From Macrostomum lignano (taxonomy: Eukaryota), in the NCBI GenBank assembly GCA_002269645.1, contig NIVC01002440.1:62001-126000 (forward strand): a stretch of DNA of 64,000 nt, in the 5' to 3' direction. A model generated the notes under the pieces. It was not told the DNA's origin and ran no database searches. It saw only the letters and a program-made list of their open reading frames with translations. Every line of letters starts with the position of its first letter. The stretch's first letter is position 1. The translations under genes were made by a program, and so were the position numbers. Of this stretch, positions 1 through 64,000 are shown piece after piece.

Positions 1-349
1 AGTTGGCTGGGGGATTGACAGGCGACTCACACCCATTAGGGCCAACCCCCTCTCATAGGTGACGTAACCAACATTCATTTGAGGCCTGTGCATGAAAGTT
101 GGCTGGGGGATTGACAGGCGACTCACACCCATTAGGGCCAACCCCCTCTCATAGGTGACGTAACCAACATTCATTTGAGGCCTGTGCATGAAAGTTGGCT
201 GGGGGATTGACAGGCGACTCACACCCATTAGGGCCAACCCCCTCTTATAGGTGACGTGACCAACATTCATTTGATGCCTGTGCATGAAAGTTGGCTGGGG
301 GATTGACAGGCGAATCACACCCATTAGGGCCAACCCCCTCTCATAGGTG
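1..349. repeat. Tandem repeat, 96-bp unit, ~3.6 copies (truncated by window start)
   Basis: AGTTGGCTGGGGGATTGACAGG recurs at 1, 97, 193 and 289. Confidence 0.95.
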
Positions 350-580
350 ATCAGCAATCAGCGGAATGGACAAAATTGCCGCATCGTTGTGGGACATGGG
401 CTGTTGTCGAAGGCGTGTTGCGGCAGGGAGCCCACAGCACTCCTGTGAACATTACTATCATCAATGCCTTATAAAAGAGAAGAGTTCATGGTGTTACGCG
501 AGTACAGTAAACTTCAGCTTCAGCTGAGGAAATTGGTATGAAAAAATCGGACACAATCTGGATTAGGTCAAAACGCACGG

Positions 581-796
581 TCAAGGACAGCGCAAGAGTT
601 CCGTCATGTGCTCACCGTAGCAGTCTTTGTTAAGCGGCAGCCTGGCGAAGCCCCGCCCGGGACAGGGGACGCAGCCATCGCTGCTCACCATCTGGAACTC
701 GGTGCATCCGTGCGTCCTCCGCAGCGACGCGGCGTCCTCTTGGGCAGCAACAGTCGCGACTGCGACCAGCAATGCCAAGCTTGCAGAGAAAATCAT
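581..796 (-). CDS. Signal-peptide-bearing Cys-rich secreted protein; probably first coding exon (candidate donor G|GTGAGC at 616/615), otherwise a 71-aa single-exon ORF
   Basis: ATG at 796. Hydrophobic MIFSASLALLVAVATVAA is followed by QEDAASLRR and a CxxC motif (GCVPCPG). Codon usage resembles neighbouring genes. Confidence 0.55.
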   Translation of the reverse strand: MIFSASLALLVAVATVAAQEDAASLRRTHGCTEFQMVSSDGCVPCPGRGFARLPLNKDCYGEHMTELLRCP

Positions 797-2336
797 TGCG
801 TTCAGATTTCAGTGCAGGATTGAGCCCACATGCATTTCAGTTCGGGGTCGCACATTTGAAGCATTTATTTACCCGCGTCATAAACTTTCATCTGATAATT
901 GGCTGCACGTTGCATGCAAACAACATGCAGCTACGTAGACTTTGGAATTTGAACTGAAGCGTCTTCTACCCTTAGTTTTAATTATTTATCTTATTCCGTT
1001 GCTAATTCTCTACTATCTAGACTTCGGTCATCTCCTAGCTGTTAGCCTACCAGGGATGTCTTCTTCGCATTTTGCACCGCGCTGACCCCAGCAATCGTAA
1101 ACAAACCGGCCAGAAAAGAGACGCCGAAGCCAAGGCATCTGGGGGCAAAAGTTTTCTGTCAGCCATCGTGTCGTTCGTGGGTTTGTCGGTCTATTTGATG
1201 GCGATGTGAACAAGCCTTAAAGTGCATCGCCTGAAGCGAATCGGATGAAAGGGGCAAAGGGAGCTGTTGTTGTTAAACGGAAGTGCCATCGAGTGCAAAA
1301 TGCCCGTCAGACAGGGTCGACCGTGAGATCAATTTCGCCACCGGTGAACACTTGATCCCACTGCCGTAAACACGCGAGAGCCTGTCACTCATCTTCATTG
1401 TCTAGAATCGCGGTATCTGGTGGGTCACACTGTCAGGGTACCAATAACTTCTGGGGCTCATGCCTTCCAGGTGGTCCATTTACCAGCTCCCTTCGCGGGT
1501 AGGTTCACCTAGCGCAATGACAGCTCAAAGCAGCACAGAGCGCGGCACTCTTCCTGAAATACGAGCAGCTCAGCCGCCAAGTTCGTCAGCCAGGCTGCCC
1601 CGGTCACACAAAAGTACCCTCCGGGCAGAGTGCACCCAAACAGGCAATCGCGCAGTCTTTACGTCTCAATTGGCTGAGTTGCGGGGAAAATCTCCCATTT
1701 ACTGGGGCAATTTACCGGACCACTGCAGACTAGCCATTGCGAATTTTTGGGCTCATAGTTTGTGGTCGAATAGCTAGAAAAATCTAGCGTACTACTACTA
1801 TTCAAATCGCATTCAGTAGTATACACAGAAAGCATTAATAAATGAAAATATTTGAGAGATTGGTGAAATGGCGAGCACTTATTATAATTTCTTCTTCACC
1901 GCAAACTCAGGCTTTCATCTGAATTGCAGTCGCCAGAACAAAACCAAAATGTGAGCTGCATTCATCCACTCTCCCGTCCGTTGGCAGTCAGTCAGCCAGT
2001 CAGTCAGTCAGTCAGTCAGCCGCTCGGCCACAGGCTGGTGCCGCCCGCCAATTCAAGCAGATTTCAATAAAAATTGCAGGTGATTTTGCCCCGGACAAAA
2101 AAGCCCCGGACAAAGGAGACGATGCAAAAGCGAAAAAGTTGGGCTGACTGACTGCAGGCGGATTCGGGGTACTTCGGCATAAAAAGCTCTTCAGCTTAAT
2201 CGAATGACTGATAGTAAAATGCAAGAGCGCTCTCTGACTGGCTCTGTGTCTCAAAAATTCCGGTGCAGTGCCATCTCAAATGTGGGCTATAATTAAAGTA
2301 AAAAATCGCAAGCTTCATCATCCTTTCTCATCAGTT

Positions 2337-3128
2337 GTCAGCAGGGATGCTGGCTGTGTCAGCAGGACTAGAGGAAACTGTCAGCAGGGATGCTGGCTGT
2401 GTCAGCAGGACTAGAGGAAACTGTCAGCAGGGATGCTGGCTGTGTCAGCAGGACTAGAGGAAACTGTCAGCAGGGATGCTGGCTGTGTCAGCCGTGTCAG
2501 CTGTGTCAGCAGGACTAGAGGAAACTGTCAGCAGGGATGCTGGCTGTGTCAGCAGGACTAGAGGAAACTGTCAGCAGGGATGCTGGCTGTGTCATCAGGA
2601 CTAGAGGAAACTGTCAGCAGGGATACTGGCTGTGTCAGCAGGACTAGAGGAAACTGTCAGCAGGGATACTGGCTGTGTCAGCAGGACTAGAGGAAACTGT
2701 CAGCAGGGATACTGGCTGTGTCAGCAGGACTAGAGGAAACTGTCAGCAGGGATACTGGCTGTGTCAGCAGGACTAGAGGAAACTGTCAGCAGGGATACTG
2801 GCTGTGTCAGTTGTGTCAGCAGGACTAGAGGAAACTGTCAGCAGGGATACTGGCTGTGTCAGCCGTGTCAGCTGTGTCAGCAGGACTAGAGGAAACTGTC
2901 AGCAGGGATGCTGGCTGTGTCAGCAGGACTAGAGGAAACTGTCAACAGGGATGCTGGCTGTGTCAGCAGGGATGCTGGCTGTGTCAGCAGGACTAGAGGA
3001 AACTGTCAGCAGGGATGCTGGCTGTGTCAGCAGGACTAGAGGAAACTGTCAGCAGGGATGCTGGCTGTGTCAGCAGGACTAGAGGAAACTGTCAGCAGGG
3101 ATGCTGGCTGTGTCAGCAGGACTTGAGG
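2337..3128. repeat. Minisatellite, 43-bp unit, ~18 copies
   Basis: Unit CAGCAGGGATGCTGGCTGTGT-CAGCAGGACTAGAGGAAACTGT, itself two related half-units. Confidence 0.95.
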
Positions 3129-4658
3129 GAACAATTTAGCGCTGCACTGTCTCGCAAAAGCAATTCGACAATTTGCAAATGTTTTGCGGACTTCAACCAA
3201 CTCGCCCATCAGACAGTCTGCCCCATTATAAAAAGCAGCTGGGCCCTAAAAATAGGCCGTCTGACAGCTCCACACGAGCTGTGCCAAAGCAAATTGGCAA
3301 GTCTGCTGCCACTAAAAGCAAGCTCTCCTAGAGGAAAGTCCAGGCCAATTATCGCACCTGCAATGCCTCGCGCCAGTCTCAGACAGAAATAGCGTCAGAC
3401 TCATCAGTCATAAAAAACTGTTGCTGCCTGCAGGAGGGACGCCGTAAAGAACGCAGCTTTTTAATCGCCGAGGGGCATCAGCGCCGAGTGCGACTCTAAT
3501 GGTGGTCTGTGGGGCGAGTCGCAGCCCGTGTGATTGACAGCCCCGCTAATGCCTTCCTGGGCCCTGCCGGGTCTTGAGAGCGGCAGCGATGATGCCGTGC
3601 AGCATCAGTCAGTTTCTGATGGTGTAAAAACAGCCCCGATGCCGGCTCTGTTTGCTGAGAGCAAACAGCCTCAGTGTCTCCCCCCGCAGCAGCATTGTTG
3701 CCATTCGGTGAGCACAGGCAGCCTCTTGCTGGCGCCCCGAACCACTTTGCTCAGGTGGGCAGCTCAGGCAGTCCCGTGTTTGCCAAGGCCTGGTCAGGTG
3801 CGGGTGACTGCTGCTGTTTCTTGGAAGTCTACCTAATCGCTTTGTGATCACTTGGTTGGCCTATTTTAAAACAATAAAAAATCCGAACGATGAAGGATTG
3901 AGGGAAGCTGAGACCCGCGTAAGCTGGGGGGGGGGTAATTGATGAGGCTCAATAATTCTGCAGCGGCGCGGGATGGCTGGCTTCAGCAGCAGGAAATCCA
4001 TCTTCGGTCATTTGATGACGGACTGGAGGCAGCAGCTCAGACGAAGCTCTGGGACATTTTTGGATCCGCCTACGGCTTCTTTGGGAATAAAGAATCTCAA
4101 AGAGCCTCTGAAATAGCCGAAGAATTCCACGGCACTGCAGCGGAGGCTCCCGTGTCAATCATAATTAGCTCCACTTCGGCTCACAAGGACTCACTGGACT
4201 CAGACCTGCCGTGCACCTGAAACACAGTTCTGTTTTCCTCTCACCTCTCAGCTTTCAATTCCGCGGCCTGGGGGCTCCAGCAATCTAAATTGGTAATTTG
4301 AGCACCTCAGCGGCAGATCTGAGCTGCCCTGCACGAATGCGGGCTGCAGAGTGATGCAGAAATTCTTGATCAGTAGCTTAAATTTGGAATCAGAGAGCCG
4401 ACTGTTCTGCAATTCATGCTCAAAATAAAAAAATAATCGTTAATTGACATTGGCGCGGACTGCTCAAGATAATCTGCACCGAGCTTCCCTGGCTAGCGAG
4501 TTTGCTCAATTGGTGTATTTCGGAATCGAATATAGTAGCTTCATCAGTAGTTAGTTTCACCCACTACCGCAAACTCTGCTCTGCTCCACTCTGAGTCACC
4601 GAAAGTGAGGACAGGTCTTCAAGTGTGAAATCTACGGCTGAAAGGTTCTGTGCTGAGT

Positions 4659-5129
4659 TCACTCGTGCAGGCGGTGAAGCTTGCGGAGAAACCTGCGCTT
4701 CATCATCAGCGGGTCGAACTTCTTCATCATCAGCGGGTCGAACTTCTTCATCATCAGTGGGTCGAACTTCTTCATCATCAGCGGGTCGAACCTCTTCATC
4801 ATCAGTGGGTCGAACTTCTTCATCATCAGCGGGTCGAACTTCTTCATCATCAGCGGGTCGAACTTCTTCATCATCAGCGGGTCGAACTTCTTCATCATCA
4901 GCGGGTCGAACCTCTTCATCATCAGCGGATCGAACTTCTTCATCATCAGCGGGTCGAACCTCTTCATCATCAGCGGATCGAACTTCTTCATCATCAGCGG
5001 GTCGAACTTCTTCATCATCAGCGGGTCGAACTTCTTCATCATCAGCGGGTCGAACTTCTTCATCATCAGCGGGTCGAACCTCTTCTCTTCATCCCGACTG
5101 TCATCTTCCATGTCTTCGGAGTCGGGCAT
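4659..5129 (-). CDS. Neuropeptide precursor exon 2: acidic spacer plus 16 x FDPLMM flanked by KK/KR dibasic sites
   Basis: Acceptor ctgatctctccag|ATG at 5130/5129, phase 0. Unit variants seen are synonymous (CCG/CCA, GAC/GAT) or KK/KR. Stop TGA at 4659. Confidence 0.85.
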   Translation of the reverse strand: MPDSEDMEDDSRDEEKRFDPLMMKKFDPLMMKKFDPLMMKKFDPLMMKKFDPLMMKRFDPLMMKKFDPLMMKRFDPLMMKKFDPLMMKKFDPLMMKKFDPLMMKKFDPLMMKRFDPLMMKKFDPLMMKKFDPLMMKKFDPLMMKRRFLRKLHRLHE

Positions 5130-5380
5130 CTGGAGAGATCAGTTTTAAGATCAATTGTAGTGAAACTAAATCTCAAAATCTGCACTTTGAAGTCACTTTC
5201 AGATCGCTAAACTCCCTAAAACGTTTCTTCCAGAGCCTTAATGGAATTCTCCTGTTGGAAATGCAAATTACTGTCATTTAACTGTCGGCATCCCCAAATT
5301 TACTCATTTCGCCGACTGCGTGACTGAAACAGAACTCAGACGCTTGCTGGCATTGCACAGAGGCCGGATGCCTTGCTCAC

Positions 5381-5530
5381 AGGCGAGTTTTCTTTGAGGT
5401 CAAGTTTATCCAGCTTCTCACCCAGCCCGTCACCCAGCCCGTCACGCACCTCGCAGTGGGTCACTCCAGCACAGAGCAGAAAGGCCATCAGGCAGGCCAG
5501 GCCAATCCGGCAGGTGGAATTGTGGCGCAT
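5381..5530 (-). CDS. Neuropeptide precursor exon 1 (signal peptide, 50 aa)
   Basis: MRHNSTCRIGLACLMAFLLCAGVTHC-EVRDG...ENSP. Donor CCT|GTGAGC at 5381/5380, phase 0, matches the exon 2 acceptor; intron 251 bp. Confidence 0.8.
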
Positions 5531-6131
5531 TTCAGCGTGGCTTCAGTAGATAGACAGTCTATTTTCGTCTTGGGTTCTGCAAGGAGGTTTTTGTCAGTTA
5601 GACAGGGACAGTTTCACGTGAATTCATGGCAGCAAAATTGTACGACTAATTGTTTCCAATCGCTAAGATGCGCCTCAAAAAAAGTTAGCCAAGAAAAAAC
5701 TTGAAGAGGCTTAGAAAACTGCGCGGACTCATTGAGAGGATACAGTAGCCCTGGCTGCGGCTAATTAATTATTAAGCCTCATTATAAGCATCCATAGCGC
5801 ACGCGAGACCGCAAGCGGACATGCCTGCAGTTCAAGTCAGAATTCAGCAAAAATTCTGCGCAAGCGGCTGCTTTGCAGATGAATTTTTCATTTGAGTCGG
5901 GCTCGAGACCGCGGCGGATACCCCGGGGCCATAAAGATCCGCGGCAGACAAGAGATTACTGAGGTATCGATTGCAGGGGATAAACGGAGACGATGTTGGC
6001 TGCAGGACAAGCTGATTGCGGATCGGGAGAGCTGCTCATCATGGCGGCAACAGAGGGCGCGGACACGGGCCCACAGCTATCTATAGATCGCATCGGAGAC
6101 CTTCGCTGTGTTGCTGGGCATTGAAGGCGAC

Positions 6132-6160
6132 TTAGGGTTAGGGTTAGGGTTAGGGTAGGG
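6132..6160 (+). repeat. Interstitial telomeric repeat (TTAGGG)4 TAGGG
   Basis: Direct reading: ttagggttagggttagggttagggtaggg. Confidence 0.85.
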
Positions 6161-8539
6161 CCCAGCCAGACTTTTCATTTGCATATCGACTGGCAAGGAG
6201 ACCTCTGTGCATATCGACTCCCTGGCCCTTATTAATTGTTCTCAATTAGTGTCTAAAGTCAGTTGCAGCTGCCTGCAGTCTGCTCACTCAGTATTGAGCG
6301 AGTGCAGCCGCTCTCTGATACTCTCTGGGTCTCTCTGGCCTGCTGAAGCAACTTTCTCACCTGACTTTATTCAAGGCTGGCGGAGTCGGGCTGCTGCAGT
6401 CGCTGGCGGAGGCTGAGGGCTGAGTGCGCTTCCTTCCTCTATCGGCGACTTTCCTGACGGCCGACTTTTACCGAGTAAAAATATAGGAGGCCGCTGCAGG
6501 AGGCTGAGGCGGGTGCGGCCACCCAGCCTCCTCTCCGCCAGTGATGGTGCTGCGGAGGCCGGGGTTGGCGGTGGGTGGAGACGAAGCGATGCAGCCACCC
6601 AAATTCAACCTGCCTGACTGCACTGATCAATTAGCAAGAGTAAGGAGATTGCGCCGTGCTGTCAATGACAAGCAAAGGTATGCTAGAGAGAAATTAATTT
6701 ATCAAAAGCACATAACGTGCAGAGCCTTTTTATTCTTGGAATTCAAATTAACTCATAATTGCTTTGTCATTGCACAACGATGGGCAAAACTCAAGAGGGA
6801 ACAAATGAGTCGGAGCTACATGTATTTATTATGACGAAACCAGTAATGCACTGTTCTAAGGATTGAGATGAGTTAAATGCTCCAGATTAGTTACTCGTAA
6901 ACGTATAATACTTCCTTCGGACGGATTACAAAAGTTCCATTACATTTTGAGGGAACATGGGACTCAGTCACTCAGTAGATGTTAATATGATGAATAAATG
7001 TCAAGGTGTCTGAGGCGTAACCTGTGCCGAGATGCGCCTGCGCTACTGAAGGTCAGTTCGAACTGGGAATCATGTGCACTTTGTGATTTGTTGGCTTTTT
7101 AATGAACGAAGCCTTAGATGCACACATTTAAAGTTAATGTACATCTGGCGATTTGATGGCCAGATCTGATAAACAGACACTCTGATAAACAGCTGATAAC
7201 GCGACCACTCAACGCTGACCACCAACTGTCTGCACGCTCACGAAATCGCTTGCACTTTAGCAGCGATTCACAAACACCCACCATCCTAGAACTTCCACGT
7301 CTGTCTGGACCTGGGTCACGTGATGCCGCCACCCCAACTCCACTCTTATGTTTTCTGCCCCTGGCTGTTTGTGTAGACATGCCCGGCTCTGTACATTAGC
7401 TATCTGTGTACATTCCCTGCCCCACCCCAATCCAGTCTGCACGTCACTGTTTTGGTCTGGTATGCGATAACGCCATCCCACTTCCAAGACGCTTTAAGTT
7501 GAATCTACAGGAGCTGATGAGATTTGCCACTTGGAACAGAGCCACGGGATGTACCCGGCTAGCTTTAATTTCGCACCATTTAGAACAAAAGTATCGATTT
7601 CTGACACTCAGACTGTATTGTTTAAGAGTGAAAATATAAAATAACGAAGTCATAATCTAAAATATTCCTTGAAGATCTTGACTGTCTTGACTGGCGGTGA
7701 CTTCAAACTGGCTTTTCAAATGTATGCCTGTACTGCTGCTCCTGAGTCCATTCTGCGGTGCGATCGCTTTTTGCAGCACCTGAAACAATCTCGCCTACAA
7801 AGCAAATTAGCTAACAAGATGAGATAGTCACTGCCAAAGGACAACTCTACAAACTGGGGTCTGTGCGCTCAATCGAATTATGATTGCTCCCTGTAGCTGG
7901 AAGCTCGACAACCATAATTTCGACGCCAAGAAAGGGGAAGAGGAAAAAAGCGACGCATCGAAGAAGATCCGCATAACTTCATTTGGGAATTGCGGGGGAC
8001 AAACGGGCGCGGCCGCTGCGGTGCGTCTCCGGCAGTCATGCGAGCAGCCAAGTGGGGGGGGGGTCTCGGCTCAGCGCAGACAAGTCCTGATCCCTAAACT
8101 AAGGGAAACTCCTATACGAGACCTGTTGGATAATAAAATGGGATAACGAACAGACTAACAGGGGAGAGATAATAATGGATAAAAATGTACAAGTAAAATG
8201 TAAATGCAAGAAGTGCGTGCCAGCTTCAGCCATTCCGACAGCTCGCAGCTTTTCGGAGTTTGTCATGTGCCTCACTATTGTAATCGCAATCACTGTCACA
8301 CTGACAGCCACATTCCTGCATTTTTACTGCCACCTGCTGAGAGGTGAGAGGTGGCTGTTACGCAACTCTGCTGAGCCGCGGCACCCAGCAAGCAGCGCCG
8401 CGCCATGGGGGGAGAGTTTAGCTGTTGCTGAGTATCACTAGGTGATGTAAATTAGATGCCAGATTTGGGATCAAGGTCGCGGGGATTTCCTTGCTCCTTG
8501 GAGACGGGATAAAGGAATTAAGTGCGAGGTGGCGCTTCG

Positions 8540-9120
8540 AAATCAATATGATAGGATATGGGACTGGGATGTGAGATGAGACATGGGAATGGGATGTGAG
8601 ATGGGAATAGGATGTGAGATGGGAATAAGGATGTGAGATGGGAATAGGATGTGAGATGGGAATAGGATGTGAGATAAGATATTGGATTGGAATGGGATAT
8701 GAGATGGGATAAGGGAATTGGATGAGATGGGATAAGGGAATTGGATGAGATGAGACATGGGAATAGAATGTGAGATAGGATATGGGAACGGGATGTGGGA
8801 TGAGACATGGGAATGGGATGCGAGATAGGAATAGGATATGTGAGATAAGATATTGGAATGGGATGTGAGATGGGAATAGGATGTGATATAAGATATTGGA
8901 GTAGGATGTGAGATAGGATATGGGAACGGGATGTGAGATGAGACATGGGAATGGGATGTGAGATGGGAATAGGATGTGAGATAAGATATTGGAATGGGAT
9001 GTGAGATGGAATGTGAGAATGGGATAAGATGAGACATGGGAATGGGATGTGAGACAGGATATGAGAATACGGTGAGATGGGATTTGGGGATGGGATGTGA
9101 GATGGGATATGACGTTGGGC
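8540..9120. repeat. Degenerate GA-rich minisatellite (GGGATGTGAGATGGGAATA-like)
   Basis: Recurrent GGATGTGAGAT cores with variable spacers. Confidence 0.85.
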
Positions 9121-9495
9121 TGATATGGGACCAGTCGCTAATGCTCAAAATAGATGCAGGGGAGACTCAAAGCGATGGCGGCAAGCGTCAAGGAAAATGA
9201 GCAGAGAAGGCAAATGCAAAAGCAACCATACCACATCAAAAGGCTCAGCATCAGTGAAGTTAGTTCGTGTTTTTACGATTAAACCACCCAGGGCGAAACC
9301 ACCCAGGACTGACACGTGTGCGATTCTTTCTACAGCTGCTTTGTCCTCATCTCTTTGAGGCCGCCAGGCAGTCAATTTGGACATTATCAAACAGAGAAAG
9401 TCTCATAACGAATGAAATCGAAGTTTTTGCAAGAATCGAATGGTCAAAAAACGCAATATGCTTCTCCAAGGAAGCATACGATGATGCCATGCAGG

Positions 9496-10317
9496 GCGGG
9501 TCCTGAGGGCGATTTTGTGTAAGGAGCGGGTCGTGAGGGCGATTTTGTGTAAGGAGCGGGTCCTGAGGTCGGTTTGGTGCAAGGAGCGGGTCGTGAGGGC
9601 GATTTTGTGTAAGGAGCGGGTCCTGAGGGCGATTTTGTGTAAGAGGCGGGTCGTGAGGGCGATTTTGTGTAAGGAGCGGGTCCTGAGGGCGATTTTGTGT
9701 AAGGAGCGGGTCCTGAGGGCGATTTTGTGTAAGAAGCGGGTCCTGAGGGCGATTTTGTGTAAGGAGCGGGTCCTGAGGGCGATTTTGTGTAACAGGCGGG
9801 TCCTGAGGCCGATTTTGTGTAAGGAGCGGGTCCTGAAGCCGATTTTGTGTAAGGAGCGGGCCCGGAGGCCGATTTTGTGTAAGGAGCGGGCCCTGAGGCC
9901 GATTTTGTGTAAGGAGCGGGTCCTGAGGCCGATTTTGTGTAAGGAGCGGGTCCCGAGGTCGGTTTGGTGTAAGGAGCGGGTCCTGAGGCCGATTTTGTGT
10001 AAGGAGCGGGTCCTGAGGCCGATTTTGTGTAAGGAGCGGGTCCCGAGGTCGGTTTGGTGTAAGGAGCGGGTCCTGAGGCGGATTTTGTGTAAGGAGCGGG
10101 TCCTGAGGCCGATTTTGTGTAAGGAGCGGGCCCGGAGGCCGATTTTGTGTAAGGAGCGGGTCCTGAGGCCGATTTTGTGTAAGGAGCGGGTCCTGAGGTT
10201 GGTTTGGTGTAAGGAGCGGGTCCTGAGGCCGATTTTGTGTAAGGAGCGGGTCCTGAGGCCGATTTTGTGTAAGGAGCGGGTCCTGAGGCCGATTTTGTGT
10301 AAGGAGCGGGTCCTGAG
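9496..10317. repeat. Minisatellite, 30-bp unit, ~27 copies
   Basis: Unit AAGGAGCGGGTCCTGAGG(G/C)CGATTTTGTGT. Confidence 0.95.
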
Positions 10318-10765
10318 AAACCAACCTTTCAACCGAAGTGAATTGAAAACCCGAGCTGAATCGAAAATGACCAAACACAGTGGAAGGCAGAGAAGACAAA
10401 ATGCATATTTTTCAACTGGTTGGCGGGCCCGAGGCAGCTTATATTAGTTTTTTTGCGTCTTTGAAAATGTATTTTGCCGCAGACCGCCAGCCGGCAGCCA
10501 ATCTCGCAGCTCAAATCCCTCGGAGTTCCGCTCGCTGGCCAGTAGGAACCCGAGCTTTCAGCATCGCACCGCTGAGCGCCTCAACAACAGCAATGCAATG
10601 CGAGATCGACAGTTCGAGGGTGACAGGCGGAGTGCCAGATGGAGAGTGACAGTCAGCATGGCGGGGGCGGCAGAGTTGACAACAGCAAGCCTACAGTAGT
10701 AATTATAGCATAGCAAGGTAGGGAGATCAGAGCTGGTTGACGCGGGCGGCTACTTAAAGACGAAG

Positions 10766-10771
10766 TTTATT
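10766..10771 (-). terminator. Candidate polyadenylation signal (AATAAA) of CNOT1
   Basis: TTTATT on the plus strand, ~540 nt downstream of the CNOT1 stop. Confidence 0.4.
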
Positions 10772-11310
10772 AAAGAAAAGAACCGTTCGAGCGCTGTATA
10801 ACAGTAATAATAATAGTAGTATAGTAAATAGCGAGAGTAATGGATATAGTAGTAATTAGTCTGCTTGTGCGAAAACAGCGCGCTGCCAGAGGGGCAAATT
10901 TATAGAGAGAGCAGCGGGGCCGGCGAATGCAGAGCGGGACGGCGCCCGCAGCGATGGATTTTGCGCGATAAAAATGAAGAGAGCAAAAATGAACAGGGGG
11001 AGACGCGGTTTATAACACAAGGCCTGACAGTGCTAAGGGGTGTCGCGCAGATTAAAACAATTGCCAATGCGGGGAATTTATAGAGGAATTTCAAAGTTCA
11101 ATTCGCAGCACAGGGCGGGCGCCTTAACAACGGAACGGAGGGCGCCAGAGACTGTCGAGAAGAAAACAAATTCGGAGGGGGGGCGCGCTGATATGCGGAT
11201 TGCAGCTGCTTCGCGGATTCTCAACAATGTGATAAAAATCGGCAGATTATAACAAGCAGGGGTGGTGCAACTTAGAGTCAGCTCGAGTGTCTTCTGCTCT
11301 TGGCCGCTGC

Positions 11311-11512
11311 TCACTGCGAGTTGATGGCGGACACCGGCGGCGGCCCGTTGGCCATCGAGGCCGCTCCGGCGGCCGAGGTCGGCACCCCGCCAGCAGCCGA
11401 GGAGGTGACAGCGGCTGCGGCCGCGGCGCTGGCAGAGGCAGTCAAGGGCAGCGGTGTCGGCGGAGGCAGCCGGAAGCCGGGCACGCAGGAGCGGGCCACG
11501 GACTCCAGGAGT
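11311..11512 (-). CDS. CNOT1: CNOT1 last coding exon
   Basis: Acceptor cctcgcag|A, phase 2. K-LLESVARSCVPG matches the NOT1 C-terminus (human KLFQSVAQCCMG), followed by an Ala/Pro tail and a stop. Confidence 0.85.
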
Positions 11513-11859
11513 CTGCGAGGCGAATGAAGGGGAGATTGTGGCGTCATCAACCGAATCCTCATGGTCAAAAAATTCACTTAATGGAGCCACAAATAAGGCA
11601 ATGGGGATTACGTAGGCGGGAAAGAAATCCCAAGTTCTCGATCCCTTCACAGCTCAATCTGACAGCCTGTCAGGCAACTTTGCGCTCCATCAAACGAGGC
11701 TCTTAAATGTTTGTGACAGAAGCGACACCTTAGGCCAACTGATTGGGGGATAATAATCCCTGACTTGAGTAACTGAGTTGCGCACTGGCCCCCTTTTAGG
11801 TCTCCGGGTGCAAACTTGAGCGGTAAAAGTATTAAAGAGATTTTAACCACACCCAAATT

Positions 11860-13566
11860 CCTAACCCCCTGATCCCCTGATGCAGTCTCAACCCCCTGAT
11901 CCCCAGATGCAGCCTCAACCCCCTGATCCCCTGATGCAGTCTCAACCCTCAGATTCCTAGATGCAGTCTCAACCCCCAGATCCCCAGGTGCAGTCTCAAC
12001 CCCCAGCTCCCAAGGTGCAGTCTCAACCCCCAGATCCCCAGGTGCAGTCTCAACCCCCAGCTCCCAAGGTGCAGTCTCAACCCCCAGCTCCCAAGGTGCA
12101 GTCTCAACCCCCAGACCCCCAGGTGCAGTCTCAACCCCAGACCCCCAGGTGCAGTCTCAACCCCCCAGACCCCCAGGTGCAGTCTCAACCCCCAGGTGCA
12201 GTCTCAACCCCCAGATCCCCAGGTGCAGTCTCAACCCCCAGACCCCCAGATGCAGTCTCAACCCCCAGACCCCCAGGTGCAGTCTCAACCCCCAGACCCC
12301 CAGGTGCAGTCTCAACCCCCAGATGCAGTCTCAACCCCCAGATCCCCAGGTGCAGTCTCAATCCCCAGAACCCCAGGTGCAGTCTCAACCCCCAGACCCC
12401 CAGATGCAGTCTCAACCCCCAGACCCCCAGGTGCAGTCTCAACCCCCAGACCCCCAGATGCAGTCTCAACCCCCAGATCCCCAGGTGCAGTCTCAACCCC
12501 CAGACCCCCAGATGCAGTCTCAACCCCCAGACCCCCAGGTGCAGTCTCAACCCTCAGATCCCCAGGTGCAGTCTCAACCCCCAGATTCCCAGATGCAGTC
12601 TCAACCCTCAGACGCAGTCTCAACCCTCAGATCCCCAGATGCAGTCTCAACCCTCAGATCCCCAGGTGCAGTCTCAACCCCCAGATTCCCAGATGCAGTC
12701 TCAACCCTCAGACGCAGTCTCAACCCCCAGACCCCCAGGTGCAGTCTCAACCCCCAGACCCCCAGATGCAGTCTCAACCCCCAGCTCCCAAGGTGCAGTC
12801 TCAACCCTCAGATCCCCAGATGCAGTCTCAACCCTCAGATCCCCAGATGCAGTCTCAACCCCCAGATCCCCAGGTGCAGTCTCAACCCTCAGACGCAGTC
12901 TCAACCCCCAGATCCCCAGGTGCAGTCTCAACCCCCAGACCCCCAGATGCAGTCTCAACCCCCAGACCCCCAGGTGCAGTCTCAACCCTCAGATCCCCAG
13001 GTGCAGTCTCAACCCCCAGATTCCCAGATGCAGTCTCAACCCTCAGACGCAGTCTCAACCCTCAGATCCCCAGATGCAGTCTCAACCCTCAGATCCCCAG
13101 GTGCAGTCTCAACCCCCAGATTCCCAGATGCAGTCTTAACCCTCAGACGCAGTCTCAACCCTCAGACCCCCAGGTGCAGTCTCAACCCCCAGACCCCCAG
13201 ATGCAGTCTCAACCCCCAGCTCCCAAGGTGCAGTCTCAACCCTCAGATCCCCAGATGCAGTCTCAACCCTCAGATCCCCAGATGCAGTCTCAACCCCCAG
13301 ATCCCCAGGTGCAGTCTCAACCCCCAGATTCCCAGATGCAGTCTCAACCCTCAGACGCAGTCTTAACCCCCAGACCCCCAGGTGCAGTCTCAACCCCCAG
13401 ACCCCCAGATGCAGTCTCAACCCCCAGCTCCCAAGGTGCAGTCTCAACCCTCAGATCCCCAGATGCAGTCTCAACCCTCAGATCCCCAGATGCAGTCGCA
13501 ATCCTCAGATCCCCAGGTGCAGTCTCAATCCCCAGATCCCCAGGTGCAGTCTCAATCCCAGATCCC
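11860..13566. repeat. Intronic minisatellite, 27-bp unit with 20-bp variants and higher-order blocks
   Basis: Unit GCAGTCTCAACCCCCAGATCCCCAGGT, inside the last CNOT1 intron. Confidence 0.95.
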
Positions 13567-14108
13567 GGACTTCGAATCCACGCCGAGAAAATGCGAAAAA
13601 TGTAGACAAAGTCTTCACGTGAGCACATTAGTCATGTAATTAGCAAAGCCCCCCGGTCTTATTTTGGCCGGAGAGGCACAGTTCATTATTTTATGAAATG
13701 AGGAATGAAAAGAGAAGAAAATTAGGAGAAAAGGGAAATAAAGTGGGCATTCACAGGTGGTACACACACGGAAAGCTGCTCAGTGTCTGAGCATTCTCAT
13801 TATTATCGCCATCACTGAGCTGCCCCCCCCCCAGCCCAGCCAGGAAACTGAAAGTGGCTGGCAGGTCTATGGAGGCAAGCAAGCGATAGCAGTGTTTCCT
13901 TGAAGCAGAAATATAATGTTTTTACAATGCAATTTGGCCAGATTATTGGCCGGAGCGGCCGGGACAGCTGAGACACGCAGGTTTTCAATTCAATTAGTTT
14001 AGCCAACCAATTAGGACAGATTTTATGACGAAGCGGGCATGGGGGCGCAATAGCCAGCAGTAATTGCAGTATATGGCGAGATTATTAATCAATTTTCAGG
14101 CCACGAGA

Positions 14109-15355
14109 GCCCAGGTTAATAGCCCTGTGACACACAGAGGCCCAGGTGAATAGCCCTGTGACACACACAGGCCCAGGTGAATAGCCCTGTGACACACACA
14201 GGCCCAGGTGAATAGCCCTGTGACACACACAGGCCCAGGTGAATAGCCCTGTGACACACACAGGCCCAGGTGAATAGCCCTGTGACACACACAGGCCCAG
14301 GTGAATAGCCCTGTGACACACACAGGCCCAGGTGAATAGCCCTGTGACACACACAGGCCCAGGTGAATAGCCCTGTGACACACACAGGCCCAGGTGAATA
14401 GCCCTGTGACACACACAGGCCCAGGTGAATAGCCCTGTGACACACACAGGCCCAGGTGAATAGCCCTGTGACACACACAGGCCCAGGTGAATAGCCCTGT
14501 GACACACACAGGCCCAGGTGAATAGCCCTGTGACACACAGGCCCAGGTGAATAGCCCTGTGACACACACAGGCCCAGGTGAATAGCCCTGTTACACACAC
14601 AGGCCCAGGTGAATAGCCCTGTGACACACACAGGCCCAGGTGAATAGCCCTGTGACACACGGCCCAGGTTAACAGCCCTGTGACACACACAGGCCCAGGT
14701 GAATAGCCCTGTGACACACACAGGCTCAGGTGAATAGCCCTGTGACACACACAGGCCCAGGTGAATAGCCCTGTGACACACACAGGCCCAGGTGAATAGC
14801 CCTGTGACACACACAGGCCCAGGTGAATAGCCCTGTGACACACAGAGGCCCAGGTGAATAGCCCTGTGACACACACAGGCCCAGGTGAATAGCCCTGTGA
14901 CACACACAGGCCCAGGTGAATAGCCCTGTGACACACACAGGCCCAGGTGAATAGCCCTGTGACACACACAGGCCCAGGTGAATAGCCCTGTGACACACAC
15001 AGGCCCAGGTGAATAGCCCTGTGACACACACAGGCCCAGGTGAATAGCCCTGTGACACACAGGCCCAGGTGAATAGCCCTGTGACACACACAGGCCCAGG
15101 TGAATAGCCCTGTTACACACACAGGCCCAGGTGAATAGCCCTGTGACACACACAGGCCCAGGTGAATAGCCCTGTGACACACGGCCCAGGTTAACAGCCC
15201 TGTGACACACAGGCCCAGTTTAACAGCCCTGCGACACACACAGGCCCAGGTTAACAGCCCTGTGACACACAGGCCCAGGTTAACAGCCCTGTGACACACA
15301 GGCCCAGGTTAACAGCCCTGTGACACACAGGCCCATGTCAATAGCCCTGTGACAC
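14109..15355. repeat. Intronic minisatellite, 31-bp unit, ~40 copies
   Basis: Unit GGCCCAGGTGAATAGCCCTGTGACACACACA. Confidence 0.95.
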
Positions 15356-15397
15356 GTAAGCAAAAGAACAAATTTCAAGCTCCGATAGCTGACTCAC

Positions 15398-15532
15398 TTT
15401 TCAATGCTTGGCGAGCAGCGCACGAACTCGTGATCCCAGAACCTGTAGCTGGGATTCTTTAGCAGCTCGGTGAAGGTCAGCAGGAGACCCCACGGATGCG
15501 GCCGGTTCACGATCAGGCGCTCCAGCAGCACC
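15398..15532 (-). CDS. CNOT1: CNOT1 coding exon missed by the ORF track
   Basis: cag|G GTG CTG CTG GAG...GAA AA|gtgagt encodes [44 protein letters not shown], the invariant NOT1 C-terminal motif; 135 nt, phases 2/2. Confidence 0.95.
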
Positions 15533-15696
15533 CTGCGGTTCGGTGGGGGGGGGGGGAAGGCGGGCTTGAGATTGAAATCAGCTGAAGGATGCCATTTAGT
15601 GATTCTAGTTTTACTTTCTGTGGCTGCCCCACGTTTCCCCTTGCAGCCTTTTCTGACACCATAGAATCCTCGTGCAACACCCCAGGAACTTTTTGA

Positions 15697-16130
15697 ACAC
15701 CCTAGGGCCTATGATCTTTCTGTAACACCCTAGGATCCTTCTGTAACACCCTACGATCCTTCTGTAACACCCTAGGATCCTTCTGTAACACCCTAGGATC
15801 CTTCTGTAACACCCTATGATCCTTCTGTAACACCCTAGGATCCTTCTGTAACACTCTATGATCCTTCTGTAACACCCTAGGATACTTCTGTAACACCCTA
15901 TGATCCTTCTGTAACACCCTAGGATCCTTCTGTAACACCCTATGATCCTTCTGTAACACCCTATGATCCTTCTGTAACACCCTAGGATCCTTCTGTAACA
16001 CCCTAGGATCCTTCTGTAACACCCTATGATCCTTCTGTAACACCCTATGATCCTTCTGTAACACCCTAGGATCCTTCTGTAACACCATAAGATCCTTCTG
16101 TAACACCCTAGGATCCTTCTGTAACACCCT
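15697..16130. repeat. Intronic minisatellite, 21-bp unit, ~20 copies
   Basis: Unit CCCTA(G/T)GATCCTTCTGTAACA. Confidence 0.95.
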
Positions 16131-16210
16131 TGGTTCTGCTAGCAAACGAAACCATTAAGCAGTTTATCAACTCAACACCCTTTGGGTTTTTAATCAAGTT
16201 GTGTAATCAC

Positions 16211-17013
16211 CTGGTAATCTGCTCCTTAATCTGCTCGTTGTTGCTCTCGCGGAAGAAGAACAACAGGATCTGATTGAAGTAGAAGGTGTGCGAGTTCGGA
16301 TAGCGCAGCTGATTGGCCATGGCGTTGAGCAGCAGGTAGCGGCCCTCGGTACAGCACAGCATGACCAGAGCCTGCAGGGTCTCGGTCTCAACGCAGTGAG
16401 TCATGTTGTACGGCTGCAGCGAGTTGCCGCTCTCGTTGATCCGCTTGACGGCCCGCCTGCCGACGTACAGCACCAGCGCGTTGGTGAGCTCGACATGGTA
16501 GCGCCGGCCCTCCTCGCCGTCGTCAGCCCGGATGCGGCTTTGCACATCCGTGAGGAACTGCACCGGCTTCCGCGTGGCCAGGAAGCCGTCAACCTCCTCG
16601 CGCAGCTTGGCGGGGATGTTGGTCTCCAGGCCGGCGAAGGAGCCGCGCGGCTCCTGTTGCATCTCCGGCAGGGCGCAGCACTGCGAGGCCGGGCTCTGGA
16701 TGGGGTCCAGCAGCTGCACGAACTTGGGGAAGGCGGACAGGACGAGGTTGCGGAGCTGGATGCAGTTGGCGGGGATCACGTCGCACAGGGCATGGTGATA
16801 CTCGCTGATGAAGTCCGGGAAATCGTGCAGCAGCACCAGGATGAGGCGCAGGGTGCCGCGGTACAGCAGGTGCACAGTCTTGATGAAGTTGGCGGTGGCC
16901 AGGAATGGCGCGATAAATTTCAGCAGATCCACCAGCAGCTGGGCGTACATGGACCAGGCCGCCTGGTTGCCGAGGTACTTGGACAGCACGGACCGGTGCG
17001 AGATGCACTCCAC
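16211..17013 (-). CDS. CNOT1: CNOT1 coding exon (Not1 C-terminal domain)
   Basis: cag|GTG GAG TGC...ACC AG|gtgatt; contains YAQLLVDLLKFIAPFL and NAMANQLRYPNSHTFYF. Confidence 0.95.
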
Positions 17014-17122
17014 CTGGGGGTGCGCAGGTTGGGGCGCTGGTGAGGATGCGGTGCTGGCACTGGGAAACTGATACGCGATCCAAGTGGGTGGCAAAGTCTT
17101 CAGGGGATCTGGGAGGGGGGCA

Positions 17123-17775
17123 GTGGCTCAACAGCTGAGGATCTGGGAGTGAGGTGGCGGTGGCCCAACAGCTGAGGATCTGGGAGTGAGGTGGCGGTGG
17201 CTCAACAGCTGAGGATCTGGGAGTGAGGTGGCGGTGGCCCAACAGCTGAGGATCTGGGAGTGAGGTGGCGGTGGCCCAACAGCTGAGGATCTGGGAGTGA
17301 GGTGGCGGTGGCCCAACAGCTGAGGATCTGGGAGTGAGGTGGCGGTGGCCCAACAGCTGAGGATCTGGGAGTGAGGTGGCGGTGGCCCAACAGCTGAGGA
17401 TCTGGGAGTGAGGTGGCGGTGGCCCAACAGCTGAGGATCTGGGAGTGAGGTGGCGGTGGCCCAACAGCTGAGGATCTGGGAGTGAGGTGGCGATGGCTTA
17501 GCAGCTGAGGATCTGGGAGTGAGGTGGCGGTGGCCCAACAGCTGAGGATCTGGGAGTGAGGTGGCGGTGGCCCAACAGCTGAGGATCTGGGAGTGAGGTG
17601 GCGGTGGCCCAACAGCTGAGGATCTGGGAGTGAGGTGGCGGTGGCCCAACAGCTGAGGATCTGGGAGTGAGGTGGCGATGGCTTAGCAGCTGAGGATCTG
17701 GGAGTGAGGTGGCGGTAGCCCAACAGCTGAGGATCTGGGAGTGAGGTGGCGGTGGCCTAGCAACTGAGGATCTGG
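17123..17775. repeat. Intronic minisatellite, 37-bp unit, ~17 copies
   Basis: Unit CAGCTGAGGATCTGGGAGTGAGGTGGCGGTGGCCCAA. Confidence 0.95.
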
Positions 17776-17837
17776 CGGCGAACAGAGAACGCAAAACGGC
17801 CGGTGTCAGTGAAGAAGCCATAAAGCAAGCGCCTTAC

Positions 17838-18315
17838 CCAGCTGTAGGTGAAGGAGGGCGCCTTGGCAGGCCTGACAATGTGCAGCGCATTGGCGAAGGC
17901 CGCCAGCATGGGGACGGTCAAGGTGGTCAGGGTGTTGATCTGCGGACTGTCAGCATCGGCGGTGGCCGGGGAGAGCAGCTCGCTGAACAGAAGGATGAAG
18001 ATCCGCTGGAAGGGCATCGGGTGGAACCGGTCAGACCGGATGTCCTGCTCCTGCAGCAGGGTACCGGAAATGATGCCAAGGATTTTGTTCAGCAGGTTGA
18101 TCTTCGTGCTGGCGCTGCCCTCGCGCTCTCGCTGTCTCTCTATATCTGCGGCAGCCCCATGCTCGCCGCTGTGCTTCACCATCACGGCGATGAGGCGGAT
18201 GTAGGCGTCCAGCTCCTGATAGCAGCTGACCCGGTTGCCAAGGACCTCCTGACCGGACTTGAGCAGAGCGCGGAAGCAGTGCTCCATCACGTAGTCGGTG
18301 GTCAGCCGGAAGAAC
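17838..18315 (-). CDS. CNOT1: CNOT1 coding exon
   Basis: cag|G TTC TTC CGG...AGC TGG|gtaagg; RFFRLTTDY, TKINLLNKILGII and RPAKAPSFTYSW match NOT1. Confidence 0.95.
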
Positions 18316-18442
18316 CTGCGGCGGTGGGAGGGGTGGAGCAGTGATTCGGGGAGTATATGGCTGAATTAAGCAAGTCTAAGTTTGGCAGTCTAATGAGGAA
18401 CGCCTTGAAGTTGATGGTTTTGTATCCCAAGTGCAGACTAAG

Positions 18443-18990
18443 GGACAGACATGAGATCCTGAATCTCAGATGCAGATGATGGGGCAGACATGAGATCCTG
18501 AATCTCAGGTGCAGATTATGTGGCAGACATGAGATCCTGAATCTCAGATGCAGATGATGTGGCAGACATGAGATCCTGAATCTCAGATGCAGATTATGTG
18601 GCAGACATGAGATCCTGAATCTCAGATGCAGATGATGGGGCAGACAAGAGATCCTGAATCTCAGATGCAGATTATGGGGGCAGATCTGAATCTCAGATGC
18701 AGACTATGAAGCAGATCTGAATCTCAGGTGCAGACTATGAAGCAGATCTGAATCTCAGGTGCAGACTATGAAGCAGATCTGAATCTCAGGTGCGACTATG
18801 GGGCAGATCTGAATCTCAGGTGCGACTATGGGGCAGATGAGATCCTGAATCTCAGGTGCAGATTATGGGGCAGATCTGAATCTCAGGTGCAGACTATGAA
18901 GCAGATCTGAATCTCAGGTGCAGATTATGGGGGCAGATCTGAATCTCAGATGCAGATTATGGGACAGACATGAGATCCTGAATCTCAGAT
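18443..18990. repeat. Intronic composite minisatellite (39-bp unit and a shorter ~30-bp unit)
   Basis: Core (GAGATC)CTGAATCTCAG(A/G)TGCAGA. Confidence 0.9.
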
Positions 18991-19026
18991 TATTTAAGAG
19001 TACAGGTTATAAAGCCACAGATTTAC

Positions 19027-21879
19027 CTAGTAATGATATCGTCGGTCTTTAGTATTCCAAACGTCGTCATATCCTTCACGAAGGTGTTGAACCCGCGCTG
19101 GTCCACCACCCGCTGGGTGCTGTACATGTTGTACCACTTCTTCATGAGGTTCTCGCTGGCCTCCTGCAGCCAGTGTGGATCGTCGAACTCCCTGGCCTGA
19201 GAGCAGCCGCTGTACAGATAGGTGGTGGCGGGCTGCTGGTGGGCCTCCAGCAGGCCAAAGTCCAGCAGGCCGCGCACCTGGTGGTAGACCTGGACGTACT
19301 CCCTGGGCACGTGATCTGGCGGAGACTTCTCAATCAGATGGGCGATAACCGCGATGGTGCCGGTGAGGTCGCACTCGTTGAGCACAGTCTGCTCCCGGCT
19401 GTCGTTGAGCACCAGCGCGTGGAACAGGTCCATGACAAACCGCAGGGCTCGCAGGTTGCTCTGCCGGATCTGCTTGGCCAGGTGCGAGTCCACAGCCTGC
19501 AGACTGACGATGTGAATCTTTAGCAGCTCGATGAAGGCGTCGCTATTCCACTTCTGCGGCTCCGGCATGTCCGTCCAGATCTGCGTCACCACGTGACTCA
19601 TGCAGCTGGAGTAGCCCAGGCCGCTGAGCTTGGGCTGGTACATCAGCCTGAGCACCACCGTGTGCGCCTCCTTGTAGCGCTCCAGCACCTCCTGGGGGAA
19701 TTGCGCCTGCATTGGGTGGCGCCGGAACGTCTGGAACAGCGACTGGACGGCCGCCTCCACCACTTTGCTAGCGTAAGCGTCGTTGGCGGACGACTTGGCA
19801 CGCTTGGCCCGCTCGACCAGCACGCGGAGGCGCTGCACCAGCTGGGCGCTGTCCCCGATGCCGGCACCGGCCGCGGCTGTTGAAGTTGGCGTAGCCAGGC
19901 TGGACGAGTTGGCGATGTACTGCGACTGCCGTTCAACCTCGGCCACGATGGTGTCGAACAGCTGGGCAACCTCGTTGCGGTGCTGCGGCTGCGCCGGTGC
20001 GGCCACCTGCGACGCCTGCGGAGGTGGCTGCTGAGGCGGCTGCGAAGGCTGGGCGGCGGCCATGGCCGGCATGGGCGGAGGAACGGCGGGCGGAGCGTCA
20101 CTGGCGAAGCCGGGAACGCAGTTGGCGTACTCGGAGTACACGGCCAGGCTGTTGAGCGGTGGTGGCCCCACGGCCTTGCGCAGCAGGGGCGGCATGAACT
20201 CGTTCTGGTAGCTCAGCTGCTGCTGGTCGAAGTACCGCCTGCCCTCCTGCCGGGCGTGGATGCGCAGCCGGTACTCGGTCTCCAGGGTCACGTCCACCTG
20301 CACCAGGGCCTTCTCAACGCACACCTTCTGTATGTAGGCCGTGCCCAGCTCGAAGTTGTCCTGGGCGATGACGCGGGCGGCGTCCTCGATCAACTCGCGC
20401 TGATGGGCGGTGGGAGAGCTAAGGCCCTGCATGAACTGCTGCTTGAGCTTGGTCTCCATGTTGACGCTCAGCGCCTCTCGGCAGGTGATGAGGGCCATGC
20501 CGGCAGTCAGGCAGCGGGTCATGTTGTGCGCCGCCGACCTAAGGTGGCTCTCGTCGTCGTCCAGGGCAAAGTCTTTGCGCACGACGCCCTCCACGGTGCC
20601 GAGGACGATCCGAACGCAGCGCTGAGCCACAGGCTCCATCAGCTCGCCGACTGTGAGCTCCAGGGTCTGTCGGATGCCGCTGGCCAGGCCTGGGCTGGCC
20701 TGAAGCAGCGGGAGGCCGAGATTCACGTTGAAGAAGGCGCTTAGCGGTCGACTGGTGTCGATGTCGGTCCACTTGAACCTCGGCAGCGGCGGGTTCATGC
20801 CGCCCTGCTGCTGCATGAGCTGCAACGCTGACGGGTCGAGGTGCATCTGAGGCGGCAGCTGCTGCTGGGACGGCGGCGGCAGCGGCTGCTGCGGCTCGAA
20901 CTCCTCGGCTGGGGCGGTCATCCTGGGCGGCAGCTGCTGCTCGTGCTCAGCGGCGGTGGACGGTGCGGCTGCAGAGCCGCGGGCGCCGGCAGCGGAGCCC
21001 CGGATAAGGCAGTTCTCCACTTCGATCTGGCGGATTCGGTCGCTATCGCGCAAGTAGTAGGCGGGATCAAGCTGGTCAAAGTTGATTTCCAGCTTCTTGC
21101 ACAGGATTTCCACTTCGAATTTGAGCGAGTTCTTCACCGCCTTGTCCATGTGCAGCTCCTTGAGCACACGGACGATGCCCATGGTCCAGGGGCTGGGCGG
21201 CCGGAACACGGGGCTCAGGGAGCAGGCCTCCAGAGTGCGGGCTACGAACGGCACGGCGTAGTGCATCTCTACCTGGCCCTTGCAATAGGCCTCCAACAGC
21301 AGGCCCTTCAGGTCCATGTCGTCAAACAGGATTGGCCGGTTCTTTGCTAGGGTGAGCAGGCCCAGAAAGTGCCCGATGTTTTTCAGCAGCGAGCGATCGT
21401 TGTAGTCGTTGAGGTCCGGGCGCATGTTCTGCAGCAGGGCGCGGATGCTGCGGAAGGTCTGCTGCAGGACGATCTCGCGCAGGCGGGGCACATTCAGCGC
21501 GTCCATCAGGTCTACGAACAGCTGATGGAAGTTTGGCTCGGTGGTGACTCGCTTCATCACCAGGTACTGGCCGAGCCAGGGCATGAACTCGTCCGGGACG
21601 GCTCTGCGCAGCTCTTCCGACTTGGTGCTCATGTTTATCTTGCTCAGGTTGTTGAAGATGAAGAACACCGCGTCCTGTACGCCCTCCGGCGGGACGGCCG
21701 CCTCTTCGTTGATTTCGCCTTCGCCGGCTCGGCGAATCTGCGAGTCGGGATCGCCGCTCTGCTGGGACCTGGCGGCCAGCTGGATGCCGATCTGCAGGTC
21801 CTTGGGGAACTTGGCAAAGTTGTTGCTGGTCAGCAGGTGGGCCGCCACCTGGCGATAGTTCACCAGGCTACTCTTGCAT
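19027..21879 (-). CDS. CNOT1: CNOT1 large coding exon (MIF4G CAF1-binding domain, DUF3819, start of Not1 domain)
   Basis: cag|A TGC AAG...ACT AG|gtaaat, 2853 nt; FFIFNNLS, WLGQYLVMKRVTTEPNFH, RSLLKNIGHFLGLLTLAKNRPI and RKDFALD. Confidence 0.97.
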
Positions 21880-21918
21880 CTGCGGGCAGCCGGAGTTGCA
21901 ATTCGAGATGCCAAGGTC

Positions 21919-22430
21919 ATTCTCAATGACATCTAGAGGGCGATCCTCAATGACATCTAGAGGGCGATCCTCAATGACATCTAGAGGGCGATCCTCAATG
22001 GCATCTAGAGGCCATTCTCAATGACATCTAGAGAGCGATCCTCAATGACATCTTGAGGGCGATCCTCAATGACATCTAGAGGCCATTATCAATGACATCT
22101 AGAGGGTGATCCTCAATGACATCTAGAGGCCATTCTCAATGACATCTAGAGGGTGATCCTCAATAACATCTAGAGGGTGATCCTCAATGACATCTAGAGG
22201 ACGATCCTCAATGACATCTAGAGGGCGATCCTCAATGACATCTAGAGGGCGATCCTCAATGACATCTAGAGGCCATTCTCAATGACATCTAGAGGGCGAT
22301 CCTCATTGACATCTAGAGGCCATTCTCAATGACATCTAGAGGGCGATCCTCAATGAAATCTAAAGGGCGATCCTCAATGACATCTAGAGGGCGGTCCATA
22401 ATGACATCTAGAGGGCGATCCTCAATGACA
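21919..22430. repeat. Intronic minisatellite, 24-bp unit, ~21 copies
   Basis: Unit AATGACATCTAGAGGGCGATCCTC. Confidence 0.95.
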
Positions 22431-22513
22431 GCTTAGAGGTGATTTGAATGTCATGAGTGCTTGAGTGCAATTTTCAAGGCTCTTTCAAGACTCAGGCTGG
22501 AAAGGCCGCTCAC

Positions 22514-23165
22514 CTCAACAGAATGTCCACGCCAAAGTTGAAGAATGTCTGCTCTGCCTCGGTCTCGATATTCCGGGTGACAATCAGGCTGAGCAGGCGC
22601 AGGAAGAAGGCCAGCACAGAGTGAGAAGTGAGCTGAAACCCCAGGGCGATCACCTGGCCGAACAGCTCGGCCATGATGGCGCGCTGCTTTGGCGGGAAGC
22701 TGGTGGGAATGTGGTGGAACTCGTCGACCAGCACGCGAAGGAAATAATTGCACAGCGGCTTCTCCTTGGGCTCGCGCAGCATGTTGAACACCTCGTCGGA
22801 GGTGATGGTGCCGCTGAACAGGCTCTTCATCATCATGTTGATGCGCTCGTCCAGCTCGGGCGGGCTGGGCGCCGTCAGCTCAGGCGGCAGCGAGGGCCCG
22901 AATCTGCCAGCGGGCGGTATGGGCGGCATGGGCTGCTGGTGCGGGTGATGGTGCATCGACATCGGCATGGGAGGCTGCGGCGGCTGCTGCGACACCTGCG
23001 GCGGCGGCAAGGCGAGTCCAGCAGGCGAGCCGATGGGAATGGCGGACATGGGGATCTTGTGCTTGGGCGTGGCCAGGCCGGGCTGCTGCTGCTGGGGCAC
23101 GAAGCCGGGCAGTTGGCTGGCCAGAGTCTGCTTCAGCATGGCGGAGGCTGGCGACATAGGCAGGC
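22514..23165 (-). CDS. CNOT1: CNOT1 coding exon (Pro/Gln linker and diverged TTP-binding-like HEAT domain)
   Basis: cag|GC CTG CCT ATG...TTG AG|gtgagc; phases 1/2 consistent with neighbouring exons. Confidence 0.88.
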
Positions 23166-23554
23166 CTGCGGGATCAAACGACCAGAGTAGAGTAGTTGCA
23201 AACTGCGTTGCCAGTTTTTCGATACATCAGTTATAGACAACAACGAACAGTGAAGCTACTGCAAGTAGCCAGTTAAACAATTTTATTATTTTCACATCAC
23301 CGACATTCAGTGAGCGAATCGCATCAGATGTACATTCAACTGATTGCAGCAAAATTGTGGGACTCCAATTCCATTTTATATTTTTCTATGCCTGTGAGCT
23401 GCGGTTTCGGCTGCATGGCTTGTGATTAATATCGATCCCCCTCACCCATCCTCTACATCTCGCATTGAAGCGTTAAATATACACACAAAAAGCCACTTAT
23501 TGATACAATAAGATACAACAGCTATATGCTTCAACAAATGCAGTGAAAACTCAC

Positions 23555-24227
23555 CGGCCAGCTGCGAGCTGATGGTGGGCACCGGCGCTCCAATCATCGC
23601 TGCGGCCGCGGCCGCCGTGGTCGCCTTCGCAAACGGCGGCTGCTGCTGTTGCTGCGGCGGCGGCTGAGGCGGCGGAACTGGCGGCTGCTGCTGCTGTTGA
23701 AGGTCGCGCCCGGTTGCCATAGTGACATATTTGTTAAAGCTAATCTTCATCAGGTCGAACTCGGTCTTAATCTCTGACGCCAAGGTCAGCCGGTCCTGCC
23801 GCCGGTCCAGGCACTGCAGGATGGTCTTGACGGAGACGGCGTCCACCTGAGCGGCCCGCATCTGGTCTGTCGGATCGTCCTTGCCCACCATGCGGCCGGC
23901 CCGGCCGGCCAGGAACTTCAGCGCGGCCTGGGCAAACTGGTCGCCGTACTCGGCCAGCCGCTCGGTTACCCAGGCCTCCAGCTTGACGTAGTCCCGCTTG
24001 GCGGCCAGGCAGGCCAGGCTGAGGCTAAACAGGTGGTTGTGCGACTTCAGCACCCAGGCCAGGGTGTCCATGGCCGGCCCGTTGGGCAGCATTTCCAGCA
24101 CCAGGTCCAGGGCGCGGCTGGCCCGGTAGCCCTCGCCCGCCACGGCCTCTCCTTCCGAGACCCAGTCGACCAGGGCGTGCAGGAGGATCGGCCGCACTTG
24201 GGCGAAATTCCACGCGTAGTTTAGCAG
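23555..24227 (-). CDS. CNOT1: CNOT1 coding exon
   Basis: cag|CTG CTA AAC TAC GCG TGG...GCC G|gtgagt; SLACLAAKRDYVKLEAWVTERL matches NOT1. Confidence 0.92.
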
Positions 24228-24339
24228 CTGGGCGGCGAGGGGAAGAGAAAGAATCGGTGTGAAGTTTGAGTGGAATAAAATTGCGGGAGTGGGGATTTGG
24301 GAATTTAATATTAAATTAGAATCTAGCGAGGTGGCGAGA

Positions 24340-24890
24340 GGGGAAGGGCAGGATGAGATGGGGATCTGGGGTGGCAGGATGAGATGGGGATCTGGGAAGG
24401 TGGCAGGATGAGATGGGGATCTGGGGTGGCAGGATGAGATGGGGATCTGGGAAGGTGGCAGGATGCAATGGGGATCTGGGGTGGCAGAATGCAATGGGAT
24501 CTGGGAAGGTGGCAGGATGCAATGGGGATCTGGGGTGGCAGAATGCAATGGGATCTGGGAAGGTGGCAGGATGAGATGGGGATCTGGGGTGGCAGGATGA
24601 GATGGGAATCTGTGAAGGAGGCAGGATGAGATGGGGATCTGGGGTGGCAGGATGAGATGGGGATCTGGGGTGGCAGGATGAGATGGGGATCTGGGGTGGC
24701 AGGATGAGATGGGGATCTCAGGTGGCAGGATGCAATGGGGATCTCAGGTGGCAGGATGCAATGGGCATCTCAGAAGGCGGCAGGATGCAATGGGGATCTG
24801 GGAAGGCGGCAGGATGCAATGGGGATCTGGGAAGGCGGCAGGATGCAATGGGTATCTCAGAAGGCGGCAGAATAAAATTGGGATCTGGAA
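24340..24890. repeat. Intronic minisatellite, ~26-29-bp units
   Basis: Unit GGCAGGATG(AG/CA)ATGGGGATCTGGG(GT/AAGGT). Confidence 0.92.
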
Positions 24891-24920
24891 CAAAAGCAGA
24901 AAATTCGCAAAGCAATTCAC

Positions 24921-25388
24921 CAGAGAAGCACTGGAGTGGCTGGTCAGCAGGATGCAGATAAGGCAGTGCAGCAGCTCCTGCTTCAATATCCCCATAGACT
25001 CGTGGGCCTGCAGCAAGGACAGCATCAGCAGGTCGGGGCAGCTTTTCAGCGGATAGTCGAACAGCTCGCGAACCTCGGTGTAGAATCCCTGCTCAGACAG
25101 CTTCATGAGGGCGTCGATGAGGTCCAGGTTGCGCCACACCTGGGTGGGGCTGCCGCGCAGCTCGTAGTCTGGCGGCAGCTTGAGGCGGCCAATGTCGGTC
25201 TGTCTGTAGCGATAGAAGGTCAGACAGAGCACGTCCGAGTGGATGATGCAGTGGCGCAGGAAGGACAGCTGGCCCTGCGCGTGGTTCCAGTCTCTGTAGA
25301 AGACGTCAATCGGCAGGTCGCTGCTGGAGCCCTGGGCGCCATTGCTGAGGCACTTGCGGAGCAGCTCGAATGCCCGCTTGGACTTCAC
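24921..25388 (-). CDS. CNOT1: CNOT1 coding exon
   Basis: cag|GTG AAG TCC...TCT CTG|gtgaat; FYRDWNHAQGQLSFL and FDYPLKSCPDLLMLSLLQ. Confidence 0.93.
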
Positions 25389-25659
25389 CTGGGTTGGCAA
25401 TGACAACATGGCAATGAGCGAATTTCTAATTAAGAATCAATTTGTCAAGACGCAAGGCGGCAAGCGGACAGGCTACGAAGTGGGGAACCGCTGAGCTACC
25501 CCCCTACCTGTAAACACATCAAGTTCTATTCTTGCTACTCGTTAGTAGGCGATCTCTTAGAATAATTTACTCAAAGAGCCAATTATTTAATAAAGTTTCT
25601 AAAATGGCATGGGCATCAGAGCAAAAGCCCCAATGCCATAAATCATATCTGAGCCTCAC

Positions 25660-26745
25660 CTCAAAGCCGGGATGGTCCAGCTCGGACGCAACGCTGCGAA
25701 GCTGCAAACTGGAGTTGAGCTCCCGCACAGCCATGAGGAAATTTTCCACATTCCAGGTATCGGGCTGCTGCTGCTGCTGCTGCTGGTCCAGCTTCCAGCT
25801 GATGGAGCTGCCTGCGCCGGGGCCGTGCAGGGCGATCTGGTTGCCAACGTGGCCTTCGCAGGTGCGCATGAACATGGAGATGCAACGGGCCACGGCGGCG
25901 GGGGTGATGTCCCGCACTCCGAACTCGGCCAGGGTCAGCCGCATCTCCTCCGGTGTAGCCGTGCAGCCGTAGCCCAGCTCCTCCAGCAGCTCGGCCAGGC
26001 TGCTGTCAACCTGCTGGCTGGACTGCAGCGCCGAGTTGGAGCTCACCACCATCTGCTGCAGGCTGGTCGGCTCGCGGAAGGCCTTCGACACTGGCAGATC
26101 CTCAGTCTCTGCGTACAGCAGCGGCGCCAGCACTACGGGCACCCGCTGCTTGGGGAAATCCTTGCGTAGCACGCGCAGGAAGGCCTCGATGAGGTCCTTG
26201 CTGGCGCCGAACCTGTGCGGCTCCTCGCGCAGCTTGGTGAGAATGAGGTGCACCATCTCGATGCTCATGTCCTGCAGGCCGGCTACACCGCCGCCGGCGC
26301 CGCCTCCGCCGACTCCGCCAACTCCGTCGTGGCCGCCCGCACCAGCGTCAGCGTCAACGTAGGTGGCGAGCAGGTCGGGCAACTTGGCGCGCAGCCAGGC
26401 CTGGGCGCCTTCGCGAGTCTCAAGGCGCAGCGAGGACAGCAGGGCGAGGCCGAGGGTGACCTCCTGCACCCGGCTGAGCTTCAGGGTGCGGCTGACCTGC
26501 GGCAGCAGGCCGGACCCCGGCCGCAGCGACTTCTGTGAGGCAAACGGATGGTCCAGGGCGTAGCAGATGAGGGTGACGAAGTTGGGCTTGGCGAACAGGC
26601 TGTGCATCTCCTGGATGAGCAGCTGGGTCTGGTGGTAGTCCTTCACCGAGCCTCTGGCGTCGTGCGGCGCGCCCGAGAAGTCGATGGAGGAAAACAGACA
26701 CCTGTACAGGTGGCGCTCGGCCTCGAAGCCATGCTGGTTGACCAG
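25660..26745 (-). CDS. CNOT1: CNOT1 most 5' coding exon found (N-terminal domain)
   Basis: ttgctcag|CTG GTC AAC CAG CAT GGC (LVNQHGFEAERHLYRCLFSSIDFSG; human [25 protein letters not shown])...TTT GAG|gtgagg. The nine exons sum to 7350 nt, in frame. Confidence 0.95.
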
Positions 26746-27395
26746 CTGAGCAATGGGAAAAGGCGAGCTTTGAGTTACTAATAGCGCTAAACAGTAAACA
26801 CTTTAACCAATCAATTCTTATAGCCAGCGATATTTTCATAACAAAATAAATTGTAATAGAATCAGAGATCAAGTTTAAAATTGGGACGTTTTTAGTTTCA
26901 AATATTTTAATATATTCATACCTATTTTTTACAAATACATTATAAACTATAATAAGCTATTTTATGTTCATGGCTAGTCAATACTAATGTTTAGCCAGAT
27001 CAAAGGGGTTCTAGCATAGCAAGCCCTTTACACATTAAAAACCCATTTAGATGAAAATTATTATAAAATAATGAAAAATAACCATAATGTCAAACTCTAA
27101 CACTAGTCTAAATATATATTTTGTCTATAAATTAGACACAAGTTATAAATTTTTCATTTAAAAGAAATAATGATTGGTAAAACTAAACGAATAGACTAGT
27201 GTAGTGACAAAAATATTTGATGTTGAGGCCTTTTTAATTTTAGTCTAGACACAATTCAGGTGCAATTTTTGCTGAATATAAACTTTAATTAGGAGCACTT
27301 GCAAGGTTAATATGACTACAATTATGTTAATATGTTAATATAAATGTTGGATATGACTACAGTAGATAGCTGCTCTTATAGATATGACTATGGAA

Positions 27396-27695
27396 CATAC
27401 ATGCGCAACCTCCGAAATTCGGTCGGCCATGCGACTTAGTTTTAACAAAAATGCGACGTAGTTTTTGGCCCAAAATGCGACTTACATGTAAAAAAAAACC
27501 CTAAAGCAAAATAAACGCAACTTTGGGTAAACGGCAGGAGTAACTATGACTGTCTTATTAAGCCAAAATGCCTCGTCAGCTACTTAGCACTACTACTTGG
27601 TTATTTTTTCGGGTGGGCATTTTTGCGACTTCCTTGGTTGGCCGCCAAATCGGTCGGCCGCATCGGCCGCCTCGGCCGACTGTTGCGCATGTATG
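27396..27695. mobile_element. 300-bp MITE, hAT-like
   Basis: 14-bp TIR CATACATGCGCAAC / GTTGCGCATGTATG; perfect 8-bp TSD CTATGGAA at 27388-27395 and 27696-27703. Confidence 0.9.
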
Positions 27696-27718
27696 CTATG
27701 GAAATAGTACAGTCATAT

Positions 27719-27950
27719 AATACATGTGCAACCCCCTGATTTACTGGCTATGCAACTTAATTTTTGACTAAAAATGCAACTTACTAGTAAAAGAAACTGT
27801 AGAGCAAATATTAACACAATTTTGGGTAAATGGTAAGAGTAACTATGTCTATCTTATCAAGACTAAATGCATCATAATCTAATTAGTACTATGCCTATAT
27901 TTCTTAGGTCAGCATTTTTGCAACTTACAAAATCATTTTTTGCAACTTAG
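27719..27950. mobile_element. Older, decayed copy of the same MITE family
   Basis: Collinear similarity to 27396-27640 (TACATGTGCAAC, GGGTAAATGGTAAGAGTAACTATG, CATTTTTGCAACTT); end not defined. Confidence 0.75.
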
Positions 27951-30119
27951 TTTGCTAGTTTTGTGACTTAACAAATCCTTTTGTGACTTAGTTGCTTTTG
28001 TTCCAACTTACCTAATCATTTGTGCAACTTGATTTTCTTTTGCTTCACCATTTTTAGTTTAATAAACTTTGTACTTTCTTCTCTTTTTTCCTTGTATCTT
28101 TTTTACTTTTTTGGTTTTTGGCTTTTTTGTTTTTGGTCAACTTAATTTTGCAACTTACCCATAGTCTAACACAATTTATAATGACCAGATCAGCCAGGTT
28201 AGCCAGCAGTTAGGCATGTATAAGTCACATTCCATAGATTCTATAGCCATAGTTACTTTAATTTGCAGTTGTTTAAATATTAGGTTATCATCTTGATTCA
28301 AAGTACTTTATTTCTTAGAATTTGTCGAAACTATAGCTATGGCTATAGGAACTATAAGAATATGGTAATATTGGGATCTTTATAGCTATGGAATATGGAG
28401 AATTGAAATAAGCCATAGTTTTGCTTATGGCTATGGCTATAACACATTGATATCACTTATGGTAGAACCTCACAAAAATGTTATAAAGAACCTTTCTTAG
28501 AATACCAATTGCATTTTGCATGCAAAACATTTGTTTTACCTGTCACAAGAAAAATAGAAACCTTCTTAAAAAAATTCATGCTAACTTTCAATTTTCTTAT
28601 TAGTTTTTACAAAAAGTCTATATAACTGCACAAGTTTGTCAACAATATGCTATAAAATACATACATTTTTTAGTATGCAAAAAACTAAATACGACCGGGT
28701 AATGATGCTGATAAAATCCTAGATTTTCATACAAATCTAGGATTTGTATGAAAATTCCATCCTAGTAGACAGCCATCTAGTGCATTATTTAAAAGAAATT
28801 TTAATGCATGGTGATATAAAAGAAAACAAACATGCGCAACTGCTGGCCGACCTAGCCGATCTGGCCACTATAAATTGTGGTAGACCACAATTTACTACTA
28901 TAACTACTATAACTGTAACTACTATATTTACCATATTTGCCGTCATATATGCACAACACCCGTCCAACCCATCTGACCCAGACAGGTAAAATAGCCACCA
29001 GCCAAGGTAAGTCACAAAAACAAAAATGTGAAAAAGGAAAAAATTGGAAGAAAGAAAGGAGAGAAAGAGAAAAGGAAAAGAAAGGAGGGAGAAGAGAGAG
29101 GGGGAAAAGGAGAGAGGAGAAAGAAAAAGAAAAAGACAAGAAAAGTTATACAAAGTGAAGATTAAGTTGCAATCAAGGGAACTAAGTCTCAATCAAAAGG
29201 AACTTAAGTTGCACTGGCTGGGTTTTTTTAAGGTTGGAAATCCAGTTGCTAGCTGGCCCTTGGGGCTCAAAATCCAGTTTCTAATGGCTATTTTTGGTTG
29301 CCCATTGGCATCTAGCCAAATTCTTGAGGATGGATATTTTTCAAGGCTACATTTAAAAGAAGAAATTTGTTCTCTTAACTCTAAGATTTCTATCTATACT
29401 GCAAATAATAAAGCTATCAATTCTATCATATGATCATATTAATTTATATGGCACTTATTATTTTATTTTATTTTATTATATACTAACAAAATTATTTTTT
29501 TAAATTGGTAACTGGCACAGGGAAAATAAAGTTGCCAGATTGGCCTCTGATGCCAAAAATCCAGTTGCCAATGAGATTTTCAAAGGGCCAAAAAACCCTA
29601 CATGGCCCAAAAAAACCTAGCGCACTAGACAGGTGAAATTTTAAGGTTGGGCATGTATGTTTGCTGTAAGATCCCATAGCTGTAGCTATAGCTGTGGCAA
29701 AACACTATTTTAGTAAAGTAAAAAACCCTAGGTTGAATATCAATCTTTTGAATATAGCATTGATAACCTAGATATCAAAATTAACATATTGATTTTAGAA
29801 TAAATCAAATAAATGCTAAAAAATCAACTTTTATACTGTCACCCATACTAAAAGGATTTAGCCAAGTGTTTGTATCATCAAAATATTTAATCTTAGAAAT
29901 CTCAAAAATTCAATATTGTCCAACTTTTATTGCTAATTATTATTCTTAAAATAGAATATATTCTCAGCCATTGAAACAATTAAATTGTACCATCAGTATT
30001 TAGTATCAACTTTGAAATAAAGATATATAAATAGAAGTATAATTTCATAATGTAAAATACTACTTATGCACAAAGCTAAAATATATAAAGGGAAAAAGTT
30101 AAAAGTTAGGATTAGACTT

Positions 30120-30210
30120 GGCATAGTTCTAGTTTATTTTGTTATATTCCAACCCCCTTACCCTTGAATAGAGGGCAAAATAATTTAACACGGTAAACTA
30201 GAACTATGCC
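30120..30210. mobile_element. 91-bp mini-MITE
   Basis: 17-bp TIR GGCATAGTTCTAGTTTA / TAAACTAGAACTATGCC; 8-bp TSD TTAGACTT at 30112-30119 and 30211-30218. Confidence 0.85.
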
Positions 30211-30338
30211 TTAGACTTCTTTTTGAAAACATGTTTCTTTTTTAAAAACCTTTTACTTAAAACAAAATAGTAAGTTTAGTATTTTTTACAAAATTTTAAT
30301 TTAAATTTGAAGGGCATTAGTTACATAGAAAACTATTT

Positions 30339-30449
30339 GGCAATCTTCCTCTTTCGTTCGTTTAATTATTTCCGGAATTATTTCGCCCTCTATTCAAGGG
30401 TGGTAGGGGGTGGGGGTTGGAATTAAACGAACGAAAGAGGAAAATCGCC
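30339..30449. mobile_element. 111-bp mini-MITE
   Basis: ~30-bp imperfect TIR starting GGC(A/G)AT with 20-bp perfect core CCTCTTTCGTTCGTTTAATT; 8-bp TSD AACTATTT at 30331-30338 and 30450-30457. Confidence 0.85.
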
Positions 30450-33400
30450 AACTATTTTAATATAAGTTTAAAAATGTTTACAAAATGACCCAATAATAGT
30501 TGGATAAAAAGGCTTTTGATGAAAAGTTTTTGACAAAATGTCCTGGAAACTCCTGGGTGTCACTTTTTCATTTTTGTATTTTATGTTGCACATTGATGGG
30601 TTTTTTTCCAATAACTTTCTAATAACTTTTTCCAAGTTATTCCAATAGGCCTAGGAAAAAATAAAAAAGGCCTAATTCAACTCAGTAACATTAATTTTAA
30701 TAAATCTAATAAAAATGCAACTGTGAAGTATCAAATTTAATAAAAATGCAAACCTTAAAACAGTTGGTTACCTTACCTGAGATATTTCTGATAATGACTG
30801 CTTTAGAGTCTTCTTGTTTAGAGAATTCACCAAATTCTCTATTTGAACCAGAGCGAATTGCAGTGCATCAAGCATTTTGTTGCGCGAAAGACCTAAAACC
30901 TGCTTTAGACTATAAGCATAACAAGATAAAATCTAAACTATACCTAAGGATATCTGGAAATAGGCATCAAGTTCTAAAGATAAAAGTTAACTGTGAATGG
31001 TTTAAATGACATGTACGGATACAAGCAAAACGTTAATTTCGACAATCACATTTTAATCCAACAAACTATGGTGTCTTAAAATTAAAGGAAGTCATTTTGA
31101 TTCAACTAACGACGTCATACAGCTTCTTTGAATTTCATTTGTTAACACACTTCGACCAATCTTATAAATTAAGGGTAAATCTCAAATTGAAATATACGTA
31201 AGTTATAAACAAATTTTTTTCTTTTAGCATGAATTTAATTGTTAAACCAGAAGTATTTGTACATAAATTTAACTTTTATTTATAAAAAACTGATTGAAAA
31301 ATGTGTCTTTAAACTTTTAGCCAGAGCTTATGCTTTTATCGTGGCGATAGCGACCGAAAACGTATTTTTCTGACTTGTACTTTAAGTACGTTTTTTTGTT
31401 TCATAACGCTCTTTTGTGTACGTGTACTATTTTTGTCTATGGGACAATGACTGAAAATATAGGGGAAAACCTTTATCTGTGAGCTTGTGGATATTTTACG
31501 GCTGTGTTTTCAATATTTATGAACTTATTTAGCCCTGTCTTAATTGCATGACACTTGTCTACTGTTGAAAAATTCCTGTAAGGTGTAGGTTTTCTGATAA
31601 ACAACGCCAAACATTTTGATCTTTAGTGATTCATTCTTTCAGAGACATTTTAAATATTGTTATTTTGTTTTATCTGCGACTGTCAATGCATTGTTACTTA
31701 CTTATGCCTATTGATGTTACATTTTGACTTTTTTCATGAGCACAAAATTTCCTGTAAGGTGTAAGTTTACTCAGCTCATAAGCATGTAAATGTTCCCAAA
31801 ACTTGTTATTATGTAGAAAAATACTAAACAAAGAGTAGTTTTTTATTGCATGTTCTTGTGATTTTACTAAAGAAGTATAGACCTTATTAAGTTCATTATA
31901 TGGGTTTTTACCATTTATAGCCAACTAACATACTTAAGTAAGCAGTTTGTTTATTTTTGTATGAAAATCTTTGATGAATTCGCTTGTAATGATATTCAAT
32001 TTTGATCTTATGTGTATATTTTGAGCTCTAATGTTTGGTAATCCATAGAAATATTCTAATTTGTTTTTGCCAATGTATTTAATATATTCCTCTAATGTTA
32101 TCATATTTGAATGCCTATTTGGGCTAGCAAAAGACAATAGGTATGGCAGGAACAGGAACCCTTAGAAACAGTTTGCATGGTTAGGAGAAAGCAAAAAGAA
32201 TCCTGGTATTGCATACTTTTATTGTATTTAATGACACCTTAGAAAGCCTTTTTACTCATAATTAGGAAGCACAATCTATCTACTTCTATTTGTATTTATA
32301 TCTCAATATCTGTGTGTAGCAGTATATGTTTACCTTGCAATTTGAATGCCATATCTATTATTTCTATTTAGTCATTTTCAATTGTACTCTGCTATCTTGG
32401 TATTCATTTACAAAAATACAAAGTGAGAGTCTATCTGTCTATTTGTAAATTTTGGCAATTTTCAATGTAGACATTCCTAAAATTACTACAGTTATTTTCT
32501 TTAAATTGATACCAGATAACATTAAGATGATAATACCTCATTCTTATATGGTTTCTATTTTCTACAATACACAAATTTACTTCAAAATTCATTTCTTGTC
32601 TGGAATAAAAGTGGATATTGCATGATAATAGAATATATTTATATGTATCTCTATAGTACAGTGCAAGAAGGGAGTGTTGGCCATGATGGCATAGCAGTCA
32701 TGAGGGTAGAAAGAATTGCTGGGCTGGGCCAATGCCAAATGCCACACATGCACATTGTTTCACATGTGCACTGTGTAGTTACAGTGTTGGGCATAAAAAC
32801 TAACACATCTATGTAAGAGTTTGAAATCCTATATACTGTATTTGTACTGTCAGTTGCATCTTATCCTGGCCTGTACATCTGTTGCTTTCTCTTAGCATAC
32901 TGTATTACCTTTCTCTCAGCATATATATATGTTTTAGTTTCCAGTTTAACATTTGCCATTTGCCATTTACATTTTTCTTAGTTTTCAGTGCCATATCTGC
33001 TTTATATAGTATTTTTCAGTCTGTAAGTTTTCTGTTTTTTTTTTGCCAGTATCTTTTTGGCTTTTATTTACTGTTGTACATTTTCCCAGTGCGAGTAACT
33101 GTACGCTTTTAATTTCATTGCATTTTTATGGTCTGCACTTCTTTATATAAGTCCAGTGCAGTTCAAGTATCTGTTTCAGTCTGTTTTTTCTTGCACATTT
33201 TAAAGTAGAAATGGGAAATATACATGCAATTTTTTGTTTTGCTTTAATTTACAAACAAACATCTACATTCTACAGACGATATATTTGATCAGTGATGGAA
33301 ACCTTAGTCAAAACTTCAAAAGTAAAATGTATAAGTATATTTTTTAACTTCTAGCTTTTTAGCAGTATGAGAGAACAGCAGCTTCGAGTTCTTTGTCAAG

Positions 33401-34749
33401 AAATTAAGGGAAAGTATTGGTGTTATTTTTGTGGTATGGCTTGCAATTTGATAGTTGCAAAACTTGATTCAGTTGAATTAAAGAGACAAACGTGTAATTT
33501 AAAGAAAATTCAATACATTTGCTTAATTAAAATATGTTCAAGTTGAATACTAGATCCATGATCCATCGGTGTCAGTCTGAATATTACAGAATTTGTAGGT
33601 TTCGCCATATTAAATTTTAGTAAAGATAAATAACCCAATTGGCATCGTTTCATTGCCATCAATAATAAACTCCGTTCGTTATCAGTCCGTCAACGGGATA
33701 TGTTGTCGATATATATATAAAAAATGGTTTAGGTACCGTATATTCCGTTTATATTAAATCAGGCAGATTCTTAGCACGTTAAATTAAGTAACTATAAACA
33801 GCCTCAATTTATAACAAAATGTTTCTTAAAAACAAAGAATATTTTGTGTATACTACAAACCAATAGAAATTTAACTCTAAAAAAACAAAAACTACAATTT
33901 TGTATGTTAAATAAACAAACAGTTTATCTTCGGTATTAATCGTTGTCAGAATACCCTTCGAAAAAACAAACAGCATTCTTTCTTGAAATTCAGGCCTACT
34001 TGTGGTTTTAAGTAGGAAAATTATTATATTATTGTTTAATCTTCAGAGGTAAAGCATTATTTTGCATGCCACAGAACTTTTATTTTTTGTCAATTTTTTT
34101 ACTTCTGTGTTTGAGATTTACCCTTAATTCGTCCGATCTCATTACCATTTAAATTTGTTGACAAGTATTTATTATTACAAGATTTAATTTCTTTTTCTTT
34201 AATTTATATACATTTGTACCTAGCTTAACTATTATAAAGAGTTTTTTAGATTAAAAAATAAATTTATTTATTTTAATTTGTTTTACCTTTTCTTACTTAA
34301 TTTTTTGATCGTTTTATTCTGAGCATTGAATATTGCCGCAAGTTAACAGGTTTTTTATGGAAGGCTGGCAGGTTGCTGCTTTAAAATAAGCCACCATGTG
34401 TCAACCTATCTAACTCTCTGTCTGTGTCTGCGTACAAGTTTTTGTGGCATCGTAAGTAATTGTTGTGGATAAACTCCTAGCAACTGCCTAAGTTATTCAG
34501 TTATCCAGTAGGATTGCAAAAAGCATAGATACAAAACTAAAGGTTGATGACTTATTATATAATATCTATTAGGCCTATTTCAAACAGCTTTTAAATAGAA
34601 GCAGTGGTTTTCACTTCATTAACCTACACAATACAAGCTTGGAAATATCTATAACAGGGGCTGGCAAACTTTTCAATGTGGGTTGGATTTGAAGATTTGG
34701 GCTGAGGTATACAATATACCTGGTATATATAGCAATGCAGAGTAGCACA

Positions 34750-35330
34750 GACAAAAAGAGATCTAGCTAGTCTTTGCATGGACGCGTTTGCAGAACAACC
34801 AAGAGGGGCACTTACGGCAGACTGGGGGCTAAGCCCAATGGCCTGCAAGTCAGTTAGAAATGTATTATTTAGCGTCATAAGCCTAGTTTGGCCTTGGCCA
34901 TATTGCAGGTGCTCAGTGGGTTGATACAGGAAAGCCAGTGCTGGAGGATTTCGCTCGCTGCAGCTGTGGCTTCTTAGGCAATAAAGTAACATCTAATGGC
35001 ATTTATGGATAGTGCAGCTGAATGTGGGAACATTAGCATATCAGTGTAAATTATTAGGTCCCTAGTTGGCATAATATCAAGATAGTGCATGCCCAAGGCA
35101 TAGCAGAGCAGCAACCTATAGTGAGCAATGAGCATCCAGGGCTTGCTATTGTGTCATAGTTATTAGCATAGCCTCTATGCCATATATGAGAATTGGCTTA
35201 ATGGCAGTGTGAAAAAGGTGTATCTTTAGGTCATTATGAGCAGTTAAATTAAAGATGCTCCTACCTAAACATGCTAAGATGGCAAGCCAGAAAAAATATG
35301 CACAATAAATTGTGGCTATAAATGACAATT
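34750..35330 (-). mobile_element. Decayed non-LTR retrotransposon (LINE ORF2 C-terminal region)
   Basis: Remnant frames LKIHLFHTAIKPILIYGIEA and YCLRSH...FLYQPTEHLQYGQGQTR resemble the post-RT segment of RTE/CR1-type LINEs. Confidence 0.6.
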
Positions 35331-35845
35331 TTAGATGATTAAATCAAATGTAACTAACAAATTTAAAATTAAAACTGTTATAGTACATGAATTATAGGAT
35401 GAAAGCTAGTTTTAATTGTAAAGTTGAATGTTTCTACACAACACAAAATTGAATTGCAGGCTACTTTTACTTTGTAAGATAGTAAAAGTGCTACAAGCCA
35501 GACTTGAAGGTGTCATAGGCCATAGGCCAGAGTTTTCTAACCTATGATCTAAAACTCTTTTCAATCTCCAAGCTGTGTATTTGCTCAAAGTCTCAATACT
35601 TTTAATAAAAGTAATCCACTTTCCAATGTTTAGAAAGGTTGTTTGCCTGTAATGATGAAAAAACCTGAGCCTTTTTACTGAGAATTAATCAGTGACTGTG
35701 AATGATAGGACTGACACAGGCAAACTACCCCAATATACACAGGCTTATAATCTCCCAATAATTGTTTGAAAACGATAAGTTCAATACATGCATTGCCATT
35801 CACTAATTTCCCCACAGGAGGATATCCGTTTTAGATTCTTGCAAC

Positions 35846-36270
35846 ATGCCCAGCCAAAGCGTGAGCAACACAAAAGGAGATGCCCCAGTGGCGAGATGAC
35901 TGGCAAATGCTGTCCAGGTGTTGGGTGAAGCCTTCACTGAGCCATGACAGTCTTGTGCGCAGCGCAGGCGCTGGAGAAGTGGAGCGCCCACCTGTGCATG
36001 CTGGCCAGCGACGGCGACAAGGCTGCCTACACCAAGCTGGTTGAGGCCCTCTGCCAGAGGCCCTTGAGGCCGGTCTGTGCAAGATTGACAAGGATGGCAA
36101 GCCGCGCAAGGTGGTCAAGTGCTCCTGCATATTTGTTTGCAATGTGGGCTCATTGCCAGGCCATGGAGTTTTTCGGCAGGCTGGCTGAGTAGACACGACC
36201 TGTTCCTGAAGCCTTACTGCAGGCGGCCCGGCTGCTCGGCTTGAAGGAAAAGTTTCCAGACTCCTGTCTG
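35846..36270 (+). pseudogene. RPS12: Processed pseudogene of 40S ribosomal protein S12
   Basis: Fragments [32 protein letters not shown] and [19 protein letters not shown] match eS12 (KRQAHLCVLASNCD...YVKLVEALC; GLCKIDREGKPRKVVGCSC), with frameshifts, an internal deletion and no introns. Confidence 0.88.
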
Positions 36271-36730
36271 TTCATAATCATTTCTGTTGCCTTCGAGCTG
36301 CCTTTTATTTGTGGCCTTTTCTCAAATAGAACAAAACTACTCCGATTAACTCAATTCTGCCTTTTTGAGCAAAGTTAATTGAAATTGAGTTTTATACGAG
36401 TTTCATTTTTATTGTCTTCAACAAAGCACCGCGTAATCCGTAAATGGATTTAGTTTATTATCCGTTGAAAAAGTTATCGCTGGAGTCATCGCAAACGGTA
36501 AATCACTAGCGACACTGGGGAGACTCAATAATGCGACAGAGAGGCGACTGTTGATCGAGTCACGCATCACGTGAGCTGTAGAATCGTAGAGTTTGTTGCG
36601 AAAAAGTCGTCCGAGAGTCCTGTTAGCGCTTAACTTTCTACTAACTCAGTAGAATAACAGTAGAGATGGAGAGACATACAGAGAGTGAGATGAGCTAAGT
36701 GTACACCTGCATGTAGAATACTATAGCATG

Positions 36731-37780
36731 CTCCCAGATCCCCATTGGAATCGGTGGTCTCCCAGATCCCCGTTGGAACCGCTAGTCTCCCAGATCCCCA
36801 TTTAGAATCGGTGGTCTCCCAGATCCCCATTTGGAATCGGTGGTCTCCCAGATCCCCGTTGGAACCGCTAGTCTCCCAGATCCCCATTTAGAATCGGTGG
36901 TCTCCCAGATCCCCATTTGGAATCGGTGGTCTCCCAGATCCCCATTGGAATCGGTGGTCTCCCAGATCCCCATTAGAATCGCTGGTCTCAGATCCCCATT
37001 AGAATCGCTGGTCTCAGATCCCCATTAGAATCGCTGGTCTACCAGATCCCCATTTGGAATCGGTGGTCTCCCAGATCCCCGTTGGAACCGCTAGTCTCCC
37101 AGATCCCCATTGGAATCGCTGGTCTCCCAGATCCCCATTAGAATCGCTGGTCTCAGATCCCCATTAGAATCGCTGGTCTACCAGATCCCCATTTGGAATC
37201 GGTGGTCTCCCAGATCCCCGTTGGAACCGCTAGTCTCCCAGATCCCCATTGGAATCGCTGGTCTCCCAGATCCCCATTAGAATCGCTGGTCTCAGATCCC
37301 CATTAGAATCGCTGGTCTACCAGATCCCCATTGGAATCGGTGGTCTCCCAAGTTCGCCGTTGGAACCGCTAGTCTCCCAGATCCCCATTTGGAATCGGTG
37401 GTCTCCCAGATCCCCATTTGGAATCGGTGGTCTCCCAGATTCCCATTTGGAATCGGTGGTCTCCCAGATCCCCATTTGGAATCGGTGGTCTCCCAGATCC
37501 CCATTTGGAATCGGTGGTCTCCCAGATCCCCATTTGGAATCGGTGGTATCCCAGATCCCCATTTGGAATCGGTGGTCTCCCAGATTCTCATTTGGAATCG
37601 GTGGTCTCCCAGATCCCCATTTGGAATCGGTGGTCTCCCAGATCCCCATTTGGAATCGGTGGCCTCCCAGATCCCCATTTGGAATCGGTGGTCTCCCAAG
37701 TTCGCCGTTGGAACCGCTAGTCTCCCAGATCCCCATTTGGAATCGGTGGTCTCCCAGATCCCCATTTGGAATCGGTGGTC
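36731..37780. repeat. Minisatellite, ~29-bp unit with variants
   Basis: Unit CTCCCAGATCCCCATTTGGAATCGGTGGT. Confidence 0.95.
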
Positions 37781-38522
37781 TACATGCTATTGAGGCTTCC
37801 TGAAGCAACGATATCAAACACGGACAAGAGTTTATGCGGGGCAGCAGCGCCAGTACGCCATAAACACCTGACTATGCTTGAAACCGTTCGGATTCAGCGA
37901 CACTGCACGGGGACTTACCTTGTCTGTGTTGCTCTTCAGATTGAGAGGCTTCCACTGCAAATGCCGGCGATGCTCCACATGCCCGGCAGCTGCGCTACTT
38001 TTATGCAGTTTGGATGAGGCCGCAGCTTATCTGCGTTATCTCCGTATTCACAGATGTGACGCTGACGATTTTTTAATCTTTTTTATTCGTGTCCGCAATA
38101 CTTTATGAGTTTAGTCATGCTGGCCTTGGCTTACTGGACTGACTGCAGCTATTCAAGACTAAGCGATTAAATCGCCCTCGCAAAACACGCGTGTAAAACT
38201 GCAGCTGATGTCAAGGCAGTTATCTGCAATTGCCTGACTTGTGCAGAATTTGTTATCTTCAACTTCAGTCCCGCCTGCACTGCAGATAGCCTGCCTGCCT
38301 ACCGCACCATGTCAGTTGCACGCATCCAAAAGGGAATTTCAGCAGGTGTCGCTATTTTTAGCGGTGGCTGAGGTTGGCCAAGTGTTGTAAGAGCAGTTTT
38401 TGTGCACTGGTCATCTGTTTAGTGAGTTTAGTTTTATACTTGGATTCTGGACGGATATTTGGAGTCTTCGTTTTTGCCTAGAGATGCGAGCCTGCTGAAA
38501 AGGGCATATTGGATGTGAGCCA

Positions 38523-38706
38523 GCTGTCCCATTCGTGGGCTGTCCCTGTCCCATTCGTGGGCTGTCCCTGTCCCATTCGTGGGCTGTCCCTGTCCCATTC
38601 AGTGGGCTGTCCCTGTCCCATTCAGTGTGCTGTCCCTGTCCCATTCAGTGGGCTGTCCCTGTCCCATTCAGTGCACGGCTGTCCCTGTCCCATTCAGTGG
38701 TCTGTC
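38523..38706. repeat. Short minisatellite, 22-23-bp unit
   Basis: Unit GGGCTGTCCCTGTCCCATTC(A)GT. Confidence 0.9.
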
Positions 38707-40040
38707 CGATTCTACAGCACCAGCTGTCACTGATTCTACAGCACCAGCTGTCACTGATTCTATACAGCACCAGCTGTCACTAATTCTACAGCACCAGCTG
38801 TCACTGATTCTATACAGCACCAGCTGTCACTAATTCTACAGCACCAGCTGTCACTGATTCTATACAGCACCAGCTGTCACTAATTCTACAGCACCAGCTG
38901 TCACTGATTCTATACAGCACCAGCTGTCACTAATTCTACAGCACCAGCTGTCACTGATTCTATACAGCACCAGCTGTCACTAATTCTACAGCACCAGCTG
39001 TCACTGATTCTATACAGCACCAGCTGTCACTAATTCAACAGCACCAGCTGTCACTGATTCTATACAGCACCAGCTGTCACTAATTCTACAGCACCAGCTG
39101 TCACTGATTCTATACAGCACCAGCTGTCACCGATTCTACAGCACCAGCTGTCACTGATTCTATACAGCACCAGCTGTCACCGATTCTACAGCACCAGCTG
39201 TCACTGATTCTATACAGCACCAGCTGTCACCGATTCTACAGCACCAGCTGTCACTGATTCTATACAGCACCAGCTGTCACTAATTCTACAGCACCAGCTG
39301 TCACTGATTCTATACAGCACCAGCTGTCACCGATTCTACAGCACCAGCTGTCACTGATTCTATACAGCACCAGCTGTCACTAATTCTACAGCACCAGCTG
39401 TCACTGATTCTATACAGCACCAGCTGTCACTAATTCTACAGCACCAGCTGTCACTGATTCTATACAGCACCAGCTGTCACCGATTCTACAGCACCAGCTG
39501 TCACTGATTCTATACAGCACCAGCTGTCACCGATTCTACAGCACCAGCTGTCACTGATTCTATACAGCACCAGCTGTCACTAATTCTACAGCACCAGCTG
39601 TCACTGATTCTATACAGCACCAGCTGTCACTAATTCTACAGCACCAGCTGTCACTGATTCTATACAGCACCAGCTGTCACTAATTCTACAGCACCAGCTG
39701 TCACTGATTCTATACAGCACCAGCTGTCACTAATTCTACAGCACCAGCTGTCACTGATTCTATACAGCACCAGCTGTCACTAATTCTACAGCACCAGCTG
39801 TCACTGATTCTATACAGCACCAGCTGTCACTAATTCTACAGCACCAGCTGTCACTGATTCTATACAGCACCAGCTGTCACCGATTCTACAGCACCAGCTG
39901 TCACTGATTCTATACAGCACCAGCTGTCAGCGATTCTACAGCACCAGCTGTCACTGATTCTATACAGCACCAGCTGTCACCGATTCTACAGCACCAGCTG
40001 TCACTGATTCTATACAGCACCAGCTGTCAGCGATTCTACA
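38707..40040. repeat. Minisatellite with alternating 24/26-bp monomers (50-bp dimer)
   Basis: GATTCTATACAGCACCAGCTGTCACT alternates with (A/G)ATTCTACAGCACCAGCTGTCACT. Confidence 0.95.
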
Positions 40041-40295
40041 TCGCTGATAGCTGGTTCTACAGCACCATGCTGTCACAAATTCTGCAGCATCAACTGTCAC
40101 TGACATGCATATGTATTATGAGTGCTAATTGCCGCTTGAAGCACTTTTTATATGCATGCATATTGAGTGTGCTGATGTAAAATGGGTGCCAGCATTAGCT
40201 GGGGTAACTGAAGCTGTGAGCTGTCGGTTGCACATCTGCTGTGGGTGTAATCAATAATTAAGTATTAAATATATGAGCAAATGAGTGTGTTAATG

Positions 40296-40532
40296 CATGG
40301 ACTTCTATACTTAGCATCTGGACTGGAAGCGAAAAAATTCGCGTTACCACATGAGGCCATCAGAAATGTATTTAATTTTTTATCGCGAGGCAACGACGCA
40401 AATTCCAACTGATTAATTTTATATTCAGACAGGACTACTTGTGATTGGGAACGAATTATATACATGTTGTTATATATATTAGCAGTGTGTGCAGAGAAAA
40501 AGATGCATGTGTGCTAAGTATAGAAGTCCATG
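40296..40532. mobile_element. 237-bp MITE (possibly P-element-like)
   Basis: 21-bp perfect TIR CATGGACTTCTATACTTAGCA / TGCTAAGTATAGAAGTCCATG; 7-bp direct flank GTTAATG at 40289-40295 and 40533-40539. Confidence 0.75.
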
Positions 40533-41070
40533 GTTAATGCCGCATTTGATGTCTAGGGTGACAGCCCTCCACGGCTCGACTAATCTTGCACGGGCTAAAA
40601 TTGGACTTGGCGCGCATGTTCGCCCGCTTGTCCGATTCAGTTGAATCCTTCTGTGTGAAACACCGCACAGACCTCAGTTAGGAAGGGGGGCAAGCTGGTA
40701 AAAGTGGTCCCTCTGCAGCGGGCTCTGCAGGTGCGAACTGCATGCCGACCCAAGTCCTTCCTTCCTGATCCACTCCCTCCGCGATTGCGTCTGCATGGTG
40801 AATTTCTGCGTTGCTGAAACAATTAATATTTGGAAAATACGATTAATTATTAACATTTTCAACACTTAAGGTTGTTTTTTACGGTTGATGCTTATTTCGA
40901 ATTATTTGTATCCATATAGTAAATGTTTAATTTCCGAGTTTGGCTAGAATTTAATGAAGCGAAAATATTTAACAACGTTGATTTAAAGTCTTAAAATGAA
41001 ATTTTACACAGGAGAGAAAGCTGAAGAAAAAAATCTAAGATATTAAAAGTTAATTATTTTTAATTAGTTT

Positions 41071-42294
<1,224 letters not shown>

Positions 42295-45200
42295 CTTTGA
42301 AAGCTGAACTGCTAATGCAGCGGCCTGAGTTCTAATTTGCATGGTGTCAATTGTTATTTATTGAAAGCTTTTCAACTGAAGCAGACTTTAAGAAAGAAAG
42401 TAAAATAAAAATAAAAGATTCGCTTTTTCCGGAGTTCATTCGATCGGAGCATGACTGAGACGTCAGGGCTCACAGGAGAATTGTTGAAATGCTGTGACTC
42501 TTGGGAAGGGGCCACAAGGGCAATTGGGAGTTGTTGGTAGGCCAAGTCATGGGTTTGCAGGGAGGCTCAAATTTGATGCCAAAACTCAATATGGCTCGCT
42601 TTCAGGGCTCATGTATTTTTGTTTCAAGCATCGTTTCTTTAATAAACGAACAACAGTCACGGTACGGGGTCCAATGCTACGTGTAGTAATTGTAGTTGGA
42701 ATGGGCGTGTAACCGCGGCTAAGCTACTGGTTTCTATTGCTAAGGATTATGAGTGGATTATTATCTGCGGTACTGTTTAAATGTTTGGTAGTTCGCTGCC
42801 ACCAGGTTTCCTGCTTTCCCTAAGTCTAGTACTTTAGATTAAAGAAGTGAGTCAGGACACCAAAGATTATAGTTATCAGTTGGAAATATTTAATAATAAA
42901 GAGAATGCGTACAAAAGGTTATTTGTGTTACATTAATTCCCTAGTTTTATTCCCGTTGTGCGTTTTGGGCAAGACTCCCAATATTTTAGAGGCAAGACTC
43001 CTCTGTGCAAACCTATCCCTTTATATTTCCCTTTTCTTACCACTTCTTCGTGAATTCTCTAAGTTAAACAGGAGAAGACACTCCAACGAAGGCGGCTTTC
43101 TTTCCCAAGAGCCCAACTGCTCTGTATTTCTAAAGGAACCCCGATTTTATCCACTTACCCCCGCTCTAATTATTTCCCCGGGTTGAAACTACTGATAGTA
43201 GGGTAAAAGCATATTTAAACCCACAAAATTTCCCGTTCCTAAAATAATGCCCTACTACATAGTCTATACAATATTCTTTCTTTTTTGCCTCTTAAACAGA
43301 TTGCAAGCTGAAAGCTAATATATCATTTGAAAAAATGATTTGACAATTTCTACTGGACAGACGCAGTGAATTCGGATATCAGTTGTGAATGGCTCCAGCC
43401 CCAATAATGCCTGCAAATCGTTTGAAGACAATCAATTCAGCGTATCGATTAAAAACCAGAAAATACGAATTTTTGCAGCCTGAGCGGCAGTTCGGGACAC
43501 CCAAGAATTTTGCTTGCACAAAATCAGCCATTCACTCAACACAATGCCTTCCATATGCCCTGCTGTCAACTGCTATGGGGGTGCTGCTGCTGCTGCTCTC
43601 CGCTGCACCCGCACGGAGACGCTGGGTTGGTTAAGTCATCTAGTCAACAGGCATCCCGGATGCCGTCCTTCATCGCTACAAACAGATCGGGCATCTGGCA
43701 GCTAAGGCCAGCTGGCTGACGCGATCTTCAGTGCCGTGTCTGCCAGCTTTCCCGACAACACTGTGGGAGTGATCGTCTTCGAGCCAGTTGTTGGATTGGG
43801 AAGATCATTCAATTTCAGCCCGTGCCGCGGCATCGTGCACTACATGGCCAGAGCCAGCAGGGCCAGCGGGAGGAGAAGCTGCTACAACTGTAGAGAGCCG
43901 TTATAATCATACCGTAATGCACAACTTCAAGTAACATCTAAGAAAACCAATTTAAACTCGCAATCTATTTTTAGAATAAGTCATAATGAGTCATATGTAT
44001 TTTTAGACTTCGTAGGACCAATGTTTATTTGATCAAGGAACCGGTTCTCAGGAGTTGTATTTGCTTTATTCCAAAGATGGTAAATGCTCAAACATTCATG
44101 ACCCCTTAATCAAACATGTGTGACCTAAGTAAATATCCGATTTTAAACCAGTTTTCCCCCATAATTTTGATCTAAAAATTGGTGGAAATCAGAGTCAAAA
44201 ATGAAGACTCGGAGCGGTATTAAGAAAGACTTTGGAATAAGTTAATGAAGAAGACCCATCTCTGAGAGAAATCCGGACAGATTGGTAAGCGTTTACCTTA
44301 TTTAGTTCTTTGTTACTGGCGCTAATAAGTTGATTAACTAAGTTTACAAGTCTTTTTATTGTCGACACATTTTGAGAAAGGCCTCCTTGTTGCCTAGGAT
44401 TTATTGATTTGATTCGAGTTATCCGTTACGTTTCGGAGGTAACGAAGAAGACGCCCTTCAGGAGGACCTGTTACAGATCTTAGAGACTTCAATTGTTCAT
44501 TAGGGCGCACGTTCTATTGTTAATTCCGAGCTCGAGGACCGTCAAGAATTCTGATTCGCTCTCGTTTTGGTCTACCCACAGAAAAGGTTAAGGATTCCGG
44601 GAGACAACAGCTGTTCACCGGAACCGGCCGCCGCCACCGCTCAGCCAAGCCAGACAGCGCTGCACCCTGCAAGACCCAGACGTCTGCAAACTACAAGAGG
44701 ATCCGCCGCAGTGAGAGTTGTTTGATTTTGCATATACCCATAGGCACTTGCTCTCCAGTGTCTAGAAGTGGGAGTTTTCGATCGTGACTGATCACCACTC
44801 TTAAACTCTTCACAAAATTTTGGTTTCCATTGGCATCGAGAAGCGGAACTGGAGCGGCTACGGGGGGCTGCGGAACCTGCTGCACACCACTTCAAACCGC
44901 TTCTCCGACAGGAGCATGTTCAACCAGCCAACGGTTAATGAAGCTTTCCAGGAATTGAAGCCGCATGGGACTGCCAATCGGTAAACACGACTGGAGCGTA
45001 CAAAAGTGCTAAACTCGACTAATTTAGAAGAGCGGTTATAGAAATCTTGCTTTTAGTTAAGCCCGGCCCTGTCTAGGGCAGTAAAAGCAGAAAAAAGCCT
45101 TTAAACTGATGGCATTGTAAACGTGGGAAATAAATTGTAATAAAAAAGCTCTCTGTAATAATGAATCAATTACTTCTGATGAGATAATGAAAGAGAGTGT

Positions 45201-45344
45201 GATGATGCAGCTCAGCCTTCAACTCCTACATGTTCCCGTGTTCTATCTGGTACACTGCACTTGATGAGGCAGTAGGACTGCATTGGGAGCGAATCACCAG
45301 CTGAACTGAATTAATCAGATCCTGCCATGCAACTAACGGCTGCT

Positions 45345-46260
45345 GACTCAATGATCAGATCGCACACTGAGTAGAGTGACTTGAGGATCGGATCGCACAC
45401 TGAGTAGAGTGACTTGAGGATCAGATCGCACACTGAGTAGAGTGACTTGAGGATCGGATCGCACACTGAGTAGAGTGACTTGAGGATCGGATCGCACACT
45501 GAGTAGAGTGACTTGAGGATCGGATCGCACACTGAGTAGAGTGACTTGAGGATCGGATCGCACACTGAGTAGAGTGACTTGAGGATCAGATCGCACACTG
45601 AGTAGAGTGACTTGAGGATCGGATCGCACACTGAGTGACTTGAGGATCAGATCGCACACTGAGTAGAGTGACTTGATGATCGGATCGCACACTGAGTGAC
45701 TTGAGGATCGGATCGCACACTGAGTAGAGTGACTTGAGGATCGGATCGCACACTGAGTAGAGTGACTCAATGATCAGATCACACACTGAGTAGAGTGACT
45801 TGAGGATCAGATCGCACACTGAGTAGAGTGACTTGAGGATCAGATCGCACACTGAGTAGAGTGACTTGAGGATCGGATCGCACACTGAGTAGAGTGACTT
45901 GAGGATCAGATCGCACACTGAGTAGAGTGACTTGAGGATCAGATCGCACACTCAGTAGAGTGACTTGAGGATCGGATCGCACACTGAGTAGAGTGACTTG
46001 AGGATCGGATCGCACACTGAGTAGAGTGACTTGAGGATCAGATCGCACACTGAGTAGAGTGACTTGAGGATCAGATCGCACACTGAGTAGAGTGACTTGA
46101 GGATCGGATCGCACACTGAGTAGAGTGACTTGAGGATCAGATCGCACACTGAGTAAAGTGACTTGAGGATCAGATCGCACACTGAGTAGAGTGACTTGAG
46201 GATCAGATCGCACACTGAGTAGAGTGACTTGAGGATCGGATCGCGCACTGAGTGAGTGAC
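45345..46260. repeat. Minisatellite, 33-bp unit, ~27 copies
   Basis: Unit GATC(A/G)GATCGCACACTGAGTAGAGTGACTTGAG. Confidence 0.95.
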
Positions 46261-46554
46261 TTTAAGTATTAGACTGCAAGAAGCCACCAAGCAAATTGAA
46301 AATGGCATGCAAGGGACACGAGAGCTGGAGGGTCAGTTTGTCGGCTTCAGAAGAATTGACATATTATAAACTGCGCTGCCAATTCAACCGCAAAATTCTC
46401 GCCAGCAGAGCAAAGTGCGGAGGTTTTTATTGTTTTCGTTCAAAATAATGGGGGGACCTGGAGGAACAGAAAACTGACTGGCAAACAAATGCTGTGCGGT
46501 CAAATTCAAAAATAGGTCGCAGAATCAGCGCAACACAGGCGGGGTCGGCTGGGG

Positions 46555-48821
46555 TCAGACGACCTCGTGGACGAACCTCTTGCTGAGCCGCACAGAGGAG
46601 CTGCAGGCGCGGACGTCGGCGACTTCCTTGTCGGTGATGCAGAAGGTCAGCAGAGGGTTCAGGCAGTCGGACTCCACGCACTTGACGGTGTACTTGCACC
46701 AGTGCTTCACCTTGAAGGCCTGGCCCAGGTGGCAGGGCGTAGAGCGCAGTTTGCCGTCGTAGCTCTCCTCGTAGATGATGAAGAGCGCCGATCTGGGAGG
46801 CTGGGCAGCGGCCGCCTCGCCGCAGGGCAGCAGGCGGGCCTTCAGCGCCGGCAGGTCGACGTCGAGGCTGAAGCTGGCGGACTTGGCGGTCGAGCTGCGC
46901 CGCCCGCTGACTGGCTCGGACGTTGAGGATGTCGCCAGTTGGCCGGTGGCCGCGGTGGCCGTCTCGGCGTCCCGGACGGACTCGGCGGGCGAGGCGGAGC
47001 CGACAGAAGACAGCGGCGGGCGGTCGCCCTCGGCGCAGGCGCTGTGGTGAATGCGGAAGCAGTTCCAGCCGCTGCGGAACGGGCAGTGGAAGGCCGAGCT
47101 GGGGTCGCTTGGGTCCTGCCGGTCCACGGAGATCAGCGGCGAGGCGGCGGAGCGCCGGTTGTTGGCGTTGGAGGACTGCGACACCATGGTGGGCTGCCGC
47201 TGCACCGTCACGTGCAGGCGGACGTCGCTGTTTTTGATTTCCTTGACGTACAGGGCGTTGCGCTGGAAGGCCAGCACGCTGGTGGGCAGCGTCTGCTTGG
47301 TGGCGGGGTCCACCACCGTGATGAGATAGTCGGACATCCGCTCGATGGGGATGCTCTCCCGGATTGTCAGGCTGTCGGGGTCCACGCCGCCCTCGAACAC
47401 GAGCTGCTTGTCGGCCAGCAGGATGTTCGAGTTGGTCTCCTTGAGCACCTTCTCCACGCGGTAGTGCTTGGCTACGTGCGACTTGATGGTGCCGATCAGC
47501 ATCCGGTGCGCGTCAACATCGACGTCCAGGTAGAACTCGCCGAGCGGCTTCGTGCCGACCTCCACGATTTTCTCGTCGAAAGTGATGTGCAGCACGAAGG
47601 TGCCGCGCTGCTCGATGAGGCGCTCCATCAGGAAGTTGAGCTGCTTGGGGGCATCCTTTGATTCCTGGACGCGCAAAATCTTCTGCTCGGTGATGAAGTC
47701 GAGCAAGTCCACGGGGCGGCCCAGGCCGTGCAGCTGCACCCGCAGGGTGTACGCCATATTGCGCAGCGCCACCAGGTTGCTGCCGCTCTTCACCGCGCCC
47801 GGCTCCATCGTGACCGACTGCACCTTGCTGTTGCCCTCTTCGTGCGAGATCAGAATGATGTCGATGGGCCGGGTGAGCTGCTCCGGCTTGGGCAGCACGA
47901 CGCCCAGCTGGTCCTTCTTCACCTGGTAGATCACCTGCATGTTGGGCAGGTAGTCGCTGGTCTGCTTGTGCGGGCACTCCTCGGTGGCGGGTGCCTGGTC
48001 CTCCGCTTGCGGTGCCTGGTCCTCTGCTTGCGGTGCCTGGTCCTCCGCTTGCGGTGCCTGGTCCTCTGCTTGCGGTGCCTGGTCCTCCGCTTGCGGTGCC
48101 TCCTCCTTAAGCTGGTCGTACGGGTCCTCGACCTCCGACGGCGGCGGCGGCGGTGGCGGTGGGGGCGGCAGCGATGTTGGCGGGGGCGGCGGCGGCGGGG
48201 GCGGCGGTTGCGGCTCCGCCTGCTGCACCGGCGCGGGCTCGGCCGGGGCGGAGGCGACCGGTTTGATGCCGAGCGGCCTGCTGCCGATCTCGTCCACCGC
48301 GCCAGTGGGGTTGAGGATCTTGGCCCGTTCCAGCCACTTCATGAACCAGTAGGCCAGGACGCCCTTCTCCTGCACTTCAACGTCTTGCTCTCGCGGTGTC
48401 AGCGCCAGCAGCGCGGTGACGGGCTGCTTGTCGAAGCGCAGGCAGTACAGATACTCCTGGTGCGGCGTGAAGGGCACGGAGCCCTGCGGGTCGCCAGCGC
48501 GGTCCTGGTACAGCTTCTGCGTGCGACAGGCCTGGCAGGCACTGTCCGCGCAGTCCGCGCGGCATTTCTGCCTGGTGAACAGCAGCACGTCGGCGCCCTC
48601 GGTGTCGGCGACGCCCTGCACGCGCAGCAGGCGCATCTCCCTGGTCTGGAAGTTCACGTGCACCTGCACCTCATAGTCGCTGGAGTCCGCCAGTGGGGGT
48701 AGGGCACCGGCGGGTAGTGCGAGCTGTTGTTCACGTTGGCCAGGTTGTTGAGGTTGCGGGACTCGGGCGCGGCCGGTGCCGGCACGAGCTTGCGGGTGAC
48801 GATGCTGGAGCTGCCGGTCAT
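46555..48821 (-). CDS. Uncharacterised ~755-aa protein (Pro-rich segment, EDQAPQA repeats) with apparent 1-nt frameshift near 48703
   Basis: 704-codon ORF with strong C/G third-position bias. The upstream ATG at 48821 opens a similarly biased frame offset by one base. No family recognised. Confidence 0.75.
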
Positions 48822-49294
48822 GCTGGCGACTGGCTGGCCTGAGTGCACTTTAGAATCCGCTCGGGCTCCCAATCTGTGCTTTCCAACCACTGCTCTCGCT
48901 GCTAGCTGTGTTAGCTGCCTAGGAATAGATCGCTCACTAGAGCTGACTGTACACCGCGGGCCCGAGGCCCTCCCGGCCATAGACAGTCGCCAGATCTGCG
49001 GCTATTTTTAACCACCGGGTGGTGACTGCCAGACTAATTCTGCTGAGTGCAGCCTGAGCTCACTAATCCCTTCCTCACTGCTCACCTCATCTTGTGCTGA
49101 GTCCACTGATGTACAGCGCGGTAATCAGGGAGATCCAAAGCGCTCAAAGGGGAAGGGGAAAATTGTGCCGCCAGAAATCCGGCAGATTAGCGGCCTGCTT
49201 TGGAGCCGGTGGCAAGTGCCAATCAACAAGAAGTGCTGGACAGACCCCTGCAGGCAGCTTAAAGCCTTGAAGGGGAGGATAAACCGGGCCTGAG

Positions 49295-49453
49295 ACAGGG
49301 AATTGGGAATGTGACGGTGAATTCACAGGGAATTGGGAATGTGACGGTGAATTCACAGGGAATTGGGAATGTGACGGTGAATTCACAGGGAATTGGGAAT
49401 GTGACGGTGAATTCACAGGGAATTGGGAATGTGCCAGTGAATTCACAGGGAAT
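49295..49453. repeat. Minisatellite, 30-bp unit, ~5 copies
   Basis: Unit ACAGGGAATTGGGAATGTGACGGTGAATTC. Confidence 0.92.
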
Positions 49454-49884
49454 GCTTTCACCGTGTAGCCGTATGTCGGCTTCAATGCAGGAGTGACAAT
49501 TCGGAAAAAGCACGCAGCCTGTAGCAAAAAATGTTGCTCCACCTCCTGATTTCAGTTTGCAACAAAACTTCAGCTTAGTAAAATTATTTTATTATTCTTT
49601 CCCAACAGCTTCTTACTTCATCGGCATTTAATCAGAAGTTGCTCTTTGTAGAACAAAGGCTGCAGAAAGCAATGTTCTTGGCCTTTGTTACCCCTGCTCA
49701 AAGCCCTTGATGTTCTGATGGCATCCGTGCTCTTCTGAGTAGTCACCCATTTTGTAGCCTCGGTGAGAGCTCACTGCTTTTCTTCTGTATGATTTGAGCA
49801 GGTCCTCAATGAGTTGCTTATGGTTGGATACCTTGGGGTTACCAAGAAATCTCTGTACGACTGCTCACAGCTTCTTTATGTAGT

Positions 49885-50875
<991 letters not shown>

Positions 50876-51417
50876 AAAGGCGGCAAGCTGCAGCCAAATT
50901 GAGTTCATATCCGAGCGCCATTGGATTTCAGCGGGGCCCGCAGACCGGGCCGCTGAGCCCCTCAATTCAATTTTCGCCACGCCCGGAATTCGGACCGCAG
51001 CCGCCACCGCCTTTCAGGCCGCGCCGAGGGGGGATAAAAGGGTCGCCGAGCTGGAGGGAGTTGAAGAGGGAAATGGGGAAAAAGAGACGAATAGAAAGTG
51101 TGGCTGGAAGGGAAGGTGAGTTAATTGACACCTCAGTGCGGCCATCCAAAGCCTGTTAGATCGCAGCTGCAGTCCCCGCAGCAGGTGGGCTTGGATTTTT
51201 GGCCGCGGCCAGTTGCCGGGATAAAATGGATAGGATAAAGGCGTCGTAAGTGGATGCCTGAAATTGGAAATGCCCATTTCTGACAATGGGATTTGAGTGG
51301 ATAATTGATGGGGTAGGTAGGTACTTAATTAGGTTGAGCTGATGCTGTATGGATGTACCGTACAGTGTGGGGTAGATACGGCAGATGCAGTGGAATAGAT
51401 TCGTATTCTGCATGTAG

Positions 51418-51680
51418 GTGGGGTAGACAGGGTGGGACAGTCAGGGTGGAGTAGACAGGGTGGGGTAAGTCAGGGTGGGGTAAGTCAGGGTGGGGTAAGT
51501 CAGGGTGGGGTAGACAGGGTGGGGTAAGTCAGGGTGGGGTAGACAGGGTGGGGTAGACAGGGTGGGGTAAGTCAGGGTGGGGTAGACAGGGTTGGGTAGA
51601 CAGGGTGGGGTAAGTCAGGGTGGGGTAGACAGGGTGGGGTAGTCAGGGTGGGGTAGTCAGGGTGAGGTAGACAGGGTGGG
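51418..51680. repeat. G-rich minisatellite, ~15-bp unit
   Basis: Unit CAGGGTGGGGTA(AGT/GA). Confidence 0.92.
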
Positions 51681-51862
51681 CCAGTCGCATTGGCAAAAAG
51701 ATCACAAATATTAGCAGTATTTTCGATGCAGGACGCAGAGCTGCTGCGGCGCCCGCTCAGCACGGCTCCAATATATTTGTCAGAAACTCCAAAGTCAAGT
51801 GTCAGCAAATGTCAGCAAGTGTCAGAGTCACCCTGTCGGGTCAGCTCCGGCCCCAGTTGGTG

Positions 51863-51989
51863 TCATTCCAAGTCCTCCCAGCGGAGCCGGCCGCCCCTGG
51901 TCTCCCGGCCGCCGTCGCCGTTGCGGAACGGCGGCTCCTTGGGCTGGTCGGCCTCCTCAAAGGTGTACTTCATCGGCCACCAGCGCTTG
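51863..51989 (-). CDS. Small secreted protein, exon 3 (S-KRWWPMKYTFEEADQPKEPPFRNGDGGRETRGGRLRWEDLE*)
   Basis: Acceptor cacccgcag|C, phase 2; coding-like codon usage; TGA at 51863. Confidence 0.6.
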
Positions 51990-52174
51990 CTGCGGGTGGG
52001 TGGGGTGCTGAGGTGTCGCGTGTGCGTGCAGCTGCACAGGGAACGGGGCGGATGGTGAAGTGAAAAGTGGAAACTGGGAGATAGATGGGGCTGGTTTAGA
52101 TATGACTAGGAAGATAGGGAACTGGGAAGTGCGAGAAGGGGATAAAACCAGATAATCAGGAAAGGGGAGTCGTG

Positions 52175-52840
52175 AGAAGGGAATCGGGAGAGGGGAGTCG
52201 GGAGAGGGGAGTCGGGAGAGGGGAGTCGGGAGAGGGGAGTCGGGAGAGGGGAATCGGGAGAGGTTAATCGGGAGAGGGGAGTCGGGAGAAGGGAATCGGG
52301 AGAGGGTAATCGGGAGAGGTTAATCGGGAGTGGGGAGTCGGGAGAGGGGAATCGGGAGAGGGGAATCGGGAGAGGGGAGTCGGGAGAGGGGAATCGGGAG
52401 AGGGGAATCGGGAGAGGGGAGTCGGGAGAGGGGAATCGGGAGAGGGGAATCGGGAGAGGGGAATCGGGAGAGGGGAATCGGGAGAGGGGAGTCGGAAGAG
52501 GGGAATCGGGAGAGGGGAGTCGGGAGAGGGGAATCGGGAGAGGGGAGTCGGGAGAGGGGAATCGGGAGAGGCGAGTCGGGAGAGGGGAGTCGGGAGAGGG
52601 GAGACGGGAGAGGGGAGTCGGGAGAGGGGAGTCGGGAGAGGGGAGTCGGGAGAGGGGAGTCGGGAGAGGGGAGACGGGAGAGGGGAGCCGGGAGAGGGGA
52701 GACGGGAGAGGGGAGTCGGGAGAGGGGAGACGGGAGAGGGGAGTCGGGAGAGGGGAATCGGGAGGGAGGGAGTCGGGAGAGGGGAGACGGGAGAGGGGAG
52801 TCAGGAGAGGGGAGACGGGAGAGGGGAGACGGGAGAGGGG
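52175..52840. repeat. Purine-rich minisatellite, ~15-bp unit
   Basis: Unit GGGAGAGGGGA(A/G)TC. Confidence 0.95.
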
Positions 52841-53238
52841 TAGTTTGCGAGTATGATAATAATAAAGAAATAATAATAAGGAAAATCAAGAAAGTTTTGT
52901 CCGGGGATTGGAATCGTGAATGGGGAAGAGAAGGGAATTAGGAGAGGAACTTTGGAAAGGGAAAATTAGGGAAGACTTAGAGAGCTAACTAGGAAAGAAA
53001 TTGAATCTAGACAAGGGAATTAGGAGAAGGGGAAGTTGGGGAAGGAGGATCAAGATAGGAATTGAAATATGAGAGCGCATTCAAGTTATTGCAGATTTGG
53101 GCAGAAAGGGACTGAATGGTGCAGCTCAAGGAACTGCAGTTTGCAGTGAGCAGATAAACAACTCGCGAAAATTGCAGTTTTTATCCAACTTCATCTCCCT
53201 TGATAGTGGAGAAGGGCAGCTCGCAGCATGCTGCCCAC

Positions 53239-53395
53239 CTGCCTGCGCAGTTAGCTGTGTCTGGATCTGCAGCACCCCTCCAAGAGAAATAAGCATACAC
53301 CCCATCAGACTGCTGTGTTTGCAGGCTGTGAGCTCTTTGATTTCGAGTTTTAACTGCAGTTTCTGCTGCTTTCGCTGAAGGCAAAGTTCCGAGAG
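53239..53395 (-). CDS. Small secreted protein, putative exon 2
   Basis: ctctgcag|CT CTC GGA...GGC AG|gtgggc; 157 nt, phases 1/2 join exons 1 and 3 in frame. Confidence 0.45.
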
Positions 53396-53562
53396 CTGCA
53401 GAGTGAGAGCTCATCCGCGCGGATGCTTCGCTGCGAGACCTCTGAGGGCGCCGCCGGATTTTGGGGAAAAATCAGAAAATTGCTCCACGGGTCAGTGACT
53501 AGGGTTAAGGGAGCCACCTGTTACTCAGGGATTATCGCCTGATAGTCAGGGACTTTCACTTG

Positions 53563-53985
53563 TCAGTCAGGGACATCACCTGTCAGTCAGGACATCAGCT
53601 GTCAGTCAGGGACATCACCTGTCAGTCAGGGACATCACCTGTCAGTCAGGGACATCACCTGTCAGTCAGGGACATCACCTGTCAGTCAGGACATCAGCTG
53701 TCAGTCAGGGACATCACCTGTCAGTCAGGGACATCACCTGTCAGTCAGGGACATCACCTGTCAGTCAGGGGCGTCATCTGTCCAGTCAGGGACATCATCC
53801 GTCAGTCAGGGACATCACCTGTCAGTCAGGGACATCACCTGTCAGTCAGGGACATCACCTGTCAGTCAGGACATCAGCTGTCAGTCAGGGACATCACCTG
53901 TCAGTCAGGACAGGACATCACCTGTCAGTCAGGGACATCACCTGTCAGTTAGGGACGTCACCTGTCAGTCAGGGGCGTCACCTGT
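53563..53985. repeat. Minisatellite, 19-20-bp unit
   Basis: Unit GTCAGTCAGGGACATCACCT. Confidence 0.93.
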
Positions 53986-54292
53986 GAAATCAGGAAAATT
54001 CCGACCACAAAAGGAGCTGGCCTTTGATCCCGCGGCGAGCGCACGGGACCCGCTGGCTCTTTGAGCTTTGAACACTTTCTGCTCTAATCCCCACCCAAAG
54101 CCCCTGCAGGTGATTTTAGAAGCCGGACATTTCCGGTTCGCCAGAATCTGCGGCTATTTGAAGCGCGGGAGAAAACTCTCAGCCTTGGACTTTGGCAAAA
54201 ATTAAAAATCCCGAACTTCTCTGTATTAAGCCGCTTGTACCCTACATATGTAGTCTGAAAAAGTTCGTACTGTGTTCCAGTACTGACCAAAC

Positions 54293-54850
54293 CCAACACC
54301 CGGGGCCGATCTACATGTAGAATCCAACACCCGGTGCCGATCTACATGTAGAACCCAACACCCGGGGCCGATCTACATGTAGAATCCAACACCCGGGGCC
54401 GATCTACATGTAGAACACAACACCCGGTGCCGATCTACATGTAGAACACAACACCCGGGGCCGATCTACATGTAGAACACAACACCCGGTGCCGATCTAC
54501 ATGTAGAGCCCAACACCCGGGGCCGATCTACATGTAGAACCCAACACCCGGGGCCGATCTACATGTAGAACCCAACACCCGGGGCCGATCTACATGTAGA
54601 ACCCAACACCCGGTGCCGATCTACATGTAGAACCCAACACCCGGGGCCGATCTACATGTAGAACCCAACACCCGGTGCCGATCTACATGTAGAACCCAAC
54701 ACCCGGGGCCGATCTACATGTAAAACCCAACACCCGATGTGCCGATCTACATGTAGAGCCCAACACCCGGTGTCGATCTACATGTAAAACCCAACACCCG
54801 GTGTCGATCTATATGTAGAACCCAAAACCGGCTACAGCCTATATGTAGAA
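54293..54850. repeat. Minisatellite, ~30-bp unit containing the palindrome CTACATGTAG
   Basis: Unit CAACACCCGG(G/T)GCCGATCTACATGTAGAACC. Confidence 0.94.
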
Positions 54851-55096
54851 CCCAATTGATGCATTTCAATCAGTGATATTGTTCTACCCACAGGCCCAAT
54901 TAAACCCTTATCATCAAAGCTGTTGTTAGCGATACATGTCGGCTCGCAAACGCTCACCCCTGCATCCAGGGCTCAGCTGACTCAGCGGGCAGTGCACGGG
55001 CAGGCGGCAGCGCCAAAAGGGTGGCTGCAATCGGCGAGACGGTTAAGTCGGTGAATCGTGAAAGGCTACTCAGAGAATTTGAGCAGTGGAACTCAC

Positions 55097-55145
55097 AGGC
55101 GCACAGGGCGGCCAGCAGGCAGGTCAGCAGGGCGAGTCGAGGCAT
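55097..55145 (-). CDS. Small secreted protein, putative exon 1 (signal peptide MPRLALLTCLLAALCA)
   Basis: ATG at 55145; hydrophobic h-region; strong donor T|GTGAGT, phase 1. Confidence 0.55.
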
Positions 55146-55562
55146 TCCGAGTTGAATTTCGAGCTGCTCCAAGCGGGTGTTTGGGAAAATTAACAGAAAC
55201 CCGAGCGAGGAGAGCGCGGGAGGAGGGCTGCTCAGGCTTTTGAGTGCGGCAGCAGGCTGGGGCAGCTCAGCCGCCATTGGCTAGGCTTGTCAGACTCAGC
55301 TGCTCACTGCCCAGCGGGTTGGCAAGGCCTGCAGCCAGTTGCCAGGGGGTTTAAACTGAGTCCGAGTCAAAAGAGAGGCGAGTCAGCACTCCGCCATTCA
55401 GTGATCAGCGATAACAGTGCAGATACTTCAACAGCAGCTGCCGCTGCGACTCCCCAAAGCAAGCAGCAGGTCAAGGCGGTCTCGTGTATTTCTGGCTGCG
55501 AGCTGAGACTGCAGCGCATGAGTAAAAATATGCACAGGCCGAGAACGAACCAGGGCCCGAGA

Positions 55563-56085
55563 ATTGGGGAGAGGGGATAGAATGGGAGGGGGATAGAAGG
55601 GAGAGGGGAAAGAATGGGAGAGGGGAAAGAATGGGATAGGGGATAGAATGGGAGAGGGGATAGAATGGGAGGGGGATAGAAGGGAGAGGGGATAGAATGG
55701 GAGAGGGGATAGAAGGGAGAGGGGATAGAATGGGAGAGGGGATAGAAGGGAGAGGGGATAGAAGGGAGAGGGGATAGAAGGGAGAGGGGATAGAAGGGAT
55801 GGGATAGAATGGGAGAGGGGATAGAATGGGAGAGGGGATAGAAGGGAGAGGGGATAGAAGGGATAGGGGATAGAATGGGAGAGGGGATAGAATGGGAGAG
55901 GGGATAGAATGGGAGAGGGGATAGAAGGGAGAGGGGATAGAATGGGAGAGGGGATAGAATGGGAGGGGATAGAATATGAGAGGGGATAGAATGGGAGAGG
56001 GGATAGAAGGGTGAGGGGATAGCATGGGAGAGGGGATAGAAGGGTGAGGGGATAGAATGGGAGAGGGGAGAGAAGGGGAGGGAAA
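55563..56085. repeat. Purine-rich minisatellite, ~15-17-bp unit
   Basis: Unit GGGAGAGGGGATAGAA(T). Confidence 0.93.
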
Positions 56086-56294
56086 GAGATGAGGGGAAGA
56101 TAGGGTGCAGGAGGCACCAAAAGAACAACAAAATACAGCAAAGTACAATGAAATACAGCAAAATACAGCCAAGTACAGCAAAAACAGCACAGGCAGAAAT
56201 CCGTGAGCAGCATGATGAGCATCGAAGCCCCGATTGCAAGCCAGCAGCGGCCGCAGCTCTGTACACCGGCCCGGAGTACTCAGCAAGGGGCCGC

Positions 56295-56786
56295 TCAGGT
56301 AAAATACGGCGGCCGCTGCACGTTGATGCCGCACTCCTGGAAGGCCGGGCCGAGGTCCTCCATTGTCAGTGTCAGGCGCTTGCCGGGCTGGCCGGAGGAG
56401 CCGCCGCCGCCAGCGGCAGCCGAGCCGGCAGCCCCGGCAGCTCCGGGGGCGGCGGAGGCGGTGCCGGCGGCCGCGGCTCCCGGGGTGCCGCCGCTGGCCC
56501 GCTTGGCCGCGGGGCCGCCCTGCCTGGCTCGGCAGTGGTGCATGGCGTCGCTCACGATGTCTGAAATGAACTTCTGGCCGGCTAGGGACACCAGGCGGAG
56601 CAGGCGCTGGTCGGCCACCTCCAGGCCGCTGCGCTCCAGGTAGTACTGAGTGACCCGGTCCGGGATGGTGGGCTGGTATTCGTCCAGCTGCAGGAAGAAG
56701 TCCGACAGGGACACCGGCTGCTGGAACTGCGGCCTCTGCTGCTGCTGCGGCTGCTGCTCAGCCGGGGAGAGGCTCTCGTCACCGTT
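56295..56786 (-). CDS. TAF10: TFIID/SAGA subunit TAF10
   Basis: LSDFFLQLDEYQPTIPDRVTQYYLERSG...RLVSLAGQKFISDIVSDAMHHCRAR and LTLTMEDLGPAFQECGINVQRPPYFT* match the TAF10 histone fold. No in-frame ATG seen; 5' boundary set at candidate acceptor cttgcag|AAC. Confidence 0.93.
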   Translation of the reverse strand, partial: NGDESLSPAEQQPQQQQRPQFQQPVSLSDFFLQLDEYQPTIPDRVTQYYLERSGLEVADQRLLRLVSLAGQKFISDIVSDAMHHCRARQGGPAAKRASGGTPGAAAAGTASAAPGAAGAAGSAAAGGGGSSGQPGKRLTLTMEDLGPAFQECGINVQRPPYFT

Positions 56787-56823
56787 CTGCAAGCGTCGGG
56801 GGCGGCTTCGCTGCTGCTGACAT

Positions 56824-57172
56824 GGGCTGGGGAATTGCGGAGGCGGGGTATGGGATGGGGAATTGCGGAGCGGGGTATGGGCTGGGGAATTGCGGAGCGG
56901 GGTATGGGCTGGGGAATTGCGGAGGCGGGGTATGGGCTGGGGAATTGCGGAGGCGGGGTATGGGCTGGGGAATTGCGGAGGCGGGGTATGGGCTGGGGAA
57001 TTGCGGAGGCGGGGTATGGGCTGGGGAATTGCGGAGGCGGGGTATGGGCTGGGGAATTTCGGAGGCGGGGTATGGGCTGGGGAATTGCGGAGGCGGGGTA
57101 TGGGCTGGGGAATCGCGGAGGCGGGGTATGGGCTGGGGAATCGCGGAGGCGGGGTATGGGCTGGGGAATTGC
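56824..57172. repeat. G-rich minisatellite, 28-bp unit
   Basis: Unit GGGGTATGGGCTGGGGAATTGCGGAGGC. Confidence 0.94.
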
Positions 57173-57692
57173 TAGGGAACCATAAAAGCGGTGAGAATGA
57201 ATGAGAATGGCAACCGTAGAGGCCGTGGCAGGTAAGCAGGAGGTCGCAGAGCTACAGGGCAGCATTAAACTATCATATTCAGATCAAGCCCCAGCCATCA
57301 ATGCTTGGCCAAGCAGTCCCCTAAGCGTTGCTGCTTCTAAAAGCAGGAGAGCTCCGCAGCGCTTTCAAAGCTGAAACAGACTGGCTGAGCAGGGAAGATG
57401 CAGAGATTAAAGAGGCTGAGAGCCGGAAGCAGGGGGATTAGCTAGCGGGTCAAGCAGGGGATGACGAGCCTGTTACTAATCCCAGAGCATCCCCAAGAAA
57501 ACAAGGGCAAAGACGGGCAGTTGTGAATGAGAAGCGACAGCCAAATCAGAGCAAATTGCGGCTGGTTTATTTTGCTTTATCGAGTAAATGCGGCCTGCAG
57601 GCTGGCCGAGCGGAGCAGTTCGGAGACAAAAATTATTGCAGCTGGGAGGGGGCGGAGTCAGGAGCACCAGGTTCGAGCTCGGGCCCGAGAAT

Positions 57693-59513
57693 TCACGGCT
57701 TCCGCTTAGCGGCCGAGAAGCCAAAGAGGCCGCCGCCGGGGCCGCCAGCCGGGGCGCCGAAGCCGGCGAAAGGCGCTGAGGCCGCAGTGGCGCCGAACGC
57801 CGGCGCCGCCTGTCCAGCAGCGGAAAATCCACCGAAGCCGCCGGCGCCGCCGAAGAGGGACGGAGCGGCCGCCGCAGGCTGGGTGGCCACGGAGGCGGCG
57901 GCTGCGGCGGCGGTGGCGGCCGCAGAAGCAGCAGCCAGCGAGTCGTCGCAAGGCGGCGGCCCGAAGTTCGAGTGGCGGCCGCGGCCGGAAAACGGGGAGG
58001 TAGCGGAGGCGGCGCGCGGCGAGGCGGAGGCGGCGAACGGGTTGCGGAAGTCGCCGCGGGAGCGCCGGTAGGCGAGGAAGTCGGCGCGCAGGCGGTCGCA
58101 GGTGGCGCTAGCGGCGCCCAGCTCGGCGGCGCAGGCAACCAGCGCCTCACGCGCCTGCCGCAGCGCGTTGAGCAGCTCCTGGCCGCTGACCCGGCCGCTG
58201 CTGCCGTCTAGACAGAGCGCAGCCTCGAGGTCCTCGATCTCCGCCCTCAGCAGGCGAATTTTGCCGGCCGCCTCGGTCACCAGCTGGCCCAGCAGGTCCA
58301 GCGCCTCCTGGCTGTCCGCCTGCTGCCAGGCCGGCTGCTCGAAGCTCCGACGGGCCACCGACAGCTGCCTGCCGAGCTCCGCCAGGTCGCTGCGAAGCCT
58401 CACGGCGGCGCTGACGCTGGCGGCCCGGCCGGTGGCCAACCGCCTAACGGCCTGCGCCACCGACTCCGCCTCTTCCGCCACCCTGCCGAGCTCCTGCGCC
58501 AGCCCCGCCCTGTCCGCCTCCATGCGCAGCCGCAGCTCCCGCTGGGAAGCGACGTGGCGGCGGAAGGCCTCCACAGTCACCAGGACCTCATGCGGGATCT
58601 CCGACTCCAGCACGCTCTTCGCCTCCGTCGTGGAGCCGCTAGCGCCGGCGCCACCGCTGCCGCTTGAGCTGCCGGCGCCAAAACCGCCGATTCCCGCGCC
58701 GCCGCTGCCAGCAGCCGCGGAGCCGCTGGCGAGACTCGAACCCGGGACGCCGCCGAGGCCACGAAAGGCTGGCGCCGCAGCTGCTGGCGCTGATGTTGCC
58801 GCAGCCGCCAAAGTGGAAGCGCCAGGCGCCGGAGCCGAGGTGCCGAACGAGAAGCCTCCTGGCGCTGGAGCGGCCGCAGCGGTCGGAGCGGCTCCGAGCG
58901 TCAGGCTAAGTGCCGGCTTGGCTGCAGCTGAGGCAGCAGCCGGGGCTGCCAGAGACAGCGGCGCGGTGGACAGGTTGAGCCCTACGATGGTGGACGACTG
59001 AGTGGAGGCCCCAGCGCCTCCGAGGCCCTTAAGGGCGGCCCCAGGTGCCGCAGCAGCAGGTGCGCCGGTCGTCGATGCCGAGGCAGCGCCAAAAAAGCTG
59101 CCAAAAGCCGGCGCTGGGGCGCCAGACGGAGCGGCGGCGGTGGCGGGCTTGGCGCCAGTGGCTGAGGCGCCAAAGCCAAAGGGCGCCGGCTGGCCGGCTG
59201 CTGGCGGCGCCGAGGGCGCGGAGGCGAGGGAGCTGAGGGGCGTGGTGGAGGACAAGTTGAGGCCCACGATGGTTGAAGACTGCCCGGCCGCCGCTGGGCC
59301 GCCAGCCGCTCCAGGCGTCCCGCCGGCCGCCCCGGCCGCTGCCAAGGAGCCGCCCGTTGACGCCGCGGCCCCGAATGCGGGCGGCTGTTGCGGCGTCAGC
59401 GACAGGTTGAGGCCGCCCAGGGTGCTGGAGCTGCCCGCCGCCAGGGGGGCCACCGTGGCCAGCTTCGGGCCCGCCGAGGCAGCCGGACTGGCGCCGAATG
59501 AGAAGGCGGACAT
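57693..59513 (-). CDS. NUP58: Nucleoporin Nup58/Nup45 (NUPL1)-like, intronless, 606 aa
   Basis: ATG TCC GCC TTC at 59513. FG-containing low-complexity N and C termini flank a coiled-coil core (KSVLESEIPHEVLVTVEAFRRHVASQR), followed by ATSPFS...AAA and a basic KRKP end, as in Nup58. Confidence 0.8.
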   Translation of the reverse strand: MSAFSFGASPAASAGPKLATVAPLAAGSSSTLGGLNLSLTPQQPPAFGAAASTGGSLAAAGAAGGTPGAAGGPAAAGQSSTIVGLNLSSTTPLSSLASAPSAPPAAGQPAPFGFGASATGAKPATAAAPSGAPAPAFGSFFGAASASTTGAPAAAAPGAALKGLGGAGASTQSSTIVGLNLSTAPLSLAAPAAASAAAKPALSLTLGAAPTAAAAPAPGGFSFGTSAPAPGASTLAAAATSAPAAAAPAFRGLGGVPGSSLASGSAAAGSGGAGIGGFGAGSSSGSGGAGASGSTTEAKSVLESEIPHEVLVTVEAFRRHVASQRELRLRMEADRAGLAQELGRVAEEAESVAQAVRRLATGRAASVSAAVRLRSDLAELGRQLSVARRSFEQPAWQQADSQEALDLLGQLVTEAAGKIRLLRAEIEDLEAALCLDGSSGRVSGQELLNALRQAREALVACAAELGAASATCDRLRADFLAYRRSRGDFRNPFAASASPRAASATSPFSGRGRHSNFGPPPCDDSLAAASAAATAAAAAASVATQPAAAAPSLFGGAGGFGGFSAAGQAAPAFGATAASAPFAGFGAPAGGPGGGLFGFSAAKRKP

Positions 59514-59625
59514 GTCACTCGGTAGATGCTGGAGTGTCACTCGGTAGACGCTGGAGTGTCACTCGGCAGACGCTGGATGTCACTCGGCAGACGCTGGATG
59601 TCACTCGGTAGACGCTGGATTGTCA
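59514..59625. repeat. Short 21-22-bp tandem repeat abutting the NUP58 start codon
   Basis: Unit GTCACTCGG(T/C)AGACGCTGGA(GT/T), ~5 copies. Confidence 0.88.
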
Positions 59626-60289
59626 CTCTCCAGACAATGCAGGTCACTTGGCAGCAGAAACGCACAAACAGAGCAGTGTTGAGTCAGGTAGAACTCATTG
59701 ATAATCAATAATTAGTGCATAATTAACACTTGAATCCCCTATCAGCAGTAATTTAAATAAACAGCAAAACAGAGACTGATCTCACTCACCGCGTGTCAGT
59801 TTGACAAGCAGAGCTGGCAAGGCTTAAATTTTATTTACAAATGACAGCTTCAGCTACAGGCATTACAGAGCACAATATTTGCAGCATTGAATTACCGAGC
59901 ACACAGGGGACACGCGGGAGCTGAAAGCTATCCCAGCCTGCAGTCGCAGCTGAATACCAGGCTGGCAGTTGCCGCACCCACTGGGAGCCGATTGCCACCA
60001 ATAAAATGGCATATTGACAATCTCCGGGACTTGGGGAAGCGGCGCCGAAGGCTGCCGAGTTGAACTGGGGGCAAACATCCGCCAGGATGCGGAACAATGG
60101 GGCGCTGCGCCAGGGCAAACAGAGCTCAATGAAAATCCCCGGGTTTGCGACTCGGCACCGTTGCGGCTCAGTGGCTTTCAGCGGCAATTTGACACCGGCT
60201 GAATTCCCCACTGAAGCTGCCTGCCTTGCCGCTCGAATCCCCCGCCATTCTCACTGATCCCTGCGCCTGCTTAAGGCCTTTACTGGCGG

Positions 60290-60735
60290 CTTGGGGCGAT
60301 TCTGAGGGTGGGGCTGAGGGAGATTCTAAGGGCGGGCTGAGGGAGATTCTGAGGGTGGGGCTGAGGGCGATTTTGAGGGTGGGGCTGAGGCAGATTCTGA
60401 GGGTGGGGCTGAGGGAGATTCTAAGGGCGGGCTGAGGGAGATTCTGAGGGTGGGGCTGAGGGAGATTCTAAGGGCGGGCTGAGGCAGATTCTGAGGGTGG
60501 GGCTGAGGCAGATTCTAATGGCGGGGCTGAGGCAGATTCTGAGGGTGGGGCTGAGGGCGATTCTGAGGGTAGGGCTGAGGGAGATTCTGAGGGTGGGGCT
60601 GAGGGCGATTCTGAGGGTGAGGCTGAGGGCGATTCTGAGGGTGGGGCTGAGGCAGATTCTGAGGATGGGGCTGAGGGAGGGGCTGAGGGCGATTCTGAGG
60701 GTGGGGCTGAGAGCGATTCCGAGGGTGGGGTTTGA
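60290..60735. repeat. G-rich minisatellite, 24-bp unit
   Basis: Unit GATTCTGAGGGTGGGGCTGAGG(GC/CA/GA). Confidence 0.93.
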
Positions 60736-60871
60736 GAGCGATCATCAAATGATTATTATGAGTTTAAAATCAGCCTAATTAAAAAAACTGAGCGGTTATC
60801 AGAACCGGACGGTTCACATCGCGTCCATGGCTGAATGCAGAGCAGGGCCCAGCAGTTCAGACACCGGCCCT

Positions 60872-62368
60872 CTAAGCCTTGCGGAACGCTTGCTTCTCCA
60901 TGTCGTCGTGCCGCCGCTGCACCTGATTGGCCCGCCGCCTCACCGCCTCCTCCAGGCTGCACTCTGCTGACTTGTTCGCCAGGCCGCGGATGAACTCGCC
61001 GCCCGGGCCCTCGCCGCCGCCTCCGCCGTTGGCCACAGCGGCCGCAGCCGCCGCCACTCGGGCCTCCAGCCGGGCCCGTCTGTCCGCCTCGCGATCGCGA
61101 GCGTCCTGCATCATCTCGGCCAGCCGCCGCGCCCGCTCATCATCCGGCTTCGTTCCGGATGACGATCTGTCCGACCGGTCCTTGTGACTAGATGAGCTGC
61201 CTGACTGGTCTGTGTGCCTAGGAGGCGACCTGTCCACCCGGCCTCTGTGTCTGGGAGGCGACCTGTCCACCCGGCCTCTGTGTCTGGGAGGCGACCTGTC
61301 TGGTCGGTCTTGGTGCCTGCGAGGCGACCTGTCTGGTCGGTCTTGGTGCCTGCGAGGCGACTTGTCCACCCGGCCTTGCTGCCTGCGAGGCGACTTGTCC
61401 ACCCGGCCTTGCTGCCTGAGAGGCGACTTCTCCACCCGGTCTTTGTGTCTGGGAGGCGACCTGTCCATCCGGTCTTGGTGCCTGAGAGGCGACCTGTCCA
61501 CCCGGCCTTTGTGTCTGGGAGGCGATTTCTCCACCCGGTCTTTGTGTCTGGGAGGCGACCTGTCTGGTCGGTCTTTGTGTCTGAGAGGCGAACTGTCCAC
61601 CCGGCCTCTGTGTCTGGGAGGCGACCTGTCTGGTTGGCCTTGGTGCCTGGGAGGCGACCTCTTCATCTGGTCTTTGTGCCGGGGAGGCGATCTGCTGTAC
61701 CGGTCTTTGTGACTGGGCTGAGGCCTGCCCGACGGGTCCCGGTGATCACCGGACTTCATCTGGTCTTTGTGCCGGGGAGGCGATCTGCTGTACCGGTCTT
61801 TGTGACTGGGCTGAGGCCTGCCCGACGGGTCCCGGTGATCACCGGACTTCCCCGGTTCCTTGTTCACGATGGCCAGGTACTGGTTGAGCAGCTCGTCCCC
61901 GCTGGACTCTTCGGAATCCGAGCCCGATGAAGACGACGCTTTCTTGTTTCTCTTCCTCTTCTTGGTCTTCTCCTTCTCCTGCAAAGCCTGGGTCAGCTTG
62001 CGCATCTTCACCGGGTTCTGCTGCAGCCGGCGCAGCCGCTCAGCCTCCTGCTGCCTGATGAGGAACAGTGGGTCCTCGCGCATCTTGGCCTGCATGTCCA
62101 GCACGGCCCGCCGCTCGATGATGCCGGAGTCCAGCTCCTTGCTGACGCCCTGCAGCTGCGCGGAGTCATCGATGGCGGACAGTTTAGAGACATCCGTGAT
62201 CCGCTTGCCGCGCAAGTAGTCCTCTGCGCTGGGCCGGCTCATGTCCTCGTTGTAGAGAAACTCCACCCGCTGCTGCCCGTCCGAGCTGTACTTCTCGCGG
62301 AGCAGCTTCAGCATCTTCTCGCGCTCCTCGGAGTCCAGGTGCTCCAGGTCGAGGGCGCGGTTCGACAT
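60872..62368 (-). CDS. CWC25: Pre-mRNA splicing factor CWC25-like, 498 aa from ATG 62368
   Basis: RVEFLY...EDYLRGKRI, LDMQAKMREDPLFLIRQQE...NPVKMRKL and C-terminal SLEEAVRRRANQVQR match the CWC25 family; Kozak-like gccgccATG. Confidence 0.85.
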   Translation of the reverse strand: MSNRALDLEHLDSEEREKMLKLLREKYSSDGQQRVEFLYNEDMSRPSAEDYLRGKRITDVSKLSAIDDSAQLQGVSKELDSGIIERRAVLDMQAKMREDPLFLIRQQEAERLRRLQQNPVKMRKLTQALQEKEKTKKRKRNKKASSSSGSDSEESSGDELLNQYLAIVNKEPGKSGDHRDPSGRPQPSHKDRYSRSPPRHKDQMKSGDHRDPSGRPQPSHKDRYSRSPPRHKDQMKRSPPRHQGQPDRSPPRHRGRVDSSPLRHKDRPDRSPPRHKDRVEKSPPRHKGRVDRSPLRHQDRMDRSPPRHKDRVEKSPLRQQGRVDKSPRRQQGRVDKSPRRHQDRPDRSPRRHQDRPDRSPPRHRGRVDRSPPRHRGRVDRSPPRHTDQSGSSSSHKDRSDRSSSGTKPDDERARRLAEMMQDARDREADRRARLEARVAAAAAAVANGGGGGEGPGGEFIRGLANKSAECSLEEAVRRRANQVQRRHDDMEKQAFRKA

Positions 62369-62469
62369 GGCGGCTAGTTCGGTTGCTGATGGGGTTGAGG
62401 CCAGGGGGCAGCAATTGCGACAGGTTGGTGTGTGGGTTCGAGTTTCAGTGTGCAGTGATTTTGAGGTGG

Positions 62470-62836
62470 CCACGGTCACACCTGAGGATCTGGGAGCTGA
62501 GCGGTCATACCCTGGTACCTGAGGATCTGGGAACTGAGCAGTCACACCTGAGGATCTGGGAACTGAGCGGTCACACCTGAGGATCTGGGAGCTGAACGGT
62601 CACACCTGAGGATCTGGGAACTGAGCGGTCACACATGAGGATCTGGGAGCTGAGCGGTCACACCTGAGGATCTGGGAGCTGAGCGGTCACACCTGAGGAT
62701 CTGGGAACTGAGCGGTCACACATGAGGATCTGGGAGCTGAGCGGTCACACCTGAGGATCTGGGAGCTGAGCGGTCACACCTGAGGATCTGGGAACTGAGC
62801 GGTCACACCTGAGCATCTGTGAAATGAGCGGTCACA
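62470..62836. repeat. Minisatellite, 29-bp unit, ~12 copies
   Basis: Unit CACCTGAGGATCTGGGA(G/A)CTGAGCGGTCA. Confidence 0.95.
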
Positions 62837-63848
62837 CCCGATGATTGAGATCTGAGCAAACAGGGTTATCTGGGGAAAGTACCAGAAGAAATAAACCCCA
62901 AATAACCTTCACGAAATCATTTGAAAATGGAAATATGAATCGCTTAGTATAATTAAAATATCAACTTCCGTGTTCAAAACAAAAGCAAGTCAGGAAACCT
63001 TTAACAAAAAGTAATTAAAAAATCGTCATTAAGCAGGAAGGAAGTGGTGCGTTATAGATATTTTTCATTGAAGTAAAAAAGGAAGTCAAAGTCAGACACC
63101 TGCGCACAGCTTCACAGAGGAAATATTGAACAAATGACAGTTAATGAATGCATTTACAGACAGCCAGACAGACAGGTCACCTGTTTAACCGGATTCAACA
63201 TTGTTAAGCGATCTGAACAGCAAACTATTAAATCTCAGAGGGCGATTGCGTGGCAACAATTGAGTCATGCTGCAATTCTAAGAAATATTGAAAATATTTC
63301 AAAATGATTTTCAGTTTTGCGTTCGGCAAAGTTCAAATACTAGCAGAAATAGAAGCAGAAATTTTTGTTAGAATTTTCTGGAACACGGCAAGATTTGGGC
63401 GTTCCGGATTTGACTATTTTACCGGATTTGACTATTTCAGAATCTGAGAAACGGCTCGATGTCGGTGCCAAATATTCTTAGAAATGGCACGAACAGTTTT
63501 TGTATGAATCTTTTCGCCGATTCGAAACGATAAAACCACGGTTAGAAAAGCAGATCCAGGAACGGCAATGACTGCTTCTAAGAAACGTTTTGACATTTCT
63601 AGGAAATAGACAAATTCTTAGAAATGCTGGTCCAGGAACAGGGGCTCTTCTCTTTCTAAACTCTTCTAAGTGTTTCTATGAAGTGGAAAGCTTTCTAAAA
63701 GAGCAGATCTAATAATCGCAGAGGCGGTTTCTATGAAAGCTTCAGCTTTTCAGAAATGCGCATTCAGGTGAGAACTGGAGGCGGCCAAGCCTAATCCCGG
63801 ATCCCATCCCAAGAAACGCAGCAGACTCAAGCGGCTCAGGACAAGCGG

Positions 63849-64000
63849 CTAGCCGTCAAACAGCAGGTGCCGATGCGAGCTCAGGACCAGCTCAAACCAG
63901 GGCGTGGGCGGTTCGCCCGCAGCTCGCCGCTCGGCCACAAAGTCGTCCAGCTCAGCGTCGGCCAGCCAAGCCGTGGCGGCCACCTCGTTGGGATCCGGCC
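63849..64000 (-). CDS. IDI1: 3' end of isopentenyl-diphosphate delta-isomerase-like (Nudix fold) gene, running off the window
   Basis: PDPNEVAATAWLADAELDDFVAERRAAGEPPTPWFELV...* resembles the IDI type I C-terminus (PDPNEI...EEL...G...TPWF). Confidence 0.6.
   Translation of the reverse strand, partial: PDPNEVAATAWLADAELDDFVAERRAAGEPPTPWFELVLSSHRHLLFDG

Follow-up and report, generated by a model that had tools for sequence, protein, structure and literature searches.

A probable NPP-26/SPP-15-type neuropeptide gene with 16 FDPLMM copies in the flatworm Macrostomum lignano

The minus strand of positions 4659–5530 very probably carries a prohormone gene of Macrostomum lignano that belongs to the flatworm neuropeptide family NPP-26/SPP-15 (FDPI-type) and in which a signal-like exon is joined to an exon encoding 16 copies of the hexapeptide FDPLMM. 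Positions are those of the window, that is, the whole 64,000-nt stretch of contig NIVC01002440.1 that was analysed; over the 10,530 nt compared, window and contig are 100% identical. An earlier note on this DNA had proposed a two-exon precursor of secreted peptides, probably hidden from annotation. The precursor itself was borne out: GenBank holds a hypothetical protein, PAA57848.1 (95 aa, BOX15_Mlig023240g1), spanning exactly these 872 nt, whose RNA-based model joins the signal-like exon to the copy-bearing exon, and it is from this public model that we infer transcription and splicing in M. lignano. The gene is therefore not hidden, although the entry carries no functional name and just five of the 16 copies. 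PAA57848.1 runs from MRHN..THCE through MPDSEDMEDDSRDEEKR and FDPLMM copies to RFLRKLHRLHE, and we deduced its exon layout from the protein sequence and the 872-nt gene span. The Mlig_3_7 annotation drew on RNA-seq (StringTie/TACO) and on BLAT-mapped de novo transcripts (PMC5730564). The entry was found by an exhaustive HMMER search; a word-indexed search with the 206 aa of the product first proposed returned a Caenorhabditis angaria protein only and missed it. The literature search found no mention of FDPLMM or Mlig023240.

Exons, array and coding status

Coding exon 1 (5450–5530, minus strand; 27 codons, MRHNSTCRIGLACLMAFLLCAGVTHCE) encodes a signal-like peptide plus one residue, ends in phase 0 at the donor GAG/GTGCGT (slashes mark junctions), and its translation equals residues 1–27 of PAA57848.1. 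At the N-terminus, R2 and R8 lie in the n-region, the hydrophobic core spans 15 residues with a mean Kyte-Doolittle value of about 2.5, and the small residues T and C occupy -3 and -1. An in-frame stop lies five codons upstream of the ATG at 5530. At 5577–5582 (minus strand), 46 nt upstream of this ATG, TTGCAG is a candidate acceptor for spliced-leader trans-splicing or for a 5'UTR intron; it fits the motif reported for SL acceptors of M. lignano, [T/C]TNCAG (PMC8629364), and a run of pyrimidines and a CTAAC resembling a branch point precede it.

A 320-nt phase-0 intron with GT..CAG ends (5130–5449, minus strand) follows, and its excision recreates the THCE/MPDS junction of PAA57848.1. Exon 2 opens with the acidic pro-region spacer MPDSEDMEDDSRDEEKR (5079–5129, minus strand), which ends in the first KR and is present in PAA57848.1. 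An in-frame stop stands directly upstream of the acceptor in the spacer frame, so that exon 2 has no 5' extension of its frame unless it is spliced. Extending exon 2 upstream in frame and reading through from exon 1 were both considered and rejected, as stops were met in both.

The tandem array occupies 4695–5078 (minus strand) as 16 in-register 24-bp units, each encoding FDPLMM followed by KK or KR; TRF reports it as 24 bp ×16.2 at 4698–5085 with 95% matches. A pattern search of the 64-kb window found these 16 units, with a chance expectation of 0, and no further FDPLMM unit outside 4695–5078; accordingly, copies of the array lacking the coding flanks do not occur elsewhere in the window. By translation, the linker after FDPLMM is KK in 12 of 16 copies and KR in the other four, and a KR cleavage site immediately precedes copy 1. 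The units differ by GAC>GAT (in two), CCG>CCA (in two) and AAG>AGG (in three), and the final unit ends in AAGCGC, every variant being synonymous or K>R. The array, its KR-ending spacer, the KK/KR bounds and the variants were thus all where the earlier note had placed them. With just three independent variant types among otherwise identical copies there is little power to detect purifying selection: all three types would leave the peptide and its basic pair intact with a chance of ~0.05 when transitions alone are counted, and of 0.006 when every change is. The very high number of copies and their uniformity probably reflect recent unequal crossing-over in a minisatellite-prone genome, with selection keeping the frame. 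Downstream of the array, the C-terminal tail RFLRKLHRLHE and a TGA stop (4659–4694, minus strand) are identical to the end of PAA57848.1.

Minisatellites crowd the window (80 TRF rows), and we had to consider that the array is non-coding and that its open frame, the KR beside it and the "signal peptide" upstream are coincidences. The FDPLMM array is open in five of the six frames, and many GT..AG pairs keep the frame: 23 combinations around the intron preserve the ORF and four donors fit the acceptor at 5130, so the phase match alone is weak evidence. Moreover, an intronic array at 15708–16130 is also open, reading GCYRRIL ×20 with RR in each unit, and we therefore no longer counted an open frame plus one dibasic pair in each unit as a sign of coding. 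Against coincidence, the locus has features that are well beyond chance, namely the signal-like N-terminus, the codon usage, the RNA-based gene model and the homologues. By a crude filter, signal-like starts are scarce, with 4 of the 1692 ATGs in the window qualifying, that at 5530 included. Every codon of the repeat unit is the synonym that the neighbouring CNOT1 exon prefers, and the array scores 1.37 bits per codon, far above the best frames of eight control arrays (-0.5 to +0.37). Together with a spliced CDS annotated from RNA, a motif and layout common to M. lignano paralogues and schistosome homologues, and an intron position common with the schistosome genes, these observations seem effectively to refute the non-coding explanation. 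Other scans were uninformative: Pfam gave the joined protein a sub-threshold Cornifin match only, which we rejected as caused by low complexity, Rfam and tRNA scans of the window found nothing, and an AT-rich block at 28–36 kb yielded no informative ORF.

Donor choice and the five-copy model

The earlier note had placed the intron at 5380–5130, giving a 206-aa prepropeptide. GT and AG are indeed present at these ends and the acceptor holds, but PAA57848.1 uses the donor 5450/5449; likewise the 206-aa ORF exists, but the full-length product is likely to be 183 aa, made through 5450/5449. The 23 extra residues of the longer version, VRDGLGDGLGEKLDKLDLKENSP, are probably intronic. Within the annotated intron, 5449–5130, lie a 12-bp ×2.3 repeat (5418–5445) and, at 5380, the GTGAGC that would serve as the alternative donor.

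We consider it unlikely that 5381/5380 is the main or a co-used donor, an arrangement that would yield 206 aa with 23 additional pro-region residues and leave the signal peptide and the mature peptides the same. This donor keeps the reading frame, and its GTGAG fits the commonest M. lignano cis-donor motif, GT[G/A]AG, which accounts for ~65% of donors (PMC8629364), whereas the annotated GTGCG departs from the motif. On the other hand, the sole RNA-derived product on record uses 5450/5449, and the stretch from 5449 to 5381, which encodes VRDGLGDGLGEKLDKLDLKENSP, has a negative coding score and a GC3 of 0.61, compared with 0.78 in exon 1. Three of three CNOT1 donors read by eye near tblastn HSP ends have AG before GT, as at 5450 (GAG/GT), whereas 5381 reads CCT/GT. 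The schistosome npp-26 intron also lies at the end of the signal peptide, which is the position of 5449. Finally, the 206-aa sequence had no exact record in a collection of 15 billion proteins; the same was true of the 183-aa product, and exact-sequence look-ups of the 156-aa exon-2 ORF and of the CNOT1 exon gave no record either.

The 183-aa product differs from PAA57848.1 by a 264-nt segment of 11 units (4792–5055, minus strand), which begins at the final base of copy 1, finishes with the AG of the AGG codon in copy 12 and appears as a GT..AG intron in the GenBank model. The 95-aa protein is recreated exactly by 96 possible deletions of 264 nt, of which just one, 5055–4792, has GT..AG ends. 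The segment, and with it the five-copy product, is probably an artefact of collapsed transcript assembly. Near-identical 24-bp repeats routinely collapse in de novo short-read assemblies, and BLAT, the mapper of such transcripts in the annotation pipeline, puts gaps at GT..AG where possible. Removal of the segment as a genuine "exitron" to give 95 aa, or the coexistence of both forms with splicing tuning the peptide dose, would account for a canonical gap of exactly 11 units yielding PAA57848.1, whose annotation is RNA-derived (PMC5730564), and for the AG that arises from the AAG>AGG (K>R) variant in copy 12. Nevertheless, we regard such splicing as improbable. Its donor, AA/GTTCGA, is off the GT[G/A]AG motif; an identical GT closes each of the 15 internal units, and copies 5 and 7 likewise offer AGG acceptors, which leaves the specificity of splicing unexplained. 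In addition, codon usage in the 264-nt segment is as optimal as in the rest of the array.

Relationship to NPP-26/SPP-15 and other FDP-type precursors

The criteria of Collins et al. (2010) for a prohormone are a signal sequence, peptides bordered by basic sites and a length below 200 aa (PMC2953531). The 183-aa product has a signal-like sequence, flanking basic sites and a length within this rule, which the 206-aa version would exceed. As to the family, the features of NPP-26/SPP-15 are present: a signal-like N-terminus, tandem F-D-P-[I/L]-x-[hydrophobic/aromatic] peptides and basic flanks for every copy. BLASTP aligned the protein with Trichobilharzia NPP-26 (51% identity over 68 aa, E 4e-14) and, from the signal peptide onward, with Sm-NPP-26 (E 1e-10), both E values being inflated by the repeats. 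Almost all of this signal comes from the repeated K/R-FDP-I/L motif, the pro-regions are unalignable, and beyond the motif the likeness to NPP-26 lies in the overall architecture. NPP-26 itself was retrieved by a profile search whose seeds were published peptides of schistosomes and planarians, which makes the retrieval partly circular.

Schistosomatid NPP-26 precursors (S. mansoni Smp_071050, P0240; orthologues P0233–P0239) share with the M. lignano protein a signal peptide, a spacer, tandem FDP[I/L] copies and dibasic sites, with no Gly before the basic pairs. They have five to seven diverged copies of the form [xx]FDPI[L/I/A/M][F/Y] separated by KR, in contrast to the 16 identical copies of M. 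lignano, and the Trichobilharzia precursor includes FDPIMF. An N-terminal extension of one or two residues (S-Y, N, T-Y, E-H) is found in the schistosomes and is absent from the M. lignano hexapeptide, which also has Leu for Ile at position 4 and Met for Phe/Tyr at its C-terminus, both conservative changes. The linkers are mostly KK in M. lignano and almost exclusively KR in its relatives.

Gene structure agrees as well. In four schistosomatid genes (S. mansoni, S. rodhaini, S. japonicum and Heterobilharzia), as in that of M. lignano, a phase-0 intron divides the coding sequence into two exons where the signal peptide ends; exon 1 of the schistosomatid genes comprises 31–35 codons, with junctions such as VNA/IPVHE. 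Their introns are much longer (6–8.6 kb compared with 320 nt). Since signal-peptide exons are common in genes for secreted proteins, we take the match in intron position as moderate evidence only.

The earlier note had also pointed to FDPIMF-like peptides of planarians. These are real: spp-15 of S. mediterranea yields FDPIMFamide and FDPIQFamide, both confirmed by MS/MS, with a Gly-extended FDPIQFG also seen, and Collins et al. (2010) equated spp-15 with Schistosoma npp-26 (PMC2953531). Our comparison with SPP-15 covers the peptides, which have the same length and FDP start; FDPIMF and FDPLMM share four of six residues, the other two being conservative. SPP-15 peptides are amidated, whereas the M. 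lignano copies have no Gly. The NPP families were reportedly defined by Koziol et al. in 2016; the list given there aside, the M. lignano gene is, as far as we found, the first macrostomorph member of NPP-26/SPP-15, whose other documented members come from planarians and schistosomes.

At least two M. lignano paralogues encode related peptides, of the FDPLIM and FDPLYGM types. A0A1I8HH48 (P0096) has FDPLIM ×8 with RKR/KR linkers, and A0A1I8FZM5 (P0123), a "Secreted protein" in UniProt, has a signal peptide and FDPLYGM ×8 with KR/MKR linkers. Both share with the FDPLMM precursor the species, the FDPL core and the tandem copies between basic sites, and differ from it in the C-terminal IM or YGM and in different, longer pro-regions. 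A search for the DNA of either paralogue returned no record. Outside flatworms, an uncharacterised protein of the nematode C. angaria (P0001, 159 aa) is encoded by an 18-codon signal-peptide exon, a phase-0 intron and an exon with 12 FDP-x-x(-x) copies. It has KK/KR sites and no Gly, as in M. lignano, and its peptides are of 5–6 residues with variable tails (FDPYA, FDPLS, FDPMFN). No other nematode protein of this kind stood among the best 150 of 413 matches of the exhaustive HMMER search, and the likeness of P0001 may be homology or convergence. Nearly all of the 42 shorter matches (<400 aa) among the same best 150 were rejected as homologues, being proteins of other organisms with unrelated repeats or low complexity, or translations of repeats.

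The earlier note had likened the start of the hexapeptide to that of pedal-peptide/orcokinin-type peptides. Members of this family are about 13–18 residues long and carry [F/L]D-x-[I/L] on the N-terminal side and [S/A]GF on the C-terminal side. FDPLMM, with six residues and no GF motif, falls outside this definition, and its N-terminal FDPL is that of starfish FDPLSAGFTD. The starfish peptide in question, ArPPLN1b (FGGKGAFDPLSAGFTD; PMC5656890), is multi-copy and non-amidated and has the same tetrapeptide FDPL as M. lignano, and the FDPLYGM of M. lignano, with Gly and a hydrophobic residue after FDPL, is faintly like starfish FDPLSAGF. The sequences would allow, as a rather doubtful possibility, that the flatworm FDP[I/L]xx hexapeptides are truncated descendants of the bilaterian pedal-peptide/orcokinin family. 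FDPLYGM, starfish FDPLSAGF and the C. angaria FDPxx precursor with its same exon structure could then be intermediates. The planarian pedal-peptide-like genes ppp-1 and ppp-2 are separate from spp-15. If such descent were true, a family regarded as "flatworm-specific" would be linked to a peptide-receptor system of ancient origin.

Proposed processing, role and significance

The signal peptide would be removed in the ER at about THC/E, and the dibasic sites would be cut by a PC2-type convertase, KK sites perhaps less efficiently. A carboxypeptidase would then trim the basic residues to release up to 16 FDPLMM peptides. As the earlier note had anticipated, no Gly precedes any basic pair and the copies are expected to be free acids, because an amidation donor is missing. 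The same C-terminus was found by LC-MS/MS for the Sm-NPP-26 peptides (SYFDPILF-OH and related; PMC9495596).

By analogy with its relatives, FDPLMM might be secreted by a few neurons and act on a receptor. In S. mansoni, NPP-26 marks a neuron cluster, being unique to Neuron 3 together with 7B2 and complexin, and ISH labels ~6 neurons in the miracidium (PMC11349301). Planarian spp-15 is listed among nervous-system neuropeptide genes. A secreted repeat protein or peptide precursor that is real and yet non-neuronal, such as a gland, adhesive, reproductive or antimicrobial product, would fit the weak NPP-26 signal in apical gland cell nuclei (PMC11349301) and the expression of some planarian prohormones in glands and reproductive organs. 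We consider this quite improbable, as the closest relatives are neuronal and the architecture is that of the classic multi-copy neuropeptide type.

Tandem repeats make up 15% of the M. lignano genome. Here the gene survived annotation from transcripts, but without a name and with 11 of the 16 peptide copies recast as an "intron"; multi-copy neuropeptide genes in repeat-rich genomes are likely to be shortened or lost systematically in this way. Codon optimality of the repeat unit offers a practical means of telling the coding array from the non-coding arrays of the window. M. lignano is an early-branching flatworm that is tractable to transgenesis; an FDP-type peptide in this species would date to the base of the sampled flatworms, and would open a way to learn which receptor this peptide family uses and what the family does, given that it has been proposed as a target for schistosome control.

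Gene model and annotation of the FDPLMM precursor

Reading and translating 4300-5900 bore out the sequence description in the earlier note. On the minus strand, an ATG at 5530 opens a frame that starts MRHNSTCRIGLACLMAFLLCAGVTHC..., an acceptor (...CTCTCCAG) ends at 5130, and the frame downstream of it encodes the spacer MPDSEDMEDDSRDEEKR, 16 copies of FDPLMM each followed by KK or KR (KK in 12 of the 16 units), RFLRKLHRLHE and a TGA stop codon (4659-4661). TRF gave this array a 24-bp period, x16.2 copies and 95% matches, and a pattern search of the 64-kb window placed 16 in-register units at 4695-5078 and no copies outside this interval; the earlier note had proposed copies elsewhere lacking the coding flanks as evidence against a gene. 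It had also described the unit variants as synonymous or K/R swaps, and this holds for all three kinds present (GAC>GAT, CCG>CCA and AAG>AGG, the last being K>R). The final unit closes with AAGCGC.

An exhaustive HMMER search retrieved a 95-aa protein, MRHNSTCRIGLACLMAFLLCAGVTHCE-MPDSEDMEDDSRDEEKR-(FDPLMM x5)-RFLRKLHRLHE, which is GenBank PAA57848.1 (P0085 in our searches), 'hypothetical protein BOX15_Mlig023240g1 [Macrostomum lignano]'. The gene occupies 872 nt of NIVC01002440.1 (GCA_002269645.1), exactly the length of 4659-5530, and window positions 1-10530 are 100% identical to this contig; the window thus appears to correspond to NIVC01002440.1:62001-126000. The expectation that the gene would be hidden from annotation was thus only partly right: it is already in GenBank, but truncated to five copies and unnamed. 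Because GenBank's gene models for this assembly draw on RNA-seq (StringTie/TACO) together with BLAT-mapped de novo transcripts (PMC5730564), the exon 1-exon 2 junction has RNA support, via the gene model. Products of 183, 206 and 156 aa were absent from a collection of 15 billion proteins, and a word-indexed protein search with the 206-aa precursor of the earlier note returned a Caenorhabditis angaria protein as its sole match. Another annotated gene (231-aa product, minus strand) runs from 796 past the left end of the window, downstream of the FDPLMM gene, and an interstitial telomere-type repeat, (TTAGGG)x5, lies ~600 bp upstream of it (6132-6160).

PAA57848.1 fuses ...THCE straight to MPDS..., which places the donor at 5450|5449 (GAG|GTGCGT); the acceptor at 5130 is common to this model and to that of the earlier note, whose donor was 5381|5380 (CCT|GTGAGC). 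We took 5449 as the main donor. Exon 1, starting at 5530, then has 27 codons and is essentially the signal peptide, the phase-0 intron measures 320 nt (5449-5130, minus strand), and the product with all 16 genomic copies is 183 aa long instead of 206 aa. The evidence on donor choice is mixed. The 5380 site fits the M. lignano cis-donor motif GT[G/A]AG and the annotated donor does not (PMC8629364), but the three CNOT1 donors that were readable by eye near the ends of tblastn HSPs all have AG before GT like the annotated donor, the extra 69 nt between the two sites score negatively as coding sequence and are lower in GC3, and in homologous schistosome genes the intron sits where the signal peptide ends. 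We therefore regard it as unlikely that 5380 serves as the main or an alternative donor. The signal peptide and mature peptides are the same under either donor.

A 264-nt GT..AG deletion (5055-4792, 11 units), whose AG comes from the AGG codon of copy 12, recreates the five-copy PAA57848.1. Our reading is that the repeats collapsed in a short-read transcript, which was then mapped by forcing a canonical gap; genuine splicing of the segment, giving an mRNA with five copies, is unlikely. Upstream of the 16-copy gene, TTGCAG at 5577-5582 (minus strand), 46 nt before the start codon and with CTAAC and a run of pyrimidines ahead of it, fits the published M. lignano spliced-leader acceptor motif [T/C]TNCAG (PMC8629364), so the FDPLMM mRNA may be trans-spliced.

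Coding signals against chance, and neighboring features

The open frame, the intron phase match and the variant pattern are weaker evidence than they first appear. Five of the six frames of the array are open, 23 frame-preserving GT..AG pairs surround the proposed intron, with four donors compatible with acceptor 5130, and three independent variant types would all leave peptide and basic pair intact with a chance of ~0.05 for transitions only and 0.006 for all changes. Taken alone, openness of a frame plus one dibasic pair per unit is an unsafe criterion, because one among ~15 other arrays with a period that is a multiple of three is a chance look-alike (21 bp x20, reading GCYRRIL x20 with RR in each unit; 15708-16130, minus strand, within a CNOT1 intron). 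The features that do discriminate are the signal-peptide-like start, codon usage and external evidence from annotation and relatives. ATG 5530 is among four of 1692 ATGs in the window that pass a crude filter for signal-peptide-like starts (stop-free, basic n-region, uncharged core of at least 12 residues and 9-mer Kyte-Doolittle hydropathy of at least 2.4). Each codon of the unit TTC GAC CCG CTG ATG ATG AAG AAG is the commonest synonymous codon of the neighboring 969-codon CNOT1 exon and the unit scores 1.37 bits per codon, whereas eight control arrays, each in its best frame, score between -0.5 and +0.37.

Pfam domains on the large ORFs of the window were CNOT1, FG-nucleoporin and CWC25, which mark the DNA as eukaryotic. 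The CNOT1 gene (15397-26754, minus strand) is only ~38% identical to vertebrate proteins and has very large exons, one of them the 969-codon exon; minisatellites fill most of nearly every gap between its tblastn-mapped exon segments (24347-24890, 21922-22439, 18442-18990, 17105-17775 and 15708-16130). The CWC25 splicing-factor domain lies in a 557-codon ORF (60872-62545, minus strand) with an in-frame 33-bp x15 array (61213-61717) that reads as RSPPRHKD-like repeats, possibly a minisatellite coding for part of a housekeeping protein. A further signal-peptide-like start, MPRLALLTCLLAALCA (55098-55145, minus strand), is immediately followed by a donor, GCCT|GTGAGT, with an acceptor (..GATTGCAG) ~70 nt downstream; this is possibly exon 1 of a different gene for a secreted protein. 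A possibly coding 704-codon GC-rich ORF with 21-bp and CGG-type repeats (46555-48669, minus strand) had no Pfam match. An AT-rich block (28000-36000, GC 0.29-0.37) with no convincing ORFs sits between GC-rich (0.55-0.68) genes and arrays, with abrupt composition shifts at both edges, and two tetranucleotide microsatellites are very long, (TACT)x306 at 41073-42297 and (AGAC)x245 at 49886-50867.

Probable kinship with flatworm NPP-26/SPP-15 and predicted processing

It is highly probable that 4659-5530 is a genuine gene belonging, as a new member, to the flatworm NPP-26/SPP-15 neuropeptide family. The exhaustive search found two M. lignano paralogues, A0A1I8HH48 (a fragment; FDPLIM x8, KR/RKR linkers) and A0A1I8FZM5 (named 'Secreted protein'; FDPLYGM x8, KR linkers). 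A profile search retrieved schistosomatid NPP-26 precursors; since its seeds included, besides the M. lignano and C. angaria proteins, two strings made from published schistosome and planarian peptides, this retrieval is not independent evidence of homology. The six peptides known from Smp_071050 are all present in the S. mansoni precursor (P0240); of the two loci of this precursor, one (L003) is in GCF_000237925.1, the S. mansoni RefSeq assembly. In repeat-inflated BLASTP comparisons, the 183-aa product matched Trichobilharzia NPP-26 (peptides xxFDPIMF) with 51% identity over 68 aa (E 4e-14) and S. mansoni NPP-26 with E 1e-10, the latter alignment beginning within the signal peptide. The planarian FDPIMF mentioned in the earlier note is correct and is listed as the S. 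mediterranea SPP-15 peptide FDPIMFamide, MS/MS-confirmed together with FDPIQFamide; the same authors equate the SPP-15 peptides with Schistosoma NPP-26 peptides, among them SYFDPILF, NFDPILF and EHFDPIIY (Collins et al, 2010; PMC2953531).

Gene structure is an independent check on this relationship. In S. mansoni, S. rodhaini, S. japonicum and Heterobilharzia, npp-26 has two coding exons, split by a phase-0 intron precisely where the signal peptide ends (..VNA|IPVHE), as does the M. lignano gene (..THCE|MPDS). The latter fits the family on each tested feature except precursor-wide sequence homology, which is not establishable because the proteins are short and repeat-dominated. It differs from known members in its 16 identical copies, the lack of an N-terminal extension on FDPLMM, Leu as fourth and Met as sixth residue, linkers that are mostly KK instead of KR, and a short intron.

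Kinship with pedal peptide/orcokinin (PP/OK) is a lead suggested by sequence likeness. Starfish PP/OK peptides include FDPLSAGFTD (PMC5656890), which shares FDPL with FDPLMM, and A0A1I8FZM5 has FDPLYGM; against the link, FDPLMM lacks the C-terminal GF motif of PP/OK peptides and planarians carry separate ppp genes. The uncharacterized C. angaria gene (L007:1501-2832, CANHGI010000006.1) shares the architecture of the flatworm FDP-peptide genes: its signal-peptide exon has 18 codons, the intron that follows is in phase 0, and exon 2 codes for 12 short FDPxx(x) peptides separated by KK/KR sites. This likeness may reflect convergence or a deeper relationship.

We found no mention of the FDPLMM peptide or its gene in the literature searched, a set outside which Koziol et al (2016) falls. 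The core proposal of a real peptide-precursor gene is upheld by the signal-peptide-like start, codon usage, the RNA-derived gene model and the relatives, and the product qualifies by the prohormone criteria of Collins et al (PMC2953531). LC-MS/MS detected S. mansoni NPP-26 peptides as C-terminal free acids (PMC9495596), a miracidial neuron cluster positive for 7B2 and complexin has NPP-26 as its unique marker (PMC11349301), and spp-15 is treated as a planarian nervous-system neuropeptide gene (PMC4214590). In M. lignano, the signal peptide would be cleaved and a PC2-type enzyme would cut at the KR/KK sites, a step made uncertain by KK at 12 of 16 linkers versus KR in relatives. A carboxypeptidase would then trim the basic residues, and neurons would release up to 16 copies of FDPLMM-OH.
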